Source of the DNA: an uncultured Christensenella sp. | Lineage (GTDB): Bacteria > Bacillota > Clostridia > Christensenellales > UBA3700 | Direction of reading: 5' to 3' | Length of the DNA: 64,000 bases | Assembly (NCBI GenBank): GCA_910584035.1 | Contig: CAJTZR010000001.1 | Span: 1,576-65,575 of the forward strand | Shown: positions 1 through 64,000 of the stretch, piece by piece | Numbering within the stretch: position 1 is the stretch's first letter | Layout of the letters: the number at the start of each line of letters is the position of its first letter | Translations under genes and position numbers: made by a program | The notes under the pieces: generated by a model | Told to the model about the DNA's origin: nothing | What the model saw: the letters and a program-made list of their open reading frames with translations, nothing else | The model's database searches: none

Positions 1-1
1 T

Positions 2-745
2 GAAAAAGGAATATCCAAGATAGGTATAAAATTTGCACAAGGCTATTCTGATACTACTTTTACAACTGGATATACTGCAAATAATAGTGGTGTAAATCCT
101 AATAAATATTTCTTTAATGATGATGGTGCGTATATGGCTATTGTTAGAGAGAATGAGCTACGCTTTGAAAAAACTATTGAAAGTGGCAAATATGACTTTG
201 TATATTTAGAGAATGATTTGCGTAAAGCTTATACTGAAACTGGTTTTGTACATACAAAAAATGATTTTGATAAAAGTCAATTAGTAAATGATAAAAAAGT
301 AGTTTTGGGAAAAATATCACCTAATACAAGCGTAAATGAATTTATAGGTAATTTAAATTTCGCAAGCAATATGTTAAAGTTGTATAACAATGATAATTTG
401 ATATACAACAAGGGTGAACAAACACAATATAGCTCATTGTATGATAATGGCTTAGAGTTAGCAGTTGGAACTGGTTGGAAACTTGAGGTTTATGCAAGTA
501 GTGGGAATAAGATAGAGGATATTTATTTATCTGTACTAGGCGACATAACTGGTGATGGTAAGGTAAATGCAGCAGATTGTAACTATTTGAGGAAAATAGT
601 AGTTAATAATGAGTTTAGTACATTGACAGCGGAACAAAAGCTATCTGCATTAATCGTAAATAGAGGTAGAACACCAAACAATACAGACATACAAATTATA
701 TGGGAAGTAGTTTGTGGCAGAGTAGATATTAATGACTTTATTTGA
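2..745 (+). CDS. 3' part of a larger secreted/surface protein gene (5' end lies upstream of the window), ending in a dockerin-like Ca-binding repeat
   Basis: Frame 2 is open from base 2 to the TGA at 743-745, so track ORF 134..745 is only the Met-initiated tail. GDITGDGKVNAADCNYLRKIV resembles a dockerin/EF-hand-like repeat. A hairpin terminator follows at 956-989. Confidence 0.6.
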   Translation, partial: EKGISKIGIKFAQGYSDTTFTTGYTANNSGVNPNKYFFNDDGAYMAIVRENELRFEKTIESGKYDFVYLENDLRKAYTETGFVHTKNDFDKSQLVNDKKVVLGKISPNTSVNEFIGNLNFASNMLKLYNNDNLIYNKGEQTQYSSLYDNGLELAVGTGWKLEVYASSGNKIEDIYLSVLGDITGDGKVNAADCNYLRKIVVNNEFSTLTAEQKLSALIVNRGRTPNNTDIQIIWEVVCGRVDINDFI

Positions 746-769
746 TAAATTGTAATTTTAAAGTTACGA

Positions 770-809
770 AACCATTAAGTCAAATAAAAAACCATTAAGT
801 CAAATAAAT
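770..809. repeat. Two tandem copies of a 20-nt unit (AACCATTAAGTCAAATAAAA / AACCATTAAGTCAAATAAAT)
   Basis: Read directly: 770-789 and 790-809 differ only at the last base. Located in the 3' spacer of the surface-protein gene. Confidence 0.9.
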
Positions 810-955
810 ATAGTCAGTATGTATTTTATTTGTGTTAAAGATGTTATCATCAAACAAATAGTTAATAAAATAGATATATAACAATAGCTATAGCTGAATT
901 TTATTTAAATACATATTTAAATTTTAAGTTGTAAAAAATAATTGTAATAAAGCAA

Positions 956-989
956 GCAAGGTGACGAATTTTCGTCACCTTGCTGTTTT
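956..989 (+). terminator. Rho-independent terminator
   Basis: GCAAGGTGACGAA-TT-TTCGTCACCTTGC perfect 13-bp stem followed by TGTTTT. Confidence 0.7.
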
Positions 990-1288
990 AGCCATTTTTA
1001 CACTAAAAATATATTGAAATTACAATTTAATTAATAAGTTTTTAAGCGTTATTTAGTAGATTTTAGATTTTAAAAATAAGCTTAAAGTGTTTAATAAATT
1101 CTATTTAAAATACAAAATTAATGTAATATATTTATATCCAAACAACTCAAATGCAAAATGTTTTTTTAGAGCATATACTAAAAGATTACTTTTAAACTTG
1201 TTTGAATTTTATATTTTACAAATTAAAACAAGTAAGAAAAAAGATAATTTTATATTATACTTTTATTAAATTGCAAATTTATAGTGCT

Positions 1289-2584
1289 TTATTTTGCAAG
1301 CAATTCAATTGCTTTAACATAAATATCATACATTTTTTGCAAGTCGGTAACTTTTGCACGCTCATTTTTTTGGTGAATTGTAGATTCTTGATTTGGGAAA
1401 ATCGGACCAAAAGCCACTGCAGTAGGCAATGCTCTTGCATAAGTTCCACCACCAATAGTAATAGGTTGTAGCTTTTCACCAGTGACACTTTCATATGCTT
1501 CAAGTAAGCTTGTGCAAAGTGGGTGGTCGGGTGCTATATATAGTGGATTGTGGAAAAAGCCATATTCCACAGTGCCGTTTGAAAATGTTTTTGTTAGCTT
1601 TTCAAATAATTGCTCTCTTGTAATGCAAAGAGGGTGTCTTATATCTAAGCTGAAAGTAATACCCTCACTATCACTAGTGATTGTTCCAACATTTATTGTT
1701 AGTTTACCGCTTATTTTGTCCTCGCATTTAATGTTATAGCCACTGCCGTCAGTGTTGCAGATTATATCTGCTAAGTTTTTTGCATTTCTGTCGTAATTGC
1801 CAAATAGTCTTAAAATTTTCCAAAATGCATTGTCACCAATTTGAGGGGAACTGCCGTGTGCAGACTTGCCATAAGCAGTGATAGTGTTGCCGTCAATTAT
1901 GACATTTTTGTCTGTGTTTTGATAGCTTTGTAAAGTTTTTGCCATTTCGTTATTAACAACGCAAACAACTTTATCCATAACCATATTAGCTCTTTCACCA
2001 CCATTAATTGAAAGCAAATAAGATGGTTTTTTCATATGCACAGAAAAATATGCAACACCTTTTTCGCAGTTGATTACTGGAAAATCTCCGTCTGGAGTAA
2101 AGGCGATTGTAGGTATTTCCTCAAGTTCGCAATATTTATCTATGCAAAGCCAACCAGACTCCTCATCGCAACCAAAGATTATACGGATACGTTTATTTGG
2201 TACAAAACCATTGTCTACAAGTTGTTTTGTTGCAAATAGAGTAGCCATTATAGGACCTTTGTCATCAAGTACACCTCTGCCACAAAGATAACCATCAATT
2301 ATCTCGCCAGAAAGTGTAGGTATATCCCAATCATTGCCAAAAGGTACAGTGTCTAAGTGGCCTAAAATGCCAAGTAGCTCCTCCCCATTACCAATTTCCG
2401 CCCAGCCATAGTAGCCATTACCATAATATGTCTTAAAACCTAAGTTTTCTGCAATGCGTAATGCTTTCCTTAAGCAATCGTCTACGCCGATTCCGAATGG
2501 TTTGCCGTCAATACTTTTACTTTCCACACTATTTATTTTTATTAGCTCAGATGTAGCCTTTAAATACTCGTCAAAATAATTCAT
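1289..2584 (-). CDS. pepV: M20-family dipeptidase, PepV/Sapep-like
   Basis: 431 aa. M20 metal/catalytic motifs: GHLDTVP, GRGVLDDKGP, FGCDEESGW. The C-terminal IGGGTYAR...VAFGP block is typical of PepV. RBS AGAGGT lies upstream of the ATG. Confidence 0.75.
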   Translation of the reverse strand: MNYFDEYLKATSELIKINSVESKSIDGKPFGIGVDDCLRKALRIAENLGFKTYYGNGYYGWAEIGNGEELLGILGHLDTVPFGNDWDIPTLSGEIIDGYLCGRGVLDDKGPIMATLFATKQLVDNGFVPNKRIRIIFGCDEESGWLCIDKYCELEEIPTIAFTPDGDFPVINCEKGVAYFSVHMKKPSYLLSINGGERANMVMDKVVCVVNNEMAKTLQSYQNTDKNVIIDGNTITAYGKSAHGSSPQIGDNAFWKILRLFGNYDRNAKNLADIICNTDGSGYNIKCEDKISGKLTINVGTITSDSEGITFSLDIRHPLCITREQLFEKLTKTFSNGTVEYGFFHNPLYIAPDHPLCTSLLEAYESVTGEKLQPITIGGGTYARALPTAVAFGPIFPNQESTIHQKNERAKVTDLQKMYDIYVKAIELLAK

Positions 2585-2839
2585 AATTACCTCTAAAAAA
2601 TTAATATGTTTTGTTTAAATTAATAATAACAAACAAGTTATTTATTATAAGATTAGTTACAAAAAAACATAAAAATTTAAAATTAATTTCAATTTATTTA
2701 TAATATATATCATTATTATATACTAAATTTAAATAAATGAGAACTAATTTAAAACAAAATAATATAAAACATTGCAAAATTATATAAGTATGTGCTATAA
2801 TATGTAAGAGTAATCTTATTTTACTATTAGAGGTGAAAT

Positions 2840-3607
2840 ATGGCAATACACGATGGTCATAGAAATAGAATGCGACAACGTATAGAAAAGGACGGAATTG
2901 AGAGTTTGCAAGAACACGAGATTCTGGAATATTTGTTATATGCCGTTGTTCCCAGAAAAGATACGAACGAACTTGCACATAAAATAATTGAGATATGTGG
3001 CAACCTAAATGGCGTATTTGACCAATCAGTTGAAAGATTACAGAAAATAGAGGGTGTAACATACAATATGGCGATATTCTTGTCAAGTATGAGCGGTATT
3101 ATACGCAGGTATTTGTTACTTGAAGAAAGCGGAATCAATATTGCAAATGTTCAAGAATGCGTTAAAATTATGCGACCAATTTTTGAAACGCTTAAGTATG
3201 AGGAAATGCATATGTTATTAGGCAATTCAAAAGGAAGGTACTTAAAGCGAGTTTTGGTTTCAAAAGGTAGTGCAAGTGAAGTTCATTGTAATGTACGTGA
3301 TTTAGTTGATATTGCTTTAAGAAACAATGCTTCAAGAGTGGTAATTATACACAATCATCCGTCAAATCATCCACAACCTTCGTTTGCAGATGACTTGTTG
3401 ACAGAAAAGATATTTATGGCATTTAATATGATAGGTATAAAATTTCAAGACCATATAATTGTAACCAAAGATGGCTACTTTTCTTATTCAGAAAATGGTG
3501 TATTAACAGATATGAGTAATGGTTTAGTAACCTTTCAACAAGGCACAATAGGTCGATTGCAGTATGTGCCTACACCTAAACAGCAGTTAGATATGTCCGA
3601 TTATTAA
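2840..3607 (+). CDS. radC: RadC-like JAB/MPN-domain protein (UPF0758)
   Basis: 255 aa. The N-terminal HRNRMRQRIEKDG...LLEYLL and the JAB signature HNHPSNHPQPSFAD are typical of RadC. RBS GAGGTG. Confidence 0.75.
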   Translation: MAIHDGHRNRMRQRIEKDGIESLQEHEILEYLLYAVVPRKDTNELAHKIIEICGNLNGVFDQSVERLQKIEGVTYNMAIFLSSMSGIIRRYLLLEESGINIANVQECVKIMRPIFETLKYEEMHMLLGNSKGRYLKRVLVSKGSASEVHCNVRDLVDIALRNNASRVVIIHNHPSNHPQPSFADDLLTEKIFMAFNMIGIKFQDHIIVTKDGYFSYSENGVLTDMSNGLVTFQQGTIGRLQYVPTPKQQLDMSDY

Positions 3608-3659
3608 AAAATAAAGAATAGATAAAGATAGAATATTTGAGAATTTAAGGAGCGAGTAT

Positions 3660-5096
3660 ATGGAGATTAGAACAAGATTTGCACCAAGTCCTACTGGTTT
3701 TATGCACGTAGGAAATTTAAGGACTTGTTTATATGGTTATCTTTTTGCTAAAAAGAATAACGGCAAATTTATTTTAAGAATAGAGGACACTGACCAAGAA
3801 AGATATGTTGAGGGTGCGGTGGAAACAATATATAAAACATTACAAAAAGCGGGGATTGTTCACGATGAGGGACCAGATAAGGACGGCGGAGTTGGACCTT
3901 ATATCCAAAGTGAAAGAAAGGCAATTTACCTAGAGTATGCTAAAAAGTTGGTTGAATTAGGCGGTGCGTACTATTGTTTTTGCGATAAAGAGAGATTGGA
4001 TAGCCTTGCTGGCGAAAATGGTATAAAAAAATATGATAAACATTGCTTGAATTTATCTAAAGCTGAGGTGCAAGCAAAACTAGATAGTGGCGAGCCATAT
4101 GTAATAAGACAAAATATCCCTCAAGAGGGTGTATCTTCTTACATAGATATGGTTTTTGGTGAGATTAGCGTGCCAAATTGTGATATGGAAGACGGCATTT
4201 TGATTAAAAGTGATGGTATGCCTACATATAACTTTGCAAATGTTGTTGATGACCATCTAATGAAAATAAGTCACGTTATACGTGGTATGGAATATTTGTC
4301 AAGCACACCTAAGTATAACTTGATGTATGATGCTTTTGGTTGGGAAAGACCGCAATATATGCACTTGCCACCTATTATGAGAGATGCAACACATAAGCTT
4401 TCAAAAAGGCACGGCGATGCAAACTTTGAGGACTTTTTGGAAAAGGGTTATCTAGTACCTGCTATTGTAAACTACATAGCACTTTTGGGTTGGGCACCTA
4501 GTGATAATAGAGAAAAAATGTCAATGGCAGAGCTTATGGATGCCTTTGATGTTAAAGGAATTAGTAAGAGCGGCAGTATTTTGGACGAGGCAAAAATGAA
4601 ATGGTTAAATTCTCAATATATCAAGGAGTTGAGTGTTGAGAAATTTGTAGCACTTGCAAAACCATTCTTTGAGCAAAGTAAGGCTGCTGGCAAGTATGAT
4701 TATAATAAACTTGCGGTGCTATTAATTCCAAGACTGGAAATTTTGAGTGATATACCTAGCAAAATAGACTTTTTAGAGGAATTTGAGGGTTACGACTTAG
4801 AGCTTTACGAAAACAAAAAGAACAAAATGGACAAGCAGATTGCTATTGAAATTTTGGAAAAGAGTATTCCGTTATTTGAGGACACAAGCGATTTTAGTGA
4901 GGAAAACTTGCAAAACATTATTGCAAATATAATTGAGCAAGGCGGATATAAAAAGGGACAAGTATTTTTGACAATTAGGCTTGCTTTGACTGGGGCTCAA
5001 ATGACACCAGGCGGTGCGACTGAAATGGCGGACTTGTTAGGCAAGGCTGAAAGTATGCGTAGACTAAAATACAGTTTGAACTACTTAAAGGGGTGA
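3660..5096 (+). CDS. gltX: Glutamate--tRNA ligase
   Basis: 478 aa. RFAPSPTGFMHVGNLRT (HIGH-type motif) and KLSKRHG (KMSKS-type motif). RBS AAGGAG. Confidence 0.95.
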   Translation: MEIRTRFAPSPTGFMHVGNLRTCLYGYLFAKKNNGKFILRIEDTDQERYVEGAVETIYKTLQKAGIVHDEGPDKDGGVGPYIQSERKAIYLEYAKKLVELGGAYYCFCDKERLDSLAGENGIKKYDKHCLNLSKAEVQAKLDSGEPYVIRQNIPQEGVSSYIDMVFGEISVPNCDMEDGILIKSDGMPTYNFANVVDDHLMKISHVIRGMEYLSSTPKYNLMYDAFGWERPQYMHLPPIMRDATHKLSKRHGDANFEDFLEKGYLVPAIVNYIALLGWAPSDNREKMSMAELMDAFDVKGISKSGSILDEAKMKWLNSQYIKELSVEKFVALAKPFFEQSKAAGKYDYNKLAVLLIPRLEILSDIPSKIDFLEEFEGYDLELYENKKNKMDKQIAIEILEKSIPLFEDTSDFSEENLQNIIANIIEQGGYKKGQVFLTIRLALTGAQMTPGGATEMADLLGKAESMRRLKYSLNYLKG

Positions 5097-5098
5097 AT

Positions 5099-5500
5099 AT
5101 GAAAGGATATTTACCTATTACAAAACCATATCTTACTGAAAAGGAAATATTGGGACTTAATCCGTTGGTGCTTGCATTTGTAGGGGATAGCGTGCAACAG
5201 CTTATGGTGCGTACAAAACTTGCTTGCAATACTACCGCCAAAGCGGGGGAGTTGCATAAACTACAAGCCGAACAAATTAAGGCATCTGCACAAGCAAAGT
5301 ATATGGATGAGATAATGTCTATTTTGACAGAAGAAGAAATTGCCGTATTTAAGCGTGCAAGGAATAGTCATATGAACACCATAGCAAAAAATGCAACCAT
5401 TGCAGACTACAAAAAGGCGAGTGGCTTTGAGGCAGTAATTGGGTATCTTTATTTGCTTGGTAAAAACGAAAGATTGCAAGAGTTGTTTGAAAAAATTTAA
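5099..5500 (+). CDS. mrnC: Mini-ribonuclease III
   Basis: LAFVGDSV...ELHKLQ...NSHMNT...YKKASGFEAVIGYLYL are typical of Mini-III. I prefer the ATG at 5099 (AAAGGGG about 6 nt upstream) over the track's GTG at 5093. The position after gltX matches the Bacillus gene order. Confidence 0.8.
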   Translation: MKGYLPITKPYLTEKEILGLNPLVLAFVGDSVQQLMVRTKLACNTTAKAGELHKLQAEQIKASAQAKYMDEIMSILTEEEIAVFKRARNSHMNTIAKNATIADYKKASGFEAVIGYLYLLGKNERLQELFEKI

Positions 5501-5573
5501 GAGAATAATAAGTTTAAATGGATATTTAAGCTGTATTATGGCAAAATAATAACAAAAATATGTAGGAGGCAAT

Positions 5574-6404
5574 ATGAGTAAGGCTGATGAAATTTTTATC
5601 CAAAATATGAAAGACATTTTGAATAATGGCGTTTGGGATACAAATTTACCAGTGCGTCCAAAGTGGAGCGATGGAACACCTGCACATACAGTAAAAAAGT
5701 TTGGTATAGTTAATAGATATAATTTGCAAGAAGAATTCCCTATTTTGACAATAAGGAAAACCTTTTTTAAATCTTGCGTGGACGAGCTTTTGTGGATATG
5801 GCAGAAAAAAAGTAATAATATCAAAGATTTAAACTCAAAGATTTGGAACCAATGGGCAGACGAAAATGGCTCAATAGGTAAAGCATATGGCTATCAATTG
5901 GGTGTTAAACATTTGTATCGTGAGGGCGAGTTTGACCAAGTTGATAGAGTTCTTTATGATTTAAAAAATAATCCGTCAAGTCGCAGAATAATGACAAACA
6001 TTTATAATTTTGCTGATTTGCACGAAATGAACTTATATCCTTGTGCATATTCAATGACATTTAATGTCTCTGGTGATACTTTAAATGGTATTTTAAATCA
6101 ACGTTCTAACGATATGCTTACTGCAAATAACTGGAATGTTGTACAATATGCAATTTTGCTTATTATGTTTGCTCAAGTATCTGGCTTGAAAGTTGGTGAA
6201 CTTGTTCACGTTATAGCAGATGCTCATATTTATGATAGACACATACCTATGGTTGAGGACATAATTGGTCAAAAGCAGTTTACTGCTCCAAAACTTGAGG
6301 TGGACACAAGTATTAAAAACTTTTATGATTTTACTGTTGATAGTTTTAAATTAATTGATTATAACTGCAATGATAAAAAATATGAAATACCAGTTGCAGA
6401 GTAA
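5574..6404 (+). CDS. thyA: Thymidylate synthase (ThyA type)
   Basis: 276 aa. SRRIMTNIYN...LYPCAYSMTFNV (active-site Cys region) and NQRSNDM. RBS AGGAGG. Confidence 0.9.
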   Translation: MSKADEIFIQNMKDILNNGVWDTNLPVRPKWSDGTPAHTVKKFGIVNRYNLQEEFPILTIRKTFFKSCVDELLWIWQKKSNNIKDLNSKIWNQWADENGSIGKAYGYQLGVKHLYREGEFDQVDRVLYDLKNNPSSRRIMTNIYNFADLHEMNLYPCAYSMTFNVSGDTLNGILNQRSNDMLTANNWNVVQYAILLIMFAQVSGLKVGELVHVIADAHIYDRHIPMVEDIIGQKQFTAPKLEVDTSIKNFYDFTVDSFKLIDYNCNDKKYEIPVAE

Positions 6405-6412
6405 GGATATAA

Positions 6413-6913
6413 ATGAGAGCAATTTTACACATAGACAAAGAATGGGGAATTGGTAAAAATAATGATTTAATGTTTTCTATTCCTCTAGATATGAAATTTT
6501 TTAGGGAAACAACAATAAATAAGGTTGTCGTAATGGGAAATAATACTTTGAAATCTTTTCCAAATGGAGCACCACTTAAAAATAGGGTTAATATTGTATT
6601 ATCCCGCAGTGCTGATAACAAAGATTGTATTATGGTTAAATCACTAGACGAATTATTTGTTGAACTGAAAAAATATGATACGAATGATATATATGTCATT
6701 GGTGGGGCAAGTATTTATAAGGCATTGTTACCATATTGTAGTGAAGTATTAGTAACAAAAGTTAATGCAATTGGTGGTGCAGATACTTTTTTTGAAAATC
6801 TAGATAATAATAAAGACTTTTCATTAATTTATGAAAGCGAACCATTGGAAACAAATGGTTATACTATACAATTTACTACATACAAAAATACAGCTTTAAA
6901 AGAGATTTTATAA
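6413..6913 (+). CDS. folA: Dihydrofolate reductase
   Basis: 166 aa. WGIGKNNDLMFSIPLDMKFFRETT and VIGGASIY motifs. Immediately downstream of thyA. Confidence 0.9.
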   Translation: MRAILHIDKEWGIGKNNDLMFSIPLDMKFFRETTINKVVVMGNNTLKSFPNGAPLKNRVNIVLSRSADNKDCIMVKSLDELFVELKKYDTNDIYVIGGASIYKALLPYCSEVLVTKVNAIGGADTFFENLDNNKDFSLIYESEPLETNGYTIQFTTYKNTALKEIL

Positions 6914-7006
6914 AATAAATTCAATTTTAGTTTAATGATTAATTAGGTAGTAATGCTTAAGTTGTGGGAAAGTATAATACCATAATAAAGAAAAAGGTAG
7001 ATTAAT

Positions 7007-7726
7007 ATGATTATTGAGGGTAAAAACGCTGTTAAAGAGGCTTTGAAAAGTGGCGTTACAATTTCTGAATTGAAAGTACAAAAAGGTATTCACGACAACG
7101 AAAATTTAGTTGGGCTAGCAAAGGAAAAATGCGTAAAGTTCGCTTTTTATGACAAAGCCAAACTAGATAAATTAAGCGAGAGTAAAAGACATCAAGGCTT
7201 TATAGCAGTTGCATCTGAATTTAAATATTCAACAATTGAGGATATGATTCAGCTTGCAAAACAAAAAAAAGAAAATTTGTTTTTGCTTATTTTAGACGGG
7301 CTTGAGGACCCTCACAATGTAGGTAGTATTTTAAGGGTTGCCGATTGTAGCGGTGTACACGGCGTAGTTGTGGCTAAGCATAGAGCGTGTGCGATTACAG
7401 ATACTGTTGTTAAAATATCTAGCGGTGCAAGCAATTATGTTAAGGTTGCAATGGTTACAAATATTAATGACACTATACGTGAACTTAAGGATAATTTTGT
7501 AACTATACTATGTGCTGAGGCAGACGGCGACAATATGTATAATACAAATATGACTGGCGATATAGCTGTTGTGATAGGCAGTGAGGGGAAAGGTGTTAAA
7601 CCACTTACACGCAAATTGTGTGACAAAGCAATAAGCATACCTATGAAAGGAAATGTAAATTCCTTAAACGCATCAGTTGCAACTGGGGTTATAGCATTTG
7701 AGGTGTTAAGACAAAGAAATAATTGA
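7007..7726 (+). CDS. rlmB: TrmH/SpoU-family 23S rRNA 2'-O-methyltransferase (RlmB/YacO-like)
   Basis: 239 aa. HQGFIA, LDGLEDPHNVGSILR, VIGSEGKGV and LNASVATGV motifs. Confidence 0.8.
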   Translation: MIIEGKNAVKEALKSGVTISELKVQKGIHDNENLVGLAKEKCVKFAFYDKAKLDKLSESKRHQGFIAVASEFKYSTIEDMIQLAKQKKENLFLLILDGLEDPHNVGSILRVADCSGVHGVVVAKHRACAITDTVVKISSGASNYVKVAMVTNINDTIRELKDNFVTILCAEADGDNMYNTNMTGDIAVVIGSEGKGVKPLTRKLCDKAISIPMKGNVNSLNASVATGVIAFEVLRQRNN

Positions 7727-7815
7727 AAAACCATTTGAAAATCGATAGTAAAATGCAAAATTTATACTTTTATAGCGTGAATTTATTGTAAAATAACAAC
7801 TATAGAGGGGTAATT

Positions 7816-8505
7816 ATGAAATTATTAGTTGTGGATAAAAGCGAGGAGCAAAGCGGTAGACTTTGTGGCTTATTTGAAAATTTTGAGGGCGGTGCACAAT
7901 GTAGCATTGTTGATAATATTGACAGAGGTATAGATAATGCTATCGCAAATAAGTATGATTTGATTATTTTAGGTATTACTGAAATCAAGTCAGTTGCTAA
8001 AAACTTTATAACAAAATTAAGGCAAGAATGTGGAACGCCATTAATTGTACTTACACGTGATAATGATGTTACAACAAGAGTTGAGTATTTGAATATTGGT
8101 GCAGATAGTTGTATGAATTACGATGTAAGTGATGAGGAACTTTATGCAGTGGGAGTAGCAATTTTAAGGCGTTTGTATAAAGATTTTGGTGTAAATATTT
8201 ACAAGTTTAAAAATTTGCAAGTTAACTTTTTTGAAAAAACAGTTAAGATTGATGAGGAAAATATAGCAATTGTTGCAAAAATGTATGAACTTTTTGAGTA
8301 TTTAATTAGAAATAAGGAAATCATTTTATCTAAAAATGCTCTATTTAACAGAGTTTGGGGATTTGAGAGTGAAACTACTTTTTCTGTAGTTGAAGTTTAT
8401 GTCAGCAAGCTTAGGAAAATACTTGAGCAAGGTGGCTTGGCTGGACAATTGCTTACTATAAAAAACGCTGGCTATTGTTGGACAGAAAAGGATAGTCAGC
8501 AATAA
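7816..8505 (+). CDS. OmpR/PhoB-family winged-helix regulator with a degenerate (pseudo-)receiver domain
   Basis: 229 aa. The C-terminal FNRVWG...VEVYVSKLRKIL...IKNAGYCW is an OmpR-type wHTH. In my hand alignment to OmpR, the receiver has VVDKS in place of the acidic pair, DLIILG (G53) where the phospho-acceptor Asp is expected, and GADSCMNYDV in place of GADDYxxKPF. No histidine kinase gene is adjacent. Confidence 0.7.
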   Translation: MKLLVVDKSEEQSGRLCGLFENFEGGAQCSIVDNIDRGIDNAIANKYDLIILGITEIKSVAKNFITKLRQECGTPLIVLTRDNDVTTRVEYLNIGADSCMNYDVSDEELYAVGVAILRRLYKDFGVNIYKFKNLQVNFFEKTVKIDEENIAIVAKMYELFEYLIRNKEIILSKNALFNRVWGFESETTFSVVEVYVSKLRKILEQGGLAGQLLTIKNAGYCWTEKDSQQ

Positions 8506-8564
8506 ATAGTTATTATTGGTTGCTATAGCGATTTTGGTAAAAAAGTTTGTTAAGCAATCGAAAA

Positions 8565-8760
8565 TCGGTATTAAATTAAGTCATCCATATATCCCATAAA
8601 CAAGTTATTTTGTGGGGGGCGATAAACACTTGAAAGGGCATTTTGCAGTAACTGATGTTAATTTAAACTGATATTGCTTGTGTAAGCAAGCAGTATTGTA
8701 CGTGAAATATAATATAGATAATAGTTTTTAAATTTAGCTTATTGATTGAGTTTTTAATAC
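8565..8760 (-). repeat. Intergenic repeat family, copy 1 (inverted relative to the other copies, more diverged)
   Basis: The reverse complement reads ...CAGTTACTGCAAAATGCCCTTTCAAGTGTTTATCGCCCCCCACAAAATAACTTGTTTATGGGATATATGGATGACTT... It aligns with 22570-22650 (CAGCTATTGCAAAATACTCTTTCGGGTGCTTATCGGGGTCCCCACAAAATAACTTTTTTGTGGGGTGTATGGATAACTT). Confidence 0.6.
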
Positions 8761-8839
8761 ATTTTACAAAAGTAAAGAATGCGAAATAATTGTCAAAACA
8801 AATTGTCCTTAGTACTTTTTGGTTTTGTAAAGGTGAAAT

Positions 8840-10678
8840 ATGATTTTTTATTACAATAGCAGAGATATAAATTGCAAAAAACCATTTGGAGCAGTTGTTA
8901 GTGGCAAAAAGGTGGACTTTAAGCTATTTGCTCACGATGGTATTTTTGTTGAGGGCGTTGACTTAGTGCTTACAAAGGACGGAGAGGACGATTGCTATTA
9001 CGCAATGACTTATGTTGGTAAGCAAGATAACAGCTCTGTCTTTGAGTTGTCTATAACAATAGAGGATACTGGTTTGTATTGGTACAAGTTTGTAACTAAT
9101 ACGGAACTTGGCAGTTTTTCATTTGGTAAAAATGAGTATGGCGAGTTGTTGCAAAATGGTGAACCTTATCAATTGACTGTGTATAGTGAGGAATGTTTTA
9201 CACCGACTAATCAGTTTGGTGGTGTAGTTTATCAAATTTTTGTAGATAGATTTAATAAGGGTGAGGATAGTGATTGTCGTTTTGAAAAAGACGGAGTACT
9301 TAAGCAATGGAATGATGATGTGACTATTGTGGATAGTGACGGAGTATTTCGTGCTAACGATTTTTATGGCGGTAATTTGCAAGGTATTTGTGATAAACTT
9401 GACTATTTAAAAGAGTTAGGAGTTACAATGCTTTATTTGTCGCCAATTTTCAAATCAAGCTCAAATCATAGATATGATACTGGCGATTATATGTATATTG
9501 ATGAACTTTTGGGTTCGGAAAATTCCTTTTCAAGACTAATTAGTTGTGCTAAGAAAAAAGGCATAGGCATTATGCTTGACGGAGTATTTAATCATACGGG
9601 TAGTGACAGCAAGTACTTTAATAAGTTAGGCAAGTATGATTCATTTGGTGCTTATCAAGGTATAAAATCACCATATTATGATTGGTATTATTTTATAAAT
9701 TATCCAGATGAGTATGGTTGTTGGTGGGGTATAACCGTAACACCTACCGTAAATAAAAATAATCCGTCTTATCGCAAATTTATCTTGGGCGAAAATGGCG
9801 TCCTAGATAAGTGGACTAAGTTTGGTTTAGCGGGCTGGCGACTTGACGTTGTGGACGAGCTTGATATTGACTTTGTTGACGAGATTAGAAAGCGTGTCAA
9901 AAAAGTAAATAAAAATGCTTATATCATTGGCGAGGTGTGGGAAGACGCTTCAAATAAAATTGCATACAGCAAAAGACGCCCTTATTTGCACGGCAGTCAA
10001 CTTGACGGAGTAATGAATTATCCATTTAAAAATGCTGTAATTGAATTTGTATGGGATAATGATATTAACAAGTTTATAAATAATATAATGAATATTTACG
10101 AAAACTATCCTTTGTGTTGCCTAAATTCTTGTATGAATTTTTTGGGAACACACGATACAGTTAGGGCAATCAATACTATGAGTGATTATAATATTGACGG
10201 CACAAGCAAAGCGGATAGATTAAATATCCGACTACCTAAAGAGGTTAAGGAAAGTGCAAAAGCAAGGCTAAAGCTTGCAACCTCAATACTTTACGCTTTG
10301 CCTGGCTTGCCTACAATCTTTTATGGTGACGAGGTTGGCTTGGAGGGCTATGAAGACCCTATTAACCGCAGACCTTTCCCGTGGGATAATATGGATATGG
10401 ATTTATTGGCTCATTACAAGCAGTTAGGTAGCTTGCGTAAAAGGTATAAACAAGCTTTTAGTGGCAGTATGGATATATTTGCAGACGGCGGTTTGTTGCA
10501 TATTATTCGTAAAAGTGCAGATTATTCACAAATTATACATTTTTTATACAATAATCAAAATGAAAATATTATATATTTAGCAAAAAATGACATAAATTGT
10601 CTAACTGGAAAAAGCTTAAATGATGAAATTTTGCTAAAAAAAGGCGAGTTTTTGGCAATTTGCCCACAAAATGAATAA
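8840..10678 (+). CDS. GH13 alpha-amylase-family glycosidase (neopullulanase/cyclomaltodextrinase-like), no signal peptide
   Basis: 612 aa. The four GH13 regions are present: DGVFNHTG, GWRLDVVDEL, GEVWED, FLGTHDT. The N-terminal module looks E-set-like. Confidence 0.85.
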   Translation: MIFYYNSRDINCKKPFGAVVSGKKVDFKLFAHDGIFVEGVDLVLTKDGEDDCYYAMTYVGKQDNSSVFELSITIEDTGLYWYKFVTNTELGSFSFGKNEYGELLQNGEPYQLTVYSEECFTPTNQFGGVVYQIFVDRFNKGEDSDCRFEKDGVLKQWNDDVTIVDSDGVFRANDFYGGNLQGICDKLDYLKELGVTMLYLSPIFKSSSNHRYDTGDYMYIDELLGSENSFSRLISCAKKKGIGIMLDGVFNHTGSDSKYFNKLGKYDSFGAYQGIKSPYYDWYYFINYPDEYGCWWGITVTPTVNKNNPSYRKFILGENGVLDKWTKFGLAGWRLDVVDELDIDFVDEIRKRVKKVNKNAYIIGEVWEDASNKIAYSKRRPYLHGSQLDGVMNYPFKNAVIEFVWDNDINKFINNIMNIYENYPLCCLNSCMNFLGTHDTVRAINTMSDYNIDGTSKADRLNIRLPKEVKESAKARLKLATSILYALPGLPTIFYGDEVGLEGYEDPINRRPFPWDNMDMDLLAHYKQLGSLRKRYKQAFSGSMDIFADGGLLHIIRKSADYSQIIHFLYNNQNENIIYLAKNDINCLTGKSLNDEILLKKGEFLAICPQNE

Positions 10679-10741
10679 ATATTGTGTAAAGTAGCTGTTT
10701 TATACATAAAAAATGTAAATAATAACTAAATTTAATATTTA

Positions 10742-10794
10742 TGCATAAAATATGCAACTTTTTGCTTGCTTTATGCATATTAATATGGTAGAAT
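10742..10794 (+). promoter_or_regulatory. Candidate promoter (TTGCTT-17-TAGAAT) with two TGCAT...AT palindrome-like boxes
   Basis: TTGCTT at 10766-10771 and TAGAAT at 10789-10794. TGCATAAAATATGCA at 10742-10756, and TGCATATTAATATG at 10774-10787 inside the spacer. The track ATG at 10793 falls inside the -10 element. Confidence 0.4.
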
Positions 10795-10834
10795 GAATAA
10801 CGTAAAACAAATAATTTTAAAAGAGGATAAAAAT

Positions 10835-11653
10835 ATGAAAAAGTTTAAAACTCTATTAATAGTTGTAATGGTATTAGTTACTGCTGTAGTTGCAACTTTG
10901 GCATTGGTAGGTTGTGATAAGGGCAATTATTTAAAAGTGGTTACAAATGCGGAATTTGACCCATTTGAGTATATGAATATGGAAACTGGTAATATTGAAG
11001 GCTTTGATATTGATTATATTGATGCTATTGCAAAACAAATGGGCTATGACGGAGCAAAAGTTACTAGTATTGACTTTGATTCAGTTGTTCCATCAGTTCA
11101 AAAAGGCAAGAAATATGATGTAGCTATTGCTGGCTTGACCGTTACTGAGGAAAGAACTCAACAAGTAGATTTTACTAATCCTTATTATGATGCAGGTCAA
11201 ACAATAATTTACAAAGGCGATGTTATAAACTTTGAAAATGAAGATGAGATGTGGAATTTCTTAAAAGGTAAAAAAATTGGCGTTGCAAAGGGCTATACTG
11301 GTGACATTTTGATTCAAAAGGAAATGAAAGAGGGTGGCAAATTGTATGGAAGCGGTGCTGATAGAAAAGCTTTTGACAATGGTTCTTTAGCAGTTACAGC
11401 TTTGGCTGGTGGAGAAAGAGATGTAGTTGTTATAGATAATGCTCCAGCAAAAGCATTAGCTAAAACTTTTGCAGATAAAGGTGTTAAAGTTGTTACTAAT
11501 GTAGCTATGGGTTCAGAGAAATATGCCATTGCTGTTAAAAAGGGCAATACTGAATTACTTGATAAAATCAACGCAGCAATGTTAGTTTTGGAAGAGAATG
11601 GTACTTATATACAAATTTGGAACAAGTACTTTGATAAGGAATCTAATTTATGA
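10835..11653 (+). CDS. Amino-acid ABC transporter substrate-binding lipoprotein
   Basis: MKKFKTLLIVVMVLVTAVVATLALVGC forms a signal peptide with a lipobox. The body is a family-3 SBP (FEPFEY...GFDIDY...VAIAGLTVTEER). The start at 10835 has RBS AAGAGGA. Confidence 0.85.
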   Translation: MKKFKTLLIVVMVLVTAVVATLALVGCDKGNYLKVVTNAEFDPFEYMNMETGNIEGFDIDYIDAIAKQMGYDGAKVTSIDFDSVVPSVQKGKKYDVAIAGLTVTEERTQQVDFTNPYYDAGQTIIYKGDVINFENEDEMWNFLKGKKIGVAKGYTGDILIQKEMKEGGKLYGSGADRKAFDNGSLAVTALAGGERDVVVIDNAPAKALAKTFADKGVKVVTNVAMGSEKYAIAVKKGNTELLDKINAAMLVLEENGTYIQIWNKYFDKESNL

Positions 11654-12354
11654 TATTAAATTTGATATCAGCAGTTGAAGTAAATATTTGGAAATACATT
11701 TTTGTAGATTCATATAGTATGCTTTTAGAAGGGTTGTTAAATACCCTTCTAATTGTGATTTTTGCTTTCCCATTAGGTTTGCTAATCGGTTCAATTGTCG
11801 GTATTGCACATTTTGTACCAAACAACAATGTCTTTATTAAGATTTGGAAACGCGTTAATGCTATATATGTTGCAATCTTTAGAGGTACCCCAATAGTTGT
11901 ACAATTATTGTTTATGTATTTTGGTATGTTATTGCCTTTGGGAGTTCCAGATATCATAGTTGCTATATTGGTTTTTGGTTTAAATAGCGGTGCTTATGTA
12001 TCTGAGATTGTAAGAGGTGGTATAGCATCTGTGGATAAAGGTCAAATTGAGGCGGGTAGGTCCTTAGGTATATCCTATAGTAAAACAATGATAAAGATTA
12101 TTTTACCTCAAGCTATTAAAAATATTACTCCAACTTTGGGTAATGAATTGATAGCATTGATAAAGGAAACATCAGTTGCTGGATATGTTGCAGTATTGGA
12201 TATAACAAGAGTAATACAAATGATAGCATCAAATACATACAATTATTTTGTATCTTACTTTGTATTAGGTATTATTTATTTTGTAATTGTGTTTATTATT
12301 ACTCAATTGTTAAAAGTTGTGGAAAGGAGGTTGTCAAGAAGTGATAAACGTTAA
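11650..12354 (+). CDS. Amino-acid ABC transporter permease (His/Glu/Gln/Arg family)
   Basis: 234 aa. [12 protein letters not shown] and [22 protein letters not shown] (EAA loop). ATGA start/stop overlap with the SBP gene. Confidence 0.9.
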
Positions 12355-13540
12355 AAATTTACATAAACATTTTGGTAGCCTCGTTGTGCTTGACGGCATT
12401 GATATACAAATTAATCAAGGCGAAAAGGTAGCAGTTATTGGACCATCTGGTAGCGGTAAATCAACATTTTTAAGGTGTTTGAATTTATTGGAAAGACCAA
12501 CTATCGGACACATTTACTATAAAGGTGAGGAAATAACTTATTATTGTAAGATTTCCGCTTTATCTAAAAAATGCAAACTTTTCAAAATCTCTTACTATGA
12601 AAAAAAGCTAGATAAGTTAAATGCTAGGCTTTCAGTTACTGCCGAACCAGTAGATAGTAAAGGCATTAAAAAGCTTAATGAGCTTAAGAAAAAAATAAGC
12701 GATATAACTGTTTTTTGTGACGAGTTAAAAAGGTCTTTGGAGTTTGACATTGAGGTAAGAGAAAATACTTTGCAAACTCAATTACAATTTTTAAAAGAGG
12801 GCATTGCTGAACTTTTTGGTGAGGAAAATTTATTTAGCAACGCAAGCAGTGTTGAGGAATATATTGCCTTGGCAAAGGAAAATGGCGATTCAAAGGTTAT
12901 ACAGCAAGTTAACGCTCAAATTAAAATTGCTAAGAGCAAAACAAAAAGCAAGCTTAAAGTTAACGAAAATGCTGTAAGAAAAAATATGGGTATGGTATTC
13001 CAACATTTTAACCTTTTCCCACATATGACAGTGCTTGACAATATAACTTTTGCACCAGCAGAATATCTTAAGGCGGAAATTAAACAAAAGCTTAAATCTG
13101 GCGAGATTACAAAGTCCGCAGTTAAACAATATAAAGAGAATAGGCAAAAGGAAATTAAGGACTATGCTTTTGAATTACTTCAGAGAATTGGCTTAGAGGA
13201 AAAGGCAAATGTTTATCCAAATACATTGTCTGGCGGACAAAAACAAAGGATAGCAATTGTTAGGGCTCTTGCAATGAAACCAGAGGTTATGCTGTTTGAC
13301 GAGCCAACATCAGCTCTTGACCCAGAAATGGTTGGTGAGGTTTTGGAGTTAATCAAACAACTTGCCGATGAGGGTATGACTATGGTTATCGTAACTCACG
13401 AAATGGGCTTTGCAAAAGAGGTTGCAACTCGTGTATTGTTTATGGATTGTGGCAAAATTATGGAAGATAGCGAGCCAAAACAATTGTTTGAAACCCCTCA
13501 AAATGATAGACTTAAAACATTTTTATCTAAAGTTTTATGA
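12341..13540 (+). CDS. Amino-acid ABC transporter ATP-binding protein (GlnQ-like) with a large internal insertion
   Basis: Walker [11 protein letters not shown]-loop region [21 protein letters not shown], Walker [13 protein letters not shown]-loop VTHEM. GTG start at 12341 with GGAAAGGAGG upstream. About 140 extra residues lie between Walker A and the Q-loop. Confidence 0.85.
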
Positions 13541-13629
13541 TAAAAAATAATCATAAGTAATAAATTTGATTTTTAAGTTTAAAAGTTATTTTTGGCTCAA
13601 AAAGTTGAAAAAATAAAAAACAACAAAAT

Positions 13630-13675
13630 AAATCGCAAATAACGTGCTGAAAATCGGTACTATTTGCGATTTTTT
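13630..13675 (+). terminator. Rho-independent terminator of the ABC operon
   Basis: AAATCGCAAATA-(19 nt)-TATTTGCGATTT 12-bp stem followed by a T-run. Confidence 0.65.
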
Positions 13676-13844
13676 ACATTTTTAGAGATTTTATCTTTTA
13701 AAACATAAAATTTGCGTTTTTGCTATTAAAAACAAAATTTAGGCAAATAAGCTAAAACTATTTACTTTATAATAAAAAAGTGATATAATTCAATATAGCA
13801 TTAGTCAAAATAAACCCTTGTATAATGCTTGCAAAGAGTGTAAT

Positions 13845-15479
13845 ATGAAAGTATCAAACGACTATAGTATGTATGAATATTTGTTAAATAGGAACAAAGG
13901 GGATAACAGACCTCTTATATCTTATTATAATAATGAAATGTCTACAAATACTTTTTTCAAACAAGTGGATATTGTAGCTAACGCTTTGTCAGCAATAGGA
14001 GTGGGTAAAGGTGATAATATCGCTTTATGTTTGCCAAATATACCTAACGCAATTATCATATTTTATGCGACTAATAAAATTGGTGCGGTGGTAAATTTAA
14101 TACACCCATTAGTTCCCGCAAAAGCTTTAGCTGACATTGTGCAAGAGCATAAAAGCAAAGTAGTTTTTGTATTAGATATGTTTTACAATAAGCATAAGGA
14201 ATTTTTGGAAAAGTCGCAAGTATATAGCGTTGTATGCAGACCATCTGACTATCTAAAAAATGTTTACAAGCTTGGATATAATGTTTATACTGCTAGTAAA
14301 AAACCTAAGTTAAACGGCAATGCAGTTTTTTATAATGACTTTATCAAAAACCAAAGTGTTACTGCTAAAGCGGAAGAGCATTTTGAAGGCATTGGCGATA
14401 ATGTGGCTTGTTATATACATTCTGGCGGTACTACAGGCGTTCCTAAAACGGCGATTATACCAAACAGAGCTATAAACGAGTGCAGTTACAGCATACGTAC
14501 CTTGATAGGTGACGAGGCTCAAAAAGGCGAAAGTATGTTAATGGTATTGCCTATGTTCCACATATTTGGGTTAGGTGTTTGTATGCATTCCACCTTGACA
14601 GCGGGTGCTAGATGCGTGTTAATTCCAGTATTTAAGCCAAAGTCTTTAGCTAGAACTATAAAAAAGCAAAAAGTCACATATATGACGGGCGTTCCGTCAA
14701 TGTATCAAAAGCTTGTAAAATTAAAGAGTTTTGGCGGTAAATATTTGCAAAAAATGAAATCGTGCTATTGTGGTGGCGATAAATTAAAGCAAGAAATCAA
14801 AGAGGATTTTGACGCTATTATGAAAAAATACAATTCCTCTTGTACATTGTGTGAGGGCTATGGCTTGACTGAGGCGGGCGTGTGCAATGTAAATGTGGAG
14901 GAATATTCCAAGAAAGGTTCTGTTGGTAAGCCGTTAGGTGACATAAAAGTTTGTATTGTTGATAGTAATAGAAAACAATTAGCTTATGGCGAGCGTGGTG
15001 AAATTTGTTTGTCTGGTGATAATCTAATGTTAGGATATTACAAGGACGAGGAAACTACAAACAAAGTGCTATTTGAAATGGATGGCGTAAAATGGCTTGC
15101 AACGGGTGACTATGGCTATCTTGAGGAAAGCGGACATTTATTCTTTGTCGACCGCATTAAAAGAATGGTTAAGATTAGCGGAATGAATGTATTCCCTAAT
15201 GAGATAGAATATCTAGTTATGCAAAATGTGGCTGAAATTGACAGATGTTGCGTAATAGATTTAATTAAAAATGAAAAACCATATTTGAAACTTTTTGTAA
15301 CAATGAAAGAGGGGTATCAATATGGTGATGACATTAAACAAAAGATAAAAAATACAATAATCACAAATTTGATGAAATATTCTTTACCAAAAGTGATTGA
15401 GTGTGTAGAACAATTGCCACTATCCGAAATTGGTAAAGTTGATTATAACAAATTAAAACAAAAGGAGCTTGAATTATGA
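13845..15479 (+). CDS. AMP-dependent synthetase/ligase (acyl-CoA ligase-like)
   Basis: IHSGGTTGVPK (AMP-binding motif), GYGLTE and TGDYGY...DRIKR motifs. The ATG at 13845 is preferred, because the track TTG at 13818 abuts a TATAAT (13821-13826). Confidence 0.8.
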   Translation: MKVSNDYSMYEYLLNRNKGDNRPLISYYNNEMSTNTFFKQVDIVANALSAIGVGKGDNIALCLPNIPNAIIIFYATNKIGAVVNLIHPLVPAKALADIVQEHKSKVVFVLDMFYNKHKEFLEKSQVYSVVCRPSDYLKNVYKLGYNVYTASKKPKLNGNAVFYNDFIKNQSVTAKAEEHFEGIGDNVACYIHSGGTTGVPKTAIIPNRAINECSYSIRTLIGDEAQKGESMLMVLPMFHIFGLGVCMHSTLTAGARCVLIPVFKPKSLARTIKKQKVTYMTGVPSMYQKLVKLKSFGGKYLQKMKSCYCGGDKLKQEIKEDFDAIMKKYNSSCTLCEGYGLTEAGVCNVNVEEYSKKGSVGKPLGDIKVCIVDSNRKQLAYGERGEICLSGDNLMLGYYKDEETTNKVLFEMDGVKWLATGDYGYLEESGHLFFVDRIKRMVKISGMNVFPNEIEYLVMQNVAEIDRCCVIDLIKNEKPYLKLFVTMKEGYQYGDDIKQKIKNTIITNLMKYSLPKVIECVEQLPLSEIGKVDYNKLKQKELEL

Positions 15480-17890
15480 TAATCAGCGAAAGATTAGCAC
15501 AAGAATTTGAATTAAAACAGGAGTATAGCGATAATATCATTAAGCTTATCGATGAGGGTTGCACAATACCATTTATTGCCCGTTATCGTAAGGAAATGCA
15601 CGGCACTTGCGATGACCAAACATTGCGTAAGTTTGCAGACCGCTTGACATATTTGAGAAATCTTGATAAGAGAAAGGCAGAAATAATCAGCAGTATCTCA
15701 TCACAAGGCAAATGGACAAACGAGCTTGCAGAGGCTATTGATAAAGCTGAAACAATGACTGAGGTTGAGGATATTTATCGTCCATATAAGAAAAAGAAAA
15801 AGACAAGAGCATCTGTGGCTATTGAGAAAGGCTTGGAGGGCTTGGCAGATATAGTTATGAGCGACCTTAAAGAGGGCGACATTGTTGCAATTGCAACTCC
15901 ATATGTTAATGAGGAGAAAGGCGTTGCAAATGTTAAAGAGGCTTATGAGGGAGCAAAAGACATTATTGCTGAAAGAATTAGTGACGATGCAGAAGTTCGT
16001 AAAGAATTAAGAGAGCTATTTGTTGGTATTGGTGATATCAACACTGTACTTGATGAGGAAAAAGATACAGAAAAAGGCAGTATTTTTGGTATGTACAAAG
16101 ACTATACTGAAAAAATCAAAGCAATTCCATCTCACAGAATACTTGCTATCAATCGTGGGGAGAAAGAGGACTGCTTAAAAGTATCTTTAAAAATGGATAA
16201 GGAAACAGCTTTAAAAGTTATCACTGATAAATATGTACATACAGATTGCTTGTTTACCGACCTAATGATGGAGACAAGTGACGATAGCTATGAGAGATTG
16301 ATTTTCCCTTCAGTTGAAAGAGAAATTAGAAGTGAACTTACAGATAACGCTAATGAGGGTGCTATCAAAATGTTTGAAACTAACTTGAAACCATTACTAA
16401 TGCAACCACCTCTTAAGAATAAAGTTGTATTGGCACTTGACCCAGCTTACAGAACTGGTTGTAAAGTAGCTGTACTTGACGAGAATGGTAACGTATTGGC
16501 AACAAGCGTTGTACATCCAACTCCACCACAAAGCAGAGTGGAAGAGGCAGAGGAAAGACTTACTGCTTTGATTAACACACACAATGTAGATGTTATCTCT
16601 ATTGGTAATGGTACTGCCAGCAAGGAAACTGAAATTTTCGTTGCAAATATGATTAAAAAGATTGATAAGCCATTGCAATATATGGTAGTTAACGAGGCAG
16701 GTGCATCTGTATATAGTGCAAGTGAGCTAGGTGCAGAGGAATTCCCTAACTATGACGTATCTTTGAGAAGTGCAGTAAGTATTGGTAGAAGATTGCAAGA
16801 CCCTCTTGCAGAGCTTATCAAGATTGATGTTAAGAGCATTGGTGTAGGACAATACCAACACGATATGCCACAAAAGAGATTGACAGAGGTGCTTGAGGGC
16901 GTTGTAGAGGACTGCGTAAACAGCGTTGGCGTTGATTTAAATACAGCTTCTTACAAATTGTTGTCTTACATTTCTGGCTTGAATATTGGTATTGCAAAAA
17001 ATATCGTTGAGTACAGAAAGAGTCAACCATTCAAAACAAGAGAGCAACTATTAAAAGTACCAAAGCTTGGACCAAAAGCATATGAGCAATGTGCTGGTTT
17101 CTTGAGAATTACTGATGGTGAGGAGGCTTTGGATAACACTGCAGTTCACCCAGAGTCATACGCAGCAGTTAAAGGCTTGCTTTCAACATTCGGTTTGACT
17201 GAAAATGATGTTACAAGTGGTAACTTGAATGATTTAGAGGAAAAAATCAATAGCTATGGCAAAGCAAAGCTTGCTGAGGAATTGCAAATTGGTTTACCAA
17301 CTTTGAACGATATTATTGATGAAATCAAAAAGCCAGGTCGTGATATTCGTGACAGCTTGCCAAAGCCTATCTTGCGTGACGACTTGCTAGATATATCTAA
17401 CTTAAAAGAGGGTATGGAGATTGTTGGTACTGTAAGAAACGTTATTGACTTTGGTGCGTTTGTTGATATCGGCGTTCACCAAGACGGCTTGGTTCACATT
17501 AGTGAAATTAGCAATGACTATATCAAACACCCATCTGATGCTTTGACAGTTGGCGATATCGTTACTGTAAAGGTTATTGGTGTTGACCCTACTAAAAACA
17601 GAATTAGTTTGACTATCAAGGGTGCAAGCAATGCTAAGCCTAAGTCAGAGAGTACTGTTAAAGAGCCAAGGCTTTTGGATAGAAAAGAGAAAAACAATAA
17701 AGAGTTCAAAAACAAAGGCAACAAGGACTTCAAGGGTAATAGAGACTTTAAAGGAAATAAAGATTTTAAGGGTAATAAGGACTTTAAAGGCAATAATAAA
17801 AATAATAACAACAATAATAGACCTAAGAAACCAGAGCAAAGTGTGGACGATTTGTTGTTAAAACTACAAAATAAATTTAATAGACACTAA
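15476..17890 (+). CDS. tex: Tex-like transcription accessory protein (S1 domain) with a K/N-rich repetitive tail
   Basis: 804 aa. N-terminal IPFIARYRKE, YqgF-like LALDPAYRTGCKVAVLD, HhH region, C-terminal S1 (GTVRNVIDFGAFVDIGVHQDGLVHISE). ATGA overlap with the upstream gene. Confidence 0.9.
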   Translation: MIISERLAQEFELKQEYSDNIIKLIDEGCTIPFIARYRKEMHGTCDDQTLRKFADRLTYLRNLDKRKAEIISSISSQGKWTNELAEAIDKAETMTEVEDIYRPYKKKKKTRASVAIEKGLEGLADIVMSDLKEGDIVAIATPYVNEEKGVANVKEAYEGAKDIIAERISDDAEVRKELRELFVGIGDINTVLDEEKDTEKGSIFGMYKDYTEKIKAIPSHRILAINRGEKEDCLKVSLKMDKETALKVITDKYVHTDCLFTDLMMETSDDSYERLIFPSVEREIRSELTDNANEGAIKMFETNLKPLLMQPPLKNKVVLALDPAYRTGCKVAVLDENGNVLATSVVHPTPPQSRVEEAEERLTALINTHNVDVISIGNGTASKETEIFVANMIKKIDKPLQYMVVNEAGASVYSASELGAEEFPNYDVSLRSAVSIGRRLQDPLAELIKIDVKSIGVGQYQHDMPQKRLTEVLEGVVEDCVNSVGVDLNTASYKLLSYISGLNIGIAKNIVEYRKSQPFKTREQLLKVPKLGPKAYEQCAGFLRITDGEEALDNTAVHPESYAAVKGLLSTFGLTENDVTSGNLNDLEEKINSYGKAKLAEELQIGLPTLNDIIDEIKKPGRDIRDSLPKPILRDDLLDISNLKEGMEIVGTVRNVIDFGAFVDIGVHQDGLVHISEISNDYIKHPSDALTVGDIVTVKVIGVDPTKNRISLTIKGASNAKPKSESTVKEPRLLDRKEKNNKEFKNKGNKDFKGNRDFKGNKDFKGNKDFKGNNKNNNNNNRPKKPEQSVDDLLLKLQNKFNRH
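17723..17794 (+). repeat. Four in-frame 18-nt repeats encoding (K/R)DFKGN inside the tex tail
   Basis: AAGGACTTCAAGGGTAAT / AGAGACTTTAAAGGAAAT / AAAGATTTTAAGGGTAAT / AAGGACTTTAAAGGCAAT, read directly. The units differ mostly at synonymous positions. Confidence 0.9.
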
Positions 17891-18007
17891 AGAATATAGT
17901 AGATTGTGTGATTACAAATTTAAACTATATAAAGTAAATTTTAATTAGCTTTAAAATTTTAAAATTGTTAATGTAATGTACTTTTTTACATTATTACAAT
18001 ACTTCTA

Positions 18008-18075
18008 GTTTGAATTAAATAAGTTACTGCAAATGCCTTTTAAGGTGCGTTGCAGTAACTTCCAATAATATGGTT
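18008..18075 (+). repeat. Intergenic repeat family, short variant (copy 4) forming a perfect 12-bp hairpin
   Basis: TTTGAATTAAATAAGTTACTGCAAATGCCTTTTAAGGTGCGTTGCAGTAACTTCCAATAATATGG aligns to the centre and tail of copy 2 (ATTTGAATT...CTATTGCAAAATACTCTTTCGGGTGC...ATAACTTCCAATAATATT) but lacks the CCCCACAAAA hairpin. AAGTTACTGCAA (18021-18032) pairs with TTGCAGTAACTT (18050-18061). Confidence 0.5.
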
Positions 18076-18156
18076 ACATAATCTACATTTTTCTTTAAAT
18101 TTAGGTTTAGTACCGATTTTTGACGTGATTTTAAAATAAACAATGGGAGTGATGTT

Positions 18157-20490
18157 ATGGAAAAGTTTTCAAACTTTATTATAAAACATAGACTTGTTAT
18201 GGTTATTGTTTTTCTTACAATAGTTATAGCATCACTTATTTGTTTTGTTTTTGTAGACGTTAATTCGGATATAATATCTTACTTACCAGAAGATATGACT
18301 ACATCAAAAGGCTATAAGTTTTTGAAAGAAACTTTTGATATGGAAAGTGATGCGATTGTAGCAGTTCAAGGTGCAAGCAAAGAACAAATGCAAGAGATTA
18401 CCACAAAAATGCAACAGCTTGACGGCGTGCGAAAGAACGGCATTACTTGGTATGGAACGCTTGATTCCTTTGCAATGGGTGGTATATCTATTGGTGGAAT
18501 GACAGCTGACGAGTTGATAGATAGTATTAAAAACAACCCAGATATTATAAAACTGTTGCACCCACAAGAGGATATTTATACAATTATGGTACAAATGTCT
18601 GTGGCATCTAGTACCAATGAGGCAAGTAAAGTACTAAAGGAAAGTAAAAAGATAATTGAAAGCTATGGCTTAGAATATGCTGTTGGCGGTTCGGCGGAAA
18701 TTTCCACCTCACTTTTAGGCACTGTTACAGGTGAAATGCCTTATTTTTTGATTGTTGCAGCTATTATAACAATACTTATATTAGTTGCTACAACCTCAAG
18801 TTTTTTTGAACCAGTTATTCTGCTTACCACTTTGGTAATAAGCATTTTGCTAAATATGGGTAGCAATATAATTTTTGGCAATGTGTCAGTAATTACTTTT
18901 GCGACTTCTGCAATATTGCAACTTGCATTATCAATGGACTACTCAATTTTCCTTATGCACTCATTTAGAGAGGAGCGGAAAAAGTGCTTTGACGATAAAA
19001 CGGCAATGGCAAGAGCCATACCAAAAACTTTCTCTACCGTTTGTGCCTCTGCATTGACTACTGTTGGTGGTTTTATTGCTTTGGTATTTATGCAATTTGG
19101 TATTGGTGCGGACTTAGGTTTAGTACTTGCAAAAGGTGTACTAATGTCAATGCTTACTGTAATTTTGTTGCAACCTTGCCTTATGTTGTTTGCATCTAAA
19201 ACTACAGCTAAACTTGAACACCCAGTACATTTGCCTAAATTTAAAAAGTCTGCTGAAGTTGCGGTAAAGGGTAGAAAACCAATATTAGCAATCGCTTTAA
19301 TTGCCCTTGTTCCAATTATTTATTGTGGGCTTAGTATCTCTTATTCTTATATGAAAATGGAAAAAGATAACTCTAAACCTTTGACGGAAGTACAAGAGAT
19401 TGTTGAGGTAATGGGTAATAGTATTTTGATTACCGCACCTAATGGAACAGATAAAGGCAAATCGCACTTGGAATTTATTCAAGAGGTTAAAGCACTTGAT
19501 AAGGTAAGTGTAGTTAGTGGCATATATGCTATGATTCCAGAAGAGGCGACTGAACAATTATGGGCATTAATTAATTTAAACATTTCTTCTCAACTAAAAG
19601 CTTATGCAAATAAAGGCTATGTGCTTTATACTATAATGATAGAAACAGAGTCGGAATCTGCAGAGGAAGGTGTGTTGCTTAATGATATAAAAGCAATATT
19701 ATCCAAGCATTTTGGTGATAAGTACTATATTACTGGTATGGCTCAAGCGGTTAACGATTTATCTATTGTTACGCCAAAGGACTTTACCTTAGTATCTATA
19801 ATAAGTGCTATAATAATATTCTTTATTTTAATGTTGTCTATACGTAGTGTTAAATATTCCTTGGCACTTATGGGTGTTGTGGAATTTGGTATATTTATAA
19901 ACCTGGCGTTGAATTTTATGATGATGACACCAGTAAACTTTATGGCATATATCATAATTAGTAGCGTTCAGATGGGGGCAACTGTCGATTATGCAATCTT
20001 GCTTACAACAAAGTTTAAACGCAATATGATGACAATGCCAGTAAAACAAGCTTGTTATAAAGCGGTTAAGGATAGTAGCTTGTCAATTTTAACATCAGCA
20101 ACAATTTTAGGCGGTTTATGTCTTGCAGTGTATGCAATTACAACAAATGCAATTATCGGACAAGTAACAATGTTAATTGGTAGAGGTGCAATAATAAGTA
20201 GCTTGTTGATACTATTTGTATTGCCGTCAATACTAATGCTAATTACAAGAAAACCACCAACAAACAAGTATATAAACAATTGGAAAGTTAAAAAACTTAT
20301 GGCAACGCAAGCTAATACTCAAGTTGAGGTTAAGGAGAAAAATTTAGACGAAAGTTTAATGTATTATGACAGTGCGGAAAATACAACTAATATCAGTAAC
20401 GAGGTGTTAGAAAGAGAGCAAGTAGACAGTTTGCAAGACAATCTTGATGAAATAAAAGTAAACTCGGAAATTGCGGAAAAAACTGAATGA
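18157..20490 (+). CDS. MMPL/RND-superfamily membrane transporter
   Basis: 777 aa. Two blocks of about 5-6 hydrophobic helices are each preceded by a large soluble loop. MDYSIFLMHSFREE-type motif. Acidic C-terminal tail. Confidence 0.75.
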   Translation: MEKFSNFIIKHRLVMVIVFLTIVIASLICFVFVDVNSDIISYLPEDMTTSKGYKFLKETFDMESDAIVAVQGASKEQMQEITTKMQQLDGVRKNGITWYGTLDSFAMGGISIGGMTADELIDSIKNNPDIIKLLHPQEDIYTIMVQMSVASSTNEASKVLKESKKIIESYGLEYAVGGSAEISTSLLGTVTGEMPYFLIVAAIITILILVATTSSFFEPVILLTTLVISILLNMGSNIIFGNVSVITFATSAILQLALSMDYSIFLMHSFREERKKCFDDKTAMARAIPKTFSTVCASALTTVGGFIALVFMQFGIGADLGLVLAKGVLMSMLTVILLQPCLMLFASKTTAKLEHPVHLPKFKKSAEVAVKGRKPILAIALIALVPIIYCGLSISYSYMKMEKDNSKPLTEVQEIVEVMGNSILITAPNGTDKGKSHLEFIQEVKALDKVSVVSGIYAMIPEEATEQLWALINLNISSQLKAYANKGYVLYTIMIETESESAEEGVLLNDIKAILSKHFGDKYYITGMAQAVNDLSIVTPKDFTLVSIISAIIIFFILMLSIRSVKYSLALMGVVEFGIFINLALNFMMMTPVNFMAYIIISSVQMGATVDYAILLTTKFKRNMMTMPVKQACYKAVKDSSLSILTSATILGGLCLAVYAITTNAIIGQVTMLIGRGAIISSLLILFVLPSILMLITRKPPTNKYINNWKVKKLMATQANTQVEVKEKNLDESLMYYDSAENTTNISNEVLEREQVDSLQDNLDEIKVNSEIAEKTE

Positions 20491-20619
20491 TAAAAGATAA
20501 TTATTTATAAGATAAGTTGGGAAATTTTGCAAGTCTTATGTAAAAATTGCAAATTGACATATACTAAATATTATGATATAATAATTGCGGTAGTATTTTA
20601 CTATAGGTAAAGGGAATTT

Positions 20620-22092
20620 ATGAAAAGGAAATATGCTTTTTTTACAATATTATTAATTTTAGTTTGTGCTTTAAGTGTTAGTTTGGTTGCTTGTAATCAC
20701 AAACATAAATGGCAAAGTGAGTGGGATATGGATAGCACTTACCATTGGCGTAATTGCAGTAAAAAGAATTGTGATGAACAAGGAGATAAAGCGGAACATA
20801 ATTTTGTTTATGAACAAGATAGTAATAATCACTGGCAAGTATGTTCAACTTGTGGATATACAACTGCTAAGACGGCACATAATTATGCTATAAAGTACCA
20901 CGATACGCAATGTTGGAGTGTATGTGAACAATGTGGTAATACCAAAGATGTTCAAGACCACGATTTTACACCACTTGACCCATTTTGCAGAAGATGTGGT
21001 TTTAAAAAAGGCAGTGAAAATTTAATATATAAATTAAATAGTGATAAAATAAGCTATAGTCTTGTTGGTGTAAATGTTGATATTGATACAGCAAGTTCAA
21101 AATCTGCATTAAATCCAAAAGTTGTAGTTAGTGAGTATTATAAAGGTTTACCTGTAACAAGCATTGGCGATAGAGTGTTTGCATTTACAAATATTACAAG
21201 TGTATATTTGCCTAAAACAATTACAAAAATAGGTGAAAGAGCTTTTAAAGGTTGCAAGTTACTTTCAGAAATCATAATTCCACAAAGTGTAACAACTATA
21301 AGTAATGGTGCTTTTGAAGAATGTTATGGTATCACAATAAAAGCAGAGGCTAAATCAGCTCAAAGCGGTTGGAGTATAGATAGTTGGGGTATTAATCAAT
21401 TCTGCAAGTTTCCTATTGTATGGGACTGCAAAAATAACAATATCGCAAATGATGGTTATGAGTATTTTATTGATAAACAGACAAATATTAAATTTGGAAT
21501 TAAAAAGGAAAGTGTAAATGGTGATTACGCTGGTACGGCAATAATTGCAATGCAACCGCATAATCAAAGTATGTTGAATCCTAGTGGTGCATTAAATATA
21601 AATGGCGGTAGTGTAAGTTACAATAATTTGACTTATAGGATAACAAGTGTGGCAGATTATGCTTTTTATCAAAATGACTTGATAACATCAGTAACTTTGC
21701 CTACTAATGTTAAAAAAATCGGCGACTATGCATTTGGTAATTGTACAAATGTTAAAACATTTACTTGGACTCAAGATGATTATACTTTGCCAGATGAATA
21801 TGGTATTGAGGAGATTGGCATTGGTGCTTTTATAAATTGCACTAATTTAACAGAGTTTAAATTGCCTAAAAAAGTAAGCGTTATTCAAGCGGGCTTATTG
21901 CAAGGTTGTGAAAAGTTAACTAAAATAGTTATTAATAACAATGTTAAAGTAATAAGCAAAAACGCATTTAATGGTTGTGTAGAGCTTGGCGTAATTTCCT
22001 TTGACGGCTCAGTAAATGAGTGGAATAGCATTACAAAAGAGGAAAGTTGGGATGCAGATACAGGAGCATATACAATGCAATTTGGTGCGTAA
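20620..22092 (+). CDS. BspA-type leucine-rich-repeat lipoprotein with N-terminal Cys/His-rich modules
   Basis: Signal peptide plus lipobox (SVSLVACN). Repeated LPKTITKIGERAFKGC / IPQSVTTISNGAFEEC / LPTNVKKIGDYAFGNC units (LRR_5 type). Confidence 0.8.
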   Translation: MKRKYAFFTILLILVCALSVSLVACNHKHKWQSEWDMDSTYHWRNCSKKNCDEQGDKAEHNFVYEQDSNNHWQVCSTCGYTTAKTAHNYAIKYHDTQCWSVCEQCGNTKDVQDHDFTPLDPFCRRCGFKKGSENLIYKLNSDKISYSLVGVNVDIDTASSKSALNPKVVVSEYYKGLPVTSIGDRVFAFTNITSVYLPKTITKIGERAFKGCKLLSEIIIPQSVTTISNGAFEECYGITIKAEAKSAQSGWSIDSWGINQFCKFPIVWDCKNNNIANDGYEYFIDKQTNIKFGIKKESVNGDYAGTAIIAMQPHNQSMLNPSGALNINGGSVSYNNLTYRITSVADYAFYQNDLITSVTLPTNVKKIGDYAFGNCTNVKTFTWTQDDYTLPDEYGIEEIGIGAFINCTNLTEFKLPKKVSVIQAGLLQGCEKLTKIVINNNVKVISKNAFNGCVELGVISFDGSVNEWNSITKEESWDADTGAYTMQFGA

Positions 22093-22148
22093 ATAGTTAA
22101 ATTGTTTTAATGCAAAATATATTGAATTTAAATTAAGATAAATTTGAA

Positions 22149-22199
22149 ATTACCAATACAATAAATTGAGAAAATTTTTTGTATTGGTAATTGTTTTTT
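22149..22199 (+). terminator. Rho-independent terminator of the LRR lipoprotein gene
   Basis: ATTACCAATACA-(19 nt)-TGTATTGGTAAT 12-bp stem followed by TGTTTTTT. Confidence 0.65.
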
Positions 22200-22481
22200 A
22201 TGTAAAATTGTCTTTATACAAAAAAAGTTATTTTATTGGGAAGTGATAGGTAGTTTTAAAACCGCACTATCTAGTAACAAAATTTAACTCAAACGAGTAG
22301 TACTTTCATAACAAGAGTATTGCGTTAGTAATATAAAATTTTAATGCAATTAAAATTTGTTTCACATAGTTTATTAAATTATATTGACAATACAAATTAC
22401 AAAATATTTTTTTGAGCTTTATTAATAATACATTAGGTATTGGCTATATAAGGGTTGTAAGTAAATGTAATTACTAAATTA

Positions 22482-22664
22482 TGTGTCGTTTAATTTGAGA
22501 GAACTCAAATTTAAACAAAAGCTAACACTTTTTATGAATAAATCAAGCCGACATTATTTGAATTGCCTTCAGCTATTGCAAAATACTCTTTCGGGTGCTT
22601 ATCGGGGTCCCCACAAAATAACTTTTTTGTGGGGTGTATGGATAACTTCCAATAATATTCAATT
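22482..22664 (+). repeat. Intergenic repeat family, copy 2 (full length)
   Basis: 5' hairpin AATTTGAG-AGAA-CTCAAATT (22492-22511). 3' hairpin CCCCACAAAA-TAACTT-TTTTGTGGGG (22609-22634). 31-nt tail GTGTATGGATAACTTCCAATAATATTCAATT. The 28-mer TCCCCACAAAATAACTTTTTTGTGGGGT is identical in copy 3b. Confidence 0.85.
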
Positions 22665-22814
22665 GTTATAATATACTTTTGGCTAATTAAGTTTACTTTT
22701 TGAAAAAAATATTTTGCATATACAAATAAATATATAAGTTAAAAAATTATATGCATTGAAATGTTTTAGTTAAAAAATATTTTGCATATTTACATTAAGA
22801 TAATTAAGTATAAC

Positions 22815-22843
22815 AAAAAGAGGAACGATTGTTCCTCTTTTTT
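22815..22843. terminator. Bidirectional hairpin terminator downstream of nrdG
   Basis: AAAAAGAGGAAC-GATT-GTTCCTCTTTTTT: an A-run, a 7-bp GC-containing stem and a T-run. Confidence 0.7.
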
Positions 22844-22872
22844 GTATACAAATTAGTTTATAATTTTGTGTG

Positions 22873-23361
22873 CTATCTTGTCCACTCAATAGTGTTATTT
22901 TTAAGCTCTATTATGCGTTGGTTGCTACTGCCACGGAATGGAAGAGTTAAGTCTTTTAAGCTTTCCTCAAACTTTCCGTCAATAAGCCAGTCGCAAATAT
23001 CCAAAAGTCCATTTATGTCTGGGTTATTCAAAGCTTGTAGTTGCTCAATTGTGTAACCAGTGTAACAAATTATATTTAAATCTGTTTCCGCCTTTATCTT
23101 TTTTGCAAGCTGTAAAAAAGCTTTTGGCTGACACATTGGTTCACCGCCACTAAATGTAATACCGCTTAATATTTTGTTAGATTTAGCTTTATTTACAATA
23201 TCATCAATGTCAATATCATAACCACCTTTAAAGTCGTGAGTATGAGCATTGTGACAACCTTTACAATTGTGGGGACAGCCTTGACAAAAAACCGTAAGTC
23301 TCATACCGGGACCGTCCACAATTGAATCATTAACTAAACCCGCAATTCTCAAATTACACAT
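22873..23361 (-). CDS. nrdG: Anaerobic ribonucleoside-triphosphate reductase activating protein (radical SAM)
   Basis: 162 aa. DGPGMR and the CxxxCxxC cluster CPHNCKGCHN. 8-nt overlap with nrdD. Confidence 0.9.
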   Translation of the reverse strand: MCNLRIAGLVNDSIVDGPGMRLTVFCQGCPHNCKGCHNAHTHDFKGGYDIDIDDIVNKAKSNKILSGITFSGGEPMCQPKAFLQLAKKIKAETDLNIICYTGYTIEQLQALNNPDINGLLDICDWLIDGKFEESLKDLTLPFRGSSNQRIIELKNNTIEWTR

Positions 23362-25663
23362 TGTGTTTTACTCTGTCATTAACTTCTGCACGTTTTGCAT
23401 TGTTAAATCTATCAACAGTACCAACTAGGTAACCAGTAATTCTACGAATACGTTCAAAGTTTTGACTGCCGTCACCCTCTTTTCTACCGCACTTAGGACA
23501 AACATTATCAATAATACCATTGTAACCGCAAACTGGGTCTCTGTCAATAGGGTGGTTGATTGAGCCGTAACCGATACCAGCCTCTTTCATACAACGAACG
23601 CAAGCCTCAAAAGCATCTAAGTTCTTTAGTGGGTCGCCGTCAAGCTCAATGTAGCTTATGTGACCACCATTAGTCAATGCGTGGTAAGGTGCTTCAATCT
23701 TGATTTTGTCAAGAGCTCCAATATTATAGTAAACTGGAACGTGGAAAGAGTTAGTGTAGTACTCTCTGTCAGTAATTCCTTTCATTTTGCCAAATTTCTT
23801 AGCATCAATTCTTACAAATCTACCAGACAAGCCCTCAGCTGGGGTTGCGATAACAGAGTAGTTAAAGTGAGTTTCTTCGCAAAGTTTTTCAGTAAAGTCT
23901 CTCATATGTTTAATGATTTCCAAACCTAGCTTACGGCTTTCCTCATTTTCACCGTGGTGTTTACCAGTCAAAGCTACTAAGCATTCTGCAAGACCAATAA
24001 AGCCGATAGATAGTGTGCCGTGTTTCAAAATCTCACCGATTTCATCTTCATAGTCAAGCTTGTCGCTATCTAGCCATACACCTTGACCCATTAAGAATGG
24101 ATAGTTTTTAACTCTCTTTTTAGCTTGAATTTTGTATCTGTCCATCAATTGGTCTGATACAAGTTGTAATTTCTCATCAAGCATTTCGTAGAATTTATTA
24201 ATATCGCCTTTTGCAAGAATACCAAGACGTGGTAAGTTAATTGATGTAAATGATAAGTTACCTCTTTGAGTAACAATCTCTCTATCCTTGTCATAAACAT
24301 TACCAGCAACCCTTGTACGGCAACCCATATATGCGATTTCTGTTCTGTAGTCGCCTTCTTTGTAGTATTGCAAGTTGAAAGGTGCATCAATAAATGAGAA
24401 GTTAGGGAACAACCTTTTTGCAGATACTTTGATTGCTAGTTTAAACAAATCGTAGTTAGGGTCTTTCTTATTGTAGTTGATACCTTCTTTTACTTTAAAG
24501 ATATGGATAGGGAATATAGCAGTTTCGCCATTACCAAGTCCAGCATCTGTAGCAAGCAAAATGTTTTTAATAACAAGTCTGCCCTCTGGAGTAGTATCTG
24601 TACCATAGTTAATACTACTAAAAGGTATTTGTGCACCAGCTCTTGAGTGCATTGTATTTAGATTATGAACAAAAGCTTCCATTGCTTGGTAAGTAGCTCT
24701 GTCAATTTCTTGCTCTGAATATTTAGTAGTAAACTTTTGAATTTTCTTAATAAGTTCCTCTTTAATACCGATTTTCGCAAGCTCTTTGCTCTCAGCTACA
24801 AGATAATCAGTCTTTTCCAAAGCTGGAACGATGTCTTTTTCAGCAAGTTTAGCAGTGATATTTTGTGCTATCTCTTCTGCGTTTTCAATCTCGTAAATAT
24901 CCAAAGCTTTAATCAAATTCTTTTTATAAATCTTTTTATAAGACTTGGCAACACCAATAGCCATAGCATACTCAAAGTTAGGAATACTTTGACCGCCGTG
25001 TTGGTCATTTTGGTTAGATTGGATAGCAATAGCTGCCAAGGCAGAGTATGAAGCTATATCGTTAGGCTCTCTCAAAAAGCCGTGACCTGTACAAAAACCA
25101 CCTTTAAACAACTTGATTAAATCAATTTGACAACAAGTTTCTGTAAGTGTCAAAAAGTCTAAGTCGTGAATGTGAATATCACCCTCATCGTGTGCTTTTG
25201 CGTGTTCAGGACGTAAAACGAATAATTTGTTAAATTGCTTTGCACCCTCGCTACCATATTTAAGCATTGTACCCATTGCGGTATCGCCGTCAATGTTTGC
25301 GTTTTCTCTTTTTATATCATTGTCTTTTGCATCCTTAAAAGTCAAGTCCTTGTAAATTTCCATCAAAGATGTTTTCATCTCTCTTGCTCTTGTGCGGTTC
25401 GCTCTGTACAAGATATAATTTTTAGCAGTTTGTGCGTGTCCCTTTTCAATCAAAGTTTTTTCAACTGCGTTTTGAATTTCCTCAACTGTTGGAGTAGAAG
25501 TGCCTTGTTTTTCCAAAAACTCGCAAGCCTCAACTGCAAGCTCAAGTGCAGTGTCGTGGTCGCTACCACCAGCTGATGCTGCAGCTTTAAATATAGCATC
25601 TGCTATTTTTTGTAGATTGAATGGAACTTTTCTGCCATCACGCTTAATAATGCTTTTAATCAT
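23354..25663 (-). CDS. nrdD: Anaerobic ribonucleoside-triphosphate reductase (class III)
   Basis: 769 aa. N-terminal ATP-cone (IKRDGRKVPFNLQKI), C-terminal Zn ribbon CPKCG and glycyl-radical region RIRRITGYLVG. RBS AAGGAG. Confidence 0.95.
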   Translation of the reverse strand: MIKSIIKRDGRKVPFNLQKIADAIFKAAASAGGSDHDTALELAVEACEFLEKQGTSTPTVEEIQNAVEKTLIEKGHAQTAKNYILYRANRTRAREMKTSLMEIYKDLTFKDAKDNDIKRENANIDGDTAMGTMLKYGSEGAKQFNKLFVLRPEHAKAHDEGDIHIHDLDFLTLTETCCQIDLIKLFKGGFCTGHGFLREPNDIASYSALAAIAIQSNQNDQHGGQSIPNFEYAMAIGVAKSYKKIYKKNLIKALDIYEIENAEEIAQNITAKLAEKDIVPALEKTDYLVAESKELAKIGIKEELIKKIQKFTTKYSEQEIDRATYQAMEAFVHNLNTMHSRAGAQIPFSSINYGTDTTPEGRLVIKNILLATDAGLGNGETAIFPIHIFKVKEGINYNKKDPNYDLFKLAIKVSAKRLFPNFSFIDAPFNLQYYKEGDYRTEIAYMGCRTRVAGNVYDKDREIVTQRGNLSFTSINLPRLGILAKGDINKFYEMLDEKLQLVSDQLMDRYKIQAKKRVKNYPFLMGQGVWLDSDKLDYEDEIGEILKHGTLSIGFIGLAECLVALTGKHHGENEESRKLGLEIIKHMRDFTEKLCEETHFNYSVIATPAEGLSGRFVRIDAKKFGKMKGITDREYYTNSFHVPVYYNIGALDKIKIEAPYHALTNGGHISYIELDGDPLKNLDAFEACVRCMKEAGIGYGSINHPIDRDPVCGYNGIIDNVCPKCGRKEGDGSQNFERIRRITGYLVGTVDRFNNAKRAEVNDRVKHNV

Positions 25664-25705
25664 AATCTTTTCTCCTTAAAATTTTGTAATCTGTCATTGC
25701 TCACT

Positions 25706-25734
25706 TAGTATACAACAATTTATGTATCTTGTCA
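25706..25734 (-). promoter_or_regulatory. nrdDG promoter (TTGACA-17-TATACT on the minus strand)
   Basis: The reverse complement reads TTGACAagatacataaattgttgTATACT. This lies about 40 nt upstream of the nrdD RBS. Confidence 0.6.
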
Positions 25735-25741
25735 AGAGGAA

Positions 25742-25800
25742 AATACTATATCTTGTGGTCAATTTTGTGCAAAATTCAATTTTGACCACAAGATATAGTA
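25742..25800 (-). promoter_or_regulatory. Pair of NrdR boxes forming a perfect 21-bp inverted repeat
   Basis: ATACTATATCTTGTGG (25742-25757) and CCACAAGATATAGTAT (25785-25800). Each matches about 12 of 16 positions of the NrdR-box consensus acaCwAtATaTwGtgt as I recall it. Centres are 43 bp apart, just upstream of the -35. Confidence 0.65.
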
Positions 25801-26129
25801 TTTAAGTAAAATTTTATGTAAAATTTATATATGTAAAAATAGCTTGTTATTTTACATTTGGAAACCATTTGTGAATAATACTAAACCATAGGTTATTAAT
25901 TTCTTGCTAAAATTGTAAATTTATTTTACATAATACAACAAAAGCAAAATTTATGTAAAAAATAATAATGATTACTATTTTTATGTAAAAAATAAATAAA
26001 AATTTTTATACAAAATAAAAGACGTTAAAAACAGATATTATTTAAGACATAATATTGCTAACAAAAATTTTTGACATATTTTGCATAATTTCGACAAGCA
26101 TATGTATACTAACAAAAAGAGAGGTGTTT

Positions 26130-26843
26130 ATGCAAGCTGTTATTATGGCGGGGGGTTATGGCACAAGACTTAGACCGCTTACAAATGAAATTCCAAAACC
26201 AATGGTGCCAATAATAGATAAACCAATAATTGAATATATTGTATTACATTTAAAAAAGTATGGCTTTACAGATATTATAGTAACTTTAGGCTACAAACCA
26301 GAGGAGATTATGTCATATTTAGGCGATGGTTCTAAATATGGGGTGCAAATTAGATATAATATTGAAAGCACACCACTAGGAACGGCGGGAAGCGTAAAGG
26401 CTGTAAATGAGATTTTAGAAAAAACCTTTTTAGTAATAAGCGGTGATAGTTTTACAAATGTAAACTTATATGAGGTTGCTAAGTATCACGCAACACACCC
26501 AAAGGCAATTACTATGGTTGTAAAAGAGCTAGATGATGTAAAAGGCTTTGGCGTTGTAAAGTTTGATGAGGACGGTAATATACAAGATTTTGTGGAAAAA
26601 CCAGAATCAAGCAAATTGAAATTTGTCAATACAGGAATGTATATGATAGAAAAAAAGATTTTGCAAACAGTGCCAGAGGGCAAGTTTGACTTTTCAAGAG
26701 ATTTGTTCCCAACTGTACTTGATGAAATGAAAGCGTATGTAATGAGAGAGTATTGGTCAGATATTGGAACATTATCCTCATATTATTTGACAAATAATGA
26801 GGTAGCACTTAACCCACAAAACTTTGGTGTGCAATTGTATTAA
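26130..26843 (+). CDS. Sugar-phosphate nucleotidyltransferase (NTP_transferase family)
   Basis: MQAVIMAGGYGTRLRPLTNEIPKPMVPI is the canonical GxGTRLxPLT motif. The start at 26130 has RBS AGAGAGGTG, and the track's upstream extension is hydrophobic junk. Confidence 0.8.
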   Translation: MQAVIMAGGYGTRLRPLTNEIPKPMVPIIDKPIIEYIVLHLKKYGFTDIIVTLGYKPEEIMSYLGDGSKYGVQIRYNIESTPLGTAGSVKAVNEILEKTFLVISGDSFTNVNLYEVAKYHATHPKAITMVVKELDDVKGFGVVKFDEDGNIQDFVEKPESSKLKFVNTGMYMIEKKILQTVPEGKFDFSRDLFPTVLDEMKAYVMREYWSDIGTLSSYYLTNNEVALNPQNFGVQLY

Positions 26844-27426
26844 TCAATAGTTTAAATAGATAAAAAATTATATAAATATTTATATTAATATATATGTTAT
26901 TTATTATAATATAAGTATTATAGTATTATTTTAATAATGTAGTACAGCCGACAGCTATTCAAAGAATGTAAATATAGTATATTATAAATTATATATAGAA
27001 AAAATAGTTATATTTAGTTTAACATTATATTATTAATATTGTAGATAACCAATAGTTAAAACTTTTAAGCATTACCATATAAATATCTTTAGATATAATA
27101 AAGCTAAATTTTGATTTTAACTATATTTATATATAAATATGATATACCTAATAATGTTAACCAAAAATTTAAAACAAACTATAAATTTTGAATTATTTAC
27201 TAAGTGTATTGCTCAATAAATGACTTGTTAAAATAATTTGATTAATAAAAAAGAGCTAGAACTAAGTTATACCCTTAGGCTACAATTGCCTAACAACGTT
27301 TTTTAACATAGCTCATTTCCAACTTGATTTTTAGATTATATAACATTTTAAGCTATGTAAATGTTTTTGCCAATAATTTTCTCAAAAAATGCGATTAATT
27401 ATAAAAAATTACCTTCAAATATTGTG

Positions 27427-27468
27427 ATTAAAAAACTACTTGTGTTTAAACACAAGTAGTTTTTTAAT
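27427..27468. terminator. Perfect 42-nt palindrome; bidirectional terminator-like hairpin in an ORF-free spacer
   Basis: ATTAAAAAACTACTTGTGTTT|AAACACAAGTAGTTTTTTAAT, verified base by base. The stem is flanked by an A-run and a T-run. Confidence 0.6.
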
Positions 27469-27490
27469 ACATAATTTTAAATTAAACAAG

Positions 27491-27690
27491 GTTAATTTTT
27501 GCGAATATAACTTAAAGCTAATGCTTTTTATGATAAATCAATAAAGTAAAATTCAAATTAAAATCACTAAAATAATTATTTTAGTGTATATTTATGGGCA
27601 ATCAATTTACTATACTCACATACTTTTATTCAAAAATTCACTATAACTTTTTAGTGAGGGTATATGGATAGCTTACGATAATTTTAATTA
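27491..27690 (+). repeat. Intergenic repeat family, copy 3a (decayed, in tandem with 3b)
   Basis: AAAGCTAATGCTTTTTATGATAAATCAA aligns with copy 2 AAAGCTAACACTTTTTATGAATAAATCAA. The hairpin is reduced to CACT-ATAACTTTTT-AGTG. The tail GTATATGGATAGCTTACGATAATTTTAATTA (27660-27690) is near-identical to the 3b tail. Confidence 0.55.
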
Positions 27691-27870
27691 TGAGGTTTTA
27701 ATTTGAGAGAACTCAAATTAAACCAAAGCTACGCTTTTACTTGATAAATCAAGCAGACATTATTTGACTTAACAATTGCTGATGTCAAATGACACTATGT
27801 GTCGCTATCGTAATCCCCACAAAATAACTTTTTTGTGGGGTAAATGTACAGCTTCCGATAATTTTAATTA
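27691..27870 (+). repeat. Intergenic repeat family, copy 3b (full length; last 3 nt are the complement of the transketolase stop codon)
   Basis: 5' hairpin at 27700-27719, 3' hairpin at 27815-27840, tail GTAAATGTACAGCTTCCGATAATTTTAATTA at 27840-27870. The first ~75 nt are nearly identical to copy 2. Confidence 0.85.
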
Positions 27871-28818
27871 TTTTTTCTTGCTAAAAGCCTCTTTTGCCTT
27901 ATCAATGATATCTTGTTCAGTTAAGTGCATTACCTCTGCAAGATAAGCTTCTTTACCAACTTCGCCGTATCTGTCACCAATACCAACTCTTGACATAGGA
28001 ATTAGTACATTGTTTTCCAAAAGTAGGGAAGCTACTTCAGAACCTAAACCGCCAATCAAGTGATGATTTTCGCAAGTTACTACAGCACCAGTTTCACGAC
28101 AAGCTTTTAAAATAGTAGCAGTGTCAAGTGGTTTGTAAGTATGCAAAGCAATAACTTTTGCGTCAATGCCCTCAGCCTTAAGTCGCATTGCAGCAGTTAC
28201 TGCACGATGTACCATAATACCACAAGCAATAATTGTAATATCACCGCCGTCAACGATAACGTTTGCTTTAAATAAATCAATTTTAGAGTTGCTAGAGTAA
28301 ATAGCAGGTGTCTTTTTCCTTTGTAATCTAATATACATTGGCTTATCGCACTTTAGTATTTGAGGGAATAATTTATCTAGGCAAACACAATCGCAAGGCT
28401 CAACAACTACCATATCTGGAACTTGTGTCATCAATGCAACGTCCTCAAAACTCATATGAGTACCGCCATTAATTTGTGCCATAATACCAGGGTCAGTACC
28501 TACAATTTTAACATTTTGTTTTGTGTAACCAACGCTTACTGCGATTTGGTCGTAACATCTTCTTGTAGCAAAAGGGCTGAAAGAAGAGCAGAATGGCACT
28601 TTGCCACAGCTTGCAAGACCAGCAGCTACGCCAATCATATTACTTTCCGCAATACCGCAGTTGATAAAACGTCTTGGGTAAGCATCTTTAAATTTGCCAG
28701 TACCTATGCAGTTCATAAGGTCTGCCTCAAGTACAACTATTCTTCTGTCAAATTTAGAGTATTTAATCAAATTGTCAACATAAACTTGACGCATTTCTTT
28801 ATTATGTAAATCGCTCAT
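27868..28818 (-). CDS. Transketolase, C-terminal (pyrimidine-binding) subunit
   Basis: FINCGIAESNMIGVAAGLA and the GGLGS region. The start at 28818 gives an ATGA overlap with the upstream subunit and has RBS GGGGAGGT. Confidence 0.9.
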   Translation of the reverse strand: MSDLHNKEMRQVYVDNLIKYSKFDRRIVVLEADLMNCIGTGKFKDAYPRRFINCGIAESNMIGVAAGLASCGKVPFCSSFSPFATRRCYDQIAVSVGYTKQNVKIVGTDPGIMAQINGGTHMSFEDVALMTQVPDMVVVEPCDCVCLDKLFPQILKCDKPMYIRLQRKKTPAIYSSNSKIDLFKANVIVDGGDITIIACGIMVHRAVTAAMRLKAEGIDAKVIALHTYKPLDTATILKACRETGAVVTCENHHLIGGLGSEVASLLLENNVLIPMSRVGIGDRYGEVGKEAYLAEVMHLTEQDIIDKAKEAFSKKK

Positions 28819-29636
28819 TTTAATACCTCCCCAGTACATTCATTGGCAAGCATTTCAGCAGTAAAGCTAACACTATGTGATTTGTAGTGTCCTTCACAAC
28901 ATTTAACGCCTTTACCTTTGATAGTGTTAAGGACAATAGCGGTTGGTGTCCTAGATGCACGACATTTTGTAACAACCTCAACTATTTTCTCAATGTCGTG
29001 ACCATCAATAGAATATACTTTGTAACCAAATGCACGTAGTTTAGATTCAAAAGGCTCAACCTTACATACATCTTCAGTCATACCATCAATTTGCATTCTG
29101 TTATTATCAATAATTGCAGTAAAGTTAGATAAATGTCTAGATGAGGCAAGCATAAGTGCTTCCCAAACTTGACCTTCTTGGCTTTCACCATCGCCAACAA
29201 TTGCAAAAGTGTGGTAATTTTTCTTATCAATTCTTCCAGCAATAGCCATACCTACAGCGGCAGAAATTCCTTGACCTAATGAACCTGCTGTAAAATCTAC
29301 ACCAGTTACTTTTAACATATCTGCGTGTGATGGAAGAGTTGTGCCGTTTTGGTTTAATGTAAGCAATAAGCTTTTGTCAAAATATCCTCTTGCTGCAAGG
29401 GTAGCATATAAACCTGGTGCAGCGTGACCTTTAGATAGCACAATTCTATCTCTGTTTGGATTTTTTGGGTCTTCTGGGTCAATGTTAGTGCTATGAAAAT
29501 ATAACACAGTAAGCAACTCAATTATGCTTGATGAGCCACCAATATGACCAACACCAAAATTAGCAATACACTCAATGCACATTTTACGAATTAAATCTGC
29601 TGTTTCGTATAGTTTTTCGATAGTGTTTTGTTCCAT
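28815..29636 (-). CDS. Transketolase, N-terminal (TPP-binding) subunit
   Basis: 273 aa. GHIGGSSS, SKGHAAPGLYA and the GDGESQEGQVWEA TPP motif. Confidence 0.9.
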   Translation of the reverse strand: MEQNTIEKLYETADLIRKMCIECIANFGVGHIGGSSSIIELLTVLYFHSTNIDPEDPKNPNRDRIVLSKGHAAPGLYATLAARGYFDKSLLLTLNQNGTTLPSHADMLKVTGVDFTAGSLGQGISAAVGMAIAGRIDKKNYHTFAIVGDGESQEGQVWEALMLASSRHLSNFTAIIDNNRMQIDGMTEDVCKVEPFESKLRAFGYKVYSIDGHDIEKIVEVVTKCRASRTPTAIVLNTIKGKGVKCCEGHYKSHSVSFTAEMLANECTGEVLK

Positions 29637-29963
29637 TTTTAACTCCTAAAAAAAATAAAGCTATAAGAAGTAAATTTTTACTTTTGCTAAAACTTGTATT
29701 GCTAGTGCAATAAACTTGGTAAAACAAGTACTTCCGTTTATAACTTCCATTGCTCAAAATTGTGATTTTTACACATTTTGTGACAACTTTTGGTAATGTA
29801 TTTGCAAATTGCAACTTTACTTACTTATTATAATATAAAAATATTTTTATATCAAGTTATTTTGATAGTATTTTACAAAAAAGATAAATTTTTTAAAAGT
29901 CACATAAGTCAGCTTTGAATAATTTGGTAAATTTTCCTTATACTAAAGGAAAGGAGGGTATAC

Positions 29964-30884
29964 GTGGCAAAGAATAATGGTAATAAATTTATTTTTCTTT
30001 TAATCATATGTGTGTTGGCTGTGGCTATTATCCTTATTATGGGTGGCGGCAAAAGTGGTGAAACCTCAAAAGCAAAAAGCTTGGTGGGGATAACAACTGA
30101 TAATGTAAGCGAAGATAATTCCCAAATGGTAAATGCTAGTGAAAATTCAATTGAACTTTTATGTCTAATGTACCATAATGTCGTTGCAGACAATCAAAAA
30201 CAAGGCGATTATGAAATACGTGTATCTGCTTTGGAAAGAGATTTTAAAGAACTAACAAGTATGGGGTACAAATGTGTTGATAGTAAGGAATTGCTCAGCA
30301 TTGTAGATAACAAAAAATATGGCAAATATGTAATGATTACTTTTGATGACGGCTTTTATGGTGTGTATAAGCATTTGCCTAGTTTACTGGAAAAATACAA
30401 TATGAAAGCAGTTGTCTCTGTTGTTGGTGAGTATATTGACTGGCAAGATAAGCAAAATTACAAATCAAGATGTAGTTATATGAATACTTTGGAGGTAAAA
30501 GAACTTTCCAAAAATAAACGAGTGGAAATTGCCTATCACTCATATGAATTGCATCATATCAATGGCAGACGTGGTGTAAAAATTAAAAAAGGTGAGAATG
30601 CTTCTGAATACACTACAATGTTTACCAATGATACAAAAAAGTTGAATAGTAAACTTAAAAGTTTGGGGATAAAAAGCAGTGTATATTGTTATCCATATGG
30701 TGAGTTTTGTAAGGAAAGTGAAAAGGTATTAAAAGACCTTAACTTTAATATTACTATGACTTGTGCGGAAAAGGTGAATTATCTATCTAGCAGACAATCT
30801 TTATTTTTAATAGGTAGGATAAATCGTGCCGCAAGTTATCAAAATATAAATAACTTACTTTTAAAGGCTTGCAATATGCATTAA
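29964..30884 (+). CDS. Membrane-anchored polysaccharide deacetylase family protein
   Basis: GTG start with AAGGAGG RBS. N-terminal TM helix. LMYHNV and ITFDDGFYGVY (NodB-type motifs). Confidence 0.75.
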   Translation: MAKNNGNKFIFLLIICVLAVAIILIMGGGKSGETSKAKSLVGITTDNVSEDNSQMVNASENSIELLCLMYHNVVADNQKQGDYEIRVSALERDFKELTSMGYKCVDSKELLSIVDNKKYGKYVMITFDDGFYGVYKHLPSLLEKYNMKAVVSVVGEYIDWQDKQNYKSRCSYMNTLEVKELSKNKRVEIAYHSYELHHINGRRGVKIKKGENASEYTTMFTNDTKKLNSKLKSLGIKSSVYCYPYGEFCKESEKVLKDLNFNITMTCAEKVNYLSSRQSLFLIGRINRAASYQNINNLLLKACNMH

Positions 30885-30903
30885 ATTATGTTATTGTAAG
30901 TAT

Positions 30904-31794
30904 GTGGAAAGAATTTTTGATTATATCGCAGATAGCGATTGCAGTGTTGAAAACTTTTTAAAAAGCAAAGGCTATTCAAGTAGAATTTGCAATTTATTAA
31001 AAAAAGAATTAGGCTTGGTTATGGTTAATAGCAAGCCTGTTTTTGTAGTTGATAAAGTAAGCGTTGGGGATAAAATTCAAGTAAAACTAAAGGAAAACCC
31101 TACGAAAATCGTACCATTTGACTACAAAGTGGATATTTGCTATGAGGATGAGGATATTGCAATTATCAATAAAGGTGCAGACATTGCAGTAATTGCGACA
31201 AATGCTCATTATGGAAAAAGTCTAATGAATGCTTTGGCAAATGTGTGGGGTGATTTTGTCTTTCACCCAGTCAATAGATTGGATAAAGGTACAAGCGGTT
31301 TAATGGTTGTTGCAAAAAATAGCTTAGCACATAGTATTTTGTCAAATAGTATTGCAGAGGATAAGGATAATCAAATTAAAAATGTAAAGAGAGAATATCT
31401 TGCACTTGTGCATAATTACAATAGTATTTTGACGGGAACTGGCGAGATTGTAGCTGATATAGGCATTGCAAACGGCAATAGCCTAGTGCGTGGAGTGGTA
31501 AGTGAGGGTGGCAAGTATGCCAAAACCTACTATCAAGTATTACAAAGTTGCGAGCAATTTAGCTTGGTAAAAATTATACTTGCAACTGGCAGAACTCACC
31601 AAATAAGAGTGCATATGTCACATATAGGACATCCACTTTTAGGCGATGACCTATACGGCGGTGATAAAAATCTAATATCACGCCCCGCCTTACATAGTGC
31701 AAAAATTTCGTTTACACACCCCATAACAAATACCCTAATCGTACAAACCGCCCCAATCCCCACCGATATGCAAGAGATTTTGGAGAAGTTTTAG
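30904..31794 (+). CDS. RluA-family pseudouridine synthase
   Basis: 296 aa. HRLDKGTSGLMVVAKN (catalytic Asp motif) and GRTHQIRVHM. S4-like N-terminus. Confidence 0.85.
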   Translation: MERIFDYIADSDCSVENFLKSKGYSSRICNLLKKELGLVMVNSKPVFVVDKVSVGDKIQVKLKENPTKIVPFDYKVDICYEDEDIAIINKGADIAVIATNAHYGKSLMNALANVWGDFVFHPVNRLDKGTSGLMVVAKNSLAHSILSNSIAEDKDNQIKNVKREYLALVHNYNSILTGTGEIVADIGIANGNSLVRGVVSEGGKYAKTYYQVLQSCEQFSLVKIILATGRTHQIRVHMSHIGHPLLGDDLYGGDKNLISRPALHSAKISFTHPITNTLIVQTAPIPTDMQEILEKF

Positions 31795-32177
31795 GTAATA
31801 TCACAACATTGATTGTACACAATATCATAAATTCGCTTATATGTCAATAATATTTGATATATAAATTTTATAAAGTTATTAAATATAATTTGAAGATTTT
31901 AATATTTTGGTTGATGAAGTTATAAAGCTTAAATCGCAAAAGTATTATAGCATTAAAATAAATAAAATAGTCTTATATTATAATAATATGTTTAGGCGAT
32001 TTTATATTAAATTAAAATAACAAATTAAAAATTTATTAAATGCAACTTTTACAAAAGCTTAGTAAAATTAGTTGCATTTAATTTTTATTTGTTGCATAAT
32101 TGGAATAATATCGCTGTATAATTATATATTGCAGAGTTTTGAAAATGTAAATTTTTTAAATATTTTCTCATAAAAAG

Positions 32178-32228
32178 TTGACAATTTTTGGGAATAATGT
32201 TAGAATACTAACAGTTAGTTTGCTAACA
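32178..32228 (+). promoter_or_regulatory. marR-ABC operon promoter (TTGACA-17-TAGAAT) with a palindromic operator candidate
   Basis: TTGACA at 32178-32183 and TAGAAT at 32201-32206. ACTAACAGTTAGT palindrome at 32207-32219, plus an extra half-site TGCTAACA at 32221-32228. Confidence 0.6.
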
Positions 32229-32249
32229 ATTTATTTTTACGGAGTTGCT

Positions 32250-32714
32250 ATGAGAGAATATTTTAAAGATGATATTATGGTAATATTTAATTTGATTGGA
32301 CACAGAATCAATGATTCTGAAAAGTTGCGTTTAATAGGTGAGGAGTTATCTCATAGGAAAGCTGCGGTAATTGGTATAGTTGATGAGTTTGGTGATAAAC
32401 CAGTTTATCAAAAGGATATTGGTAGAATTTTGAGAATTAGGCGTTCAACTGCAACTAGTATGTTGCAAGATATGGAAAAGGAAGGCTTAATCATAAGACA
32501 AACTGTAGGTGACGATTTAAGGTTAAAGCAAATTGTGCTTACAGAGAAAGCTATGGATTATGCTAAAATCTTAAAAGAAGAGTTTAGAATGATTGAGAAT
32601 TTAATCGTAAAAGATTTTAGCGAAGAGGAAAAGGCTCAGCTTAAGAGCTTTTTTGAAAGAATTAAAAATAATTTGATTGTAGATAGGAGGCATAAATGTT
32701 CAAAGAATTGTTAA
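32250..32714 (+). CDS. MarR-family transcriptional regulator
   Basis: The ATG at 32250 follows GGAG. DIGRILRIRRSTATSMLQDMEKEGLIIR is a MarR wHTH. The track start at 32178 coincides with the -35 element. Confidence 0.8.
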   Translation: MREYFKDDIMVIFNLIGHRINDSEKLRLIGEELSHRKAAVIGIVDEFGDKPVYQKDIGRILRIRRSTATSMLQDMEKEGLIIRQTVGDDLRLKQIVLTEKAMDYAKILKEEFRMIENLIVKDFSEEEKAQLKSFFERIKNNLIVDRRHKCSKNC

Positions 32715-34435
32715 AGCACGCCAAAGGCTCGCTCAAATACACATTATTGACACCGTGTCTTGTAGCGGCTGAGGTAATAGTTGAAGTAATGTTGCCGTTT
32801 GTGACGCAAGCATTAATAGACAATGGAATTAATAAAGGAAATATGCGTTATGTAGGCATTGCAAGTGGAATACTGCTAGCTTGTGCATTGCTAGGTATGT
32901 TTTTTGGTATTTTATCTGGTTGGTCTGCAACAAAAGGAAGTACTGGTTTTGCTAAAAATTTAATGGATGATATGTATGCAAATATACAAAACTTTTCATT
33001 CAGCAATATAGATAAATTTTCTACATCAAGCTTGATAACAAGGCTTACTACAGATGTAATGAATGTAAGACAATCATATCAAATGACATCAAGACTTGCA
33101 ATGAGATGTCCAATTATGTTAATTGCATCAGTGATTATGGCATCAATGATTAGTCCAAAAGTTGCACTTATTTATCTAGGCGTTGCACCAGTGCTTGTAA
33201 TTGGTTTGATACTTATTATTAGATTTGCTTTCCCACTATTTGAAAAGGTATTTAAAAGTTACGATAAAATGAACAAAGTAGTGCGTGAGAATGTCAAAGG
33301 TGTAAGAGTAGTTAAATCTTTCAACTCACAAAGCAAAGAGATTGACAAGTTTGAGGAAGCTTCTGGTGATATTTACAAAAACTACAGCAGAGCAGAAAGA
33401 CTACTTGCTTTGAACTCACCATTAATGCAAATAGCTGTGTATGTTTCAATTTTATTGATTTGTTGGTTCTGTGCACAAAACATAGTTGTTGGTAATTTGG
33501 AAATGGGTTCAATTGTTGCACTAATGTCATACACAATGTCAATACTTATGAGCTTAATGATGTTCTCAATGGTATTTGTTATGATAACTATGTCAAAAGC
33601 AAGTGCAGAGCGTATTGTTGAGGTACTTAAGGAAGAGCCAAGCATAACAAATCCTGAAAACCCAGTTTACGAGGTTGAAAGCGGTGATATTGAATTTAAA
33701 AATGTTGGTTTCAGCTATGTAGGCGATAGCAACAAAGAGTGTATGTCAAATATCAATCTATCTATTAAACAAGGTGAAATGATTGGTATTTTAGGCGGTA
33801 CTGGTAGTGGTAAAACTACATTGGTAAGTTTATTGCCAAGGCTATATGATGCAACAAGTGGCGAGGTATTTGTTGGCGGACGTAATGTAAAAGAATATGA
33901 CATTAAGTCTTTGCGAGATAGCGTTAGCGTGGTATTGCAAAAGAATGTATTGTTCAGTGGTAGCTTGCGAGATAATATGAAATGGGGTAACCCAAATGTG
34001 ACTGACGAGCAAATAGCAGAGGCGTTGGAAATTGCTTCAGCTACTGATTTTGTAAACGGGTTCAGTGACGGCTATGACCACTATATTGAGCAAGGCGGTA
34101 GCAACTTATCTGGCGGACAAAAACAAAGATTATGTATTGCAAGAGCTTTGATAAAAGACCCTAAAATTTTGATACTTGACGACTCCACAAGTGCGGTTGA
34201 TACTGCAACAGATAGGAAAATCAAGCAAGGTTTGAGAGAGACAAAAGCGGATACTACTAAGCTTATTATTGCACAAAGAATCACTTCTGTTCAAGACGCT
34301 GACAAGATTATCGTTATTGATAATGGTAAGATAAATGGTGTAGGTACTCACGAAGAGTTACTTGCAAATAACACAATTTATCAAGAGGTGTATTCATCTC
34401 AAATGAAAGGAGGGGCAGACAATGACGAAAACTAA
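32696..34435 (+). CDS. ABC exporter, fused permease/ATPase (heterodimer subunit 1)
   Basis: 579 aa. Six-TM N-terminal domain, Walker [18 protein letters not shown], Walker B ILILDDSTSAVD. Confidence 0.9.
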   Translation: MFKELLKHAKGSLKYTLLTPCLVAAEVIVEVMLPFVTQALIDNGINKGNMRYVGIASGILLACALLGMFFGILSGWSATKGSTGFAKNLMDDMYANIQNFSFSNIDKFSTSSLITRLTTDVMNVRQSYQMTSRLAMRCPIMLIASVIMASMISPKVALIYLGVAPVLVIGLILIIRFAFPLFEKVFKSYDKMNKVVRENVKGVRVVKSFNSQSKEIDKFEEASGDIYKNYSRAERLLALNSPLMQIAVYVSILLICWFCAQNIVVGNLEMGSIVALMSYTMSILMSLMMFSMVFVMITMSKASAERIVEVLKEEPSITNPENPVYEVESGDIEFKNVGFSYVGDSNKECMSNINLSIKQGEMIGILGGTGSGKTTLVSLLPRLYDATSGEVFVGGRNVKEYDIKSLRDSVSVVLQKNVLFSGSLRDNMKWGNPNVTDEQIAEALEIASATDFVNGFSDGYDHYIEQGGSNLSGGQKQRLCIARALIKDPKILILDDSTSAVDTATDRKIKQGLRETKADTTKLIIAQRITSVQDADKIIVIDNGKINGVGTHEELLANNTIYQEVYSSQMKGGADNDEN

Positions 34436-36326
34436 AACCCTTCAAAAATCGGAACTAAAAGACAAAAAAACTAAAAATAAACAGCCAAATACCATTGCTT
34501 TGATATTTAAAACAATATTCAAAAAGTATAGTGCTTTATTTATTGCCGTAATATTAGGTATTATAGTTTCTGCAGTTGCATCTGTATTTGGTACAACATT
34601 TATTAATACTTTGTTAGGTCATATTGAGCCACTTATTGGACAACAAAATCCCGACTTTACAAATGTAATTAGAGCATTGCTTACAATGGCAGGTATTTAT
34701 GGTGCTGGTACACTATGTGCATTGCTTTACAACCAGTTTATGATTATCATTTCCCAAAATACTATGCGTTCAATAAGAAATGATATGTTCATTAAAATGC
34801 AAAAGTTACCAGTTAAGTATTTTGATAGAAAAAATAACGGCGATATAATGAGTTATTTTTCTAACGATACAGATACAATGATGCAACTATTGTCACAAGG
34901 TATACCACAACTAATCAACTTAATGACAACTTTAGCTGCGGTAATTGTTTCAATGTTTATCCTAAGTCCTATTTTGGCGGTTTGTACTATCGTATATGGT
35001 GTATTAATGTTATTTGTTGCACAATTTATTGGTAAAAGGTCGGTTAAATATTTTGCAGGACAACAAAAATCTATCAGTGAAGTAAACAGCTATGTTGAGG
35101 AAATGATTGGCGGTCAAAGAGTTGTAAAAGTATTCAACCACGAGGAAGTTTGTAAACAAGAGTTCGCTCAAATTAACGATAAATGGCGTGACGCAAGTTT
35201 TAGAGCTGTTAAGCTAGCTTGTACAATAATGCCGATTATGAGTGGTATGGGACATTTGCTTTATGTATTGATTGCATTGATTGGTGGTGCATTAGTAATA
35301 GCAAATGTGGCAGGAACAACTCTTGCTGCGGTAGTAACATTTATCCCACTTACTAGGTCATTTGCAATGCCTATTAACCAGTTTGCGGAACAAATCAATA
35401 ACTTTGCAATGGCAACTGCTGGTTCAAGACGTATTTTCCAACTATTGAGCGAGGAAGAAGAGGTTGACAATGGCTATGTTACACTTGTAAAAGTTTGTGA
35501 GGAAAATGGTGAACTTGTTGAGTGTGAGGATGGCGAGTGGGCTTGGAAACACCCTCACGGAGACGGAACTTTAACTTATGCAAAACTTGAGGGTAATGTA
35601 GAGTTAGACCACGTAGACTTTGGATATGTTGAGGATAAATTAGTTTTAAAGGACATTACAATAAATGCAAAATCTGGCGAAAAGATTGCTTTAGTAGGTT
35701 CAACTGGTGCTGGTAAAACAACAATTACAAACCTTATAAATAGATTTTACGATATTGATGACGGAAAAATTAGGTATGACGGAATCAATATAAACAAGAT
35801 TAAGAAAGAGGATTTGAGAAAGTCTTTGGGAATAGTTTTACAAGATGTAAACTTGTTTAGTGGTACTATTGCAGACAATATTCGTTACAGCAGACCAGAT
35901 GCAACTGACGAGGAAGTCGTAAATGCTTGCAAACGTGGTGGGGCACACGAGTTTATTGAAATGCTACCAGAAAAATACAATACTGTTATAGACGGCGATG
36001 GTTCATCACTATCTCAAGGACAAAGACAGCTATTATCTATCAGCCGTGCAATACTTGCGGATACTCCGCTTATGATTTTGGACGAGGCAACAAGTAGTAT
36101 TGATACACGTACAGAGTTACTTGTACAAAAGGGTATGGATAGCTTAATGCAAGGCAGAACTTGTTTTGTAATAGCACACAGACTTTCTACTATTCAAAAC
36201 TCTGACTGCATTATGGTTTTGGAACACGGCGAAATTATCGAGCGTGGCAACCACGATGAGTTAATTGCAAAAGGCGGTAGATATTACGAGCTTTACAATG
36301 GTAAAAAAGCGGAAATTACTGCATAA
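34422..36326 (+). CDS. ABC exporter, fused permease/ATPase (heterodimer subunit 2)
   Basis: 634 aa. Walker A GSTGAGKTT, LSQGQRQ, Walker B LMILDEATSSID. 14-nt overlap with subunit 1. Confidence 0.9.
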   Translation: MTKTKTLQKSELKDKKTKNKQPNTIALIFKTIFKKYSALFIAVILGIIVSAVASVFGTTFINTLLGHIEPLIGQQNPDFTNVIRALLTMAGIYGAGTLCALLYNQFMIIISQNTMRSIRNDMFIKMQKLPVKYFDRKNNGDIMSYFSNDTDTMMQLLSQGIPQLINLMTTLAAVIVSMFILSPILAVCTIVYGVLMLFVAQFIGKRSVKYFAGQQKSISEVNSYVEEMIGGQRVVKVFNHEEVCKQEFAQINDKWRDASFRAVKLACTIMPIMSGMGHLLYVLIALIGGALVIANVAGTTLAAVVTFIPLTRSFAMPINQFAEQINNFAMATAGSRRIFQLLSEEEEVDNGYVTLVKVCEENGELVECEDGEWAWKHPHGDGTLTYAKLEGNVELDHVDFGYVEDKLVLKDITINAKSGEKIALVGSTGAGKTTITNLINRFYDIDDGKIRYDGININKIKKEDLRKSLGIVLQDVNLFSGTIADNIRYSRPDATDEEVVNACKRGGAHEFIEMLPEKYNTVIDGDGSSLSQGQRQLLSISRAILADTPLMILDEATSSIDTRTELLVQKGMDSLMQGRTCFVIAHRLSTIQNSDCIMVLEHGEIIERGNHDELIAKGGRYYELYNGKKAEITA

Positions 36327-36362
36327 AGCATTTTAAAATACAATGTAATGACATAAAACAAC

Positions 36363-36391
36363 AAAAAAGGCGAGCTTTAAGCTTGCCTTTT
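36363..36391 (+). terminator. Rho-independent terminator of the marR-ABC operon
   Basis: AAAAAAGGCGAGC-TTTAA-GCTTGCCTTTT, a 7-bp stem with one G-U pair and a T-run. Confidence 0.65.
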
Positions 36392-36859
36392 AGTGTAAAA
36401 TAACAATGCGGTGGAAGAATTTTATGTTAATAATATTAGTTTTATCCACTATTATTAGTTTTAATGTCTTTATCGGCACTAGTAGTTTTACTATTTATAG
36501 CTTGTTCAACTTCTCTATCATTAGTTTTACTAGCAAAAATGTCTAATTCCTTATTTATGGAATAATCATTATTTTATAAAACAGCTATCTTTTAATTAAT
36601 TTGGATTAATAACAATATAGTTTAGACAAAGAACAATATAATGTATTTAAAAGTATTTAAAAAATTCCGCCCGCTTGGAGTACAAATAGTAATGTGTTTT
36701 TATTAATATTGATATAATTTAATCTCATTATAAATAATACTTGTTGTGGTAAAAAATATGGAAATCAAAGCAAAAATGCATAAAATATTGTATTTTTTGT
36801 AAAAGTGTAGTATAATAGGTAAAAATAATAAATAAAATTACAATCTATAGAGGTGTAAA

Positions 36860-37963
36860 ATGTTAATAGATAAAAGAATTGAAAAATTGGCACACGGCTT
36901 GGTTGACTTTTCTTGCGATGTGCAAAAAGGTGAAAATGTATTGATTGAGGCAACTGGCGTTGACTATCAACTTGTTGCAAGCCTTGTTAAAGAGGTGTAT
37001 GCAAAAGGTGCATATCCATTTGTAAACTTAACAGATTTGCGTATTAAACGTGAGTGGATGAAAGGTATGAGCGAGGAACTTGCAAAAAAATATGCGGATA
37101 TGGAAATGTATAGAATGAAAGATATGCAAGCATATATCGCAATACGTGGCGGTAGTAACAATCAAGAGCTATCTGATGTTGATTTGGCAATGTACAACAG
37201 AATTATGCGACCAGTGCTAAACCAAAGAGTTGACCATACAAAATGGGTTGTGCTTAGATATCCAACAGAGTCAATGAGTCAACAAGCTGGAATGAGTACT
37301 GAAGCTTTTGAGGACTTTTACTTTGACGTATGTACACTTGACTACAGCAAAATGGATAAGGCAATGACACCGCTTGTAGAACTTATGAATAAGACTGACA
37401 AAGTAAGGATAGTTGCAAAAGATACTGACTTAACATTTTCAATCAAAGGTATTCCAGCCATCAAATGTAGCGGTTTGAGGAATATTCCAGACGGCGAGGT
37501 TTATACTGCACCCGTAAAAGATAGTGTAAATGGTGTAATAACTTACAATGTTCCATCTGTGGAGGAGGGGATAAAGTTTGAAAATGTACGTTTGGAATTT
37601 AAAAATGGTAAAATTGTAAAAGCAACAGCGAACAACACTGAAGCAATTAACAAGATTTTTGATACAGACGAGGGAGCAAGGTTCGTTGGCGAGTTTGCAC
37701 TTGGCGTAAATCCATATATTACCAAGGCTATGGGAGATATTCTATTTGACGAGAAAATTAGTGGTTCAATTCATTTTACCCCAGGTCAAAGCTATGAAGA
37801 TGCACCAAACGGCAATAAATCTGCTATCCATTGGGACTTGGTACAAGTTCAAACAGCAGAGTATGGCGGTGGTGAGATATATTTTGATGATGTATTGATT
37901 AGAAAAGACGGCTTATTTGTGCTTGACGAATTAAAATGCCTAAACCCAGAAAATTTAAAATAA
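36860..37963 (+). CDS. M29-family aminopeptidase (AmpS/PepS-like)
   Basis: 367 aa. KLAHGLVDFSCDVQKGENVLIEA, NIPDGEVYTAP and GEFALGVNP...HFTPG are typical of the thermophilic-metalloprotease M29 family. Confidence 0.8.
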   Translation: MLIDKRIEKLAHGLVDFSCDVQKGENVLIEATGVDYQLVASLVKEVYAKGAYPFVNLTDLRIKREWMKGMSEELAKKYADMEMYRMKDMQAYIAIRGGSNNQELSDVDLAMYNRIMRPVLNQRVDHTKWVVLRYPTESMSQQAGMSTEAFEDFYFDVCTLDYSKMDKAMTPLVELMNKTDKVRIVAKDTDLTFSIKGIPAIKCSGLRNIPDGEVYTAPVKDSVNGVITYNVPSVEEGIKFENVRLEFKNGKIVKATANNTEAINKIFDTDEGARFVGEFALGVNPYITKAMGDILFDEKISGSIHFTPGQSYEDAPNGNKSAIHWDLVQVQTAEYGGGEIYFDDVLIRKDGLFVLDELKCLNPENLK

Positions 37964-38043
37964 TAAGCATTTAATTAATTCGTTTAGTAACAACGCTAAT
38001 CAAATAATAAGGCTAATCAAATAATAATGTTAATTATGGGTTA

Positions 38044-38071
38044 CTTTTCATTAATACCAATTAATGAAAAG
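38044..38071 (+). terminator. Hairpin downstream of the aminopeptidase gene
   Basis: CTTTTCATTAAT-ACCA-ATTAATGAAAAG perfect 12-bp stem. The T-tract after it is weak. Confidence 0.45.
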
Positions 38072-38176
38072 CTTTAGTAAGTTTTTATATAGTAAATTTA
38101 TTAAGTTTTTTATGTAATCAATAACATATAGACTTTGTTTTAACTATCGGTAATCACTATACAAAAAGCTTTAAAC

Positions 38177-38276
38177 AACTTCCGTTATCGGAAGTTTTAT
38201 GAAAAAATATTGCCCAAAATTTCCGATATCGGAAATTATTACACAATATCACTTGACAAATTTCCGATAACGGAAT
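38177..38276 (+). promoter_or_regulatory. Three phased TTCCG-N4-CGGAA palindromes (operator array) upstream of the HTH-Fic gene
   Basis: AACTTCCGTTATCGGAAGTT at 38177-38196; AATTTCCGATATCGGAAATT at 38218-38237 (perfect 20-mer); TTCCGATAACGGAA at 38262-38275. Centres are exactly 41 bp apart. Confidence 0.75.
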
Positions 38277-38281
38277 AAAAT
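38253..38281 (+). promoter_or_regulatory. Fic promoter TTGACA-17-TAAAAT
   Basis: TTGACA at 38253-38258 and TAAAAT at 38276-38281. The third palindrome occupies the spacer. Confidence 0.6.
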
Positions 38282-38338
38282 ATATATACAACAAGTTTAA
38301 TTTAAAAAGTTTTTGTTTAAATTAATGAGAGGTGTTTA

Positions 38339-39229
38339 GTGGAATTTTTATCAGTTGCGGAAATTGCGAAAAAGTGGAATATTTCAGATAGAATGGTAAG
38401 GAATTATTGTGCCAGTGGTAGGATAGCGGGAGCATTTTTGACGGGCAAAACTTGGAATATCCCAGCCAATGCACAAAAGCCACTAAATGTAAAAGAGGAA
38501 AGTTGCGGTAATGATTTGTTAGCAATTTTAAAGCGAGAAAAAGATACGTCTTTAACTGGTGGTATATATCACAAAACGCAAATAGAATTAACATATAATT
38601 CCAACCATATTGAGGGTAGTACTTTAACTCACGACCAAACTAGATATATTTTTGAAACTTGTACTATAGGTGTTGAAAGTGGCAGTGCTTTGAATGTTGA
38701 CGATATTATTGAAACATCAAATCATTTTAAATGTGTTGATTACATTATTGATAATGCCACTAAGTCAATAAGCGAAGCAATGATAAAAAAATTGCATTTT
38801 ATTTTAAAAAACGGCACAAGCGATAGCCGAAAAAGTTGGTTTAATGTAGGCGAGTATAAAAAGTTGCCTAATGAGGTGGGGTTTGAGGAAACTTGTAAAC
38901 CCGAAAAAGTTAAGACTGAAATAAAAAAACTTTTGGATAGCTACAATGCCATACAAGATAAAACTTTTGAGCAAATTTTGCAGTTCCATAAAGATTTTGA
39001 GAGTATACACCCTTTTCAAGACGGCAATGGTAGAGTAGGCAGATTGATAATGTTTAAGGAATGTCTTGCTAATAACATTGTTCCTTTTATAATTGACGAA
39101 TATCATAAACTATTTTATTATCGTGGCTTAAAAGAATGGAAAACAGAAAAAGGTTACCTAATTGACACTTGCTTATCTTGTCAAGATAAATACAAGTCGT
39201 GGCTTGATTATTTTCAAATCAAGTATTAA
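38339..39229 (+). CDS. Fic-family (AMPylase-type) protein with an N-terminal MerR/excisionase-like HTH
   Basis: GTG start after GAGAGGTG. LSVAEIAKKWNISDRMVRNYC is an HTH. HPFQDGNGRVGR matches HxFx(D/E)GNGRxxR. SNHIEG matches the inhibitory [ST]xxxE[GN] motif N-terminal to the core. Confidence 0.85.
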   Translation: MEFLSVAEIAKKWNISDRMVRNYCASGRIAGAFLTGKTWNIPANAQKPLNVKEESCGNDLLAILKREKDTSLTGGIYHKTQIELTYNSNHIEGSTLTHDQTRYIFETCTIGVESGSALNVDDIIETSNHFKCVDYIIDNATKSISEAMIKKLHFILKNGTSDSRKSWFNVGEYKKLPNEVGFEETCKPEKVKTEIKKLLDSYNAIQDKTFEQILQFHKDFESIHPFQDGNGRVGRLIMFKECLANNIVPFIIDEYHKLFYYRGLKEWKTEKGYLIDTCLSCQDKYKSWLDYFQIKY

Positions 39230-39399
39230 TTTAGGTTTTAATTATATTTAATTAGTATCTTTAAATAGTTAGTTTAATTTTTTTAGTAAATATACTTTAA
39301 AATTGTTATAAAAGACTAGACAAATTGACTAATTTTTGGTAAAATAAATACAAACAATAATAAATTGTGCCTATTATAGGCAATTTGGAGGATAAATAA

Positions 39400-40428
39400 A
39401 TGGCAAAAGCTAATAAAACAGTAAAAGTTGCTATTAACGGCTTCGGTCGTATTGGTCGTCTTGCATTCAGACAAATGTTCGGTGCAGAAGGTTTTGAGGT
39501 TGTTGCAATCAACGATTTGACAAGCCCTAAAATGCTTGCTCACCTTTTGAAGTATGACTCTTCTCAAGGTAGATATGCTTTGGCTGACACTGTTTCAGCA
39601 ACTGAGGATTCTATCATTGTTGATGGTAAAGAGATTAAAATTTACGCTATGGCTAACGCTGCAGAGCTTCCTTGGGGTAAAATCGGTGTAGACGTTGTAC
39701 TTGAGTGTACTGGTTTCTATACTTCTAAAGCAAAAGCACAAGCTCACATTGATGCAGGTGCTAAGAAAGTTGTTATTTCTGCTCCAGCTGGTAACGACCT
39801 TCCAACTATCGTTTACAATGTTAACCACGACAAAATGACAGCTGATGACCATATCATTTCTGCTGCATCTTGTACTACTAACTGCCTAGCTCCTATGGCT
39901 AAAGCTTTAAATGATAACTGGGCTGTTCAATCTGGTATTATGAGCACTATTCACGCTTATACTGGTGACCAAATGACTTTGGACGGACCTCAAAGAAAGG
40001 GTGACCTTCGCCGTTCAAGAGCTGCTGCTGTAAATATCGTTCCTAACTCAACTGGTGCTGCTAAAGCTATCGGTTTGGTTATCCCAGAGCTAAATGGTAA
40101 ACTTATCGGTTCTGCTCAAAGAGTTCCAACTCCAACTGGTTCAACTACTATCTTGGTTGCTGTTGTTAAAGGTACTCCTACTAAAGAGCAAATCAATGCT
40201 GCTATGAAAGCTCAATCTAACGAGTCATTCGGTTATACTGAGGACGAAATCGTTTCAAGTGACGTTATCGGTATGAGATTTGGTAGCTTGTTTGATGCTA
40301 CTCAAACAATGGTTATGGATATGGGTAATGGTTACTCTCAAGTACAAGTTGTTTCTTGGTATGATAATGAGAACTCATATACAAGCCAAATGGTAAGAAC
40401 AATTAAGCACTTCGCTAAATTCTTCTAA
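39400..40428 (+). CDS. gap: Type I glyceraldehyde-3-phosphate dehydrogenase
   Basis: 342 aa. INGFGRIGR, active-site SCTTNCLAP and WYDNE. RBS GGAGGA. Confidence 0.95.
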
Positions 40429-40484
40429 GATACCATTTAAACAATCTAACTAAAAAGATTTATTTTAAACAATATGTAATTAAG

Positions 40485-40512
40485 CAAAAAAGCGGGCATC
40501 GCCCGCTTTTTG
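40485..40512. terminator. gap terminator
   Basis: AAAAAAGCGGGC-ATC-GCCCGCTTTTTG: a GC-rich stem with flanking A and T runs. Confidence 0.8.
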
Positions 40513-40732
40513 TTTGCTTTAATTAATTTAAATAGTGTATAGATATATAATTTATAATTTATAAATAAAAAGTTATAAAAATATAATAGTTTCCTTTTTT
40601 CGCTTATTTATTTAATTTTATTTATCATAAAAAGCTGATAGAAAATTATTAAAATATTTAAAAGAGTAAAAAATTAATTGTAATCAATTTTTTAAACCAT
40701 TAATTTTTAATTACATTTTAAATATTTTACAA

Positions 40733-40791
40733 TGCGTTTCATTTACGGAACGCATTTTTATTTTTCAAGTATTATAATTCGATGTGTCGAA
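40733..40791 (+). promoter_or_regulatory. Control region of HTH-A: GCGTT-N10-AACGC inverted repeat, TATAAT, TTCGA-N4-TCGAA palindrome
   Basis: TGCGTTTCATTTACGGAACGCA at 40733-40754; TATAAT at 40773-40778; TTCGATGTGTCGAA at 40778-40791. The same layout recurs upstream of HTH-C. Confidence 0.6.
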
Positions 40792-40817
40792 CATAAGTTT
40801 TGACTTAGGAGGATAAT

Positions 40818-41054
40818 ATGATAAAATTTAATGAAGCAGTTGCTCAAAGAACAAAGGAATTATTGAATGAGATAGGGAAAAAACCTTATTATCTCTATAA
40901 AGAAGGTGGTATACCACGTTCAACTATATCAAATGTTTTAAATTGTAATATAAATAAAGTAAGTGGTGAATTAATTTATCAAATTAGTAGTGTGTTGCAA
41001 ATTAAATTAAAAGATTTTTATGATTCACCTCTGTTTGATGAGATTAGTAATTAA
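40818..41054 (+). CDS. Small XRE-type HTH protein (paralogue A)
   Basis: 78 aa. LYKEGGIPRSTISNVLNC...LIYQISSVLQIKLKDFY fits an HTH_3-like helix-turn-helix. RBS AGGAGGA. Confidence 0.7.
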   Translation: MIKFNEAVAQRTKELLNEIGKKPYYLYKEGGIPRSTISNVLNCNINKVSGELIYQISSVLQIKLKDFYDSPLFDEISN

Positions 41055-41056
41055 AA

Positions 41057-41094
41057 CAAAATAGCACTTTCAAATTTTTGAAAGTGCTATTTTG
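41057..41094. terminator. Bidirectional terminator shared by HTH-A (+) and the SLOG gene (-)
   Basis: CAAAATAGCACTTTCAAA-TT-TTTGAAAGTGCTATTTTG, a perfect 18-bp inverted repeat. Confidence 0.7.
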
Positions 41095-41149
41095 TATGAT
41101 ATCAAGCAAACAATAGAATTATAAGAGATAAGAATACAAAATAACTATA

Positions 41150-41620
41150 TTATTCAAATAAATTTATAATTTGTTTCCCCATTTTTTCTGCATATTTTAC
41201 AGCTATTCTTGTGCCACCAAAAGAGATTCTGTTGTCATAATAACAAATTAGGGTGTCACAGCTATCAATCATTCTTTTATTGCTTTCAATAATTTTTTGT
41301 TTATAATGACACATTTCAATTTCGTACATTACAGTTTCTACGTCAGAATAAGGACGATAAACATCTTTACCAAAAATAACATCATAAGATATTTGGGGTT
41401 TTATTTGATTAAGGCTTGTTATAACAACCTCAATTCTAATTTTATGACCTTGTTGTCTTAATTCTCTGCACGCAGATAATGCAAATTCGTCAAAATTCCC
41501 ATAAGTTCCCATTGTAAAATAATTACAACCTAATTCAATTTCATTCTTTATAGCATTATACAACTTATCCGTTATTCGGTAAGCATCTCTATGTCCTATA
41601 AAAGCAACTTTTTTACTCAT
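41150..41620 (-). CDS. YpsA/DUF1273-like SLOG-superfamily protein
   Basis: 156 aa. VAFIGHRD...LGCNYFTMGTYGNFDEFALSA...IRIEVVI and the C-terminal NKRMIDSCDTLICYYDNRISFGGTRIAVKYAEKMGK follow the DUF1273 pattern as I recall it (TGHRP...G.lGvD...; rn.fmvd.sD.ll.vyD...gG). RBS AGAGGTG. Confidence 0.55.
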   Translation of the reverse strand: MSKKVAFIGHRDAYRITDKLYNAIKNEIELGCNYFTMGTYGNFDEFALSACRELRQQGHKIRIEVVITSLNQIKPQISYDVIFGKDVYRPYSDVETVMYEIEMCHYKQKIIESNKRMIDSCDTLICYYDNRISFGGTRIAVKYAEKMGKQIINLFE

Positions 41621-41634
41621 ATCGCACCTCTAAA

Positions 41635-41650
41635 GTTCCGTATACCGAAC
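41635..41650. promoter_or_regulatory. Palindrome GTTCCGTATACCGAAC just upstream of the SLOG RBS
   Basis: 7 of 8 arm positions are complementary. It lies in the 152-bp divergent control region between the SLOG gene and HTH-C. Confidence 0.45.
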
Positions 41651-41688
41651 GTTTTTTAAATTTTATCACGTTTTCAAGTTTTTGTAAA

Positions 41689-41746
41689 GCGTTTTGTATG
41701 TGGAACGCAATTTTTTATATAAAGTATTACAATTCGATATATCGAA
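41689..41746 (+). promoter_or_regulatory. Control region of HTH-C: GCGTT-N10-AACGC, TACAAT, perfect TTCGATATATCGAA palindrome
   Basis: GCGTTTTGTATGTGGAACGC at 41689-41708; TACAAT at 41728-41733; TTCGATATATCGAA at 41733-41746. Confidence 0.6.
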
Positions 41747-41772
41747 CATAATAATTGTATTAGGAGGACAAT

Positions 41773-42009
41773 ATGATTAAATTAAATGAGGCTATTGCAA
41801 AAAGAACAAGCGAGTTATTGAATGAGATAGGACAAAAGCCTTATTATCTCTTTAAAAAGGGTGGGGTGCCACGTTCAACAATATCCAACCTTTTGAGTTG
41901 TCAAATTAAAAATGTTAGTAGTGGTTTATTATATCAAATTTGTAGTACTTTAGACATAAAATTAAAAGACTTTTTTGACTCACCATTATTTGACGAAATT
42001 AGCGATTAA
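41773..42009 (+). CDS. Small XRE-type HTH protein (paralogue C)
   Basis: 78 aa. 57 of 78 residues are identical to paralogue A with no gaps (my hand alignment). RBS AGGAGGA. Confidence 0.7.
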   Translation: MIKLNEAIAKRTSELLNEIGQKPYYLFKKGGVPRSTISNLLSCQIKNVSSGLLYQICSTLDIKLKDFFDSPLFDEISD

Positions 42010-42012
42010 TGT

Positions 42013-42046
42013 AATTCTCCTTAACAAGTTTTTGCTAAGGAGAATT
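42013..42046 (+). terminator. Terminator of HTH-C
   Basis: AATTCTCCTTA-(12 nt)-TAAGGAGAATT 11-bp stem followed by AATTTTG. Confidence 0.6.
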
Positions 42047-42230
42047 AATTTTGTTACACTAATTATTTATAGATTAAAATTTTTATAAATTAAATATAAT
42101 AATTATAAAGTAAATTGCAGAACATTTTTTCGCCCATATAATAAGCTTTATTTTTACTTTCGCTAAACTTTTCTAAGAACTTCTAATATTATTTTTTGAG
42201 TTTTTGATAACATTCCTAAAAAGGGTTTTG

Positions 42231-42259
42231 TTGACATTTTATTAATTATAAGATATAAT
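42231..42259 (+). promoter_or_regulatory. Consensus promoter TTGACA-17-TATAAT for the 440-aa/hydrolase operon
   Basis: TTGACA at 42231-42236 and TATAAT at 42254-42259, 22 nt before the ATG at 42281. Confidence 0.65.
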
Positions 42260-42280
42260 ATAATTATAAGGAATTTACAT

Positions 42281-43603
42281 ATGACAAATTTAGGTGTGCA
42301 ACAATTACATATTATACCATTTGATTTAGGGTGTGTTTTTTATGATTGTTTAAGTATTAACAATTCAAAAAATTTAGATTTTGCAAAACATTTTATTGAT
42401 AAATTAACAAATGATTCTAAAGCATACAATTTTACAATTGAGAATAATATAGTATTAAAATACACGGGTAAAGAAATAACGGATATTGAATATAAAAAAT
42501 GCAAATTGGCAGAGACTGCAATTTGTATTGCTAATTTAATGCCAAATTTAAAATGTTATATTTTAGCTAATGGTATTGGTATTTTTGTATTAGCTGATTT
42601 AGAGGGAAAGGCGTTATTAAAAACTGATGAATCAATTAAAGATTATAGTAAAGCGATATTGGCTAATTATCAAAAAAAAGTAACTCAAGCAAGTATTTTA
42701 AAGAGGTTTAATGGTGAAGAGATACTTTCAGAAGAAAATAAAGCTATGTTAACTTTTCGTGAACTATGTTGGAATATTGTAAATGAGAGAAGCATTAAAA
42801 GAAAAAGTGTCAATGTAAGAAAATATTCTGGTTCAAGTAGTTATAAAGCTAATGGCTTGTCGTATGTGCTTAGTATTTATCTATTAAAAGAGAATGAATT
42901 AACAAAGAATGAACTTAATCACCTTATGCGTTCTACTATATTTAACAAAGTTGTTGATAAGAATGAGTGGGCAAAAATAAATGAAACAATTTATAATTTA
43001 GAGTGTGAGGATAATGTTACTACATTAAAAATTGGTGATACTAATACATATTATTCGTGGTCTGCAGTTGCCGTTGAGGTAAAACAAGATATTGACAATT
43101 TTGATGAGATTTCTAAAAATTCTGTTTTATCGGCTATGATTAAATCGGAATTATATGTTCAATCAAGATGGTTTATTGCAGACAATTCTATGGATAATGT
43201 TAATAAAAATTCACATTGTAGCTTAGAGGGGTTGCAAAGACTGGCAAGCTTTGTTGAATTTTCACAAGCAGAGTTGGAAAACGATATTAGTGCAAATATG
43301 AATTCGCTTTATAAAAAAGTGTTAAATCAAGTTGTAATAACTTCTGAAGTAAGGCAATTATACAAATCGGTTGCAAATCAAATTAATACGCAAAAAAAGA
43401 TTAAAGAAGCTCACTATCAAGATAAAAAAAGAAAAAATAAATTGATAGCTGACTTGTTTTTGGCAGTATTCTCTGCGTCCACATTATACAAAACAGTTAT
43501 GGACCTTATAAGTGGTAAATTTGATTGGTATAATTGGTTGATTTTTGCAGCAATGTTGGTTATTGCAGTGGGAACAATAATTTTTAATTATAAAAATAAA
43601 TAG
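42281..43603 (+). CDS. Uncharacterised 440-aa protein: soluble N-terminal region, K/Q/E-rich helical segment, two hydrophobic helices at the extreme C-terminus
   Basis: Long ORF with its own consensus promoter. C-terminal LIADLFLAVFSASTLYKTVMDLI and WYNWLIFAAMLVIAVGTIIF are TM-like. I recognise no catalytic or family motif. Confidence 0.8.
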   Translation: MTNLGVQQLHIIPFDLGCVFYDCLSINNSKNLDFAKHFIDKLTNDSKAYNFTIENNIVLKYTGKEITDIEYKKCKLAETAICIANLMPNLKCYILANGIGIFVLADLEGKALLKTDESIKDYSKAILANYQKKVTQASILKRFNGEEILSEENKAMLTFRELCWNIVNERSIKRKSVNVRKYSGSSSYKANGLSYVLSIYLLKENELTKNELNHLMRSTIFNKVVDKNEWAKINETIYNLECEDNVTTLKIGDTNTYYSWSAVAVEVKQDIDNFDEISKNSVLSAMIKSELYVQSRWFIADNSMDNVNKNSHCSLEGLQRLASFVEFSQAELENDISANMNSLYKKVLNQVVITSEVRQLYKSVANQINTQKKIKEAHYQDKKRKNKLIADLFLAVFSASTLYKTVMDLISGKFDWYNWLIFAAMLVIAVGTIIFNYKNK

Positions 43604-43610
43604 GTGTTTT

Positions 43611-44165
43611 ATGAAAAATATTTTAATAGTTGTTGATGTGCAAAATGGGTTTAATCGTTATGAACAAACACATATTTTAGTTGATAAAATTGCAAAGTTA
43701 ACAAATAGTGGTTTATTTGACAAGATAATAGCAACAAGATTTAGAAATAAAGAGGGTAGTCAGTACACAAAATTTCTAAATTGGCATAGGCTTATAGATG
43801 ATAATGATATTGAATTGGTAAAAGGCATTAAAGCGGATTTAGTTGTTGATAAGTGGATATACACTTGTATTAATGAGCAATTTATTTCTTTATTAAAACA
43901 AGTTAATGACAACGAATTACCAACACACATTTTTATCTGCGGTGCAGATACTGATTGTTGTGTTTTAAAAATAGCGACAGATATTTTTGAGCAAGGTATA
44001 ATGCCTATCGTATTAAGTGAATATTGCGATTCTAATGCTGGACCATTGTCTCACGAGGCAGGTTTATTAGTTATGAAAAGACTTATTGGAAAAAATAGTA
44101 TAGTTTCTAATGTCATTGCTAGTAAAGAGGATATTCAAAACATTATAAAAGAAAGACAATATTAA
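43611..44165 (+). CDS. Isochorismatase-family cysteine hydrolase (nicotinamidase-like fold; substrate unknown)
   Basis: 184 aa. ILIVVDVQNGF and ICGADTDCCV are the hallmark Asp and Cys motifs of the family. It starts 7 nt after the preceding stop, with RBS TAGGTG. Confidence 0.75.
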   Translation: MKNILIVVDVQNGFNRYEQTHILVDKIAKLTNSGLFDKIIATRFRNKEGSQYTKFLNWHRLIDDNDIELVKGIKADLVVDKWIYTCINEQFISLLKQVNDNELPTHIFICGADTDCCVLKIATDIFEQGIMPIVLSEYCDSNAGPLSHEAGLLVMKRLIGKNSIVSNVIASKEDIQNIIKERQY

Positions 44166-44181
44166 TCTAGTTATTGCATTG

Positions 44182-44212
44182 CCACCCTAGTTATAAATAG
44201 GGTGGTTTTATA
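44182..44212 (+). terminator. Terminator ending the island operon
   Basis: CCACCCTA-GTTATAAA-TAGGGTGG followed by TTTTATATTTT. Confidence 0.7.
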
Positions 44213-44266
44213 TTTTAACAATTATACAAAGAAATGTATAAAAGGTGAGTAAATTTGTGGTATTTA

Positions 44267-44299
44267 TGCAAAAATTATTCAAAAATGCATAAATATACA
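44267..44299 (+). promoter_or_regulatory. Candidate ARG-box-like palindromes upstream of argG
   Basis: TGCAAAAATTATTCA at 44267-44281 and TGCATAAATATACA at 44286-44299. The second fits TGnAT-W4-ATnCA, the shape of the E. coli ARG box core TGAAT-W4-ATTCA. Confidence 0.3.
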
Positions 44300-44337
44300 T
44301 AAATTTATATTATTTTTGATAATTTATGCAAAATCAG

Positions 44338-44366
44338 TTGACAAAATTGCATATTGTTTGTATAAT
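44338..44366 (+). promoter_or_regulatory. argG promoter TTGACA-17-TATAAT
   Basis: TTGACA at 44338-44343 and TATAAT at 44361-44366. Confidence 0.65.
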
Positions 44367-44399
44367 AAGGTAAAAATATTCATTATGAGGTGATTTTTT

Positions 44400-45626
44400 A
44401 TGGATAAGAAAGATATTAAAAAAGTTGTTTTAGCATATTCAGGTGGTTTAGATACTTCTATTATAATTCCTTGGCTTAAGGAAAACTACAATAACTGCGA
44501 GGTTATCGCTGTTTCTGGTAACGTTGGACAAGCTGACGAGCTTGAGGGACTAGAGGAAAAGGCTTTAAAAACTGGTGCATCTAAACTATATGTTGAAGAT
44601 TTGACTGACGAGTTTGTTGAGGACTACATTATTCCTACAGTTAAAGCTGGTGCTTTGTATGAGGAGTATATGTTGGGTACATCTTTTGCACGTCCAATCA
44701 TTGCAAAGAGAATTGTTGAAATCGCATTAAAAGAAGGTGCTGACGCTATTTGTCACGGCTGTACTGGTAAGGGTAACGACCAAGTAAGGTTTGAGCTTAC
44801 TATTAAAGCATTTGCACCAGATATGCACATTATTGCACCTTGGAGAGAGTGGTCAATCAAGAGCCGTGAGGAGGAAATTGACTATGCAGAAAAACACAAT
44901 GTTCCATTAAAAATCAATCGTGAAACTAACTATAGTAAAGATAAGAACTTATGGCATTTGTCACACGAGGGTTTGGACTTGGAAGATGCTGGCAATGAGC
45001 CACTTTATGATAAAGAGGGCTTTTTGGAAATGGGCGTATCACCATTTAAAGCACCAGATAAGCCAACATACATAACAATGGACTTTGAGCAAGGTGTTCC
45101 AGTTAAGTTGAATGATAAGAAAATGAGTCCAAAGGAAATCGTTTTGGCACTAAATAAGTTTGGTGGTGAAAATGGTATTGGTCTATTGGATATTGTTGAA
45201 AATCGTTTAGTTGGTATGAAATGCCGTGGCGTTTATGAAACTCCAGGTGGTGCAATTTTATACTTTGCTCATAAGTATTTGGAAAGCTTGTGTTTAGATA
45301 AATATACAGCTCACAAAAAACAAGAACTTGCAGTTACTTTTGCAGATTTAGTTTACAATGGTCAATGGTTCACACCATTAAGAGAGGCTCTTTCAGCTTT
45401 TGTTGACAAAACTCAAGAAAGGGTTACTGGTAAAGTAAAACTTAAATTATACAAAGGTAACATTATTAAAGCAGGTGCTTGGAGTGATTACTCATTGTAT
45501 TCAGAGGAAATTGCTACTTTTGGTGAGGATAATGTTTACAATCAAGCTGATGCAACTGGCTTTATTAACTTGTTTGGTTTGCCAATCAAAGTACAAGCAC
45601 AAGTTAATGCTAAAAATAAAAAATAA
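44400..45626 (+). CDS. argG: Argininosuccinate synthase
   Basis: 408 aa. [12 protein letters not shown]-binding motif and [13 protein letters not shown]. Confidence 0.95.
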
Positions 45627-46116
45627 TAATTAACAATTGAAAAAAAGATTTTGTAATTATTGAAAGTATATATTAAGTGCTGTCAATAGATAGTAGTTTT
45701 TTAATTCAAATTGTTTGACTTAATATTTTGGCTAAAATTGATAATATTTGATAATTTAAGTTGGCTAAAATTTAACAATTTTAATTACTATTTGAAATAG
45801 TATCAAAGTGATTTTGCAGTAATTTGAATTATATTTGCAAGGTCAGTATAATATTTAAAACTTTGTTTAATGGTTTTTCATTGTATTAATGTTGAAATGA
45901 TTGGGGGTTAAACATATTTAAATGATTACTTACACTTTAAATTGTTAATTAATGTAAGCAGTTGCAAGAGTAAAAAATTATAGTAAAGTTACAAAATCGC
46001 AAAATATAAATAACAAATATTTAGGCAAGTGTTTTTTAAAAAGCTTTCGAAAATCGGGGGCAAATAAAAAGCATTTGCTTAAAGCACTATAAAAAGCTTT
46101 AGTAAAAAGGTGTAAT

Positions 46117-47508
46117 ATGCAGAAAATGTGGACTGGCAGAACGAGTGGCGAAATGAATGAGTTTGCGGACGATTTTAATTCCTCAATCGGTTTTGATAAA
46201 AAAATGTACAAACAAGATATTTGTGGTTCGATTGCTCACGCAACAATGCTTGCAAATCAAAAAATTATCACTGCAGAGGATAGAGATTTGATTATCGGCG
46301 GACTTAGTCGCATACTAGTTGATATAGAGAGTGGCAAGCTTGCAATTAGTGACGATGCGGAAGATATTCATATGTTTGTTGAAGCGGAACTTACTGAAAG
46401 GATAGGTGTTGTAGGCAAAAAGCTACACACTGCAAGAAGTAGGAACGACCAAGTTGCTCTTGATTTGAGAATGTATTTGCGTGACGAAAATATGGTTATC
46501 AAAAAAATGCTTTTGCAATTAATTGAAACTATTGCTAACAAAGCAAATGATAATCAAGACGTTATTATGTCAGGCTACACACATTTGCAAAGGGCTCAAC
46601 CTATATTATTCGCTCATCATTTGCTTGCATATGCTCAAATGTTTAAACGTGACTTGTCAAGGTTAAATGATGCGGTTGATAGAATGAATTATTCACCACT
46701 AGGCAGTTGTGCTTTAGCTGGTACAACATATGATACTGATAGACAAATGGTAGCCGACTTGCTAAAGTTTGACGGAATTACTGAAAATAGTATTGATGGC
46801 GTATCTGATAGAGATTTTTGCGTGGAACTATTGTCTTGTTACAGCATTATTATGATGCATTTATCAAGATTTTCAGAGGAAATCATTTTGTGGACAAGCT
46901 CAGAGTTTGGATATTGTCAGTTAGACGATGCGTTTACAACTGGTTCAAGTATTATGCCACAAAAGAAAAATTCCGATATGGCGGAGCTTATTAGAGGTAA
47001 GACTGGTAGAGTTTACGGCGATTTAATGGGTATTTTAACCGTGTTAAAAGGTTTGCCACTTGCTTATAACAAAGATATGCAAGAGGATAAAGAGGGTATT
47101 TTTGACGGAGTAAAGACGGTGCAAGATTGCTTGCAAGTGTTCATACCAATGCTTGAGAGTATGAAAGTACTTAAGGATAATATGTTGCAAAGTTGCAAAA
47201 CTGGTTTTATTAATGCAACAGATATGGCAGATTATTTGACAAAAAAAGGTTTGCCGTTTAGAGAGGCGTACAAGCTTGTTGGCAGTATTGTTGGTAAGTG
47301 CGTTGAGGAAAAAATCACTTTAGAGGATATAAAACTTGACGAGTACAAGCAAATGTGCGATTTGTTTGATAAAGACTTGTATGAGGAAATTGCACTTGAA
47401 ACTTGTGTCAATAAGAGAAATTCAGCGGGCGGTACAAGTAAAAGTCAAGTAATGATTCAGATTAAAAAGTTAATGGAGTTTGTGGAAAATGAAAAAAGTC
47501 TTTATTGA
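46117..47508 (+). CDS. argH: Argininosuccinate lyase
   Basis: 463 aa. Fumarate-lyase signature GSSIMPQKKN and TARSRNDQV. Confidence 0.95.
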   Translation: MQKMWTGRTSGEMNEFADDFNSSIGFDKKMYKQDICGSIAHATMLANQKIITAEDRDLIIGGLSRILVDIESGKLAISDDAEDIHMFVEAELTERIGVVGKKLHTARSRNDQVALDLRMYLRDENMVIKKMLLQLIETIANKANDNQDVIMSGYTHLQRAQPILFAHHLLAYAQMFKRDLSRLNDAVDRMNYSPLGSCALAGTTYDTDRQMVADLLKFDGITENSIDGVSDRDFCVELLSCYSIIMMHLSRFSEEIILWTSSEFGYCQLDDAFTTGSSIMPQKKNSDMAELIRGKTGRVYGDLMGILTVLKGLPLAYNKDMQEDKEGIFDGVKTVQDCLQVFIPMLESMKVLKDNMLQSCKTGFINATDMADYLTKKGLPFREAYKLVGSIVGKCVEEKITLEDIKLDEYKQMCDLFDKDLYEEIALETCVNKRNSAGGTSKSQVMIQIKKLMEFVENEKSLY

Positions 47509-48418
47509 CGGAAAAGAAGGCACAACTGGTCTTAGGATATATGACAGATTAAAGGACAGAAAAGATATTGAACTTATTTTGTTAAGTGATGAGGACAGAA
47601 AGAACTACGATTGTAGAAAGAAAGCTATCAATAGTAGCGATATTACAATTTTATGTTTGCCAGACAGCATTGCTATGGAATCTGTAAGTATGGTTGAAAA
47701 TGATAATACTATTATAATAGATTGTTCCACTGCACATAGAACAGAGCAAGGTTGGGTTTATGCGTTCCCAGAGTTGTATAAAGATTTTGAAAGTGTTGTA
47801 AAAAGTAATAAAAGATTTGCCGTACCTGGTTGTCACGCAAGTGGTGTAATAGCACTTGTAAAGCCATTGATTGATAATGGTATTTTGGATAAAGATGCGT
47901 TGCTAACAATTACCTCAATCACTGGATATAGCGGTGGCGGTAAAAAAATGATTGCTGAATATGAGGCAGAAAATAGATGTTCGCTTTTTGACTTTCCAAG
48001 GCAATATGCAATTAGTACAAATCATAAACATTTAAAGGAAATTGTAAAAATTAGTGGACTTACTAATACACCTAATTTTATGCCGATTGTTGGTGATTTT
48101 TATAGCGGAATGCAAGTGGTAATACCGATTTTCAGCACATATTTGAAAAATAATAAGGGACTTAATGATATTATTGCGGAGTATAAAAAGCAATACAATA
48201 ATGAGATTGTGTTTTACAGCGAGGAAAATGAAAACGGCTTTTTATCAAGCGGTGTAATGGCGAGCAAAGATAGTATGAGCATATCAGCTTTTGGTGGCGA
48301 GGATAGAATATTGCTTTGTGCAAGGTATGATAACTTGGGCAAAGGTGCTAGCGGTGCTGCGGTGGAGTGTTTGAATTATATTTTAAAAGAGGATAAAGCA
48401 AAAGATTTAGTGCTTTGA
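47489..48418 (+). CDS. argC: N-acetyl-gamma-glutamyl-phosphate reductase (short form)
   Basis: MKKVFIDGKEGTTGLRI and the active-site region VPGCHASG. The ATG at 47489 (GGAG 10 nt upstream) is preferred to the track TTG at 47480. Confidence 0.85.
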   Translation: MKKVFIDGKEGTTGLRIYDRLKDRKDIELILLSDEDRKNYDCRKKAINSSDITILCLPDSIAMESVSMVENDNTIIIDCSTAHRTEQGWVYAFPELYKDFESVVKSNKRFAVPGCHASGVIALVKPLIDNGILDKDALLTITSITGYSGGGKKMIAEYEAENRCSLFDFPRQYAISTNHKHLKEIVKISGLTNTPNFMPIVGDFYSGMQVVIPIFSTYLKNNKGLNDIIAEYKKQYNNEIVFYSEENENGFLSSGVMASKDSMSISAFGGEDRILLCARYDNLGKGASGAAVECLNYILKEDKAKDLVL

Positions 48419-48430
48419 ATAGGAGATAAT

Positions 48431-49642
48431 ATGGAATTTATTAGTGGCGGTGTTTGTGCGGCAAAAGGTTTTAGTGCAAATGGTATACACTGCGGAATAA
48501 GGAAAAACAGAACAAAAAGAGATTTGTCTTTAATTTACAGCGAATGTGTTGCTAATGTAGCTGCGGTTTATACAACTAACTTAGTTAAAGGTGCACCGCT
48601 TGTAGTTACAAAAAAACATATTCAAAATGGCAAAGCACAAGCGGTTATCTGCAATAGCGGTAACGCAAATACTTGCAATGCTAACGGCGAACAAATTGCT
48701 GAACAAACTTGTAGTTTGCTTGCAAAGGAACTTAACATTGATGCTAATGACATTGTAGTTGCATCTACTGGTGTTATTGGACAAGAGATGAGCATTGAAC
48801 CATTTAAAGTGGGTATGCCACAGCTTGTAAGCGGTCTTGGTGATAATAGTAATTTTGCGGAAGAGGGCATTATGACTACCGATACAATTGCAAAATCTGT
48901 TGCAGTTTCTTTTGAAATTGACGGCAAAGTTTGTAAAATTGGCGGTATTGCAAAAGGTTCAGGAATGATTCACCCAGATATGGCAACAATGCTTGTATTT
49001 ATTACTACCGATTGTGCTATCTCAAGTGAAATGCTAAATAAAGCTTTAAAGAGTGATATTCAAAGTACTTTCAATATGGTTAGTGTGGACGGAGATACTT
49101 CTACTAACGATATGGTAGTTGTGCTTGCAAATGGCTTGGCACAAAATAAGGAAATTACAAAATATGGCAAAGATTTTGACACTTTTATGTGTGCTTTGAA
49201 TAGTGTCAATGTTGCATTGTGCAAAATGATTGCTGGTGATGGCGAGGGTGCAACAAAGCTTATTGAGTGTAATGTTAAAGGTGCAAAAACGGAAGAGATT
49301 GCTAAAAAGGTGTCAAAGAGTGTTATTTGTTCCTCTTTGGTAAAAAGTGCAATGTTCGGTTCAGATGCTAACTGGGGTAGAATTCTTTGTGCAATTGGAT
49401 ATAGCAAATGTGATGTAAACGTTAACAAAATTGACGTTAAGTTTATATCTAAAGGCGGAGAAATACTTGTTTGCCAAAATGGTTCGGGTGTTGAGTTTTC
49501 GGAAGAGCTTGCAAAAAAAGTTTTGCTAGAGCGTGAGATTAATATAGATATTAACTTAAATGACGGAAAAGCAACTGCAACTGCTTGGGGCTGTGACTTA
49601 ACATATGATTACGTTAAAATAAATGGCGATTATCGTACTTGA
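48431..49642 (+). CDS. argJ: Bifunctional glutamate N-acetyltransferase / amino-acid acetyltransferase
   Basis: 403 aa. KGSGMIHPDMATMLVFITTD contains the autoprocessing TML site. Confidence 0.9.
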   Translation: MEFISGGVCAAKGFSANGIHCGIRKNRTKRDLSLIYSECVANVAAVYTTNLVKGAPLVVTKKHIQNGKAQAVICNSGNANTCNANGEQIAEQTCSLLAKELNIDANDIVVASTGVIGQEMSIEPFKVGMPQLVSGLGDNSNFAEEGIMTTDTIAKSVAVSFEIDGKVCKIGGIAKGSGMIHPDMATMLVFITTDCAISSEMLNKALKSDIQSTFNMVSVDGDTSTNDMVVVLANGLAQNKEITKYGKDFDTFMCALNSVNVALCKMIAGDGEGATKLIECNVKGAKTEEIAKKVSKSVICSSLVKSAMFGSDANWGRILCAIGYSKCDVNVNKIDVKFISKGGEILVCQNGSGVEFSEELAKKVLLEREINIDINLNDGKATATAWGCDLTYDYVKINGDYRT

Positions 49643-49656
49643 TAAATAGGTGAATT

Positions 49657-50514
49657 ATGGAAAATATATCAAATCAAGATAGGGCAACAGTACTAATCAA
49701 CGCTTTGCCATATATAAAAAAATATAGCGGAAAAATTGTCGTTGTAAAATACGGCGGTAATGCTATGATTAATCAAGAATTGAAAAATTCGGTAATGAAA
49801 GATATCGTTTTGTTATCTTTAATTGGCGTCAAAGTAGTTTTAGTACACGGAGGCGGACCAGAGATTTCTGATATGCTAAACAAGCTTGGTAAGGAAAGTG
49901 TTTTTAGCAACGGCTTGCGAGTTACAGATAAGGACACTGTTGAGGTTGTACAAATGGTGCTTGCTGGTAAAGTTAATAAAGACCTAGTTAATCTATTACA
50001 AGTAAATGGTGGTGTGGCTATCGGTTTATCGGGTATTGACGGACATATGATTGATGCCGATTGCAAACACGCTGACCTAGGATATGTTGGTAATATCCGC
50101 AAGATAAATGTTCAGCCTATTATTGACCAGTTGGAGAAAGGTTACATTCCAGTAGTTTCAACTATTGCGTGCGATAAAGAGGGTAATGTTTACAATATAA
50201 ATGCGGATACTGCTGCTGCTAAAATTGCTGGTGAACTTGAGGCGGAAAGTCTTATCACAATGACTGACATTAGCGGTATTTTAATGGATAAGGATGACCC
50301 AGACAGCCTAGTTTCCAAACTTTCCATAAGTGAAGCTAAGGAATTTATCAAAAAAGGCATTATTAATGGCGGTATGATTCCAAAAACAGAGTGTTGCATA
50401 AATGCGGTTAAGTGGGGCGTTAAAAAGGTGTTCATTATTGACGGCAGAAAAAAACATTCAATCATTATGGAAATGTTGACAAACGAAGGTTTGGGAACTA
50501 TGTTTGAGGAGTAA
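49657..50514 (+). CDS. argB: Acetylglutamate kinase
   Basis: 285 aa. VVKYGGNAM, LVHGGGPEI and NINADTAA. Confidence 0.9.
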   Translation: MENISNQDRATVLINALPYIKKYSGKIVVVKYGGNAMINQELKNSVMKDIVLLSLIGVKVVLVHGGGPEISDMLNKLGKESVFSNGLRVTDKDTVEVVQMVLAGKVNKDLVNLLQVNGGVAIGLSGIDGHMIDADCKHADLGYVGNIRKINVQPIIDQLEKGYIPVVSTIACDKEGNVYNINADTAAAKIAGELEAESLITMTDISGILMDKDDPDSLVSKLSISEAKEFIKKGIINGGMIPKTECCINAVKWGVKKVFIIDGRKKHSIIMEMLTNEGLGTMFEE

Positions 50515-50517
50515 ATT

Positions 50518-51690
50518 ATGAATATTTTTCAAGAGGATAAACAATACATTGCTGGTACTTACAATCGTTTTCCCGTTGACATTGAAAAAGGTAAAGGTGC
50601 GATTGCAATAGATAGCAATGGCAATAAATATATAGATTTTACGAGTGGCATTGGTGTTAATATCTTTGGGTATTGTGATGAGGTTTGGACTAATGCCGTG
50701 AGCTGTCAAGCTGGTATGTTACAACATACATCTAACTTGTATTACACTAAGCCTTGTGTGGAACTTGCAAAGCTATTAGTTCAAAAAACAAATTTAAAAA
50801 AAGTATTTTTCTCTAATTCTGGTGCGGAAGCTAACGAGTGTGCTATTAAAACTGCAAGGAAATATGCTCAAGACAAGAAAGGTAAAGAATATTACACTAT
50901 TTTGACTTTAAAGAATAGTTTTCACGGCAGAACAATTACTACTTTGGCTGCTACTGGTCAAGATGTTTTCCATAAGGACTTTACACCTTTGACAGAGGGC
51001 TTTGTATATGCCGAAGCGAATAATATTCAAAGTGTAAAAGATGCAGTGCAACAAAATAAGCTTGCTGGTATTATGATTGAGGTTATTCAAGGTGAGGGCG
51101 GTGTAAATGCCCTTGACTCAAGCTTTGTTAAAGAGGTTGCGGAACTTGCAAATAAAAATGACATTATCTTGATTGTAGACGAAGTTCAAACCGGTAATGG
51201 TAGAACTGGTAAGTTTTATGGATATATGAACTTTGACATAATGCCAGATATTGTTACAACTGCAAAAGGTTTGGGGGGCGGTTTGCCAATCGGTGCAACT
51301 ATCTTTGGTGAGAAAACAGCTGATGTTTTAAAAGCAAGTGACCACGGCTCTACTTTTGGTGGTAATCCCGTTTGTGCTTCTGGTGCAGTTAGCATTGTTA
51401 AAAGAATTGATGACAACCTATTAAAAAGCGTTTGCGAAAAGTCAGAGTATATCAAAAGCGAACTACTTAATACAAAAGGCGTAAAAAGTGTTAGCGGTAT
51501 GGGACTTATGCTTGGCGTAGATGTTGAATGCGATAATAAGGCAGTTGTAAATAAATGTATTCAAAAAGGTTTGTTGGTACTTACTGCAAAAAGTAAAATT
51601 AGGTTGTTACCACCATTGAATATTGATAATGAATTGTTAAAGGAAGGTATAGCAATATTAAAACAAGCTATACAAGAGGTGTTAGTATGA
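50518..51690 (+). CDS. argD: Acetylornithine aminotransferase
   Basis: 390 aa. [19 protein letters not shown] and the PLP-lysine region TTAKGLGGG. Confidence 0.9.
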
Positions 51691-52688
51691 ATTTAAAAGG
51701 TAGAGATTTTTTAAAACTATTAGATTTTTCTACGCAAGAGATTGATTATTTAATTGGTCTTGCGGGCAAGTTAAAAGCTGAGAAAAAGAATGGTATTCCA
51801 CACAGACATTTACAAGGCAAAAACATTGCGTTGATATTTGAAAAGACAAGTACTAGGACAAGATGTGCTTTTGAGGTGGCTGGATACGATTTAGGTATGA
51901 ATGTTACATATTTAGATTCCCAAGGTTCACAGATTGGCAAAAAGGAAAGTATTTCTGATACTGCACAAGTTTTGGCTGGTATGTTTGACGGAATCGAGTA
52001 CAGAGGATATGGACAAAACTTGGTGGAAGAACTTGCTAAATATTCAAAAGTACCAGTTTGGAATGGTTTGACTGACGAGTTCCATCCTACTCAAATTTTG
52101 GCAGACTTTTTGACTATTAAGGAAAAATTTGGTAGATTAAAAGGTCTTAAACTTGTTTATATGGGTGATAGCAGATTTAATATGGGCAATTCGCTTATGG
52201 TAGGTTGTGCTAAAATGGGTATTGATTTTGTGGCTTGCAGTCCAAAAAAATACTTTCCTAATGAGGAACTTGTTGCACAATGCAAAGCTATTGCAAAGCA
52301 AAATGGCAGTACAATTGAGCTAACTGATAATGTGGAAAAAGGTGTTACAGGTGCAAATGTAATTTATACTGACGTTTGGGTTTCAATGGGTGAGCCATTT
52401 GAGGTTTGGGAGCAAAGGATAAATGAATTGTTGCCTTATAAAGTAACTGATAAAGTTATGGATATGGCAGATAAAAATGCAATATTTATGCATTGCTTGC
52501 CAGCTTTCCACGATAAAAACACAAAAATCGGTAAGGAAATTTGCGAAAAGTTTGGGCTTGATAGCTTAGAGGTTGCAGATAGTGTGTTTACAAGTGATAA
52601 GTCAGTTGTCTTTGACGAGGCTGAAAACAGAATGCACACAATAAAAGCTGTAATGCTTGCAACTCTTGGTGAGAATGATTATGAATAA
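51687..52688 (+). CDS. argF: Ornithine carbamoyltransferase
   Basis: 333 aa. [13 protein letters not shown] and HCLPA motifs. ATGA overlap with argD. Confidence 0.9.
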
Positions 52689-53520
52689 AAAGTTACAATA
52701 TACAAAATTATTTATTGTGCCTATGCTATTTTTAATTACATTAATATATAGTATAGTTACAAGTATTGTCGCAAGTGATAGCCAAAATTGGTATAGCTTT
52801 TTTGGTCAAGTTGTACTTGTGTTAGTGTGGGTATTTGGTAATATTGGCTTTAAAAAATTCTTAAAAAACAAAGTGCTTGCCACTATATTAGCAAATGTAA
52901 TATTTCAGTTGCTATTGTTTGCTCATATATGGATTTATCTTTTTTGTGTAATGCAAGCAACTGGTTTTGACTTTGCTGGATACTTGGCTTTTTGTTTTGT
53001 GGCTATTGGCTTTGTAGCAGTAATTATATTGCTATGTGATTTGGTACAATGCGTAACACCAGTTAACTTATTTAAAAATACAATAGATTTGGATACAAAC
53101 AATACTAGTAAATTAAACAAAATATTTTTAGCTATAATACCTATTTTGCTAGCTTGGACATTATTGTTTGGTACAATTAGTATATCATCAGATATAATGT
53201 ATTTAATTTTAAATTTTGTAGCATCAATAATACTAATAGCAGTTTGGATAGGGGTAACAAAACTACTTGAAAAGTATTTAAAAGATAAAAAATCTGTATT
53301 GCTTATCTCACAAATAATTTTCCAAGTATTTATGCTAATCTATGTAATTAGCAGTATACTTTTAATGGTGCTAGTTAGTCCAACAAGTATTATGGGTTGT
53401 GTTTATCAATATGCAAGTTTAATCTTTATAAGCATAATCGCACTAATAGTGTTTGTTTTGCAAAATAAAATGTTAAATACACCTAAAGCAGACTTAACAA
53501 ACCAAACATTAGAAAATTAA
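52681..53520 (+). CDS. Uncharacterised 8-TM membrane protein with 4+4 internal duplication, overlapping the end of argF
   Basis: The ATG at 52681 (GGTGAG 9 nt upstream) overlaps argF by 8 nt. [36 protein letters not shown] is echoed by [37 protein letters not shown]. Confidence 0.7.
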
Positions 53521-53546
53521 ATACTTACAATATTAATAATAAAATA

Positions 53547-53582
53547 AAAAGATAGCAGTGTAACCACACTGCTATCTTTTTT
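53547..53582 (+). terminator. Terminator of the arg operon
   Basis: AAAAGATAGCAGTG-TAACCA-CACTGCTATCTTTTTT. Confidence 0.75.
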
Positions 53583-53618
53583 AAGTAATTGAAATTGAAT
53601 GGTAGAATTTTTTAGGTA

Positions 53619-53647
53619 TTGTCAAATGCTACATTATTTGATATAAT
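53619..53647 (+). promoter_or_regulatory. Promoter TTGTCA-17-TATAAT upstream of the MacB-like pair
   Basis: TTGTCA at 53619-53624 and TATAAT at 53642-53647. Confidence 0.55.
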
Positions 53648-53719
53648 AGTATTAAGGGGGATTGCAATTATATTTTTCTATGGTTTTTTACATAGTAATT
53701 TGTTAATTGCAGTTTTAAA

Positions 53720-56314
53720 ATGATAAAAATTAATAGTCTTTACAAAATTTATGAAAACGGAAGTATAGCGGTACGAAATGTATCGTTACAACTTCCGTCT
53801 TTTGGTTTTATAGCTATTGTCGGCACAAGTGGTTGCGGTAAGTCAACGTTGTTAAATTTAATGTCACGCAATGATATCCCGTCCAAAGGCGAGTTGCTTT
53901 ATAAGGATATAGCATATAGAGATTATGACAAAAGAATTTTAATTAAAGACTTTGCTTACATATATCAAGATTTTAAGTTGATAGAAAATTTAACTGTTTA
54001 TCAAAATATTAAAATAGGTCACGAACTAGCTAATAAGGACATAGATAATGATTTTATCTTAAATGTGGCGGAAAAACTAGGTTTAACTGAACTACTTGAC
54101 CAAAAAGTTTTTGCTTTGTCTGGCGGACAACAACAAAGGGTAGCTATCGCAAGGGCGTTGGTTAGGAATCCTAAAGTGATTTTTGCAGATGAACCTACTG
54201 GTAATTTGGATACTTCCAATTCCGAAAATGTTTACAACATTTTAAAAGATATATCAAAAGATATCCTTGTTGTTATAGTATCCCACGACAAAGCAATATC
54301 TAAGTGGGCGGATAGAATAATCGAAATGTATAATGGTAAAGTTATAGGCGATTATTCTTGTGAGCAATATGCAAAGTTAGAGGAAGAAAAGTCTTTGCAA
54401 GAGGCGGAACTACCAAAAGCTGATATACTTAATACGGATATAGAATATAAACAAAAACCAGCCTCTAAAAAAGATGCTAAGAATAAATTATATAAGAATA
54501 AACCATCGAAAATCGGTAGTAAAAGTAATTTTTCATACACTAAAGGCAAAAATTTAACTCGCAAAAACCAAAGTTTGACAGCTAGGTCAACTATGGGGTT
54601 AATGTTTGCTTTTAATAATAATGGTCTAGGCAAAAAGATAACATTACTTATTTTATCCGCATTAATGATTATGTTGATATTTTGGACAACTGCTGTAATG
54701 TTTACATCGCCAGATGTAACCTTTTGTAAATTTATTAAAGAAAATAAAATGCCATTTGTTGAAATGAATATTTATTCTCGTAGTTATACTATGAAGGATG
54801 AAGAATTTGATAAAATATTAGATTATATTACAGCAGAAACAGGGCAGTCGCCACCAGCTATATCTGGGCAAAATTTACATTATGCAATATCAGATATAGT
54901 CCCCGTTCAAGGATATAACTTCAGTTTTTCGCTTGGTTTGTGGAATAGTATATTTTTAGACAATCCAGAAGAAATGGGAATAAAAATGTTGATAGGCTCA
55001 GCACCTAAAGTAAATGCTGAGGGGCAAGACGAAATTGCTATATCTAAAACTTATTATGATTATTTTATGAAAGTTGGCAAGTTTAAAAATATCAATGGTG
55101 AAGTTGTTGACTTTAGTAAAAGGGAGTTAATTGGAACTTATATTGAGGAATTCAAGTTTAAAATTACAGGTGTATTTGAAGACTACAACGACTTAGATAT
55201 GGAAAATAATGATATGGAAGGGTTTGATTTGTACTATTATGATAGTATGGTATACAATATTATTCGCCCGAAAGCAGCTTATGAAGAAGTAAAAAAATTA
55301 AACGCAAACTTTTTTATCAATTTAAATAACTTTGTGTATGACTATGGTATAAATAGTGGCTATTTTGTTTTTGGTAAAAATAGTAGTCTAATGCAAAAAT
55401 ATTATTATAACACGGCGGAATTAAAAGAACCTCTTGCGGACAAAGAAATTTATGTTACTGATAAATTTGCAAGTGATTTTTGGTGGGCGAGAAAAGAGGA
55501 CCTGAAAGTTGGTGATACTTTAACATTTGACCTTGTAAAAATCAAGATGGATATGGGGTTTAGAAATATAGAAAAAGTCCTAAATTCTAACTTAACTTTT
55601 AAAGTAAAAGGGATAATTGATAGTATGGATGGTACTTATGAGATTATTATGAACGAAAATGTTTATGATAAATTAATGGTGTCATCTTACAATGGAAGTA
55701 AAGAATTTATTATTAATTCTAAATTTATAACGCCTCGATTTATTAAAAAGGTTAGAAAATTTATATATAACGAATTATCCCCAGAAATTAAGGAAATTGT
55801 TCAAAACGATTGGCAACACCAGCAGTTTAGTGTAGATTTTGCTTCACCAAAACTTGTAATAAATGACGAATATTATAACGATGTTTTGGATATTGCACGT
55901 TTTTATATAGGGTTACCACTTTGTATATTGGCGACAATAGCATACACGATTATATTGTGCGTTTTAATGTCAGATTTGATTAAGGAAAAAGGCAAAGATA
56001 CTTTGATTTTGCGGTCACTAGGTGCAAAAAATGCAGATATTTGGAAGATATTCGGTGCGGTTATGCTTGCAATGCTTTTATTCCAGTTTGTGATAGGTTG
56101 CTCTTTGGGTGGTGGTTTGGTTCACGGACTAAATCTATTTTGGATGTTAGCCGCTGATATGGAATTTTATACACCTACATTCTTTATAAGCCCAGCAAGT
56201 GTTTTTGTTATGTTGATTGCAATATTCGCAATTAGTGGCGGAGTGCTATTTTACAATATAAATAAATTGGGCGGTAAAAACTTAAGGCAATCATTCCAAA
56301 AACAGAAAAAGTAA
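53720..56314 (+). CDS. MacB-like fused ABC ATPase / FtsX-family permease (paralogue 1)
   Basis: 864 aa. N-terminal NBD ([31 protein letters not shown]), a Lys-rich linker, TM1, a very long soluble (presumably extracytoplasmic) region of several hundred residues, and three C-terminal FtsX-type TM helices. Confidence 0.85.
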   Translation: MIKINSLYKIYENGSIAVRNVSLQLPSFGFIAIVGTSGCGKSTLLNLMSRNDIPSKGELLYKDIAYRDYDKRILIKDFAYIYQDFKLIENLTVYQNIKIGHELANKDIDNDFILNVAEKLGLTELLDQKVFALSGGQQQRVAIARALVRNPKVIFADEPTGNLDTSNSENVYNILKDISKDILVVIVSHDKAISKWADRIIEMYNGKVIGDYSCEQYAKLEEEKSLQEAELPKADILNTDIEYKQKPASKKDAKNKLYKNKPSKIGSKSNFSYTKGKNLTRKNQSLTARSTMGLMFAFNNNGLGKKITLLILSALMIMLIFWTTAVMFTSPDVTFCKFIKENKMPFVEMNIYSRSYTMKDEEFDKILDYITAETGQSPPAISGQNLHYAISDIVPVQGYNFSFSLGLWNSIFLDNPEEMGIKMLIGSAPKVNAEGQDEIAISKTYYDYFMKVGKFKNINGEVVDFSKRELIGTYIEEFKFKITGVFEDYNDLDMENNDMEGFDLYYYDSMVYNIIRPKAAYEEVKKLNANFFINLNNFVYDYGINSGYFVFGKNSSLMQKYYYNTAELKEPLADKEIYVTDKFASDFWWARKEDLKVGDTLTFDLVKIKMDMGFRNIEKVLNSNLTFKVKGIIDSMDGTYEIIMNENVYDKLMVSSYNGSKEFIINSKFITPRFIKKVRKFIYNELSPEIKEIVQNDWQHQQFSVDFASPKLVINDEYYNDVLDIARFYIGLPLCILATIAYTIILCVLMSDLIKEKGKDTLILRSLGAKNADIWKIFGAVMLAMLLFQFVIGCSLGGGLVHGLNLFWMLAADMEFYTPTFFISPASVFVMLIAIFAISGGVLFYNINKLGGKNLRQSFQKQKK

Positions 56315-56338
56315 ATAAGTATAATTTAAAAGGAATTT

Positions 56339-58972
56339 ATGATAAAATTACAAAATGTAAGTAAAGTTTATGAAAATGGAACAAAGGCAGTAAGCGATAT
56401 TAGCTTGCAACTGCCTAAGGTCGGAATGGTCGCAATCATTGGCACAAGTGGCTGTGGCAAGTCAACTTTGCTTAACTTGCTATCTAATAATGACGAGATA
56501 ACTAGTGGTATTCTTACATATAACGATAAAAGTTATAAGGATATTGACTCTCAAGTTTTGATTCAAGATTTTGGCTACATTTATCAAGACTTTAAATTAA
56601 TAGACAATTTAACAGTGTATCAAAATATTATGATTGGTCACGAACTTTCTAGCAAGGAAATTGACTATGATTTAGTTATAAACACCGCTAAAGAATTGGG
56701 GATATTTGATTTGCTTGACGAAAAAGTTTATTCTTTATCTGGCGGACAAATGCAAAGGGTAGCAATTGCAAGAGCGATAGTAAGACAACCTAAAGTAATT
56801 TTTGCAGACGAGCCTACAGGTAATTTGGATAGTGATAATTCTATAAATGTGTACAATATTTTACGTGAACTTGCTAATAAAATATTGGTTGTCGTAGTAT
56901 CTCACGATAGGGAAATAACTACTTGGGCGGATAGAGTAATAACTTTGGCAGACGGAAAAGTGATTGATGATAATCTTGGCAAGTCAATTAGTTTTGTGGA
57001 GATTGAAAAGAAAGAAAAAAGTGACGAGGAAAAGGATATAGAAGAGATTTTGCAAATGCAAAATGCTATTAAAAATAAAAGCAAAAAAACAAGCGAATTT
57101 TTCTCATTTAAAAATAATCCTAAAAAAGATAGAAAACAAGTTGCTTTAGGTGGCAAGTCGTCTTTGGGACTTAGCGTTGCTTTACTAAATAAGGACATAG
57201 TAAAAAAAGTTTGCCTTACTATAGTAATGGTTATCCTAATTGCGTTAATGACACTATCTTGTGCTATGACTTTTGCAAGGGTTGAAAAAACAATGGCAAA
57301 CGCTATAAATGCTACAAGTGGCAAAAAAATCTTTGCAGTAAAACCAGTTATTGAAAAACAAAACTATACTTTATCTGCTGACGATATGAAAAAGTTTGAT
57401 GAGCTACTAATTCAAAATGACTTGACTTATTACGAACTAGCAAAAGGTGAAGTTATTGCGGAAAATTGGGGTAGCTTATATCCAAACAATGAAAATGTAA
57501 AGCAAATGGCTTATTACGCAAATATGGATATATCACAAATGCAAAATGCTATTTTTACAGATAATCCAAAGGAATTGGGACTTAATATTTTAATTGGACG
57601 AGAACCTAAAACTACAGACGAAATTGCAATATCAAAATCATTTTACGACTATATGATATACTATAAAAATTTTGCTATTGACATAGGTGAAAGCAATCAC
57701 CAAATACAACTTACTGAAATCAATTTTTTAAATAATAGTCAAATAGTATCGATTTTCGGCGTAAAAATTTGCGGAGTGTTTGATGATAGGAATAGTATTG
57801 ACAGCAGTTTGAAAGAAAAAGACATTGAAAAAATGACCGCAGAGGAATTGCAAAAATTCCAACTAGTTTTAGACGAAGAATATAGTGCTAATCCACTTAT
57901 CAATTTGGTTATAAAATGTAAAGACGCAAGGACTGAATGGGGATATTTTTCTGGTGTCAATTCAGATATGAAATTAACTTTGGAAAATTGTTTTGGTACT
58001 CAAAACAATGATTATTATTTTAACTTCGCACCAATAAATAGTGCGGTGTCAAGGTATTATAATTTAAGCAGTGAAATTATTAATACGCCACTTGCAAAAA
58101 ATGAGATATTTGTTGATAGTTTAACTTTGGATAAAATAAATGCTTTTTTGGGAAAAGGTAATTCAAGTGTTGATGCAATAAAAGAGGGTAGTATTTTGCC
58201 AATGTGTGTTGTTGGAATGTCTGCATTGACAGAGGAATCGTTAAAATTCCCCGATAAATTTTATTTGACACAAAACGTTAGAATTGCAAAAGTTGTGGAT
58301 AATATCGGAATAGCGACAAATACAATTTTTATGAATGAGGAAACTTACAACACTTTTAATATTGTAAAGAAATATTCGCAAGAAAGGTTGATAAGTTCAG
58401 AACATATAAGTGCAAGTAGTCTTTCAAAATTAAATAAAGATTTTAATAATTATGCTAACAGCTTGTTTGATACTAAGTGCGATAATTATATTAATTACTC
58501 AATACAAAATTGTCCAATTAAAAAATCAAGCGAGTTCGGTTTTATAAGTGTTAGTCAACAATACTTGTGCATTCCACTAATGATATTGTCAATATTTATG
58601 TCTGTTGGTATTATAGTTGTATTTTATTCCGATTTTGTAAAAACAAAAGCAAAAGATTTGTTAATATTAAAATCGCTTGGTGCAAAAAATAAAGACTTTT
58701 TTAGTATTTATAGTATATTTTTTGTAGTGCTAGTAGCTATTCAAATGCTTTTCGGGTTGTTACTTGGTAGTTTATTGATATACCTAATTAATATATTTGC
58801 ATCTAAAATAAGTGGTTATGCTAATATCTTTTCGGTATTTTATTTAGATTCTGCATCTTGGGTATTTACAATATTTGCAGTTTTGCTAATAAATGTTGTA
58901 AGTTTATTTATAAGCTTAGCTGGCATATCTAATAAAAATTTACGTAAAGCATTCCAAAAACTAAAAAGATAG
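56339..58972 (+). CDS. MacB-like fused ABC ATPase / FtsX-family permease (paralogue 2)
   Basis: 877 aa. Same architecture. The NBD aligns without gaps to paralogue 1, with most positions identical ([28 protein letters not shown]). Confidence 0.85.
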
Positions 58973-59031
58973 TAAGTGATTTTAAAACTTAAATTTAATA
59001 ACCAAAATAGCAAAATAAAAATTTTATAAAC

Positions 59032-59922
59032 TTAAGATTTCCTTGTGCGATAATCATTTGCAGTCATTAAATAATGCTCTTTAAATTTACGGCAAAAATA
59101 TCCCACGTTTTCAAAACCAGTTTCCAAAGCAATACTAGTAATTGTTTTATCTGTAGATAAAAGTAAATCCGCAGCACGAGCAAGTCGGTATTGTATTAAA
59201 TAGGATATTGGGGAAATGTTGATTCCTTTTTGAAAAACTTGCAAAGCACTATTTTTGCTTATATAAACAGCGGAAGCAATATCGGATAAAGTGATATTTT
59301 TATTGTAATTTGAATGAATAAATTGCATCATAATTTGTAGTTGGGAGCGGTGTAAGTTTTCACGACTTTTTGGTTGGTATTCCGATTTTAATTGAATATT
59401 ATCATAAAAAATTTTCCATAATTCAAATAAATTTATTAGAGTTTCAAATTCAAAAGAGCCATTTTGATTTTGAAGCTCAAATATTTTTTTAAGAGTGTTT
59501 AAAATGTTATTTTGCCATTCTATATGTGGACTGAGTATTTGAAATGATATGTTCGAATCTAAAATGGGCTTAACATATTTAGTAATAATTCTACTTTGTG
59601 CTTCACCAAAAACACGAGTTGCAAATACTATATTTGGCATTAAATTATTATCTTTAGCCTCATAGCGGTGCAGAACGCCACTATTTACAAATAAGCCATA
59701 TCCTTTTGAAAGAACAAATTTTTCAGTACCAATATAACAATCTACACTGCCGTTTTGAACATAAATAATCTCAATTTCTGGATGCCAATGCCACGTAATA
59801 CAATGGAAATCAAATTCCCATACATTTTCTAAAAAATAGTAGAATGGAAAATCTGAACTAACATTTGGTAATTTTTCTTGGTAAGATTCATCTGTTATTG
59901 TTTTTAAAGTTTGCTTTATCAT
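59032..59922 (-). CDS. AraC-family transcriptional regulator (cupin + HTH)
   Basis: The start MIKQTLK at 59922 has RBS AGAGGTG. The C-terminal ISPISYLIQYRLARAADLL...VGYFCRKFKEH is an AraC HTH. Confidence 0.8.
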   Translation of the reverse strand: MIKQTLKTITDESYQEKLPNVSSDFPFYYFLENVWEFDFHCITWHWHPEIEIIYVQNGSVDCYIGTEKFVLSKGYGLFVNSGVLHRYEAKDNNLMPNIVFATRVFGEAQSRIITKYVKPILDSNISFQILSPHIEWQNNILNTLKKIFELQNQNGSFEFETLINLFELWKIFYDNIQLKSEYQPKSRENLHRSQLQIMMQFIHSNYNKNITLSDIASAVYISKNSALQVFQKGINISPISYLIQYRLARAADLLLSTDKTITSIALETGFENVGYFCRKFKEHYLMTANDYRTRKS

Positions 59923-60047
59923 ATAACACCTCTTTGTGATATAATACCATATATTAATGATATATTGCAATAATTATTGTATATTTTGTGATATAATATA
60001 GTTACCAATCATTGCAATGAACATAAAATTAACTTGGAGGACAAAAA

Positions 60048-60641
60048 ATGCAATTTAAATGGCTTAATGAAAGTAGAATTAAAAATAAAGACAACAATTC
60101 TATAGAAATTTATGCATCAGCTAAAAGCGATTTTTTTTGTGGCGGAGATATAACAATTCAAGAAGGTGCTTTGCCTAATAACATATGTAATGCACCATAT
60201 TACTATACTGAAATTGTAGGTGATTTTATTATGCGTGTAAAAGTATCGCTAGACTTTAAAAGTACATATGATGCTTCAGCTGTTATGGTAATGAAAGATA
60301 TTGAAAACTGGGGAAAATTTTGTTTTGAACAAACTGACTTTGATACTCACGCAGTTGTTAGTGTAGTTACTCGTAATAACATTTCTGATGATGCTAATGG
60401 CTGTAATATTCAAACTGATAATGTTTGGTTGCAAGTTTGTAGAAATGGTAATGCATTTGCTTTTCATTATTCTGTAGACGGAGTAAATTATTATATGTCA
60501 CGATTTTTTTATTTAAACGCTGATAATGTGGTAAAAGTTGGGCTTGTTGCTCAATCACCTATAGGTGACGGCGGTAAAAGAATATTTGAAGAATTAAGTA
60601 TACAATATAAAACAGTAAAAAATATAAGAGTAGGAAAATAA
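60048..60641 (+). CDS. DUF1349-like (concanavalin-type beta-sandwich) protein
   Basis: 197 aa. FKWLNE...SDFF...YYYTEIVGDFIMRVKV...WLQVCRNGNAFAFHYSVDG fits the DUF1349 pattern as I recall it. Confidence 0.55.
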   Translation: MQFKWLNESRIKNKDNNSIEIYASAKSDFFCGGDITIQEGALPNNICNAPYYYTEIVGDFIMRVKVSLDFKSTYDASAVMVMKDIENWGKFCFEQTDFDTHAVVSVVTRNNISDDANGCNIQTDNVWLQVCRNGNAFAFHYSVDGVNYYMSRFFYLNADNVVKVGLVAQSPIGDGGKRIFEELSIQYKTVKNIRVGK

Positions 60642-60650
60642 GGAGGAATT

Positions 60651-61226
60651 ATGACTGATTGGGAAAAGATGCTTGAGGGTATTCCTTATGATGATAGAGA
60701 ACAACAACTAGAAGACCGCAGATTAGTTGCAAAACAACTTTTTAGGGAGTACAATAAAACAACTGAAGAAGATATGGAAAAAAGAAATGAAATAATGAAA
60801 AAGCTTTTTCGTAGTGTAGGTGAAAATGTGTTTATTGAACCCGATTTTATTTGCGAATTTGGTTGTAACATTACTTTTGGAAACAATGTTTTTATAAATT
60901 TTGGTTGCATAATTTTTGATTGTGGTGAAGTAACGATTGGTGATAATGTTATGTTTGGACCACGAGTGGGAATTTACACAACAAATCACGCACTAGACGC
61001 TAAAGAACGAGTTAATAATGTTTGTATATCTAAACCTATAACTATAGGTAAACGAGTATGGCTTGGAGCTGATGTAAAGATTGTTCAAGGTGTAACTATT
61101 GGCGATGATAGTGTAATTGGTGCAGGTAGCGTTGTCACAAAAAGTATTCCATCTGGGGTAGTTGCCGTAGGCAATCCGTGCCGTGTAATAAGAAAAATAA
61201 CAGATAAAGATAAATTGACACAATAA
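60651..61226 (+). CDS. maa: Sugar (maltose/galactoside-type) O-acetyltransferase, hexapeptide-repeat family
   Basis: 191 aa. N-terminal Mac-like region (EKMLEGIPYD) and hexapeptide repeats (GDNVMFGPRVGIYT, VWLGADVKIVQGVTIGDDSVIGAGSVV). Confidence 0.8.
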   Translation: MTDWEKMLEGIPYDDREQQLEDRRLVAKQLFREYNKTTEEDMEKRNEIMKKLFRSVGENVFIEPDFICEFGCNITFGNNVFINFGCIIFDCGEVTIGDNVMFGPRVGIYTTNHALDAKERVNNVCISKPITIGKRVWLGADVKIVQGVTIGDDSVIGAGSVVTKSIPSGVVAVGNPCRVIRKITDKDKLTQ

Positions 61227-61252
61227 AAAAGAGGGCAAATGCCCTCTTTTTT
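61225..61252. terminator. Bidirectional terminator
   Basis: AAAAAAGAGGGC-AAAT-GCCCTCTTTTTT. Confidence 0.8.
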
Positions 61253-61508
61253 ATAATGCAAAATTATTTATTTCATTTAATTCTACACCAATTCAAATAC
61301 GCTTGTTTTAATTAGTCCAAATTAATTCCATATTTCATCATATTTTTAAACAACTTCATTATTTTTGAAATAGTTTTAATATCATTATTAGCTGTATTGT
61401 GTATTAATTGATTAACTCATTTTCAATAATAAACTATTTATATATTTATTAATTTAAAAGTTATTGTATGTATTGTTTTAAATCAATTGTGCTATTAAAA
61501 AAGCCTTT

Positions 61509-62459
61509 TTATATTTTTGCTAAATTCTTGTACATATTTTTAATAAGCGGATTCATAATTGACCAAAATAAAGTTCCAGCCTTAATATAACAAAATACTT
61601 CATTCCAAAGAGCATAAAAAGCACATTTTATATTGCAATTTTTGCTTGCACCATATTTTTGTATATATGTTTTTCTTAGATTGAATTTTTTGCCACCCAT
61701 ATTATCAAGTTGAAACAAATCATATTCTCTATCTGCAAACATTGAATTAAGTGGGTCAATTATTCCAGTAATATTATAATCTTTATCAACCATAATATTT
61801 GTAATATTTAAATCGCCGTGAATCAAACAAGCTGTTGATACTTTTTCAGAAAAGATTGTATCAAATTTATCCCAAGCAAGACGCATAATTTCTATAATCT
61901 TTTTGTGCAATTTGCCTTCTTGAAACAATTGCTCAGATGTATCATAAATTGCTTTTGCAAAAGGTTTGTAATAGTCAAGCCAGTTATCACAATTAGGATT
62001 TTGAGTGTCGCCAAATTTAGTATTTGTGCATAAATGAATTTCGTGAAGAGCAGTTGTAACTTGTTCTGCAAACTTATTTTTTCGCTTTGCTCCCATAAAT
62101 AGTATTTTAAAAACATTAAAGGCACTTTGTCCGCCTATTAACTCCATACCATAACAATCTAATGGAATCAATTCATTTGCTTTTCTTTCAAATAAAATTT
62201 TTGGAATTTTAACAGAGCAATTTTTTGCAAGTAAATTCAAATCAAAACATTCTTTATCACACATATTTTCTGCACGCAAAAATTTAATTACAATAGATTT
62301 ACCCTCAAGCTCAACTAAAAAGGCTTTTCCAAACGACCCGCCACCAATATATTTAATATTTTTAGCAACTTGTCCATATTTTTCTTCAACAATACTTTTA
62401 ATATAATTAATCGCATCATTGTTATCTAATTCTTTTGCCTCAATTCTTTCAATAACCAT
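61509..62459 (-). CDS. APH/choline-kinase-like phosphotransferase family protein
   Basis: IGGGSFGKAF (P-loop-like), VIKFLR (Lys), LIHGDLNITNIMV (HxDxxxxN) and GIIDP. The start at 62459 has RBS GGGAGA and is preferred over 62489. Confidence 0.7.
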   Translation of the reverse strand: MVIERIEAKELDNNDAINYIKSIVEEKYGQVAKNIKYIGGGSFGKAFLVELEGKSIVIKFLRAENMCDKECFDLNLLAKNCSVKIPKILFERKANELIPLDCYGMELIGGQSAFNVFKILFMGAKRKNKFAEQVTTALHEIHLCTNTKFGDTQNPNCDNWLDYYKPFAKAIYDTSEQLFQEGKLHKKIIEIMRLAWDKFDTIFSEKVSTACLIHGDLNITNIMVDKDYNITGIIDPLNSMFADREYDLFQLDNMGGKKFNLRKTYIQKYGASKNCNIKCAFYALWNEVFCYIKAGTLFWSIMNPLIKNMYKNLAKI

Positions 62460-62498
62460 TCTTTTCTCCCTTAATAATGGTATAACCATCTTTAAATT

Positions 62499-63188
62499 TT
62501 ATAATTCTTTTAATTTGTTATTATAAAAATAATAAATACTTTCTTTTTTAAAGCCATATTCCAAACCTTTCTTTGCAATATGCGGTTCAAATGTAAAATA
62601 TTCAACTTCGCTTAACTTGCTTTTATTACCTTTTTTAATATATATCCTGTCGTTTTTATGTTTTTCTATGGAATGACCTAAATTTTTATTAAAATCTAAA
62701 TTAACATATCCATTAGTTGTAATGTAATCATTCATTAAAAAATATAAATCTTGGAAAGTTGTATTAGGTGTAGCAAGTGTTAACAATTTGTTGTGTAATT
62801 TGTTCTCCATAATTAATCCGTCTTTCCACTCAAGATTTTTAATGCTATTTAAATCTTGCACTACCAAACCATTTTCAATAATAATTGTTTCAGCATAATC
62901 ACCCCAAACATTGCCAACTTGAGGACTTAAATCAACAGTTAGAATATCATTACTTTCAATTCGCTTTTGTGACGTCTTATATTTTTTACCAGGTATAGAT
63001 AATTTTGTTTCTTTGCCAGAAAATATGAAAGCTCCAATATTCCAATACCAAAAAGAGCTAGCACCTAGCGATAACATTTTATTCTCCGCCATTTCCCTTA
63101 TTTCAACCAAGCTCATACCAACTTTAGTATTAGATTTTATAAATTGCATAGTCAGCTTCGCAATTTGTTGAACATCAGCATTATTCAT
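62499..63188 (-). CDS. Short M24-like (pita-bread fold) protein without an N-terminal domain
   Basis: 229 aa. LTVDLSPQVGNVWGDYAET, NLGHSIE and FTFEPHI resemble the M24 metal-ligand blocks. RBS GAGGA. Confidence 0.55.
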   Translation of the reverse strand: MNNADVQQIAKLTMQFIKSNTKVGMSLVEIREMAENKMLSLGASSFWYWNIGAFIFSGKETKLSIPGKKYKTSQKRIESNDILTVDLSPQVGNVWGDYAETIIIENGLVVQDLNSIKNLEWKDGLIMENKLHNKLLTLATPNTTFQDLYFLMNDYITTNGYVNLDFNKNLGHSIEKHKNDRIYIKKGNKSKLSEVEYFTFEPHIAKKGLEYGFKKESIYYFYNNKLKEL

Positions 63189-63774
63189 ATATCCTCGTAG
63201 TATTTGTAAATATCATTTTTACCTTATATTGTTTGGTTTTTAAATATTATCATATTTATATTATCAAAAAATATTTGTTTTGTCAATAATGACTGTTTTT
63301 TGACAATTGTTAATAATATTTAGGCGTCAAAGCATTTTTTTGCCAAAAAATCGTTTCAGTGTAGAATTATGGTCTATCTTTAATGTGAATACTTGTGAGA
63401 AAGTGTGAGATATCTACATTTTGTGGAAAAAATTATAATAATATAAGATAATTTTGTTTTGTTATGTCTAATACCTAAATAATTCAAATAAATTGTTGGT
63501 TAAAAAAATATTGAAATTTTAATGCGTAATTTTATGCACTTTAGGCGTAAATTGATAATGTATTTTTGGGAGTTATTATTGTGCTACATATATAAAAAAA
63601 TAAATATATAGTAATAGTCTTGATTTTTGTACTTATTTATGTTATAATAAATTGATTTTTAATGTGGTTGCTAGCAAGTATTAAAACTAATATTAAAAAA
63701 GTTAACGAAAATGCAACTTTTTTGAGTTCAATAAACTATTGCTACAACTTACAAAAAATAATTTAGGAGAGATT

Positions 63775-64000
63775 ATGAATAATAAAGTTAGCATAATTGT
63801 TCCATCATACAAAAGAACAAAAGATTTGTTTTCAAGAGCAATTGAGTCTTTGTTGAATCAAAGTTACGAAAATATAGAAGTTGTTGTGGTAGATGATAAT
63901 GCAAAACCAGAGCATATTGATTACAGAATTGCATTGCAAGAATATATTGAAACGCTAAACAATGATAAAATTATTTATATACAGAATCAAGAAAATTTGG
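63775..64000 (+). CDS. Family-2 glycosyltransferase, 5' part (runs off the window)
   Basis: The ATG at 63775 follows TAGGAGAG. MNNKVSIIVPSYKRTKDLFSRAIESLLNQSYENIEVVVVDDN is a classic GT2 N-terminus. It is absent from the track because there is no stop codon in the window. Confidence 0.8.
   Translation, partial: MNNKVSIIVPSYKRTKDLFSRAIESLLNQSYENIEVVVVDDNAKPEHIDYRIALQEYIETLNNDKIIYIQNQENL

What the first reader, a model, noticed from the sequence alone, without database searches (positions are those of the whole stretch)
27491..27870. Tandem pair of a ~180-200-nt non-coding element with hairpins near both ends, ending exactly on the transketolase stop codon (type locus of a 4-locus repeat family)
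On the + strand, 27691-27870 has four parts. First, a 5' hairpin AATTTGAG-AGAA-CTCAAATT (27700-27719). Second, a body of about 95 nt. Third, a 3' hairpin CCCCACAAAA-TAACTT-TTTTGTGGGG (27815-27840). Fourth, a 31-nt tail GTAAATGTACAGCTTCCGATAATTTTAATTA. Directly upstream, 27491-27690 is a decayed head-to-tail copy whose tail is GTATATGGATAGCTTACGATAATTTTAATTA. In the decayed copy the hairpin survives as CACT-ATAACTTTTT-AGTG. Relative to CAC-A...T-GTG it carries a paired change, CAC-T...A-GTG, which hints at selection for structure. The last three bases of the element (27868-27870) are the complement of the TAA stop of the convergent transketolase C-subunit gene. If that operon only terminates at the 42-nt palindrome at 27427-27468, its transcript would carry both copies in antisense. 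Related copies lie at 22482-22664, 8565-8760 (inverted) and 18008-18075 (mini). No reading frame is conserved between copies. I cannot match the element to a known RNA family from memory. It could be a hairpin-ended non-autonomous element of the IS200/IS605 (PATE) kind, since I see no terminal inverted repeats and no obvious target duplication. It could be a REP/BOX/RUP-like intergenic repeat. It could also be a family of small or 3'-UTR RNAs.
Basis: seen in the sequence. Interest (0 to 1): 0.6.

Follow-up and report, generated by a model that had tools for sequence, protein, structure and literature searches.

The report
Mobile non-coding repeat with dif-like ends
The tandem pair downstream of transketolase belongs to a genus-specific family of over 100 small, folded, non-coding mobile DNA units whose ends form a 28-bp site resembling the chromosome-dimer resolution site dif, so they probably spread by borrowing a host site-specific recombinase rather than a transposase.

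Summary
The family occurs in 6 of 9 species of the genus and in none of 34 other genera. Sister species carry empty sites, including the transketolase site, so the units are or recently were mobile. Units are modular: about 140 or 175 nt, two head types and one common tail. They fold strongly, and a closing helix around three hairpins shows compensatory changes.

Every head-to-tail junction reads tail RCTTCCGATAA, then TATAAA, then head TTATGTGTCGT or CTATAGGAAGT. This 11-6-11 dyad site matches the S. aureus dif at 22 of 28 positions. I found no target duplication and no autonomous parent. TnpB and IS110 transposases are absent, and the IS200 copies in the genus have unrelated hairpins. There is no Rfam hit and no strand bias.

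Best reading: miniature cassette-like elements moved by conservative site-specific recombination. The enzyme is a host Xer-type recombinase or a small serine recombinase whose gene carries 0 to at least 3 units directly upstream in relatives. The enzyme is inferred, not shown.

The parts
27427..27468 (.). Host bidirectional terminator palindrome; not part of the element
   Evidence: Terminator-like site. The same hairpin is conserved in the empty allele of sister species G007, where it lies 47 nt from the tkt stop.
27470..27491 (+). Left junction of the array: CATAA | TTTTAA | ATTAAACAAGG (flank arm, centre hexamer, decayed head arm)
   Evidence: Read. It carries the same TTTTAA hexamer as the other two junctions of this locus.
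27481..27681 (+). Unit a: decayed copy, from head remnant to tail arm GCTTACGATAA (27671-27681)
   Evidence: nhmmer finds only its tail. Alignment to the family consensus was done by eye.
27671..27698 (+). Internal 28-bp head-to-tail junction GCTTACGATAA-TTTTAA-TTATGAGGTTT
   Evidence: 11-6-11 architecture in all arrays. It matches dif panel members at 16-17 of 28 positions in this decayed instance.
27688..27861 (+). Unit b: intact long-type unit (174 nt, head type 1), from head arm TTATGAGGTTT to tail arm GCTTCCGATAA
   Evidence: nhmmer score 162.5 bits. Fold z = -5.7 on the + strand and -6.4 on the - strand.
27696..27723 (+). 5' hairpin (helix 2), TTTTAATTTGAG-AGAA-CTCAAATTAAA
   Evidence: 91-94% of cells are paired across copies.
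27725..27753 (+). Two short hairpins: AAAGC-TAC-GCTTT and CTTGA-TAAA-TCAAG (helices 3 and 4)
27762..27803 (+). Central stems: ATTTGAC/GTCAAAT, and GACAC-TAT-GTGTC. In other copies the latter hairpin is replaced by unrelated hairpins (ACCC-TTTC-GGGT, GTGGC-TTC-GCCAC).
27815..27840 (+). 3' hairpin CCCCACAAAA-TAACTT-TTTTGTGGGG. Present only in long (about 175-nt) units and not followed by a T-run on either strand.
27851..27878 (+). Right junction GCTTCCGATAA | TTTTAA | TTATTTTTTCT. The right arm is target DNA and contains the complement of the tkt stop codon (27868-27870).
27868..28839 (-). Transketolase C-terminal subunit gene (323 aa); flanking host gene
   Evidence: Orthologues occur in all 9 genomes of the genus.
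22479..22655 (+). Second long-type unit in the window (177 nt, head type 1)
17925..18068 (+). Short unit of head type 2 (144 nt).
8571..8693 (-). Partial, diverged copy (model positions 40-164)

Best explanation
**What it is.** The pair is two head-to-tail units of a genus-specific family of non-autonomous, non-coding, strongly folded DNA elements. Units are about 140 or 175 nt.

**Unit layout.**
- Each unit begins with a head arm, TTATGTGTCGT or CTATAGGAAGT.
- Each unit ends with a tail arm, RCTTCCGATAA.
- Wherever a tail meets a head, the two arms flank the hexamer TATAAA.
- The result is a 28-bp, 11-6-11, partly dyad-symmetric site that looks like a Firmicutes dif site: a good XerC-type arm, an AT-rich centre, and TTATG(T) as the inner part of the second arm.

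**Proposed mechanism.**
1. Units move by conservative site-specific recombination.
2. Recombination between two directly repeated junctions releases a circle carrying one complete site.
3. The circle re-integrates either at an existing junction, which extends a head-to-tail array, or at AT-rich pseudo-sites of the form AA-TAT^AAA-TT in intergenic DNA.
4. No target duplication results.
5. The enzyme acts in trans and is chromosomal. Most likely it is a Xer-type tyrosine recombinase. The alternative is the conserved 202-203-aa serine recombinase.

**Shown here.**
- Copy number.
- Restriction to one genus.
- Insertion polymorphism between sister species.
- Modular anatomy.
- Junction architecture and its similarity to dif.
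- Absence of a shared target duplication.
- Conservation of the fold.

**Inferred, not shown.**
- The circular intermediate.
- The identity of the recombinase.
- Any role of the fold (accessory architecture, single-stranded DNA or RNA).
For: **Abundance and distribution.**
- 116 hits at about 89 loci, all intergenic, always head-to-tail within arrays.
- 6 of 9 species of the genus and 0 of 34 other genera.
- By exact pattern, only two mouse-gut MAGs among the genome contigs and three metagenome contigs carry it.

**Mobility.**
- Filled in G000 but empty in sister G007 at the tkt site, C43:3807, C22:6357 and C5:22455.
- Filled in G007 but empty in G000 at C18.
- Orthologous arrays differ in unit number and type.

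**Junction.**
- 69 anchored units show an invariant tail, 6 nt, then head.
- ACTTCCGATAA-TATAAA-TTATGTGTCGT matches the S. aureus dif at 22/28.
- Its left arm matches the predicted Solibacter dif arm at 11/11. dif sequences are from PMC3025954.
- 28-mers within 8 mismatches of a 4-dif panel number 25 in 3.67 M background positions and 12 in about 50 k element positions.

**No target duplication.**
- Deviations of the left and right hexamers are not shared. Mean Hamming distance is 1.97 against 2.12 permuted, 498 of 5000 permutations at or below observed.
- The conserved halves are AAA next to the head and TAT next to the tail, so the boundary lies inside the hexamer.

**No transposase parent.**
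- No TnpB and no IS110.
- The IS200 ends are unrelated.
- No multi-copy ORFs.

**Recombinases available.**
- XerS-like and XerC/D-like genes.
- A small serine recombinase in all six element-bearing genomes.
- 0, 0, 1, 2 and at least 3 units sit directly upstream of that gene in G001, G006, L096, G003 and G008.
Against: - Targets outside arrays share only AA-TAT/AAA-TT with the junction. They have no recognisable recombinase arms, which is unusual for Xer reactions. Known IMEX integrate at the true dif, not at about 90 dispersed sites.
- The candidate host dif (C72:9016-9043) is unoccupied.
- At site B the centre of the empty allele (TGCAAT) appears in neither junction.
- The mid-hexamer boundary fits a 2-bp serine-recombinase crossover better than a 6-8-bp tyrosine one.
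- dif-likeness could be convergence among AT-rich dyad sites.
- Recombinase adjacency is weak evidence. A tyrosine recombinase gene also sits next to units on G000 C88. The serine-recombinase array may stem from a single ancestral insertion.
- Fisher p for serine recombinase versus element presence is only 0.08.
- Type-2 units have 11-bp inverted arms, which a DDE-type MITE would also have.
- No circles, reads or biochemistry were examined.
Confidence: 0.5

Rival explanations
1. The mechanism is site-specific recombination, but the enzyme is the conserved small serine recombinase (resolvase/invertase type, 202-203 aa). Its own site lies just upstream of its gene and acts as a primary docking site, somewhat like attI next to intI. 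This is a sub-case of the best explanation with a different enzyme.
For: - The gene is present in all six element-bearing genomes. The G000 and G003 proteins are 63% identical.
- The site directly 5' of the gene holds 0 (G001, G006), 1 (L096), 2 (G003) or at least 3 (G008) units.
- The empty G001 site GTGATAAAAT-TATAAA-TATGTACAAC resembles a unit junction.
- The boundary maps to the middle of the hexamer, as expected for a 2-bp central crossover.
- From my own knowledge: Mpi-type serine invertases act on many dispersed sites. The NCBIfam Mpi model gives a weak full-length match.
Against: - Element-free G006 also has the gene.
- In G000 and G007, the genomes richest in copies, the upstream site is diverged (TACACA centre) and unoccupied.
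- G003, G008 and L096 are close relatives, so the occupied site may reflect a single event.
- This model gives no explanation for the dif-like arm ACTTCC.
Confidence: 0.2
2. It is a classical MITE. An unseen DDE transposase (lost, or missing from the MAGs) moves it by cut-and-paste. The transposase recognises roughly 11-bp terminal inverted repeats (YTATNGGAAGY) and inserts into TATAAA targets with a 6-bp duplication.
For: - Type-2 units have inverted arms matching at 8 of 11 positions.
- TATAAA-like hexamers flank units on both sides.
- At this locus all three junctions share TTTTAA.
- MAGs often lose IS copies.
Against: - Type-1 heads match the tail arm at only 6 of 11 positions.
- Left and right hexamer deviations are not shared.
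- The clean empty sites show no duplicated target.
- No transposase with such ends was seen. The nine genomes were tested only for Y1, TnpB and IS110 families, and G000 alone was checked for multi-copy ORFs.
- Repeated, exact insertion next to resident copies would need recognition beyond 6 bp.
Confidence: 0.15
3. It is an IS200/IS605-type PATE mobilised as single-stranded DNA by a Y1 (HUH) transposase.
For: - No target duplication and hairpins near both ends.
- Watson-Crick compensation without G-U excess.
- Y1 transposase genes or pseudogenes occur in 5 of 9 genomes, including a decayed one in G000.
Against: - The end hairpins are unrelated to each other and to the IS200 hairpins.
- Short units lack the 3' hairpin.
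- G001 and G002 have the element but no Y1 gene, while G006 has Y1 but no element.
- There is no orientation bias: 23 against 30 relative to the local gene-strand majority, and 36 of 79 relative to GC skew.
Confidence: 0.05
4. The units are primarily functional RNA genes or UTR modules (small RNAs, 3'-end stabilisers or outward promoters), and their spread is secondary.
For: - Strong folds on both strands.
- A long-range closing helix with compensatory changes, GTGTCG/CGACAC to GTGTTG/CAACAC, GTATCG/CGATAC and GTGCCG/(T)GGCAC.
- Enrichment in convergent spacers, 31% against 12% (p = 3e-5).
- The junction carries -10-like TATAAA.
Against: - No Rfam match.
- G-U equals A-C in helices (68 against 88).
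- Both orientations occur relative to neighbouring genes.
- The units contain no terminator-like hairpin followed by a T-run.
- The loop of the 5' hairpin is sometimes inverted (AGAA against TTCT), as in DNA palindromes.
- Expression could not be tested.
Confidence: 0.1

Closest known systems
IMEX (integrative mobile elements exploiting Xer: CTX-phi, VGJ-phi, TLC-phi, the gonococcal genetic island, EludIMEX-1)
   Same: - The element carries a dif-like site with a good XerC-type arm and centre and a degenerate second arm.
- It encodes no recombinase of its own.
- It integrates without target duplication.
- It forms head-to-tail arrays with one site per junction.

Review: PMC5357621, read.
   Different: - IMEX are kilobase-sized and coding, and integrate at the single chromosomal dif.
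- These units are 140-175 nt, non-coding, present at about 90 dispersed intergenic loci, and not seen at the candidate host dif.
- Xer dependence is untested here.
pdif modules of Acinetobacter plasmids
   Same: Multiple dif-like 28-bp sites bound discrete modules, and the arrangement of modules varies between relatives (papers listed).
   Different: - pdif modules are gene-carrying, plasmid-borne and bounded by sites in alternating orientation.
- Here the sites are direct repeats, chromosomal, and the modules are non-coding.
bcr1 and other Bacillus cereus-group repeats; pneumococcal BOX, RUP and SPRITE; Neisseria Correia elements (from my own knowledge)
   Same: - Lineage-restricted, high-copy, roughly 100-200-nt intergenic repeats.
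- Predicted stable folds.
- Modular build (BOX A-B-C).
- Non-autonomous.
- Insertion polymorphism.
   Different: - Those with a known mechanism have terminal inverted repeats and target duplications (TA for RUP and Correia, TTTAT for bcr1) and a plausible IS parent.
- This family has a dif-like junction, no duplication and no IS parent.
- There is no sequence similarity to any of them.
Integron cassettes (attC x attI next to intI)
   Same: - Promoterless small circular units, each with one recombination site.
- They accumulate in a directional array next to a recombinase gene. Here the array sits upstream of the serine recombinase gene in G003, G008 and L096.
- Structure rather than sequence is conserved within the unit.
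   Different: - Cassettes carry genes, attC is a folded bottom-strand site, and IntI is a tyrosine recombinase.
- Here most units lie away from the recombinase gene and are non-coding.
IS200/IS605 PATEs and REP/RAYT systems
   Same: No duplication, hairpins, no classical inverted repeats (type 1), high copy number.
   Different: Defining features fail: non-matching end hairpins, no cognate Y1 enzyme, no orientation bias (see membership test).

Membership tests
IS200/IS605-derived PATE | Similar subterminal hairpins at the left and right ends, bound by one TnpA | tested here: not met
   The 5' hairpin AATTTGAG/CTCAAATT and the 3' hairpin CCCCACAAAA/TTTTGTGGGG are unrelated. The 140-nt units lack the 3' hairpin.
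IS200/IS605-derived PATE | A cognate Y1 transposase element with the same ends in the genome or lineage | tested here: not met
   The IS200 in G003 has CCACTAGA/TCTAGTGG-type hairpins. Y1 presence does not track the element. No element hit flanks any Y1 gene, apart from one about 850 nt from the G000 pseudogene.
IS200/IS605-derived PATE | Orientation bias relative to replication (lagging-strand template) | tested here: not met
   23 same against 30 opposite relative to the local gene-strand majority. 36 of 79 lie on the G-rich strand.
Classical MITE (DDE transposase) | Terminal inverted repeats | tested here: inconclusive
   Type-2 units match at 8 of 11 positions (CTATAGGAAGT against TTATCGGAAGC). 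Type-1 units match at 6 of 11.
Classical MITE (DDE transposase) | Copy-specific target-site duplication | tested here: not met
   For solitary units the mean Hamming distance between left and right hexamers is 1.97 against 2.12 permuted (498 of 5000 permutations at or below observed). Deviations are not shared. The clean empty/filled pairs show no duplication.
Classical MITE (DDE transposase) | Autonomous parent IS with the same ends | tested here: not met
   No multi-copy ORF families resembling transposases in G000. No gene lies between a head and a tail. MAG incompleteness limits this test.
REP/BIME with RAYT | 20-40-nt palindromes with a conserved 5' tetranucleotide, plus a single RAYT gene flanked by REPs | tested here: not met
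   Units are 140-175 nt and composite. The Y1 genes are ordinary IS200 copies or pseudogenes without flanking units.
IMEX / dif-module (Xer-dependent element) | A 28-bp 11-6-11 site with a XerC-type arm and a dif-like centre | tested here: met
   22/28 to the S. aureus dif, split 10/11, 5/6 and 7/11. The left arm is identical to the predicted Solibacter dif arm. Background rate is 6.8e-6 per position for 8 or fewer mismatches.
IMEX / dif-module (Xer-dependent element) | Integration at the host dif site | tested here: not met
   Copies lie at about 89 dispersed loci. The candidate host dif (C72:9016-9043, conserved in G007) carries no unit. The identity of the true dif is itself unproven.
IMEX / dif-module (Xer-dependent element) | Host Xer recombinase present and catalysing the reaction | not testable with these tools
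   XerS-like (354 aa) and XerC/D-like (295 aa) genes exist. Catalysis cannot be tested here.
Serine-recombinase site system (res/hix-like) | Recombinase gene next to its site, and co-occurrence with the element | tested here: inconclusive
   The gene is in 6 of 6 element-bearing genomes and 1 of 3 element-free genomes (Fisher p = 0.08). A variable array lies directly upstream in G003, G008 and L096, with empty sites in G001 and G006. The G000 and G007 sites are diverged and empty.
Any Rfam RNA family | A covariance-model match | tested here: not met
   No hit at gathering thresholds in the whole window. Only sub-threshold noise at E up to 10 in 27350-27950.

The most novel reading that the evidence does not exclude
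These are 'miniature IMEX': non-coding, 140-175-nt circularisable cassettes. They have colonised about 90 chromosomal sites by hijacking a housekeeping site-specific recombinase, either Xer or a conserved small serine recombinase with a docking site next to its gene. Their conserved multi-helix fold would serve as the accessory architecture that licenses recombination away from the true dif. This would be a transposase-free route to a genome-wide repeat family.
Probability: 0.3. Interest if true: 0.75.

Novelty: new variant of a known kind. Interest (0 to 1): 0.5.

Why it matters
High-copy intergenic repeats are common, but for most the mobilising enzyme is unknown.

- **Testable mechanism.** The unit boundary is itself a dif-like recombination site and no transposase parent is detectable. 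That points to spread by a host recombinase through circular intermediates. If correct, Xer exploitation, known from phages, genomic islands and plasmid modules, would extend to miniature non-coding chromosomal repeats. It would also explain head-to-tail arrays without invoking replication slippage.
- **Practical consequences.**
  - The family breaks assemblies of this uncultured mouse-gut lineage, because many copies sit at contig ends.
  - It produces spurious small ORFs.
  - It moves host terminators away from stop codons. Here the tkt terminator is displaced by about 400 nt.
- **If the recombinase idea fails.** The finding is an ordinary new lineage-specific repeat family.

Tried and rejected
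1. **Rfam.** Gathering thresholds over the whole window and E up to 10 on the locus gave nothing.
2. **Exact-protein look-up of the transketolase subunit** to find strain-level empty sites gave no record.
4. **Viral contigs.** Neither hairpin pattern occurs, so there is no sign of a phage-borne parent.
5. **Metagenome contigs.** Three hits, all more distant congeners and none autonomous.
6. **Transposases.**
   - TnpB absent.
   - IS110 absent.
   - Y1 present but unrelated.
   - No multi-copy ORFs. A roughly 30-copy contig-end repeat turned out to be a conserved leader of large surface-protein genes, not an IS.
7. **RNAalifold on 24 full copies** recovered only the 5' hairpin, because the central module has non-homologous variants. 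Helices were therefore specified by hand.
8. **Strand assignment from G-U against A-C.** No asymmetry.
9. **Replication-strand bias.** None.
10. **Canonical host dif.**
    - No match within 1 mismatch of the general consensus.
    - The G007 site with a good XerD-type arm is the right junction of a unit. Its G000 orthologue is a decayed unit.
    - A single-copy candidate was found on C72, but the contig is too short for a skew test.
11. **difSL-like site next to the XerS-like gene.** A conserved upstream motif exists, but no second arm is conserved.
12. **Earlier notes by sequence.** No look-alikes.
Full report
**1. Observation**

- An intact unit carries a 5' hairpin at 27696-27723 and a 3' hairpin at 27815-27840.
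- A decayed head-to-tail copy precedes it.
- The array abuts the convergent transketolase C-subunit gene at 27868-28839.
- Both strands of the intact unit fold far better than dinucleotide shuffles, at -50.2 and -54.5 kcal/mol with z = -5.7 and -6.4.
- Related copies in the window were recovered by the repeat finder.

**2. Size and distribution of the family**

The window lies in a 1.87-Mb, 31% GC, 151-contig genome.
- BLASTN finds 76 matches. Two rounds of nhmmer find 116 matches grouped into about 89 loci, or 0.78% of the genome. Many sit at contig ends.
- All loci lie outside ORFs of at least 70 codons, apart from two overlaps with ORFs that are probably spurious.
- Within a locus, units are always head-to-tail.
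- Among 61 related genomes the element occurs in 6 of 9 species of the same genus and in none of 34 other genera.
- An exact-pattern scan of 185,579 species genomes found it only in two mouse-gut MAGs labelled 'uncultured Christensenella sp.'.
- Three metagenome contigs from further congeners carry it. Viral contigs do not.
- Rfam has no match.

**3. Mobility**

The closest sister species, G007, has transketolase 98% identical to G000.
- At the tkt site G007 has an empty allele. The terminator palindrome sits 47 nt from the tkt stop, against about 400 nt in the window.
- A chimeric flank query located more orthologous sites.
  - G000 C43:3807-3969 is a clean 176-nt insertion relative to G007.
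  - C22:6357 and C5:22455 are also empty in G007.
- Conversely, a two-unit array in G007 (L085) is absent from G000 C18.
- Arrays at shared loci differ in the number and type of units.

The family therefore is, or recently was, mobile, and its arrays are dynamic.

**4. Anatomy**

Units are modular.
- Anchoring heads and tails in all held sequence gave 151 heads: 101 of type 1 (TTATGTGTCGT...) and 50 of type 2 (CTATAGGAAGT...).
- All units share one tail arm, RCTTCCGATAA.
- Unit lengths are bimodal at about 140 nt and about 175 nt. The long form has the CCCCACAAAA hairpin.
- The central hairpin exists as at least three unrelated sequence variants at the same place.
- The 5' domain is a closing helix (GTGTCG with CGACAC) around three hairpins.
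  - On 63 diverse copies, 88% of cells pair, against 19-55% for slid controls.
  - 5 of 6 pairs of the closing helix show changes on both sides: GTGTTG/CAACAC, GTATCG/CGATAC and GTGCCG/(T)GGCAC.
  - Cells with double changes exceed all but 1 of 500 shuffles. The 24 full-length copies give a similar result.
- G-U and A-C mismatches are equally frequent, 42 against 57 and 68 against 88. No strand stands out as an RNA.

**5. Context**

- Orientation relative to flanking genes is nearly random.
- Orientation shows no bias relative to the local gene-strand majority (23 against 30) or GC skew (36 of 79).
- Element-bearing spacers are convergent in 31% of cases, against 12% genome-wide (p = 3e-5). 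This is as expected if insertions into promoters are selected against.
- No terminator-like hairpin followed by a T-run lies inside the units.

**6. The junction**

In every array the tail arm is followed by exactly six bases, consensus TATAAA, and then a head arm.
- The 28-mer ACTTCCGATAA-TATAAA-TTATGTGTCGT has the 11-6-11 layout of a dif site.
- The type-2 junction GCTTCCGATAA-TATAAA-CTATAGGAAGT is nearly dyad-symmetric.
- I checked dif sequences in the literature. B. subtilis ACTTCCTAGAATATATATTATGTAAACT, S. aureus ACTTCCTATAATATATATTATGTAAACT and predicted Solibacter ACTTCCGATAACGAATATTATGTCAACT are given in PMC3025954 and its supplement.
- The junction matches the S. aureus dif at 22 of 28 positions: left arm 10/11, centre 5/6, right arm 7/11. 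Its left arm equals the Solibacter arm.
- Genome-wide, 28-mers within 8 mismatches of a four-dif panel occur 25 times in 3.67 million background positions and 12 times in about 50,000 element positions.
- I estimate the chance that a random 180-nt AT-rich element has such a match, and has it at its boundary, at about 1e-4.
- A good first arm and centre with a degenerate second arm is what reviews describe for the sites of IMEX such as TLC-phi and the gonococcal island (PMC5357621).

**7. Target and crossover**

- Where a unit meets flank, the hexamer half next to the unit is conserved.
  - AAA before heads: 77-96%.
  - TAT after tails: 84-98%.
- The outer half and the flank arms are only AT-rich, with AA before the hexamer and T-rich sequence after it.
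- Left and right hexamers of the same unit do not share their deviations.
- The clean empty/filled pairs show no duplicated target.
- So insertion is into AA-TAT^AAA-TT-like sites without duplication, and each insertion recreates junction-like sequence at both ends. This would favour further insertion there and explain the arrays.
- At the window locus all three junctions share the deviant hexamer TTTTAA.

**8. Who does it**

*Excluded or unsupported.*
- TnpB is absent and IS110 transposase is absent.
- Y1 transposase genes occur in 5 of 9 genomes. They belong to ordinary IS200 copies with unrelated hairpins, or are pseudogenes, and they do not track the element.
- No multi-copy ORFs exist in G000.

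*Tyrosine recombinases.*
- A XerS-like 354-aa protein in 7 of 9 genomes.
- A XerC/D-like 295-aa protein.
- Two integrase-like groups. One copy lies 189 nt from units on G000 C88.

*Small serine recombinase.*
- A resolvase/invertase-type protein of 202-203 aa is present in all six element-bearing genomes and in one element-free genome (Fisher p = 0.08).
- The G000 and G003 proteins are 63% identical.
- The site immediately upstream of its start codon varies between relatives:
  - Empty in G001 (GTGATAAAAT-TATAAA-TATGTACAAC) and in G006.
  - One unit in metagenome contig L096.
  - Two units in G003.
  - At least three units in G008.
- In G000 and G007 the corresponding site is diverged and empty.

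*Candidate host dif.*
- ACTTGCTACAATTTAAATTATGTTACTT is single-copy on G000 C72 and conserved in G007. It is unoccupied.

**9. Interpretation**

The best-supported reading is a non-autonomous, cassette-like element moved by conservative site-specific recombination at its 28-bp junction, through a circular intermediate, using a chromosomal recombinase.
- I put about 0.5 on this class of mechanism.
- A Xer-type enzyme is somewhat more likely than the serine recombinase because of the specific dif-like arm.
- The mid-hexamer boundary and the array next to the serine recombinase gene keep the latter alive.
- A classical MITE with an unseen DDE transposase, an IS200-type PATE, and an RNA-first role are less likely, for the reasons given under the rival explanations.

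No step of the mechanism was observed directly.

**10. Verdict**

- The PATE idea is rejected. The generic 'intergenic repeat' idea is right.
- The new element is the dif-like junction.
- It is a new, lineage-restricted repeat family with an unusual and testable mobilisation hypothesis: moderately interesting now, and clearly interesting if the recombinase dependence is shown.

Noticed in passing
L133:1150-2152 (G003), L146:1910-2560 (G008), L096:4600-5465 (metagenome contig), L145 and L144 (G001, G006): A conserved 202-203-aa resolvase/invertase-type serine recombinase gene carries, 20 nt upstream of its start, a site that holds 0, 0, 1, 2 or at least 3 repeat units in five related genomes. 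This is an integron-like picture that deserves its own study.
   Followed up: partly
G000 C72:9016-9043 (outside the window); G007 C1:303356-303382 (L139): A single-copy 28-mer ACTTGCTACAATTTAAATTATGTTACTT (on the reverse strand in C72) matches the B. subtilis and S. aureus dif at 21/28 and is conserved in the sister species. It is a candidate true dif of the genus.
   Followed up: partly
G000 C29 about 14,580-14,640 and orthologues (L104, L108, L103, L110, L111, L115): A conserved motif TTTTGTTTTGCGAAAAGTATTGAA lies about 55 nt upstream of the XerS-like recombinase gene in six species. Its left part resembles the difSL left arm (TTTCCGAAAA), but no second arm is conserved. It could be a promoter or operator, or an atypical dif.
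   Followed up: partly
G000 contig ends, e.g. C1:1-85, C122:1534-2147, C119:4276-4870 (outside the window): A repeat of about 30 copies (...TACATAGATATATGTATTCTATGTA...AATAGGAGGTTTTTGCT-ATG) forms the conserved leader or promoter region of a paralogous family of very large secreted proteins with dockerin-like C-termini. It breaks the assembly but is not an IS.
   Followed up: partly
G000 C1:87412-87759 (window coordinate about 85,800, outside the window): A decayed IS200-type Y1 transposase pseudogene (7 stop codons) lies about 850 nt from a repeat unit. Intact copies exist in G003 and G008.
   Followed up: partly
G000 C79:3756-3952, C79:7299-7531, C23:2624-2833, C88:130-170: A long perfect palindrome AAAATGTTCATCAAWTATATWTTGATGAACATTTT recurs next to integrase-like tyrosine recombinase genes. 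It may be a terminator or their recombination site.
   Followed up: no
G000 C88:300-400: Tandem G+C-rich hairpins (CCCCAAAAAGTCTATCGGACTTTTCGGGGACCCC...) lie downstream of the C88 tyrosine recombinase gene. They may be another small repeat family, with a CCCC/GGGG-based stem like the 3' hairpin of the long units.
   Followed up: no
window 22706-22822: Two or three copies of AAATATTTTGCATAT-containing AT-rich sequence lie between the second unit and a terminator (22815-22843), within a roughly 1-kb stretch free of ORFs.
   Followed up: no
short-type units, e.g. L133:1480-1530: The tail of short units reads GCTTGACTACAGCTTCCGATAATATAAAAT. That is a TTGACT box 16-17 nt upstream of a TAAAAT/TATAAA box, a possible outward-facing promoter that would drive the downstream gene or the next unit.
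   Followed up: no

Follow-up and report, generated by a model that had tools for sequence, protein, structure and literature searches.

The locus between gap and argG in the 64,000-nucleotide stretch of DNA analysed here (the window), which comes from an uncultured Christensenella species, raises the question of whether its five genes form one system or whether a smaller unit among them is conserved, and what that unit might do. Five open reading frames, AT-rich DNA, terminators and two perfect consensus promoters had been described in the first-pass annotation, and all were found in place (Table 1), with a GC content of 0.262 in the five-gene block as against 0.402 in gap, 0.363 in argG and 0.321 in the whole window, and with seven terminator-like sites observed where 1.1 were expected from shuffles. 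The HTH, SLOG and isochorismatase domain calls also proved correct, HTH_26 and PF00857 scoring above their thresholds and the SLOG call being reached through homologues and fold, and, as had been stated, neither an integrase nor a transposase was found among the Pfam-annotated neighbours within 8 kb on either side of the block. Three alleles were observed at the gap-argG junction within one species, which agrees with the earlier view of an accessory, variable block between core genes, while the five genes do not form one system. The block is best described as a recombination hotspot with interchangeable cargo, of which the conserved cargo is a self-contained two-gene cassette.

Table 1. Features of the gap-argG region, in window coordinates.
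Feature	Position	Strand	Basis or remark
gap	39400-40428		left flanking gene
gap intrinsic terminator	40487..40511	+	11-bp stem, 6 GC pairs, then T run
Strain-variable insertion (HTH-A and SLOG gene)	40532..41696	.	missing in most conspecific strains
HTH-A, 78-aa XRE/Cro-C1-type HTH, paralogue of HTH-C	40818..41054	+	HTH_26 22.5 bits, cut-off 22
Bidirectional terminator hairpin, HTH-A/SLOG convergent	41056..41095	.	19-nt arms, 100% complementary
YpsA/YoqJ-like SLOG-fold protein, 156 aa	41150..41620	-	homologues and fold
HTH-C, 78-aa XRE-type HTH	41773..42009	+	HTH_26 27.6 bits
Exchangeable cassette (hairpin, promoter, CorA-like gene, hydrolase gene, terminator)	42010..44221	+	allele comparison
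Hairpin 3' of HTH-C	42014-45		10-bp stem, direct sequence reading
Promoter of the 440-aa/hydrolase pair	42231..42259	+	TTGACA-17-TATAAT, sigma-70-type, 12/12 consensus
Predicted CorA-fold membrane protein, 440 aa	42281..43603	+	AF2 model and Foldseek
Isochorismatase-fold cysteine hydrolase, 184 aa	43611..44165	+	PF00857, E 5.6e-16
Terminator of the pair	44181..44206	+	9-bp stem, 5 GC pairs, T run
Second consensus promoter	44338-44366		TTGACA-17-TATAAT, 12/12
argG	44400-45626		right flanking gene

The variable region begins at the gap terminator, homology with the allele-B strains stopping at 40531, and in L027, which aligns with the window on both sides (38218-40531 with L027 7035-9351; 41697-45636 with L027 9422-13368), the 1165 bp of the HTH-A/SLOG insertion are replaced by about 70 bp. 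A diverged direct repeat (40706-41005 versus 41661-41960, 76%) brackets the insertion, and of the 21 contigs read with an identical Gap protein roughly 15 lack the insertion, a tally composed of the places shown plus the counts of 'similar places not shown'. The cassette, on the other hand, is exchanged as a unit: in the allele-C strains (one strain group) exactly its extent is replaced by a type II restriction-modification (R-M) system (MTase_II 1.4e-120, REase_II 2.4e-46). Identity between L077 (allele C) and L074 (allele B) amounts to 97.8% as far as the stop codon of the HTH gene and to 99.5% starting at L077 11794 (L074 11724, window 44222), and between these breakpoints lies either the pair (2.2 kb) or the R-M system (2.27 kb), so that strains with an identical Gap protein carry one or the other at identical breakpoints. 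The core promoter of the pair is identical between alleles A and B, its -10 box being flanked, on direct reading, by a 9-bp direct repeat, AATTATAAG, at 42244-52 and 42262-70; the last two genes, with a promoter and a terminator of their own, form one operon, as had been suggested.

HTH-A and HTH-C share 57 of 78 residues. HTH-C is this strain's allele of an HTH gene that borders the swappable cassette on the left in all strains, and its position is occupied by a 56%-identical HTH in the allele B and C strains, the proteins of L074 and L077 being identical at 75 of 78 residues. Since one and the same HTH allele stands ahead of the pair in some strains and of the R-M system in others, the gene belongs to the frame of the hotspot rather than to the pair specifically, and it may act as a controller-type regulator. 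The 156-aa SLOG protein scored weakly with PF06908 (17.6 bits, under the cut-off of 27.7), which is matched by 26 of its 34 homologues, and its AF2 model (pLDDT 91) gave YpsA 2nx2 (TM 0.72), ShosA 8zva (TM 0.65, second) and DprA as top PDB matches. Elsewhere, between ligD and pyk, a location unrelated to this one, a homologue of 58% identity is divergently paired with another HTH gene. The SLOG gene is, as judged from these comparisons, a separate module outside the conserved pair, and HTH-A and the SLOG gene are an unrelated insertion limited to some strains. A five-gene system, with the SLOG protein as nucleotide sensor, the twin HTH proteins as gates and the membrane protein and hydrolase as effectors, would suit the adjacency of all five genes in the window, L001, L002 and L078, the occurrence of SLOG domains in conflict systems and the rank of ShosA among the fold matches. 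However, most conspecific strains keep the pair without HTH-A and SLOG, these two genes occur in none of about 60 other loci of the 440-aa gene, neither HTH-A/HTH-C nor SLOG was found at any such locus outside this species, and the SLOG gene is encoded on the other strand and has a separate promoter and terminator; the comparative data have largely refuted this model, which we regard as scarcely credible.

The 440-aa protein exhibits an N-terminal cytoplasmic alpha/beta domain, long stalk helices and the two C-terminal hydrophobic helices noticed earlier, with a basic patch (residues 382-387), TM1 (388-410), a five-residue loop and TM2 (416-435). As first thought, it fell into no named family, Pfam, NCBIfam, PADLOC and PHROGs all giving no match; CorA (PF01544) was not among its Pfam-scan matches and the GMN motif (or GVN/GIN) was absent. 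Its AF2 model (pLDDT 86.6, pTM 0.82) nevertheless retrieved CorA, ZntB or CmaX as 17 of the 19 top Foldseek PDB matches, with probabilities reaching 1.0 across some 310 aligned columns. The E-values were modest (1e-3) and the global TM-scores low (0.2-0.3), so that the relationship to CorA is one of fold and architecture only, and on this model the protein is predicted to be a CorA-fold membrane protein. The best viral fold match (BFVD) was a phage 'Mg2+ transporter'. The family is small, with 135 representative clusters among 1.84 billion proteins. An analogy to a SLOG sensor with a small 2TM SLATT-like effector, raised at the outset, was ruled out by the size and predicted fold of this protein.

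The hydrolase gene starts 7 nt past the stop codon of the 440-aa gene. Residues D9, K81, C116 and C117 are invariant among 31 family members, the Asp-Lys-Cys triad lying in the canonical motifs VDxQNGF, DK and GxDTDCCV, and R16, Y52, W58, Y84, N99, Y138, C139, S141 and N142 are private invariant residues of the subfamily; the intact triad and the many further invariant polar residues point to an active enzyme. Nicotinamidase 2wt9 and the CSHase-related protein 3eef were the best PDB profile matches, and the single-sequence search gave no PDB match. The suggestion of a nicotinamidase in NAD salvage was not backed, as no His for the nicotinamidase metal site is invariant among the 31 members.

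The hydrolase gene adjoins the CorA-like gene on its 3' side in every full-length case with downstream sequence, this being so for L001-L035 and for all 27 of the 27 metagenome loci. Called genes are separated by 1-12 nt, save in the loci around P0203, where the distance is about 125 nt. Pairing extends to a subfamily of 20-28% identity (L020, L021, L080 and Fusobacterium vincentii), the hydrolase being supported by hhalign probabilities of 98.8 in L021 and 100 in L080, and the two proteins diverge in step, their identities being correlated (Spearman 0.85, n=35). It had been asked whether homologues of the 440-aa protein co-occur with isochorismatase or SLOG genes: the former holds at every informative locus, the latter at none outside the species. 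From these patterns the hydrolase is judged to be the obligate partner of the CorA-like protein, and the two together the conserved unit. The pair spreads over Clostridia, Bacilli and Fusobacterium, and is carried by just 9 of 185,579 GTDB species representatives; decayed copies (L018, L062) fit the expectation for costly accessory genes.

The cassette behaves like mobile cargo across the loci compared. The core genes that flank it differ from lineage to lineage and are unrelated (gap/argG, proS, valS, jag, recR/pyrR), and large serine recombinases lie nearby in at least seven loci, as does an integrase in L020. In a viral contig (L036) and a MAG prophage (L031) TerL and a ParB-N6 methylase flank the pair, with portal, protease and capsid genes downstream; IMG/VR yielded a single contig with the pair out of 2.9 million, and INPHARED no phage. 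Defence or conflict genes were observed beside it in L005 (Cas9 and a LlaJI-type R-M system), L008 (GmrSD and RNase III) and L021 (TNT toxin, SUKH_5 immunity protein and a Card1-like protein), while several loci exhibit ordinary or redox/detoxification neighbours such as aldo-keto reductases, LysR regulators and a bile-salt hydrolase, and also recurring Flavodoxin_4 proteins and Fe-ADH. A Flavodoxin_2 gene runs 4 nt into the beginning of the CorA-like gene in both L005 and L034. The pair has neither a linked sensor nor a linked signal-generating enzyme, and no substrate-specific regulator or pathway genes are co-conserved around it.

The reading that we tentatively favour, with somewhat less than even confidence, is that the pair is an anti-phage, ligand-gated suicide channel restrained by its hydrolase. 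It starts from the strict linkage and co-divergence of the pair, the CorA-like fold, the intact triad, mobility, phage carriage and R-M replacement, and from these we infer oligomerisation, pore activity, ligand gating, a class of substrate and an anti-phage phenotype. Both genes would be expressed from the strong constitutive promoter; the inner-membrane protein would oligomerise into a pore of the CorA kind, with a small molecule bound by its large cytoplasmic domain, and the cytosolic Asp-Lys-Cys hydrolase would cleave an amide or ester bond in that molecule, keeping the pore shut in healthy cells. Upon phage infection or entry of a mobile element, the ligand would rise or the hydrolase be lost, the pore would open and the membrane depolarise, and the infected cell or the invader's replication would be aborted. 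This logic would be that of the type III CRISPR CorA-NrN effector pair, here without a linked signal synthase. The rarity of the family, the defence genes in its neighbourhood, the decayed copies and the precedent of the CRISPR-associated CorA effectors also speak for this reading. Against it stand the lack of a PADLOC match, of a linked sensor or signal-generating enzyme, of the GMN signature and of CorA in the Pfam scan, the modest Foldseek scores, and the ordinary or redox/detoxification neighbours of several loci; a putatively toxic channel transcribed from a perfect constitutive promoter would moreover have to be kept in check tightly at the post-translational level. The conflict or defence role proposed earlier is plausible, and phage carriage together with R-M replacement at the same site in sister strains makes the cassette a good candidate for a new anti-phage system. 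The PADLOC run that had been advised matched neither protein, and no paper describing such a pair was found in the literature; if the defence reading is true, this would be an undescribed two-gene anti-phage system.

The same evidence was weighed against other functions. In accessory transport or stress metabolism, the CorA-fold protein would be a channel for a cation or small amide compound and the hydrolase would act, in salvage, detoxification or antibiotic inactivation, on a substrate that is imported or linked to stress, assisted in some lineages by a KefF-like Flavodoxin_2 subunit. Isochorismatase-fold enzymes are mostly catabolic amidases, which favours such a role, as do the Flavodoxin_2 overlap, the recurring redox and detoxification neighbours and the lack of a PADLOC match. 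It remains unlikely, though not negligibly so, given the R-M swap at identical breakpoints, the position inside a phage morphogenesis region, the recombinases and defence genes close by, the extreme rarity and patchiness of the pair across phyla, the missing GMN ion-selectivity motif and the lack of co-conserved regulator or pathway genes.

A toxin-antitoxin-like addiction module, with the membrane protein as toxin and the hydrolase as enzymatic or binding antidote, would stabilise mobile elements or genomic islets without a dedicated anti-phage role. The obligate pairing, tight spacing and possible translational coupling, the presence on recombinase-bearing elements and prophages, the loss of integrity of both genes in decayed copies and the toxicity of a CRISPR-associated CorA without its partner enzyme (PMC10600005) are all compatible with it; however, both proteins are large for such a pair, many copies sit in chromosomal islets with no mobile element to stabilise, and the fully conserved catalytic site implies substrate turnover and not mere binding, which makes it decidedly unlikely. 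Phage-encoded counter-defence or lysogenic-conversion cargo, in which the hydrolase would destroy either an immune signal of the host or a metabolite on which a defence system depends and the membrane protein would serve superinfection exclusion or late-lysis timing, could draw on the adjoining anti-restriction-type ParB-methylase in L036 and L031 and on the phage protein as top BFVD match. It is quite improbable, as the pair is so scarce in the virus collections, most copies are chromosomal, outside prophages and under their own promoter, and the R-M swap points to a host-side role.

Compared with known systems, the HTH upstream of the cassette resembles R-M controller (C) proteins in being a small XRE-type HTH of about 78 aa and, as the allele-C form, in lying directly upstream of a type II R-M system, whereas the same allele also precedes the CorA-like pair and C-box operators were not identified. 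The 156-aa SLOG protein, linked to the pair solely in a subset of strains, shares its fold with YpsA/YoqJ and with ShosA from the defence system ShosTA, and most of its homologues match PF06908; it differs in being shorter and divergent, with its own Pfam score below threshold, and is paired with a small XRE-type HTH, not a ShosT-type PRTase. The hydrolase shares PF00857 and the triad with PncA nicotinamidase, N-carbamoylsarcosine amidase, YcaC and RutB, but represents a distinct subfamily of about 180-184 aa with its private residues, and, unlike PncA-type enzymes, lacks the invariant metal-site His. With CorA, ZntB and CmaX of the MIT superfamily the 440-aa protein has in common its predicted fold and topology, namely the cytoplasmic alpha/beta domain, long stalk helices, basic residues at the membrane interface and two C-terminal TM helices with a very short external loop; it differs in the absence of GMN (GVN/GIN) and of a PF01544 match, in being about 90-120 residues longer than the matched CorA chains (314-350 residues), and in belonging to a tiny family, on mobile elements and always with the hydrolase. 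The closest parallel is with the type III CRISPR CorA effectors, which are 'obligately associated with degradative enzymes' (Chi et al. 2023, PMC10600005) such as NrN, DEDD or SAM-AMP lyase, and of which CorA is toxic without NrN, immunity needing both (PMC10600005). The pair has no linked cas10 or other signal synthase, its partner is an isochorismatase-fold cysteine hydrolase and not a phosphodiesterase or lyase, and no sequence similarity of its CorA-like protein to a PADLOC or Pfam model was detected; yet both have a large cytoplasmic N-terminal domain before a CorA-type C-terminal TM part and lie obligately beside a gene for a small-molecule-degrading enzyme, or a putative one in the pair, which would fit the shared logic of a ligand-gated membrane effector and its off-switch enzyme.

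The conserved unit of the five-gene block between gap and argG is formed by its last two genes, a 440-aa membrane protein gene and a 184-aa isochorismatase-fold cysteine hydrolase gene (the pair), and the block as a whole is a patchwork, set in a hotspot, of two or more unrelated modules. All five ORFs were recovered where the first-pass annotation had placed them, its AT-rich block was reproduced, with a GC content of 0.262, lower than that of gap (0.402), argG (0.363) or the window as a whole (0.321), and the terminators and consensus promoters are real matches, as shown in the table below. A further low-GC trough (0.256) was observed upstream of the block, at 36250-37000. The 9-bp direct repeat AATTATAAG lies at 42244-42252 and 42262-42270, on either side of the -10 box in the perfect promoter that serves the pair, and is kept in two junction alleles, A and B, despite an identity of only 56% between their HTH proteins; an operator function is conceivable, as is a chance occurrence in AT-rich DNA.

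Positions of the genes and transcription signals in and around the block
Feature	Position	Strand	Remark
gap	39400-40428		left flank
Terminator	40487-40511		
HTH-A	40818-41054	+	ORF
Terminator hairpin	41056-41095		perfect 19-bp, separating two convergent genes
SLOG-like 156-aa protein	41150-41620	-	ORF
HTH-C	41773-42009	+	ORF
Hairpin	42014-42045		10-bp stem, 3' of HTH-C
Consensus promoter	42231-42259		12/12
440-aa protein	42281-43603	+	ORF
184-aa hydrolase	43611-44165	+	ORF; start 7 nt beyond 440-aa stop
Terminator	44181-44206		
Consensus promoter	44338-44366		12/12
argG	44400-45626		right flank

The source species of the window is an uncultured mouse-gut Christensenella, the GTDB MAG MGBC104832 matching the window's Gap at 100% and its ArgG at 99% identity, and the gap-argG junction was surveyed among contigs encoding exactly the window's Gap protein. 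Three alleles were observed within this one species: allele A, found in the window and in contigs L001, L002 and L078, carries HTH-A, the SLOG gene, HTH-C, the 440-aa gene and the hydrolase gene; allele B, the commonest with about 15 of the 21 contigs read (such as L027 and L074-76), carries the pair behind a single HTH gene, whose product shares 56% identity with HTH-A and HTH-C, and has about 70 bp in place of window positions 40532-41696 (HTH-A plus SLOG); and allele C, found in L077 and three similar contigs, carries the HTH of allele B (75/78 identical) followed by restriction-modification (R-M) genes, namely a C5 DNA methylase (PADLOC MTase_II, 1.4e-120) and, convergent to it, a type II restriction enzyme (REase_II, 2.4e-46). 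This type II R-M system (L077, 9280-11651) fills exactly the slot of the pair, with the same small HTH upstream. Alleles B and C share 97.8% identity in the flank that runs to the HTH stop codon, and 99.5% identity resumes 57 nt past the hydrolase stop, and this flank identity with sharp breakpoints therefore indicates a precise exchange of a 2.2-kb cassette (42010-44221) for a 2.27-kb R-M system. The locus represents a clean natural experiment, with the same flanks and either the pair or an R-M system as cargo. A variable island was again observed 3' of gap in a related species (L005, 1-17303; Gap 83.5% identical), where a Cas9 gene lies upstream of gap and the order after gap is DUF2695, a dienelactone-hydrolase-like gene, Flavodoxin_2, the pair, an LlaJI-type R-M system and a chloramphenicol acetyltransferase. 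Just upstream of gap in the window, a 296-aa protein (38339-39229, +) combines an N-terminal excisionase-like HTH with a Fic domain (E 2e-112 to the PADLOC candidate family PDC-S04, 4e-20 to SoFic); its gene was found in all strains examined, with 94-98% identity at the two loci measured.

The two small HTH proteins both exceed the Pfam HTH_26 cut-off of 22 bits (HTH-A 22.5, HTH-C 27.6), in agreement with the XRE-type call. The YpsA-like SLOG call also stands on homologues and fold, although the 156-aa protein itself scores below the PF06908 cut-off (17.6 against 27.7 bits): 26 of 34 SLOG homologues (47-60% identity) match PF06908, and the AF2 model (pLDDT 91) has B. subtilis YpsA as its top fold match (2nx2, E 8e-7, TM 0.72), followed by ShosA and DprA, the fold search being needed since single-sequence and profile searches against the PDB gave nothing useful. 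One SLOG homologue carries the label 'phage-like protein YoqJ', and IMG/VR scans yielded no relatives of the SLOG subfamily or of HTH-C. In contig L037 (4546-5498), a SLOG homologue (58% identical) is divergent from a 101-aa HTH_3 protein between ligD and pyk, with an intergenic distance of 149 nt, compared with 152 nt from SLOG to HTH-C in the window, an indication that HTH and SLOG genes recur together as a two-gene module. A direct repeat of 76% identity is formed by the HTH-A gene plus the sequence upstream of it and the corresponding stretch at HTH-C, suggesting that recombination at the HTH gene brought in the SLOG segment. HTH-A/HTH-C and SLOG were not found at any 440-aa-gene locus outside the species. 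Co-conservation of SLOG with a membrane effector was likewise not observed, SLOG being missing from allele B and C strains and from the other pair loci, and the analogy drawn earlier to SLOG plus 2TM (SLATT-type) systems fails on this point. A role of the HTH as pair-specific regulator is doubtful, as one and the same promoter region follows two HTH alleles that share only 56% identity, and one of these alleles also stands ahead of the R-M genes; its position ahead of the R-M system of allele C indicates that it may be a controller (C) protein.

Linkage of the last two genes was observed throughout the family of the 440-aa protein, for which public metagenomes contain about 100 homologue clusters and in which no Pfam domain was matched. 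The window's exact 440-aa sequence gave no match in the look-up, and P0001 (99% identical) stood in for it. Among all loci fetched, every full-length 440-aa gene with downstream sequence has a hydrolase gene of the same subfamily 3' of it, usually within a few nucleotides. The linkage holds at 72, 63, 51 and 40% identity, in nine GTDB MAGs, 27 of 27 informative metagenome contigs and one viral contig, and is kept in a remote subfamily (~390-420 aa, 20-28% identity) at L020, L021 (hhalign probability 98.8) and L080 (probability 100). The cultured Fusobacterium vincentii SB055 (L079, NZ_CP084075.1) has genes for a 395-aa CorA-like protein and a 180-aa hydrolase between recR and pyrR; this 2.1-Mb circular record is listed in PLSDB as plasmid 'pSB055A' and, with accA/D, pfk, recR, pyrR/B/C and carA, is evidently a chromosome. 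The more one protein has diverged, the more its partner has (Spearman 0.85 between their identities, n=35), and both are therefore inherited together. The only exceptions to the linkage are decayed copies, namely L018, cut before the TM helices and followed by a hydrolase fragment, and L062, a frameshifted N-terminal remnant; loci L060-L062 were also considered as a domain-shuffled variant joining the N-terminal domain to another effector, and this was rejected, the ORF being a truncated, frameshifted remnant. At L035 (11310-12418), one CorA-like gene has two hydrolase paralogues in tandem behind it, which share 51% and 39% identity with the enzyme of the window. The family is rare, occurring in 9 of 185,579 GTDB species and in 135 representative clusters among 1.84 billion proteins in an exhaustive profile search, and no INPHARED phage had a match to the CorA-like protein.

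The 440-aa protein was modelled as a monomer with AF2 from a 47-sequence alignment (pLDDT 86.6, pTM 0.82). The model displays an N-terminal alpha/beta domain, very long helices (281-400) and two C-terminal hydrophobic helices (TM1 388-410, TM2 416-435) joined by a five-residue loop, an arrangement of cytoplasmic alpha/beta domain, long stalk helix and two C-terminal TM helices that is the CorA/MIT architecture. CorA, ZntB and CmaX account for 17 of the 19 top Foldseek PDB matches (~200-330 aligned columns, probability up to 1.0), with E from about 1e-3 and global TM-scores of 0.2-0.3, and the best viral fold match is a phage 'Mg2+ transporter'. CorA (PF01544) was not matched by the window protein at E<=0.1 in Pfam or by 10 distant members at E<=0.05, one of which has a weak DUF6547 match. 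The family profile found nothing among PDB sequences at E<=10, and a known sequence family, sought in Pfam, NCBIfam, PADLOC, PHROGs and by PDB profile search, was set aside, the protein belonging only to its own small family from the search of 1.84 billion representatives. Given the low global TM-scores and the missing Pfam CorA match, the modelled kinship to CorA extends to fold and architecture only. The GMN/G-V/I-N signature is missing at the outer end of TM1, any G[MVIL]N within the last 70 residues being present in 1 of 47 members, and the TM1-TM2 loop has the consensus 'G(E/S)-FSW'. A conserved polar face, FxA(S/T)SLYKT, runs along TM1, which has a basic patch ahead of it, and invariant polar residues cluster in the N-terminal HIIPFDLG, the loop YKxxGLSYVL and the helix VQSRWFxADNSMDNVNK, clusters that would be compatible with a ligand or ion site.

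The hydrolase scores well above the PF00857 cut-off (59.5 against 27 bits, E 5.6e-16), confirming the isochorismatase fold, and its catalytic site is intact: the Asp-Lys-Cys triad D9, K81 and C117 is invariant across 31 sequences, together with C116 and many further private invariant residues. The same 31-member alignment contains no invariant histidine, the metal-segment equivalent reading ATRFxN, and the metal site of nicotinamidases (Asp/His/His) is therefore missing, on which ground the nicotinamidase or NAD-salvage reading first suggested was rejected. In a profile search the closest solved structures were nicotinamidase 2wt9, matched at the Cys motif alone (E 4e-5), and 3eef, an N-carbamoylsarcosine-amidase-related protein (E 2e-4); a single-sequence PDB search gave nothing useful. 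The enzyme is predicted from its conserved residues to be an active cysteine amidohydrolase or esterase.

As the pair shares the two-part design of CRISPR CorA-NrN, a gated pore is therefore proposed. The CorA-fold protein would assemble as a constitutively expressed oligomeric pore whose gating ligand is a small metabolite, an amide or an ester, which the hydrolase would hold low as its substrate; upon infection, a rise of the ligand or loss of the hydrolase would open the pore, and the infection would be aborted. Such a metabolite-gated pore checked by the hydrolase is put forward tentatively, its chances falling somewhat short of even. That the pair forms a stand-alone anti-phage system, a ligand-gated CorA-fold suicide channel with no dedicated synthase, whose endogenous or phage-made amide or ester ligand is set by the hydrolase, appears possible at a lower level of confidence.

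The genomic settings of the pair bear on this reading and on its alternatives. The pair is mobile, adjoining large serine recombinases in at least seven loci and occurring in an integrase-bearing island at L020, and it has conflict-related neighbours, such as Cas9 and an LlaJI-type R-M system at L005; GmrSD and RNase III at L008; and a TNT toxin, a SUKH_5 immunity gene and a Card1-like protein at L021, the last being a 422-aa protein (3324-4592) with a weak Card1_endonuc match that lies directly upstream of the distant pair. By guilt by association, these settings and the exact R-M swap in conspecific strains bear the mark of mobile conflict cargo. Redox- or detox-like genes surround the pair at some loci, and in the 71-72% clade (L005, L034) the Flavodoxin_2 end overlaps the CorA-like start; that the pair serves in accessory transport or detoxification is judged unlikely. 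An addiction module is rated lower still. Phages do carry the pair, which in one IMG/VR contig (L036) and one MAG (L031) has the large terminase on one side and a ParB-N6 methylase on the other, with the genes for portal, prohead protease and capsid following. At other loci the two genes form an islet of their own between unrelated core genes (for example proS, valS, jag, trkA or recR/pyrR). Phage counter-defence or exclusion cargo is considered improbable. The least credible reading is the original one of a single five-gene system, with a SLOG sensor, HTH gates and the membrane protein and hydrolase as effectors, as HTH-A and SLOG are missing from allele B/C strains and from all other pair-bearing loci outside the species. 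The phage contig L036 was also observed to encode, upstream of the terminase (876-5234), a 624-aa fusion of a SAM synthetase with an N-terminal region of ~250 aa without assigned identity, as well as an Amidoligase_2 enzyme and a GGACT/AIG2-like cyclotransferase, with TerL apparently split into two ORFs; the fusion, Amidoligase_2 and cyclotransferase may represent a metabolite or DNA/protein modification module.

The metabolite-gated pore was compared with known systems. PADLOC-DB v2.0.0 returned no match at E<=0.1 for any of the five block proteins, only the upstream Fic protein matching (PDC-S04), and full-text literature searches on isochorismatase, nicotinamidase or CorA(-like) proteins with phage defence brought up no account of such a system. 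The pair is a solid candidate for a defence system, which would represent a new effector-enzyme combination for bacterial immunity; the hydrolase substrate could reveal a new infection-associated metabolite, and the cultured carrier F. vincentii SB055 makes the idea directly testable. The closest known design is that of the type III CRISPR CorA effectors, SAM-AMP-binding membrane proteins with a CorA-type transmembrane part, which are obligately encoded beside a SAM-AMP-degrading enzyme (NrN, DEDD or SAM-AMP lyase), are toxic without this enzyme and also need it for immunity; why the degradative enzyme is required is a question left open in that work (Chi et al. 2023, PMC10600005). The pair has the same design of a membrane protein with an adjacent enzyme, the latter obligately present at each informative locus, whereas it differs in enzyme fold, sequence family, and the lack of CRISPR linkage and of a linked signal synthase; no type III CRISPR genes or cas10 were found in its Pfam-annotated neighbourhoods, which contain a single Cas9 gene (L005). 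If the proposal is true, the pair would be a minimal two-gene form of the CRISPR CorA-NrN logic, and as a stand-alone system it would indicate that the 'CorA plus degradative enzyme' design exists as an immune module independent of type III CRISPR, offering a simpler model for why such channels require their enzyme.

What the first reader, a model, noticed from the sequence alone, without database searches (positions are those of the whole stretch)
42231..44212. Two-gene operon: 440-aa orphan with a CorA-like overall layout plus an isochorismatase/nicotinamidase-fold hydrolase
A consensus TTGACA-17-TATAAT promoter (42231-42259) drives a 440-aa ORF. After 7 nt comes a 184-aa hydrolase carrying the family hallmarks ILIVVDVQNGF and ICGADTDCCV. 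A hairpin terminator follows at 44182-44212. The large protein has a soluble N-terminal region of roughly 370 aa and a K/Q/E-rich helical stretch (EVRQLYKSVANQINTQKKIKEAHYQDKKRKNK). Two hydrophobic helices sit at the very C-terminus (approximately nt 43440-43590). This layout of a cytoplasmic domain, a long helix and a 2-TM tail is shared with CorA-type channels and CorA-like effectors. However, the CorA GMN signature is absent, and I recognise no other family motif. Pairing of a possible membrane effector with a small-molecule amidohydrolase suggests signal degradation, immunity or NAD-related chemistry. That interpretation is inference only.
Basis: partly seen in the sequence, partly recalled or inferred. 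Interest (0 to 1): 0.65.

Follow-up and report, generated by a model that had tools for sequence, protein, structure and literature searches.

The report
Mobile CorA-like membrane protein plus amidohydrolase
A small, horizontally mobile two-gene operon pairs an undescribed membrane protein shaped like a CorA ion channel with a dedicated cysteine amidohydrolase that probably acts on a nicotinamide-type molecule; the arrangement resembles a ligand-gated membrane effector kept in check by its own ligand-destroying enzyme, and no such system has been described.

Summary
The 440-aa protein is not an orphan. It belongs to a rare family (about 100 clusters at 90% identity) with no Pfam, NCBIfam, PADLOC, PHROG or PDB sequence match. 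Its AlphaFold model (pLDDT 86.9) finds only CorA/ZntB as top Foldseek hits, though marginally (E about 3e-3, TM 0.23-0.30), and the GMN motif is absent.

The hydrolase lies directly downstream in every locus that could be tested, down to about 19% identity of the membrane partner. The two proteins co-diverge (rho 0.83). The hydrolase keeps its Asp-Lys-Cys triad but lacks the nicotinamidase metal site.

In a sister clade the hydrolase is fused to a CinA/PncC (NMN deamidase) domain, and a Flavodoxin_2 gene is tightly coupled upstream. This points to pyridine-nucleotide chemistry.

The pair sits in unrelated contexts, often on phages, serine-recombinase elements and defence islands. In the window it lies in a low-GC islet.

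My best reading (about 0.35) is a ligand-gated membrane effector whose ligand the hydrolase deamidates, acting as a conflict module. It is analogous to, but not a member of, type III CRISPR CorA-NrN. An accessory NAD-salvage role is the main rival.

The parts
42231..42259 (+). Sigma-70-type promoter TTGACA-17-TATAAT of the operon
   Evidence: 12/12 match. The stretch is identical in the related MAG locus L014, while the HTH gene just upstream has diverged.
42281..43603 (+). Gene A: 440-aa membrane protein, an undescribed family with CorA-like architecture and no GMN motif
   Evidence: ORF. No Pfam, NCBIfam, PADLOC or PHROG hit. 104 homologous clusters. AF2 model pLDDT 86.9, pTM 0.82. Top Foldseek hits are CorA/ZntB only.
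42281..43348 (+). Predicted cytoplasmic sensor region of A (residues 1-356): two beta-sheet/alpha modules plus a helical bundle. It carries nearly all invariant polar and aromatic residues (PFDxG, GxGxF, YQKK, RxxSxxxxYKxxGLSYVL, SWSAV, ExxVQSRWFxADNSMDN, ISANM).
   Evidence: Alignment A1 invariant columns. Secondary structure of the model.
43349..43441 (+). Cytoplasmic part (residues 357-387) of the long K/Q/E-rich stalk helix that the model predicts for residues 357-400; the helix runs on into TM1, and this part ends in the basic KKRKNK collar
   Evidence: DSSP helix 357-400 in the model. Sequence.
43442..43510 (+). TM1 (about residues 388-410), weakly hydrophobic and polar-faced (LFLAVFSASTLYKTV). 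It occupies the position where CorA carries GMN.
   Evidence: Kyte-Doolittle 19-residue mean of 1.45. F397 and S401 are nearly invariant. Helices 357-400 and 403-410 in the model.
43526..43591 (+). TM2 (about residues 416-437), strongly hydrophobic, followed by the basic C-terminus NYKNK. The predicted topology is N-in / C-in.
   Evidence: Kyte-Doolittle 2.1. Helix 416-439 in the model.
43602..43606 (+). AGGTG ribosome-binding site of gene B, overlapping the stop codon of gene A (likely translational coupling)
   Evidence: Read directly from the sequence. A-to-B gaps are 1-13 nt in nearly all homologous loci.
43611..44165 (+). Gene B: 184-aa isochorismatase-family cysteine amidohydrolase with catalytic triad D9 (43635-43637), K81 (43851-43853) and C117 (43959-43961). 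It has no nicotinamidase metal site.
   Evidence: PF00857 E 5.6e-16. Triad invariant in A2. Alignment to PDB nicotinamidases and CSHase. AF2 pLDDT 96.5. Foldseek TM 0.6-0.76 to nicotinamidases, NicF and TrtA.
44181..44216 (+). Intrinsic terminator (9-bp stem with 5 GC pairs, 8-nt loop, T-run)
41773..42009 (+). 78-aa Xre/Cro-type HTH gene 270 nt upstream. It is a possible local regulator and is not a conserved part of the module.
   Evidence: PF13443 E 3.4e-6. L014 has an HTH at the same place that is only 56% identical. L016 has an HTH_3 gene upstream. Most other loci have none.

Best explanation
The locus is a self-contained, horizontally mobile two-gene operon.

**Gene A** encodes an inner-membrane protein built like a CorA channel. 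It has a large cytoplasmic domain rich in invariant polar and aromatic residues (a presumed ligand pocket). A long stalk helix, about 44 residues in the model, runs into a polar-faced TM1. A short outer loop, a hydrophobic TM2 and a basic cytoplasmic tail follow. The GMN cation-selectivity motif is missing.

**Gene B** encodes an active cysteine amidohydrolase (Asp9-Lys81-Cys117) of the isochorismatase superfamily.

**Proposed mechanism.** A is a ligand-gated membrane channel or effector whose opening is harmful. B deamidates the small molecule that controls A. That molecule is most likely a nicotinamide-bearing compound such as nicotinamide, nicotinamide riboside or NMN, all by-products of NAD+ cleavage or consumption. 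B thereby sets the threshold and resets the switch. When the ligand rises faster than B can remove it, or when B is blocked, A opens and collapses ion homeostasis. This would happen during infection, NAD+ breakdown or loss of the element. The module would thus act as an abortive-infection, exclusion or addiction device carried by phages and integrative elements.

**Shown:** operon structure, fold class, catalytic residues, strict A-to-B linkage and co-divergence, fusion of B to PncC, coupling to Flavodoxin_2, and mobile or defence-type contexts.

**Inferred:** oligomeric channel function, identity of the ligand, direction of gating, and the conflict role.
For: 1. **Functional coupling.** B lies immediately downstream of A in all 23 loci first collected. 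The same holds in 17 of 17 testable metagenome loci. It also holds for remote A relatives at about 19-27% identity. Gaps are mostly 1-13 nt. A and B identities co-vary (Spearman 0.83, n=28), and B is the more conserved partner in 26 of 28.
2. **CorA-like architecture.** The model is confident. The top 21 PDB hits are all CorA/ZntB over about 310 columns, and the top viral hit is a CorA-type protein. The whole superfamily keeps the stalk, polar TM1, loop, TM2 and basic tail.
3. **B is an intact enzyme.** The triad is invariant and the model has pLDDT 96.5 with a cysteine-hydrolase fold.
4. **Pyridine-nucleotide hint.** About 78 clusters fuse this hydrolase subfamily to CinA/PncC, which sources name 'nicotinamide-nucleotide amidohydrolase'. 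Two independent such loci are Flavodoxin_2 -> A-homologue -> B::PncC with 1-8 nt junctions. An orthologous Flavodoxin_2 also overlaps the start of A in L021, a close two-gene relative. Macro-domain genes lie upstream in L013 and L019. A SEFIR/TIR gene is next to L050.
5. **Mobile or conflict contexts.** The pair sits between TerL and a ParB-methylase and portal in a prophage and in an IMG/VR phage. It lies beside serine recombinases, an RNase III gene and GmrSD, beside integrases and a MqsA/Panacea gene, beside a methylase and ResIII, and beside a serine recombinase and Rep. Elsewhere it is wedged between unrelated housekeeping genes: gap/argG here, yidC-jag/mnmE, ProRS, ValRS. In the window it sits in a 22-29% GC islet against 35-40% flanks.
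6. **Precedent.** In type III CRISPR systems a CorA-family effector is encoded next to, and sometimes fused with, an enzyme that degrades its activating ligand. CorA alone is toxic and the enzyme relieves this (PMC10600005).
7. **Lone phage hydrolases.** Phage contigs carry the hydrolase alone, as expected if it can act as an antidote.
Against: - No experimental data exist.
- The CorA similarity is marginal (Foldseek E about 3e-3, TM 0.23-0.30). Profile comparison finds nothing.
- No PADLOC defence model matches either protein, and no paper links isochorismatases with anti-phage function.
- No signal-producing enzyme is linked, so the source of any ligand is unknown.
- About half of the contexts are plain housekeeping neighbourhoods, and I ran no formal enrichment test.
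- PncC, nicotinamidase-like and Flavodoxin_2 enzymes are typical metabolic proteins, which fits a salvage role equally well.
- B lacks the metal site that all characterised nicotinamidases use, so free nicotinamide may not be the substrate.
- More distant A relatives occur without any hydrolase, one right after a P-type cation ATPase. This hints at an ion-transport ancestry rather than an effector role.
Confidence: 0.35

Rival explanations
1. Accessory NAD-salvage or uptake module. A is a channel, transporter or membrane anchor that admits or senses nicotinamide, nicotinamide riboside or NMN. B, together with PncC in the fused form, deamidates these to nicotinate or NaMN. That traps them and feeds the Preiss-Handler route. 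Phages and mobile elements carry the pair as an auxiliary metabolic gene set, possibly to rebuild NAD+ after NADase-type immunity.
For: Fusion of B to CinA/PncC is recurrent, in about 78 clusters. A Flavodoxin_2 (NAD(P)H-dependent flavoprotein family) gene is operon-coupled. B is the slowly evolving partner, as expected for an enzyme with a fixed metabolite. Lone copies of B occur in phage contigs. Many housekeeping-type neighbourhoods are seen. From general knowledge, phages often carry NAD-salvage genes.
Against: CorA-fold proteins are ion channels, and none is known to carry organic solutes. Nicotinamide needs no transporter. B lacks the nicotinamidase metal site. The family is extremely rare: 9 of 185,579 species genomes matched the scan patterns, and there are 69 representatives among 1.84 billion proteins. 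Its chromosomal position differs in every lineage, which is unusual for a salvage pathway. It is never next to pncB, nadD or nadE in the loci seen.
Confidence: 0.25
2. Toxin-antitoxin-type addiction pair. A is a membrane-damaging toxin. B neutralises it by direct binding or by modifying A itself, and no free small-molecule ligand is involved.
For: The compact two-gene cassette has its own promoter and terminator and likely translational coupling. It is scattered as an islet in unrelated loci and on mobile elements. A and B co-diverge. L022 carries an extra copy of B.
Against: B keeps a fully invariant catalytic triad and many invariant pocket residues over deep divergence, which argues for real small-molecule catalysis. 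B is more conserved than A, the opposite of the usual fast-evolving antitoxin. Fusion to a second small-molecule amidase (PncC) is hard to explain by a binding-only antitoxin. Lone B occurs in phages.
Confidence: 0.12
3. Stress-gated ion channel with enzymatic accessory subunits, working like KefC with its Flavodoxin_2-family partner KefF. A releases or admits cations in response to a redox or electrophile signal. B and the flavoprotein detoxify or process the triggering compound.
For: A Flavodoxin_2 gene is tightly coupled upstream of A in three independent loci. A distant A relative lies directly after a P-type cation ATPase. The fold is CorA-like. From general knowledge, KefF/KefG are Flavodoxin_2-family regulators of K+ efflux.
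Against: The flavoprotein is absent from most loci, including the window. The mobile-element and phage carriage and the extreme rarity are not expected for a general stress system. There is no link to glutathione or quinone genes.
Confidence: 0.1
4. An ordinary divalent-cation transporter and an unrelated conventional nicotinamidase that merely happen to be neighbours.
For: CorA/ZntB are the only fold matches. B matches PF00857.
Against: GMN is absent and PF01544 gives no match in any of 33 family members. Linkage is strict in all testable loci and the two proteins co-diverge. The PncA metal site is absent.
Confidence: 0.03

Closest known systems
Type III CRISPR-associated CorA effector with NrN / DEDD phosphodiesterase or SAM-AMP lyase (Chi et al. 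2023, PMC10600005; PMC12255297)
   Same: A CorA-type membrane protein with a large ligand-binding cytoplasmic domain is encoded next to, and sometimes fused with, a small enzyme that destroys its ligand. CorA alone is toxic and the enzyme relieves the toxicity. Phages carry the ligand-destroying enzyme alone as counter-defence (abstract of PMC12255297). This parallels the lone phage copies of B found here.
   Different: No cas10 or any other signal synthase is linked in any locus. The enzyme is a cysteine amidohydrolase, not a phosphodiesterase or lyase, so the ligand cannot be SAM-AMP-like in its labile bond. I found no detectable sequence relationship of A to any described family.
CorA / ZntB / Mrs2 metal-ion transporters (PF01544)
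   Same: The overall layout matches: an alpha/beta cytoplasmic domain, a long stalk helix continuous with TM1, a short outer loop, TM2 and a basic C-terminus. These are the only fold matches in the PDB.
   Different: The GMN motif is absent; the non-significant alignment to TmCorA puts LYKT at that position. There is no profile match. The cytoplasmic part is larger, about 385 residues with two beta-sheet modules. TM-scores are only 0.23-0.30.
Pyridine-nucleotide-cycle amidases PncA (nicotinamidase, PF00857) and PncC/CinA (NMN deamidase, PF02464)
   Same: B has the PncA fold and Asp-Lys-Cys triad. In the sister clade it is fused to a PncC domain.
   Different: The Asp/His/His metal site of nicotinamidases is replaced: ATRFxNxEGS here against ATRDWHPENH in the Pyrococcus enzyme. 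Identity to any solved enzyme is only 13-24%. B is obligatorily paired with a membrane protein.
KefC-KefF (K+ efflux channel with a Flavodoxin_2-family regulatory subunit)
   Same: A membrane ion-conducting protein has an operon-coupled Flavodoxin_2 protein in some loci.
   Different: The membrane proteins are unrelated. The flavoprotein is facultative here, and the constant partner is the amidohydrolase.
Two-TM / CARF-TM / SLATT-type membrane effectors of CBASS, Thoeris II, Pycsar and Panoptes
   Same: The logic is the same: a cytoplasmic ligand sensor is joined to a few TM helices, rides on mobile defence islands and kills by membrane damage.
   Different: Those systems always include a nucleotide cyclase or TIR signal generator. 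None uses an isochorismatase-family enzyme, and no PADLOC model of them matches A or B.

Membership tests
CorA/MIT metal ion transporter family (PF01544) | Gly-Met-Asn (GMN) motif at the outer end of TM1 | tested here: not met
   No GMN anywhere in A or in any of 33 aligned relatives. TM1 reads LFLAVFSASTLYKTV. A regex scan of all held sequences found none.
CorA/MIT metal ion transporter family (PF01544) | Sequence-profile match to the family | tested here: not met
   No PF01544 hit at E<=1 for any of 33 members. The A1 profile against PDB sequences gave nothing at E<=10.
CorA/MIT metal ion transporter family (PF01544) | Fold: alpha/beta cytoplasmic domain, long stalk helix continuous with TM1, two C-terminal TM helices, basic tail | tested here: inconclusive
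   The top 21 PDB hits are all CorA/ZntB, with about 310 aligned columns and probability up to 1.0. However E is only 3e-3 to 1e-1 and TM 0.14-0.30. The secondary-structure order and the two TM helices fit.
CorA/MIT metal ion transporter family (PF01544) | Homopentameric channel conducting Mg2+/Co2+/Zn2+ | not testable with these tools
   Only a monomer model was possible, and there is no transport assay.
Type III CRISPR CorA-NrN / SAM-AMP signalling module | Encoded with cas10 / type III CRISPR genes that make the activating ligand | tested here: not met
   No cas gene or other nucleotide synthase was found among annotated neighbours of about 30 independent loci.
Type III CRISPR CorA-NrN / SAM-AMP signalling module | Adjacent enzyme that degrades the effector's ligand (NrN, DEDD or SAM lyase) | tested here: not met
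   The adjacent enzyme is constant but belongs to a different superfamily (PF00857 amidohydrolase). The analogy is in logic only.
Isochorismatase-like hydrolase superfamily (PF00857) | Profile match above the curated cut-off, and the fold | tested here: met
   59.5 bits against a cut-off of 27. Foldseek gave 140 PDB hits at E<=1e-3, with TM 0.6-0.76.
Isochorismatase-like hydrolase superfamily (PF00857) | Asp-Lys-Cys catalytic triad of the cysteine-hydrolase branch | tested here: met
   D9, K81 and C117 are invariant in 23 sequences. They align with the catalytic residues of solved nicotinamidase and CSHase-type enzymes.
Nicotinamidase PncA | Asp/His/His metal-binding site that holds the pyridine nitrogen | tested here: not met
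   The segment aligned with ATRDWHPENH of the P. horikoshii enzyme is ATRFxNxEGS, with F44 and N46 invariant.
Nicotinamidase PncA | Hydrolysis of nicotinamide to nicotinate | not testable with these tools
   An enzyme assay is needed.
Known anti-phage defence systems (PADLOC-DB 2.0) | Match of either protein to a defence-system model | tested here: not met
   Zero families for A and B at E<=1. Only the Fic protein 3 kb upstream matches (PDC-S04).

The most novel reading that the evidence does not exclude
The pair, together with its three-gene relatives Flavodoxin_2 / A / B::PncC, is a new class of stand-alone immune or exclusion system. It needs no dedicated signal synthase because it reads a by-product of NAD+ consumption: nicotinamide, NR or NMN. 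These are released by NADase defences, by phage ADP-ribosyltransferases or by NAD-dependent ligase during phage replication. The amidohydrolase sets the alarm threshold, and a CorA-fold pore executes the response. The lone hydrolases on phages would then be a matching counter-defence.
Probability: 0.15. Interest if true: 0.9.

Novelty: new variant of a known kind. Interest (0 to 1): 0.68.

Why it matters
If the model holds, this would be the first CorA-fold effector working outside CRISPR. It would also be the first conflict module built around an isochorismatase-family amidase. And it would be a case where an ordinary metabolite of NAD+ turnover serves as the danger signal, rather than a purpose-made second messenger.

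That connects directly to the current picture of NAD+ as a central battleground between phages and bacteria. It also offers a simple, testable two-gene system.

Even under the metabolic rival, it defines a new protein family absent from Pfam, with a confident model. It also defines a new, metal-independent branch of the nicotinamidase-like hydrolases. A conserved operon partner and a Rosetta-stone fusion narrow the substrate search to a handful of compounds.

Tried and rejected
1. **Sequence-family assignment of A.** Pfam, NCBIfam, PADLOC and PHROGs were tried on the window protein. Pfam was also tried on all 33 aligned relatives. Only noise came back.
2. **Profile of A against PDB sequences.** Nothing at E<=10.
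3. **hhalign of the A family against T. maritima CorA.** Probability was 2.4%, with only the TM hairpin aligned.
4. **Search for a real corA gene.** I looked in the window and the fetched loci for one to use as a comparator and found none.
5. **Conserved third gene.** The upstream HTH and the SLOG-like gene of the window are absent from all other loci apart from the HTH at the same place in L014, and L014 (94-96% identical to the window over the shared region) lacks the HTH1+SLOG-like segment. L016 carries an HTH_3 gene of a different family upstream. They are therefore not part of the module. Flavodoxin_2 is recurrent but facultative.
6. **B as conventional PncA.** Rejected, because the metal site is missing and phmmer finds no PDB hit.
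7. **B always accompanied by A.** Rejected. Two phage contigs carry B-type hydrolases alone, and the 290-aa upstream ORF in L062 is unrelated to A and has no TM helix.
8. **Literature.** No paper links isochorismatase with anti-phage function or with CorA in a defence context.
9. **RNA elements.** No Rfam family and no tRNA lie near the islet. With only about 21 nt between the -10 box and the ATG, there is no room for a riboswitch.
Full report
**1. The observation**

- The ORF listing gives a 440-aa ORF at 42281..43603 and a 184-aa ORF at 43611..44165, both on the + strand.
- The 7-nt spacer follows a TAG stop, and an AGGTG overlaps that stop, so translational coupling is likely.
- The promoter scan finds TTGACA-17-TATAAT at 42231-42259 with 12 of 12 matches. 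It also finds a terminator hairpin at 44181-44206 followed by a T-run.
- A second perfect promoter lies before argG at 44338-44366. A perfect match alone is therefore weak evidence in this AT-rich genome. The terminator class, however, is strongly over-represented (7 found against 0.8 expected).
- The quoted peptide motifs, the K/Q/E-rich helix and the two C-terminal hydrophobic helices are all present. GMN is absent.
- Both ORFs are real genes. Against a 94-96% identical genome (L014, 'uncultured Christensenella sp.' mouse-gut MAG), gene A shows 13 synonymous and 5 non-synonymous codon changes. Gene B shows 29 and 4.

**2. The large protein (A)**

It is not an orphan. The word-indexed search returned 104 clusters, all unnamed or 'hypothetical' and none with a Pfam domain. 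The exhaustive search of 1.84 billion representatives returned only 69 at E<=1e-3. The family is real but rare. Only 9 of 185,579 species-representative genomes matched the scan patterns, all of them uncultured Clostridia, Bacilli or Christensenella MAGs.

Pfam, NCBIfam, PADLOC and PHROGs give nothing for the window protein. Pfam gives nothing for any of 33 aligned relatives. A family profile finds no PDB sequence.

The alignment shows a striking set of invariant polar and aromatic residues, all in the soluble part: PFDxG, GxGxF, YQKK, RxxSxxxxYKxxGLSYVL, SWSAV, ExxVQSRWFxADNSMDN and ISANM.

AlphaFold2 with this alignment gives a confident model (pLDDT 86.9, pTM 0.82). It has two beta-sheet/alpha modules, a helical bundle, a 44-residue helix (357-400) running into the membrane, and two terminal helices.

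Foldseek against the PDB returns CorA or ZntB for the first 21 ranks, with about 310 aligned columns and probability up to 1.0. The E-values are only 3e-3 to 1e-1, and TM-scores are 0.14-0.30. Against viral models the top hit is a phage 'Mg2+ transporter'. I read this as a consistent but marginal fold-level resemblance. Membership of the CorA family is not established, and its defining GMN motif is missing.

TM1 is only weakly hydrophobic and carries Ser, Thr, Tyr and Lys, as a pore-lining helix would. TM2 is strongly hydrophobic. Basic residues flank both cytoplasmic ends, so the predicted topology is N-in/C-in. The same tail architecture is kept throughout the wider superfamily.

**3. The hydrolase (B)**

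B matches PF00857 well above threshold. Asp9, Lys81 and Cys117 are invariant in 23 relatives. They align with the catalytic residues of solved nicotinamidase and carbamoylsarcosine-amidase-type enzymes.

The segment that provides the metal ligands in nicotinamidases reads ATRDWHPENH in the Pyrococcus enzyme. Here it is ATRFxNxEGS, with invariant Phe and Asn. B is therefore not a conventional PncA, and phmmer finds no PDB relative at all.

The model is excellent (pLDDT 96.5). It superposes on nicotinamidases, maleamate amidohydrolase NicF, triuret hydrolase and uncharacterised members at TM 0.6-0.76, with 13-24% identity. B is an active cysteine amidohydrolase of a new subfamily.

**4. Linkage**

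This is the strongest result.
- In six look-ups of A relatives from 63% down to 27% identity, an isochorismatase gene follows directly, and the flanking genes are completely different each time.
- tblastn over all loci found B immediately downstream in 23 of 23. It found the same in 17 of 17 further metagenome loci whose contig continues past gene A.
- Starting instead from a 56%-identical hydrolase, the upstream 412-aa ORF turned out to be a remote A homologue (hhalign probability 98.8%, E 1e-16).
- Identities of A and B to the window proteins co-vary (Spearman 0.83, n=28). B is the more conserved partner in 26 of 28 loci.
- Only the most distant A relatives lack the hydrolase. One follows a P-type cation ATPase by 10 nt, and one lies beside a Fic gene and an IS element.
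- Conversely, two phage contigs carry a B-type hydrolase (47% identity, E 1e-63) with no A partner.

**5. A Rosetta-stone fusion and a third gene**

A distant but certain A relative is P0142 (hhalign probability 99.9%, E 1e-32). It is followed after 3 nt by a 350-aa protein. The N-terminal half of that protein is the same hydrolase subfamily (E 3e-46, 40% identity). The C-terminal half is a CinA/PncC domain (PF02464, E 4.5e-50).

This architecture is recurrent. About 78 clusters have both domains, and sources name some of them 'nicotinamide-nucleotide amidohydrolase'. A second, independent fusion gene (P0321) lies in a three-gene operon with 1-nt junctions: Flavodoxin_2, then a 434-aa A homologue (probability 99.7%, E 4e-27), then the fusion.

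The Flavodoxin_2 genes of L054, L031 and L021 are 40-47% identical to one another. L021 is a two-gene-type locus whose A is 71% identical to the window's. In L021 and L031 the flavoprotein gene overlaps the start of A.

From established knowledge, PncC is the NMN deamidase of the pyridine-nucleotide cycle, and Flavodoxin_2 proteins are NAD(P)H-dependent flavoenzymes. Together with the nicotinamidase-like fold of B, this makes a nicotinamide-bearing substrate the best guess. The missing metal site argues for a substrate whose ring nitrogen is not free (NR, NMN) or for a different amide.

**6. Context**

No neighbour is conserved. Mobile-element or defence-type neighbourhoods include the following.
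- Between the large terminase and a ParB-methylase and portal, in a prophage (L018) and in an IMG/VR phage (L026).
- After three serine recombinases and before RNase III, a 469-aa protein and GmrSD.
- Beside integrases, Macro-domain genes and a MqsA/Panacea gene.
- Beside Macro and PD-(D/E)XK genes, a methylase and ResIII.
- Beside a serine recombinase and Rep.
- Beside a serine recombinase and a SEFIR/TIR protein.
- Beside a Card1-like protein and a serine recombinase.

Elsewhere the pair is wedged between unrelated housekeeping genes: ProRS, ValRS, yidC-jag/mnmE-mnmG, and here gap/argG.

In the window the pair lies in a 4-kb islet of 22-29% GC between flanks of 35-40%. A Fic protein matching the candidate defence family PDC-S04 lies 3 kb upstream.

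Roughly 11 of about 27 independent contexts show mobile or defence genes within 5 kb. I did not run a formal enrichment test.

**7. Mechanism**

The data show a functionally coupled pair: a membrane protein with a sensor-like cytoplasmic domain, and an active small-molecule amidase.

The closest worked-out precedent is the type III CRISPR CorA effector. It is encoded next to, or fused with, an enzyme that degrades its activator SAM-AMP. It is toxic alone, and that enzyme relieves the toxicity (PMC10600005). Phage-borne copies of the degrading enzyme act as counter-defence (PMC12255297).

By analogy, I propose that A is a ligand-gated channel or effector and that B removes its ligand by deamidation. 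I further propose that the ligand is a product of NAD+ turnover, and that the cassette serves as an abortive-infection, exclusion or addiction device. I give this composite about 0.35.

The main rival (0.25) is an accessory NAD-salvage or uptake module. A binding-type toxin-antitoxin (0.12) and a Kef-like stress channel (0.10) are also possible. Coincidental neighbours are effectively excluded.

**8. Comparison and novelty**

A is not a member of PF01544, since GMN and the profile match are both not met. The pair is not a CRISPR-CorA module, since no cas10 is linked and the enzyme class differs. B is a member of the isochorismatase superfamily but not a nicotinamidase, since the metal site is not met. 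No PADLOC model and no paper in the searchable library describes such a pair.

I classify it as a new variant of a known kind: a ligand-sensing membrane effector plus a ligand-degrading enzyme. If it proves to be a synthase-free sensor of NAD+ breakdown, it would be categorically new.

**Caveats**
- The fold match is marginal.
- All carriers are metagenome-assembled genomes, and one 'Odoribacter' label may be a binning error.
- The ligand, the gating and the biological role are all inferred.

Noticed in passing
window 38339-39229 (+): A 296-aa HTH-Fic protein matches the PADLOC candidate defence family PDC-S04 (E 2e-112) and SoFic. It lies 3 kb upstream of the pair, separated by the gap (GAPDH) gene. 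A distant A relative (P0119, locus L024) also sits next to a Fic gene.
   Followed up: partly
window 40532-41696: A 1.17-kb segment carries a 78-aa HTH gene (40818-41054) and a convergent 156-aa SLOG/YpsA-like gene (41150-41620, minus strand). The SLOG-like gene has weak hits to PF06908, DUF4406 and nucleoside 2-deoxyribosyltransferase. The whole segment is absent from the 94-96% identical MAG locus L014, so it is a strain-variable cassette.
   Followed up: partly
window 40706-41005 vs 41661-41960; L014 5365-5734: There are three alleles of the same small HTH gene: two in the window, 76% identical in DNA, and one in L014 that is 56% identical in protein to both. The DNA just downstream, including the pair's promoter, is nearly identical between window and L014. 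The regulator evolves or recombines much faster than its surroundings.
   Followed up: partly
window 44338-44366 (+): A second perfect TTGACA-17-TATAAT promoter lies before argG (44400-45626). The arg genes (argG, argH, argC, argJ and others) follow on the same strand.
   Followed up: no
L023 5001-6368: The distant A relative P0132 (25% identity) follows a P-type cation ATPase by 10 nt and has no hydrolase. The locus did not translate to the query with table 11, which suggests an alternative genetic code (Mollicutes-like neighbourhood with ldh, pgk, tuf).
   Followed up: no
L022 7310-8418: Two tandem hydrolase genes follow gene A, at 51% and 39% identity to B. The cassette is inserted between yidC-jag and mnmE-mnmG.
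   Followed up: partly
L043 1634-2497: The hydrolase ORF is 287 aa. A B-type domain is followed by about 100 extra C-terminal residues with no Pfam match.
   Followed up: no
L001 8165-13001: Downstream of the pair lies an RNase III-dsRBD protein overlapping a 469-aa protein with no family, then a small zinc-ribbon ORF and a GmrSD-type enzyme. This may be a separate uncharacterised defence cluster on the same serine-recombinase element.
   Followed up: no
L054 5852-9062: Downstream of the three-gene variant lies an AAA ATPase (660 aa), two proteins of about 158 aa with no family, and a VWA protein. This may be another accessory system.
   Followed up: no
L062 2970-6537 (191-kb IMG/VR contig): A jumbo-phage-sized contig carries a lone B-type hydrolase. 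An unrelated 290-aa soluble ORF sits 13 nt upstream, and an RtcB RNA ligase lies nearby.
   Followed up: partly
protein P0099: A 396-aa database protein combines ParB and DNA-methylase domains with the last 45 residues of an A-type protein. It is probably a gene-calling or assembly chimera reflecting the A/B-ParB-methylase adjacency seen in the phage loci L018 and L026.
   Followed up: no
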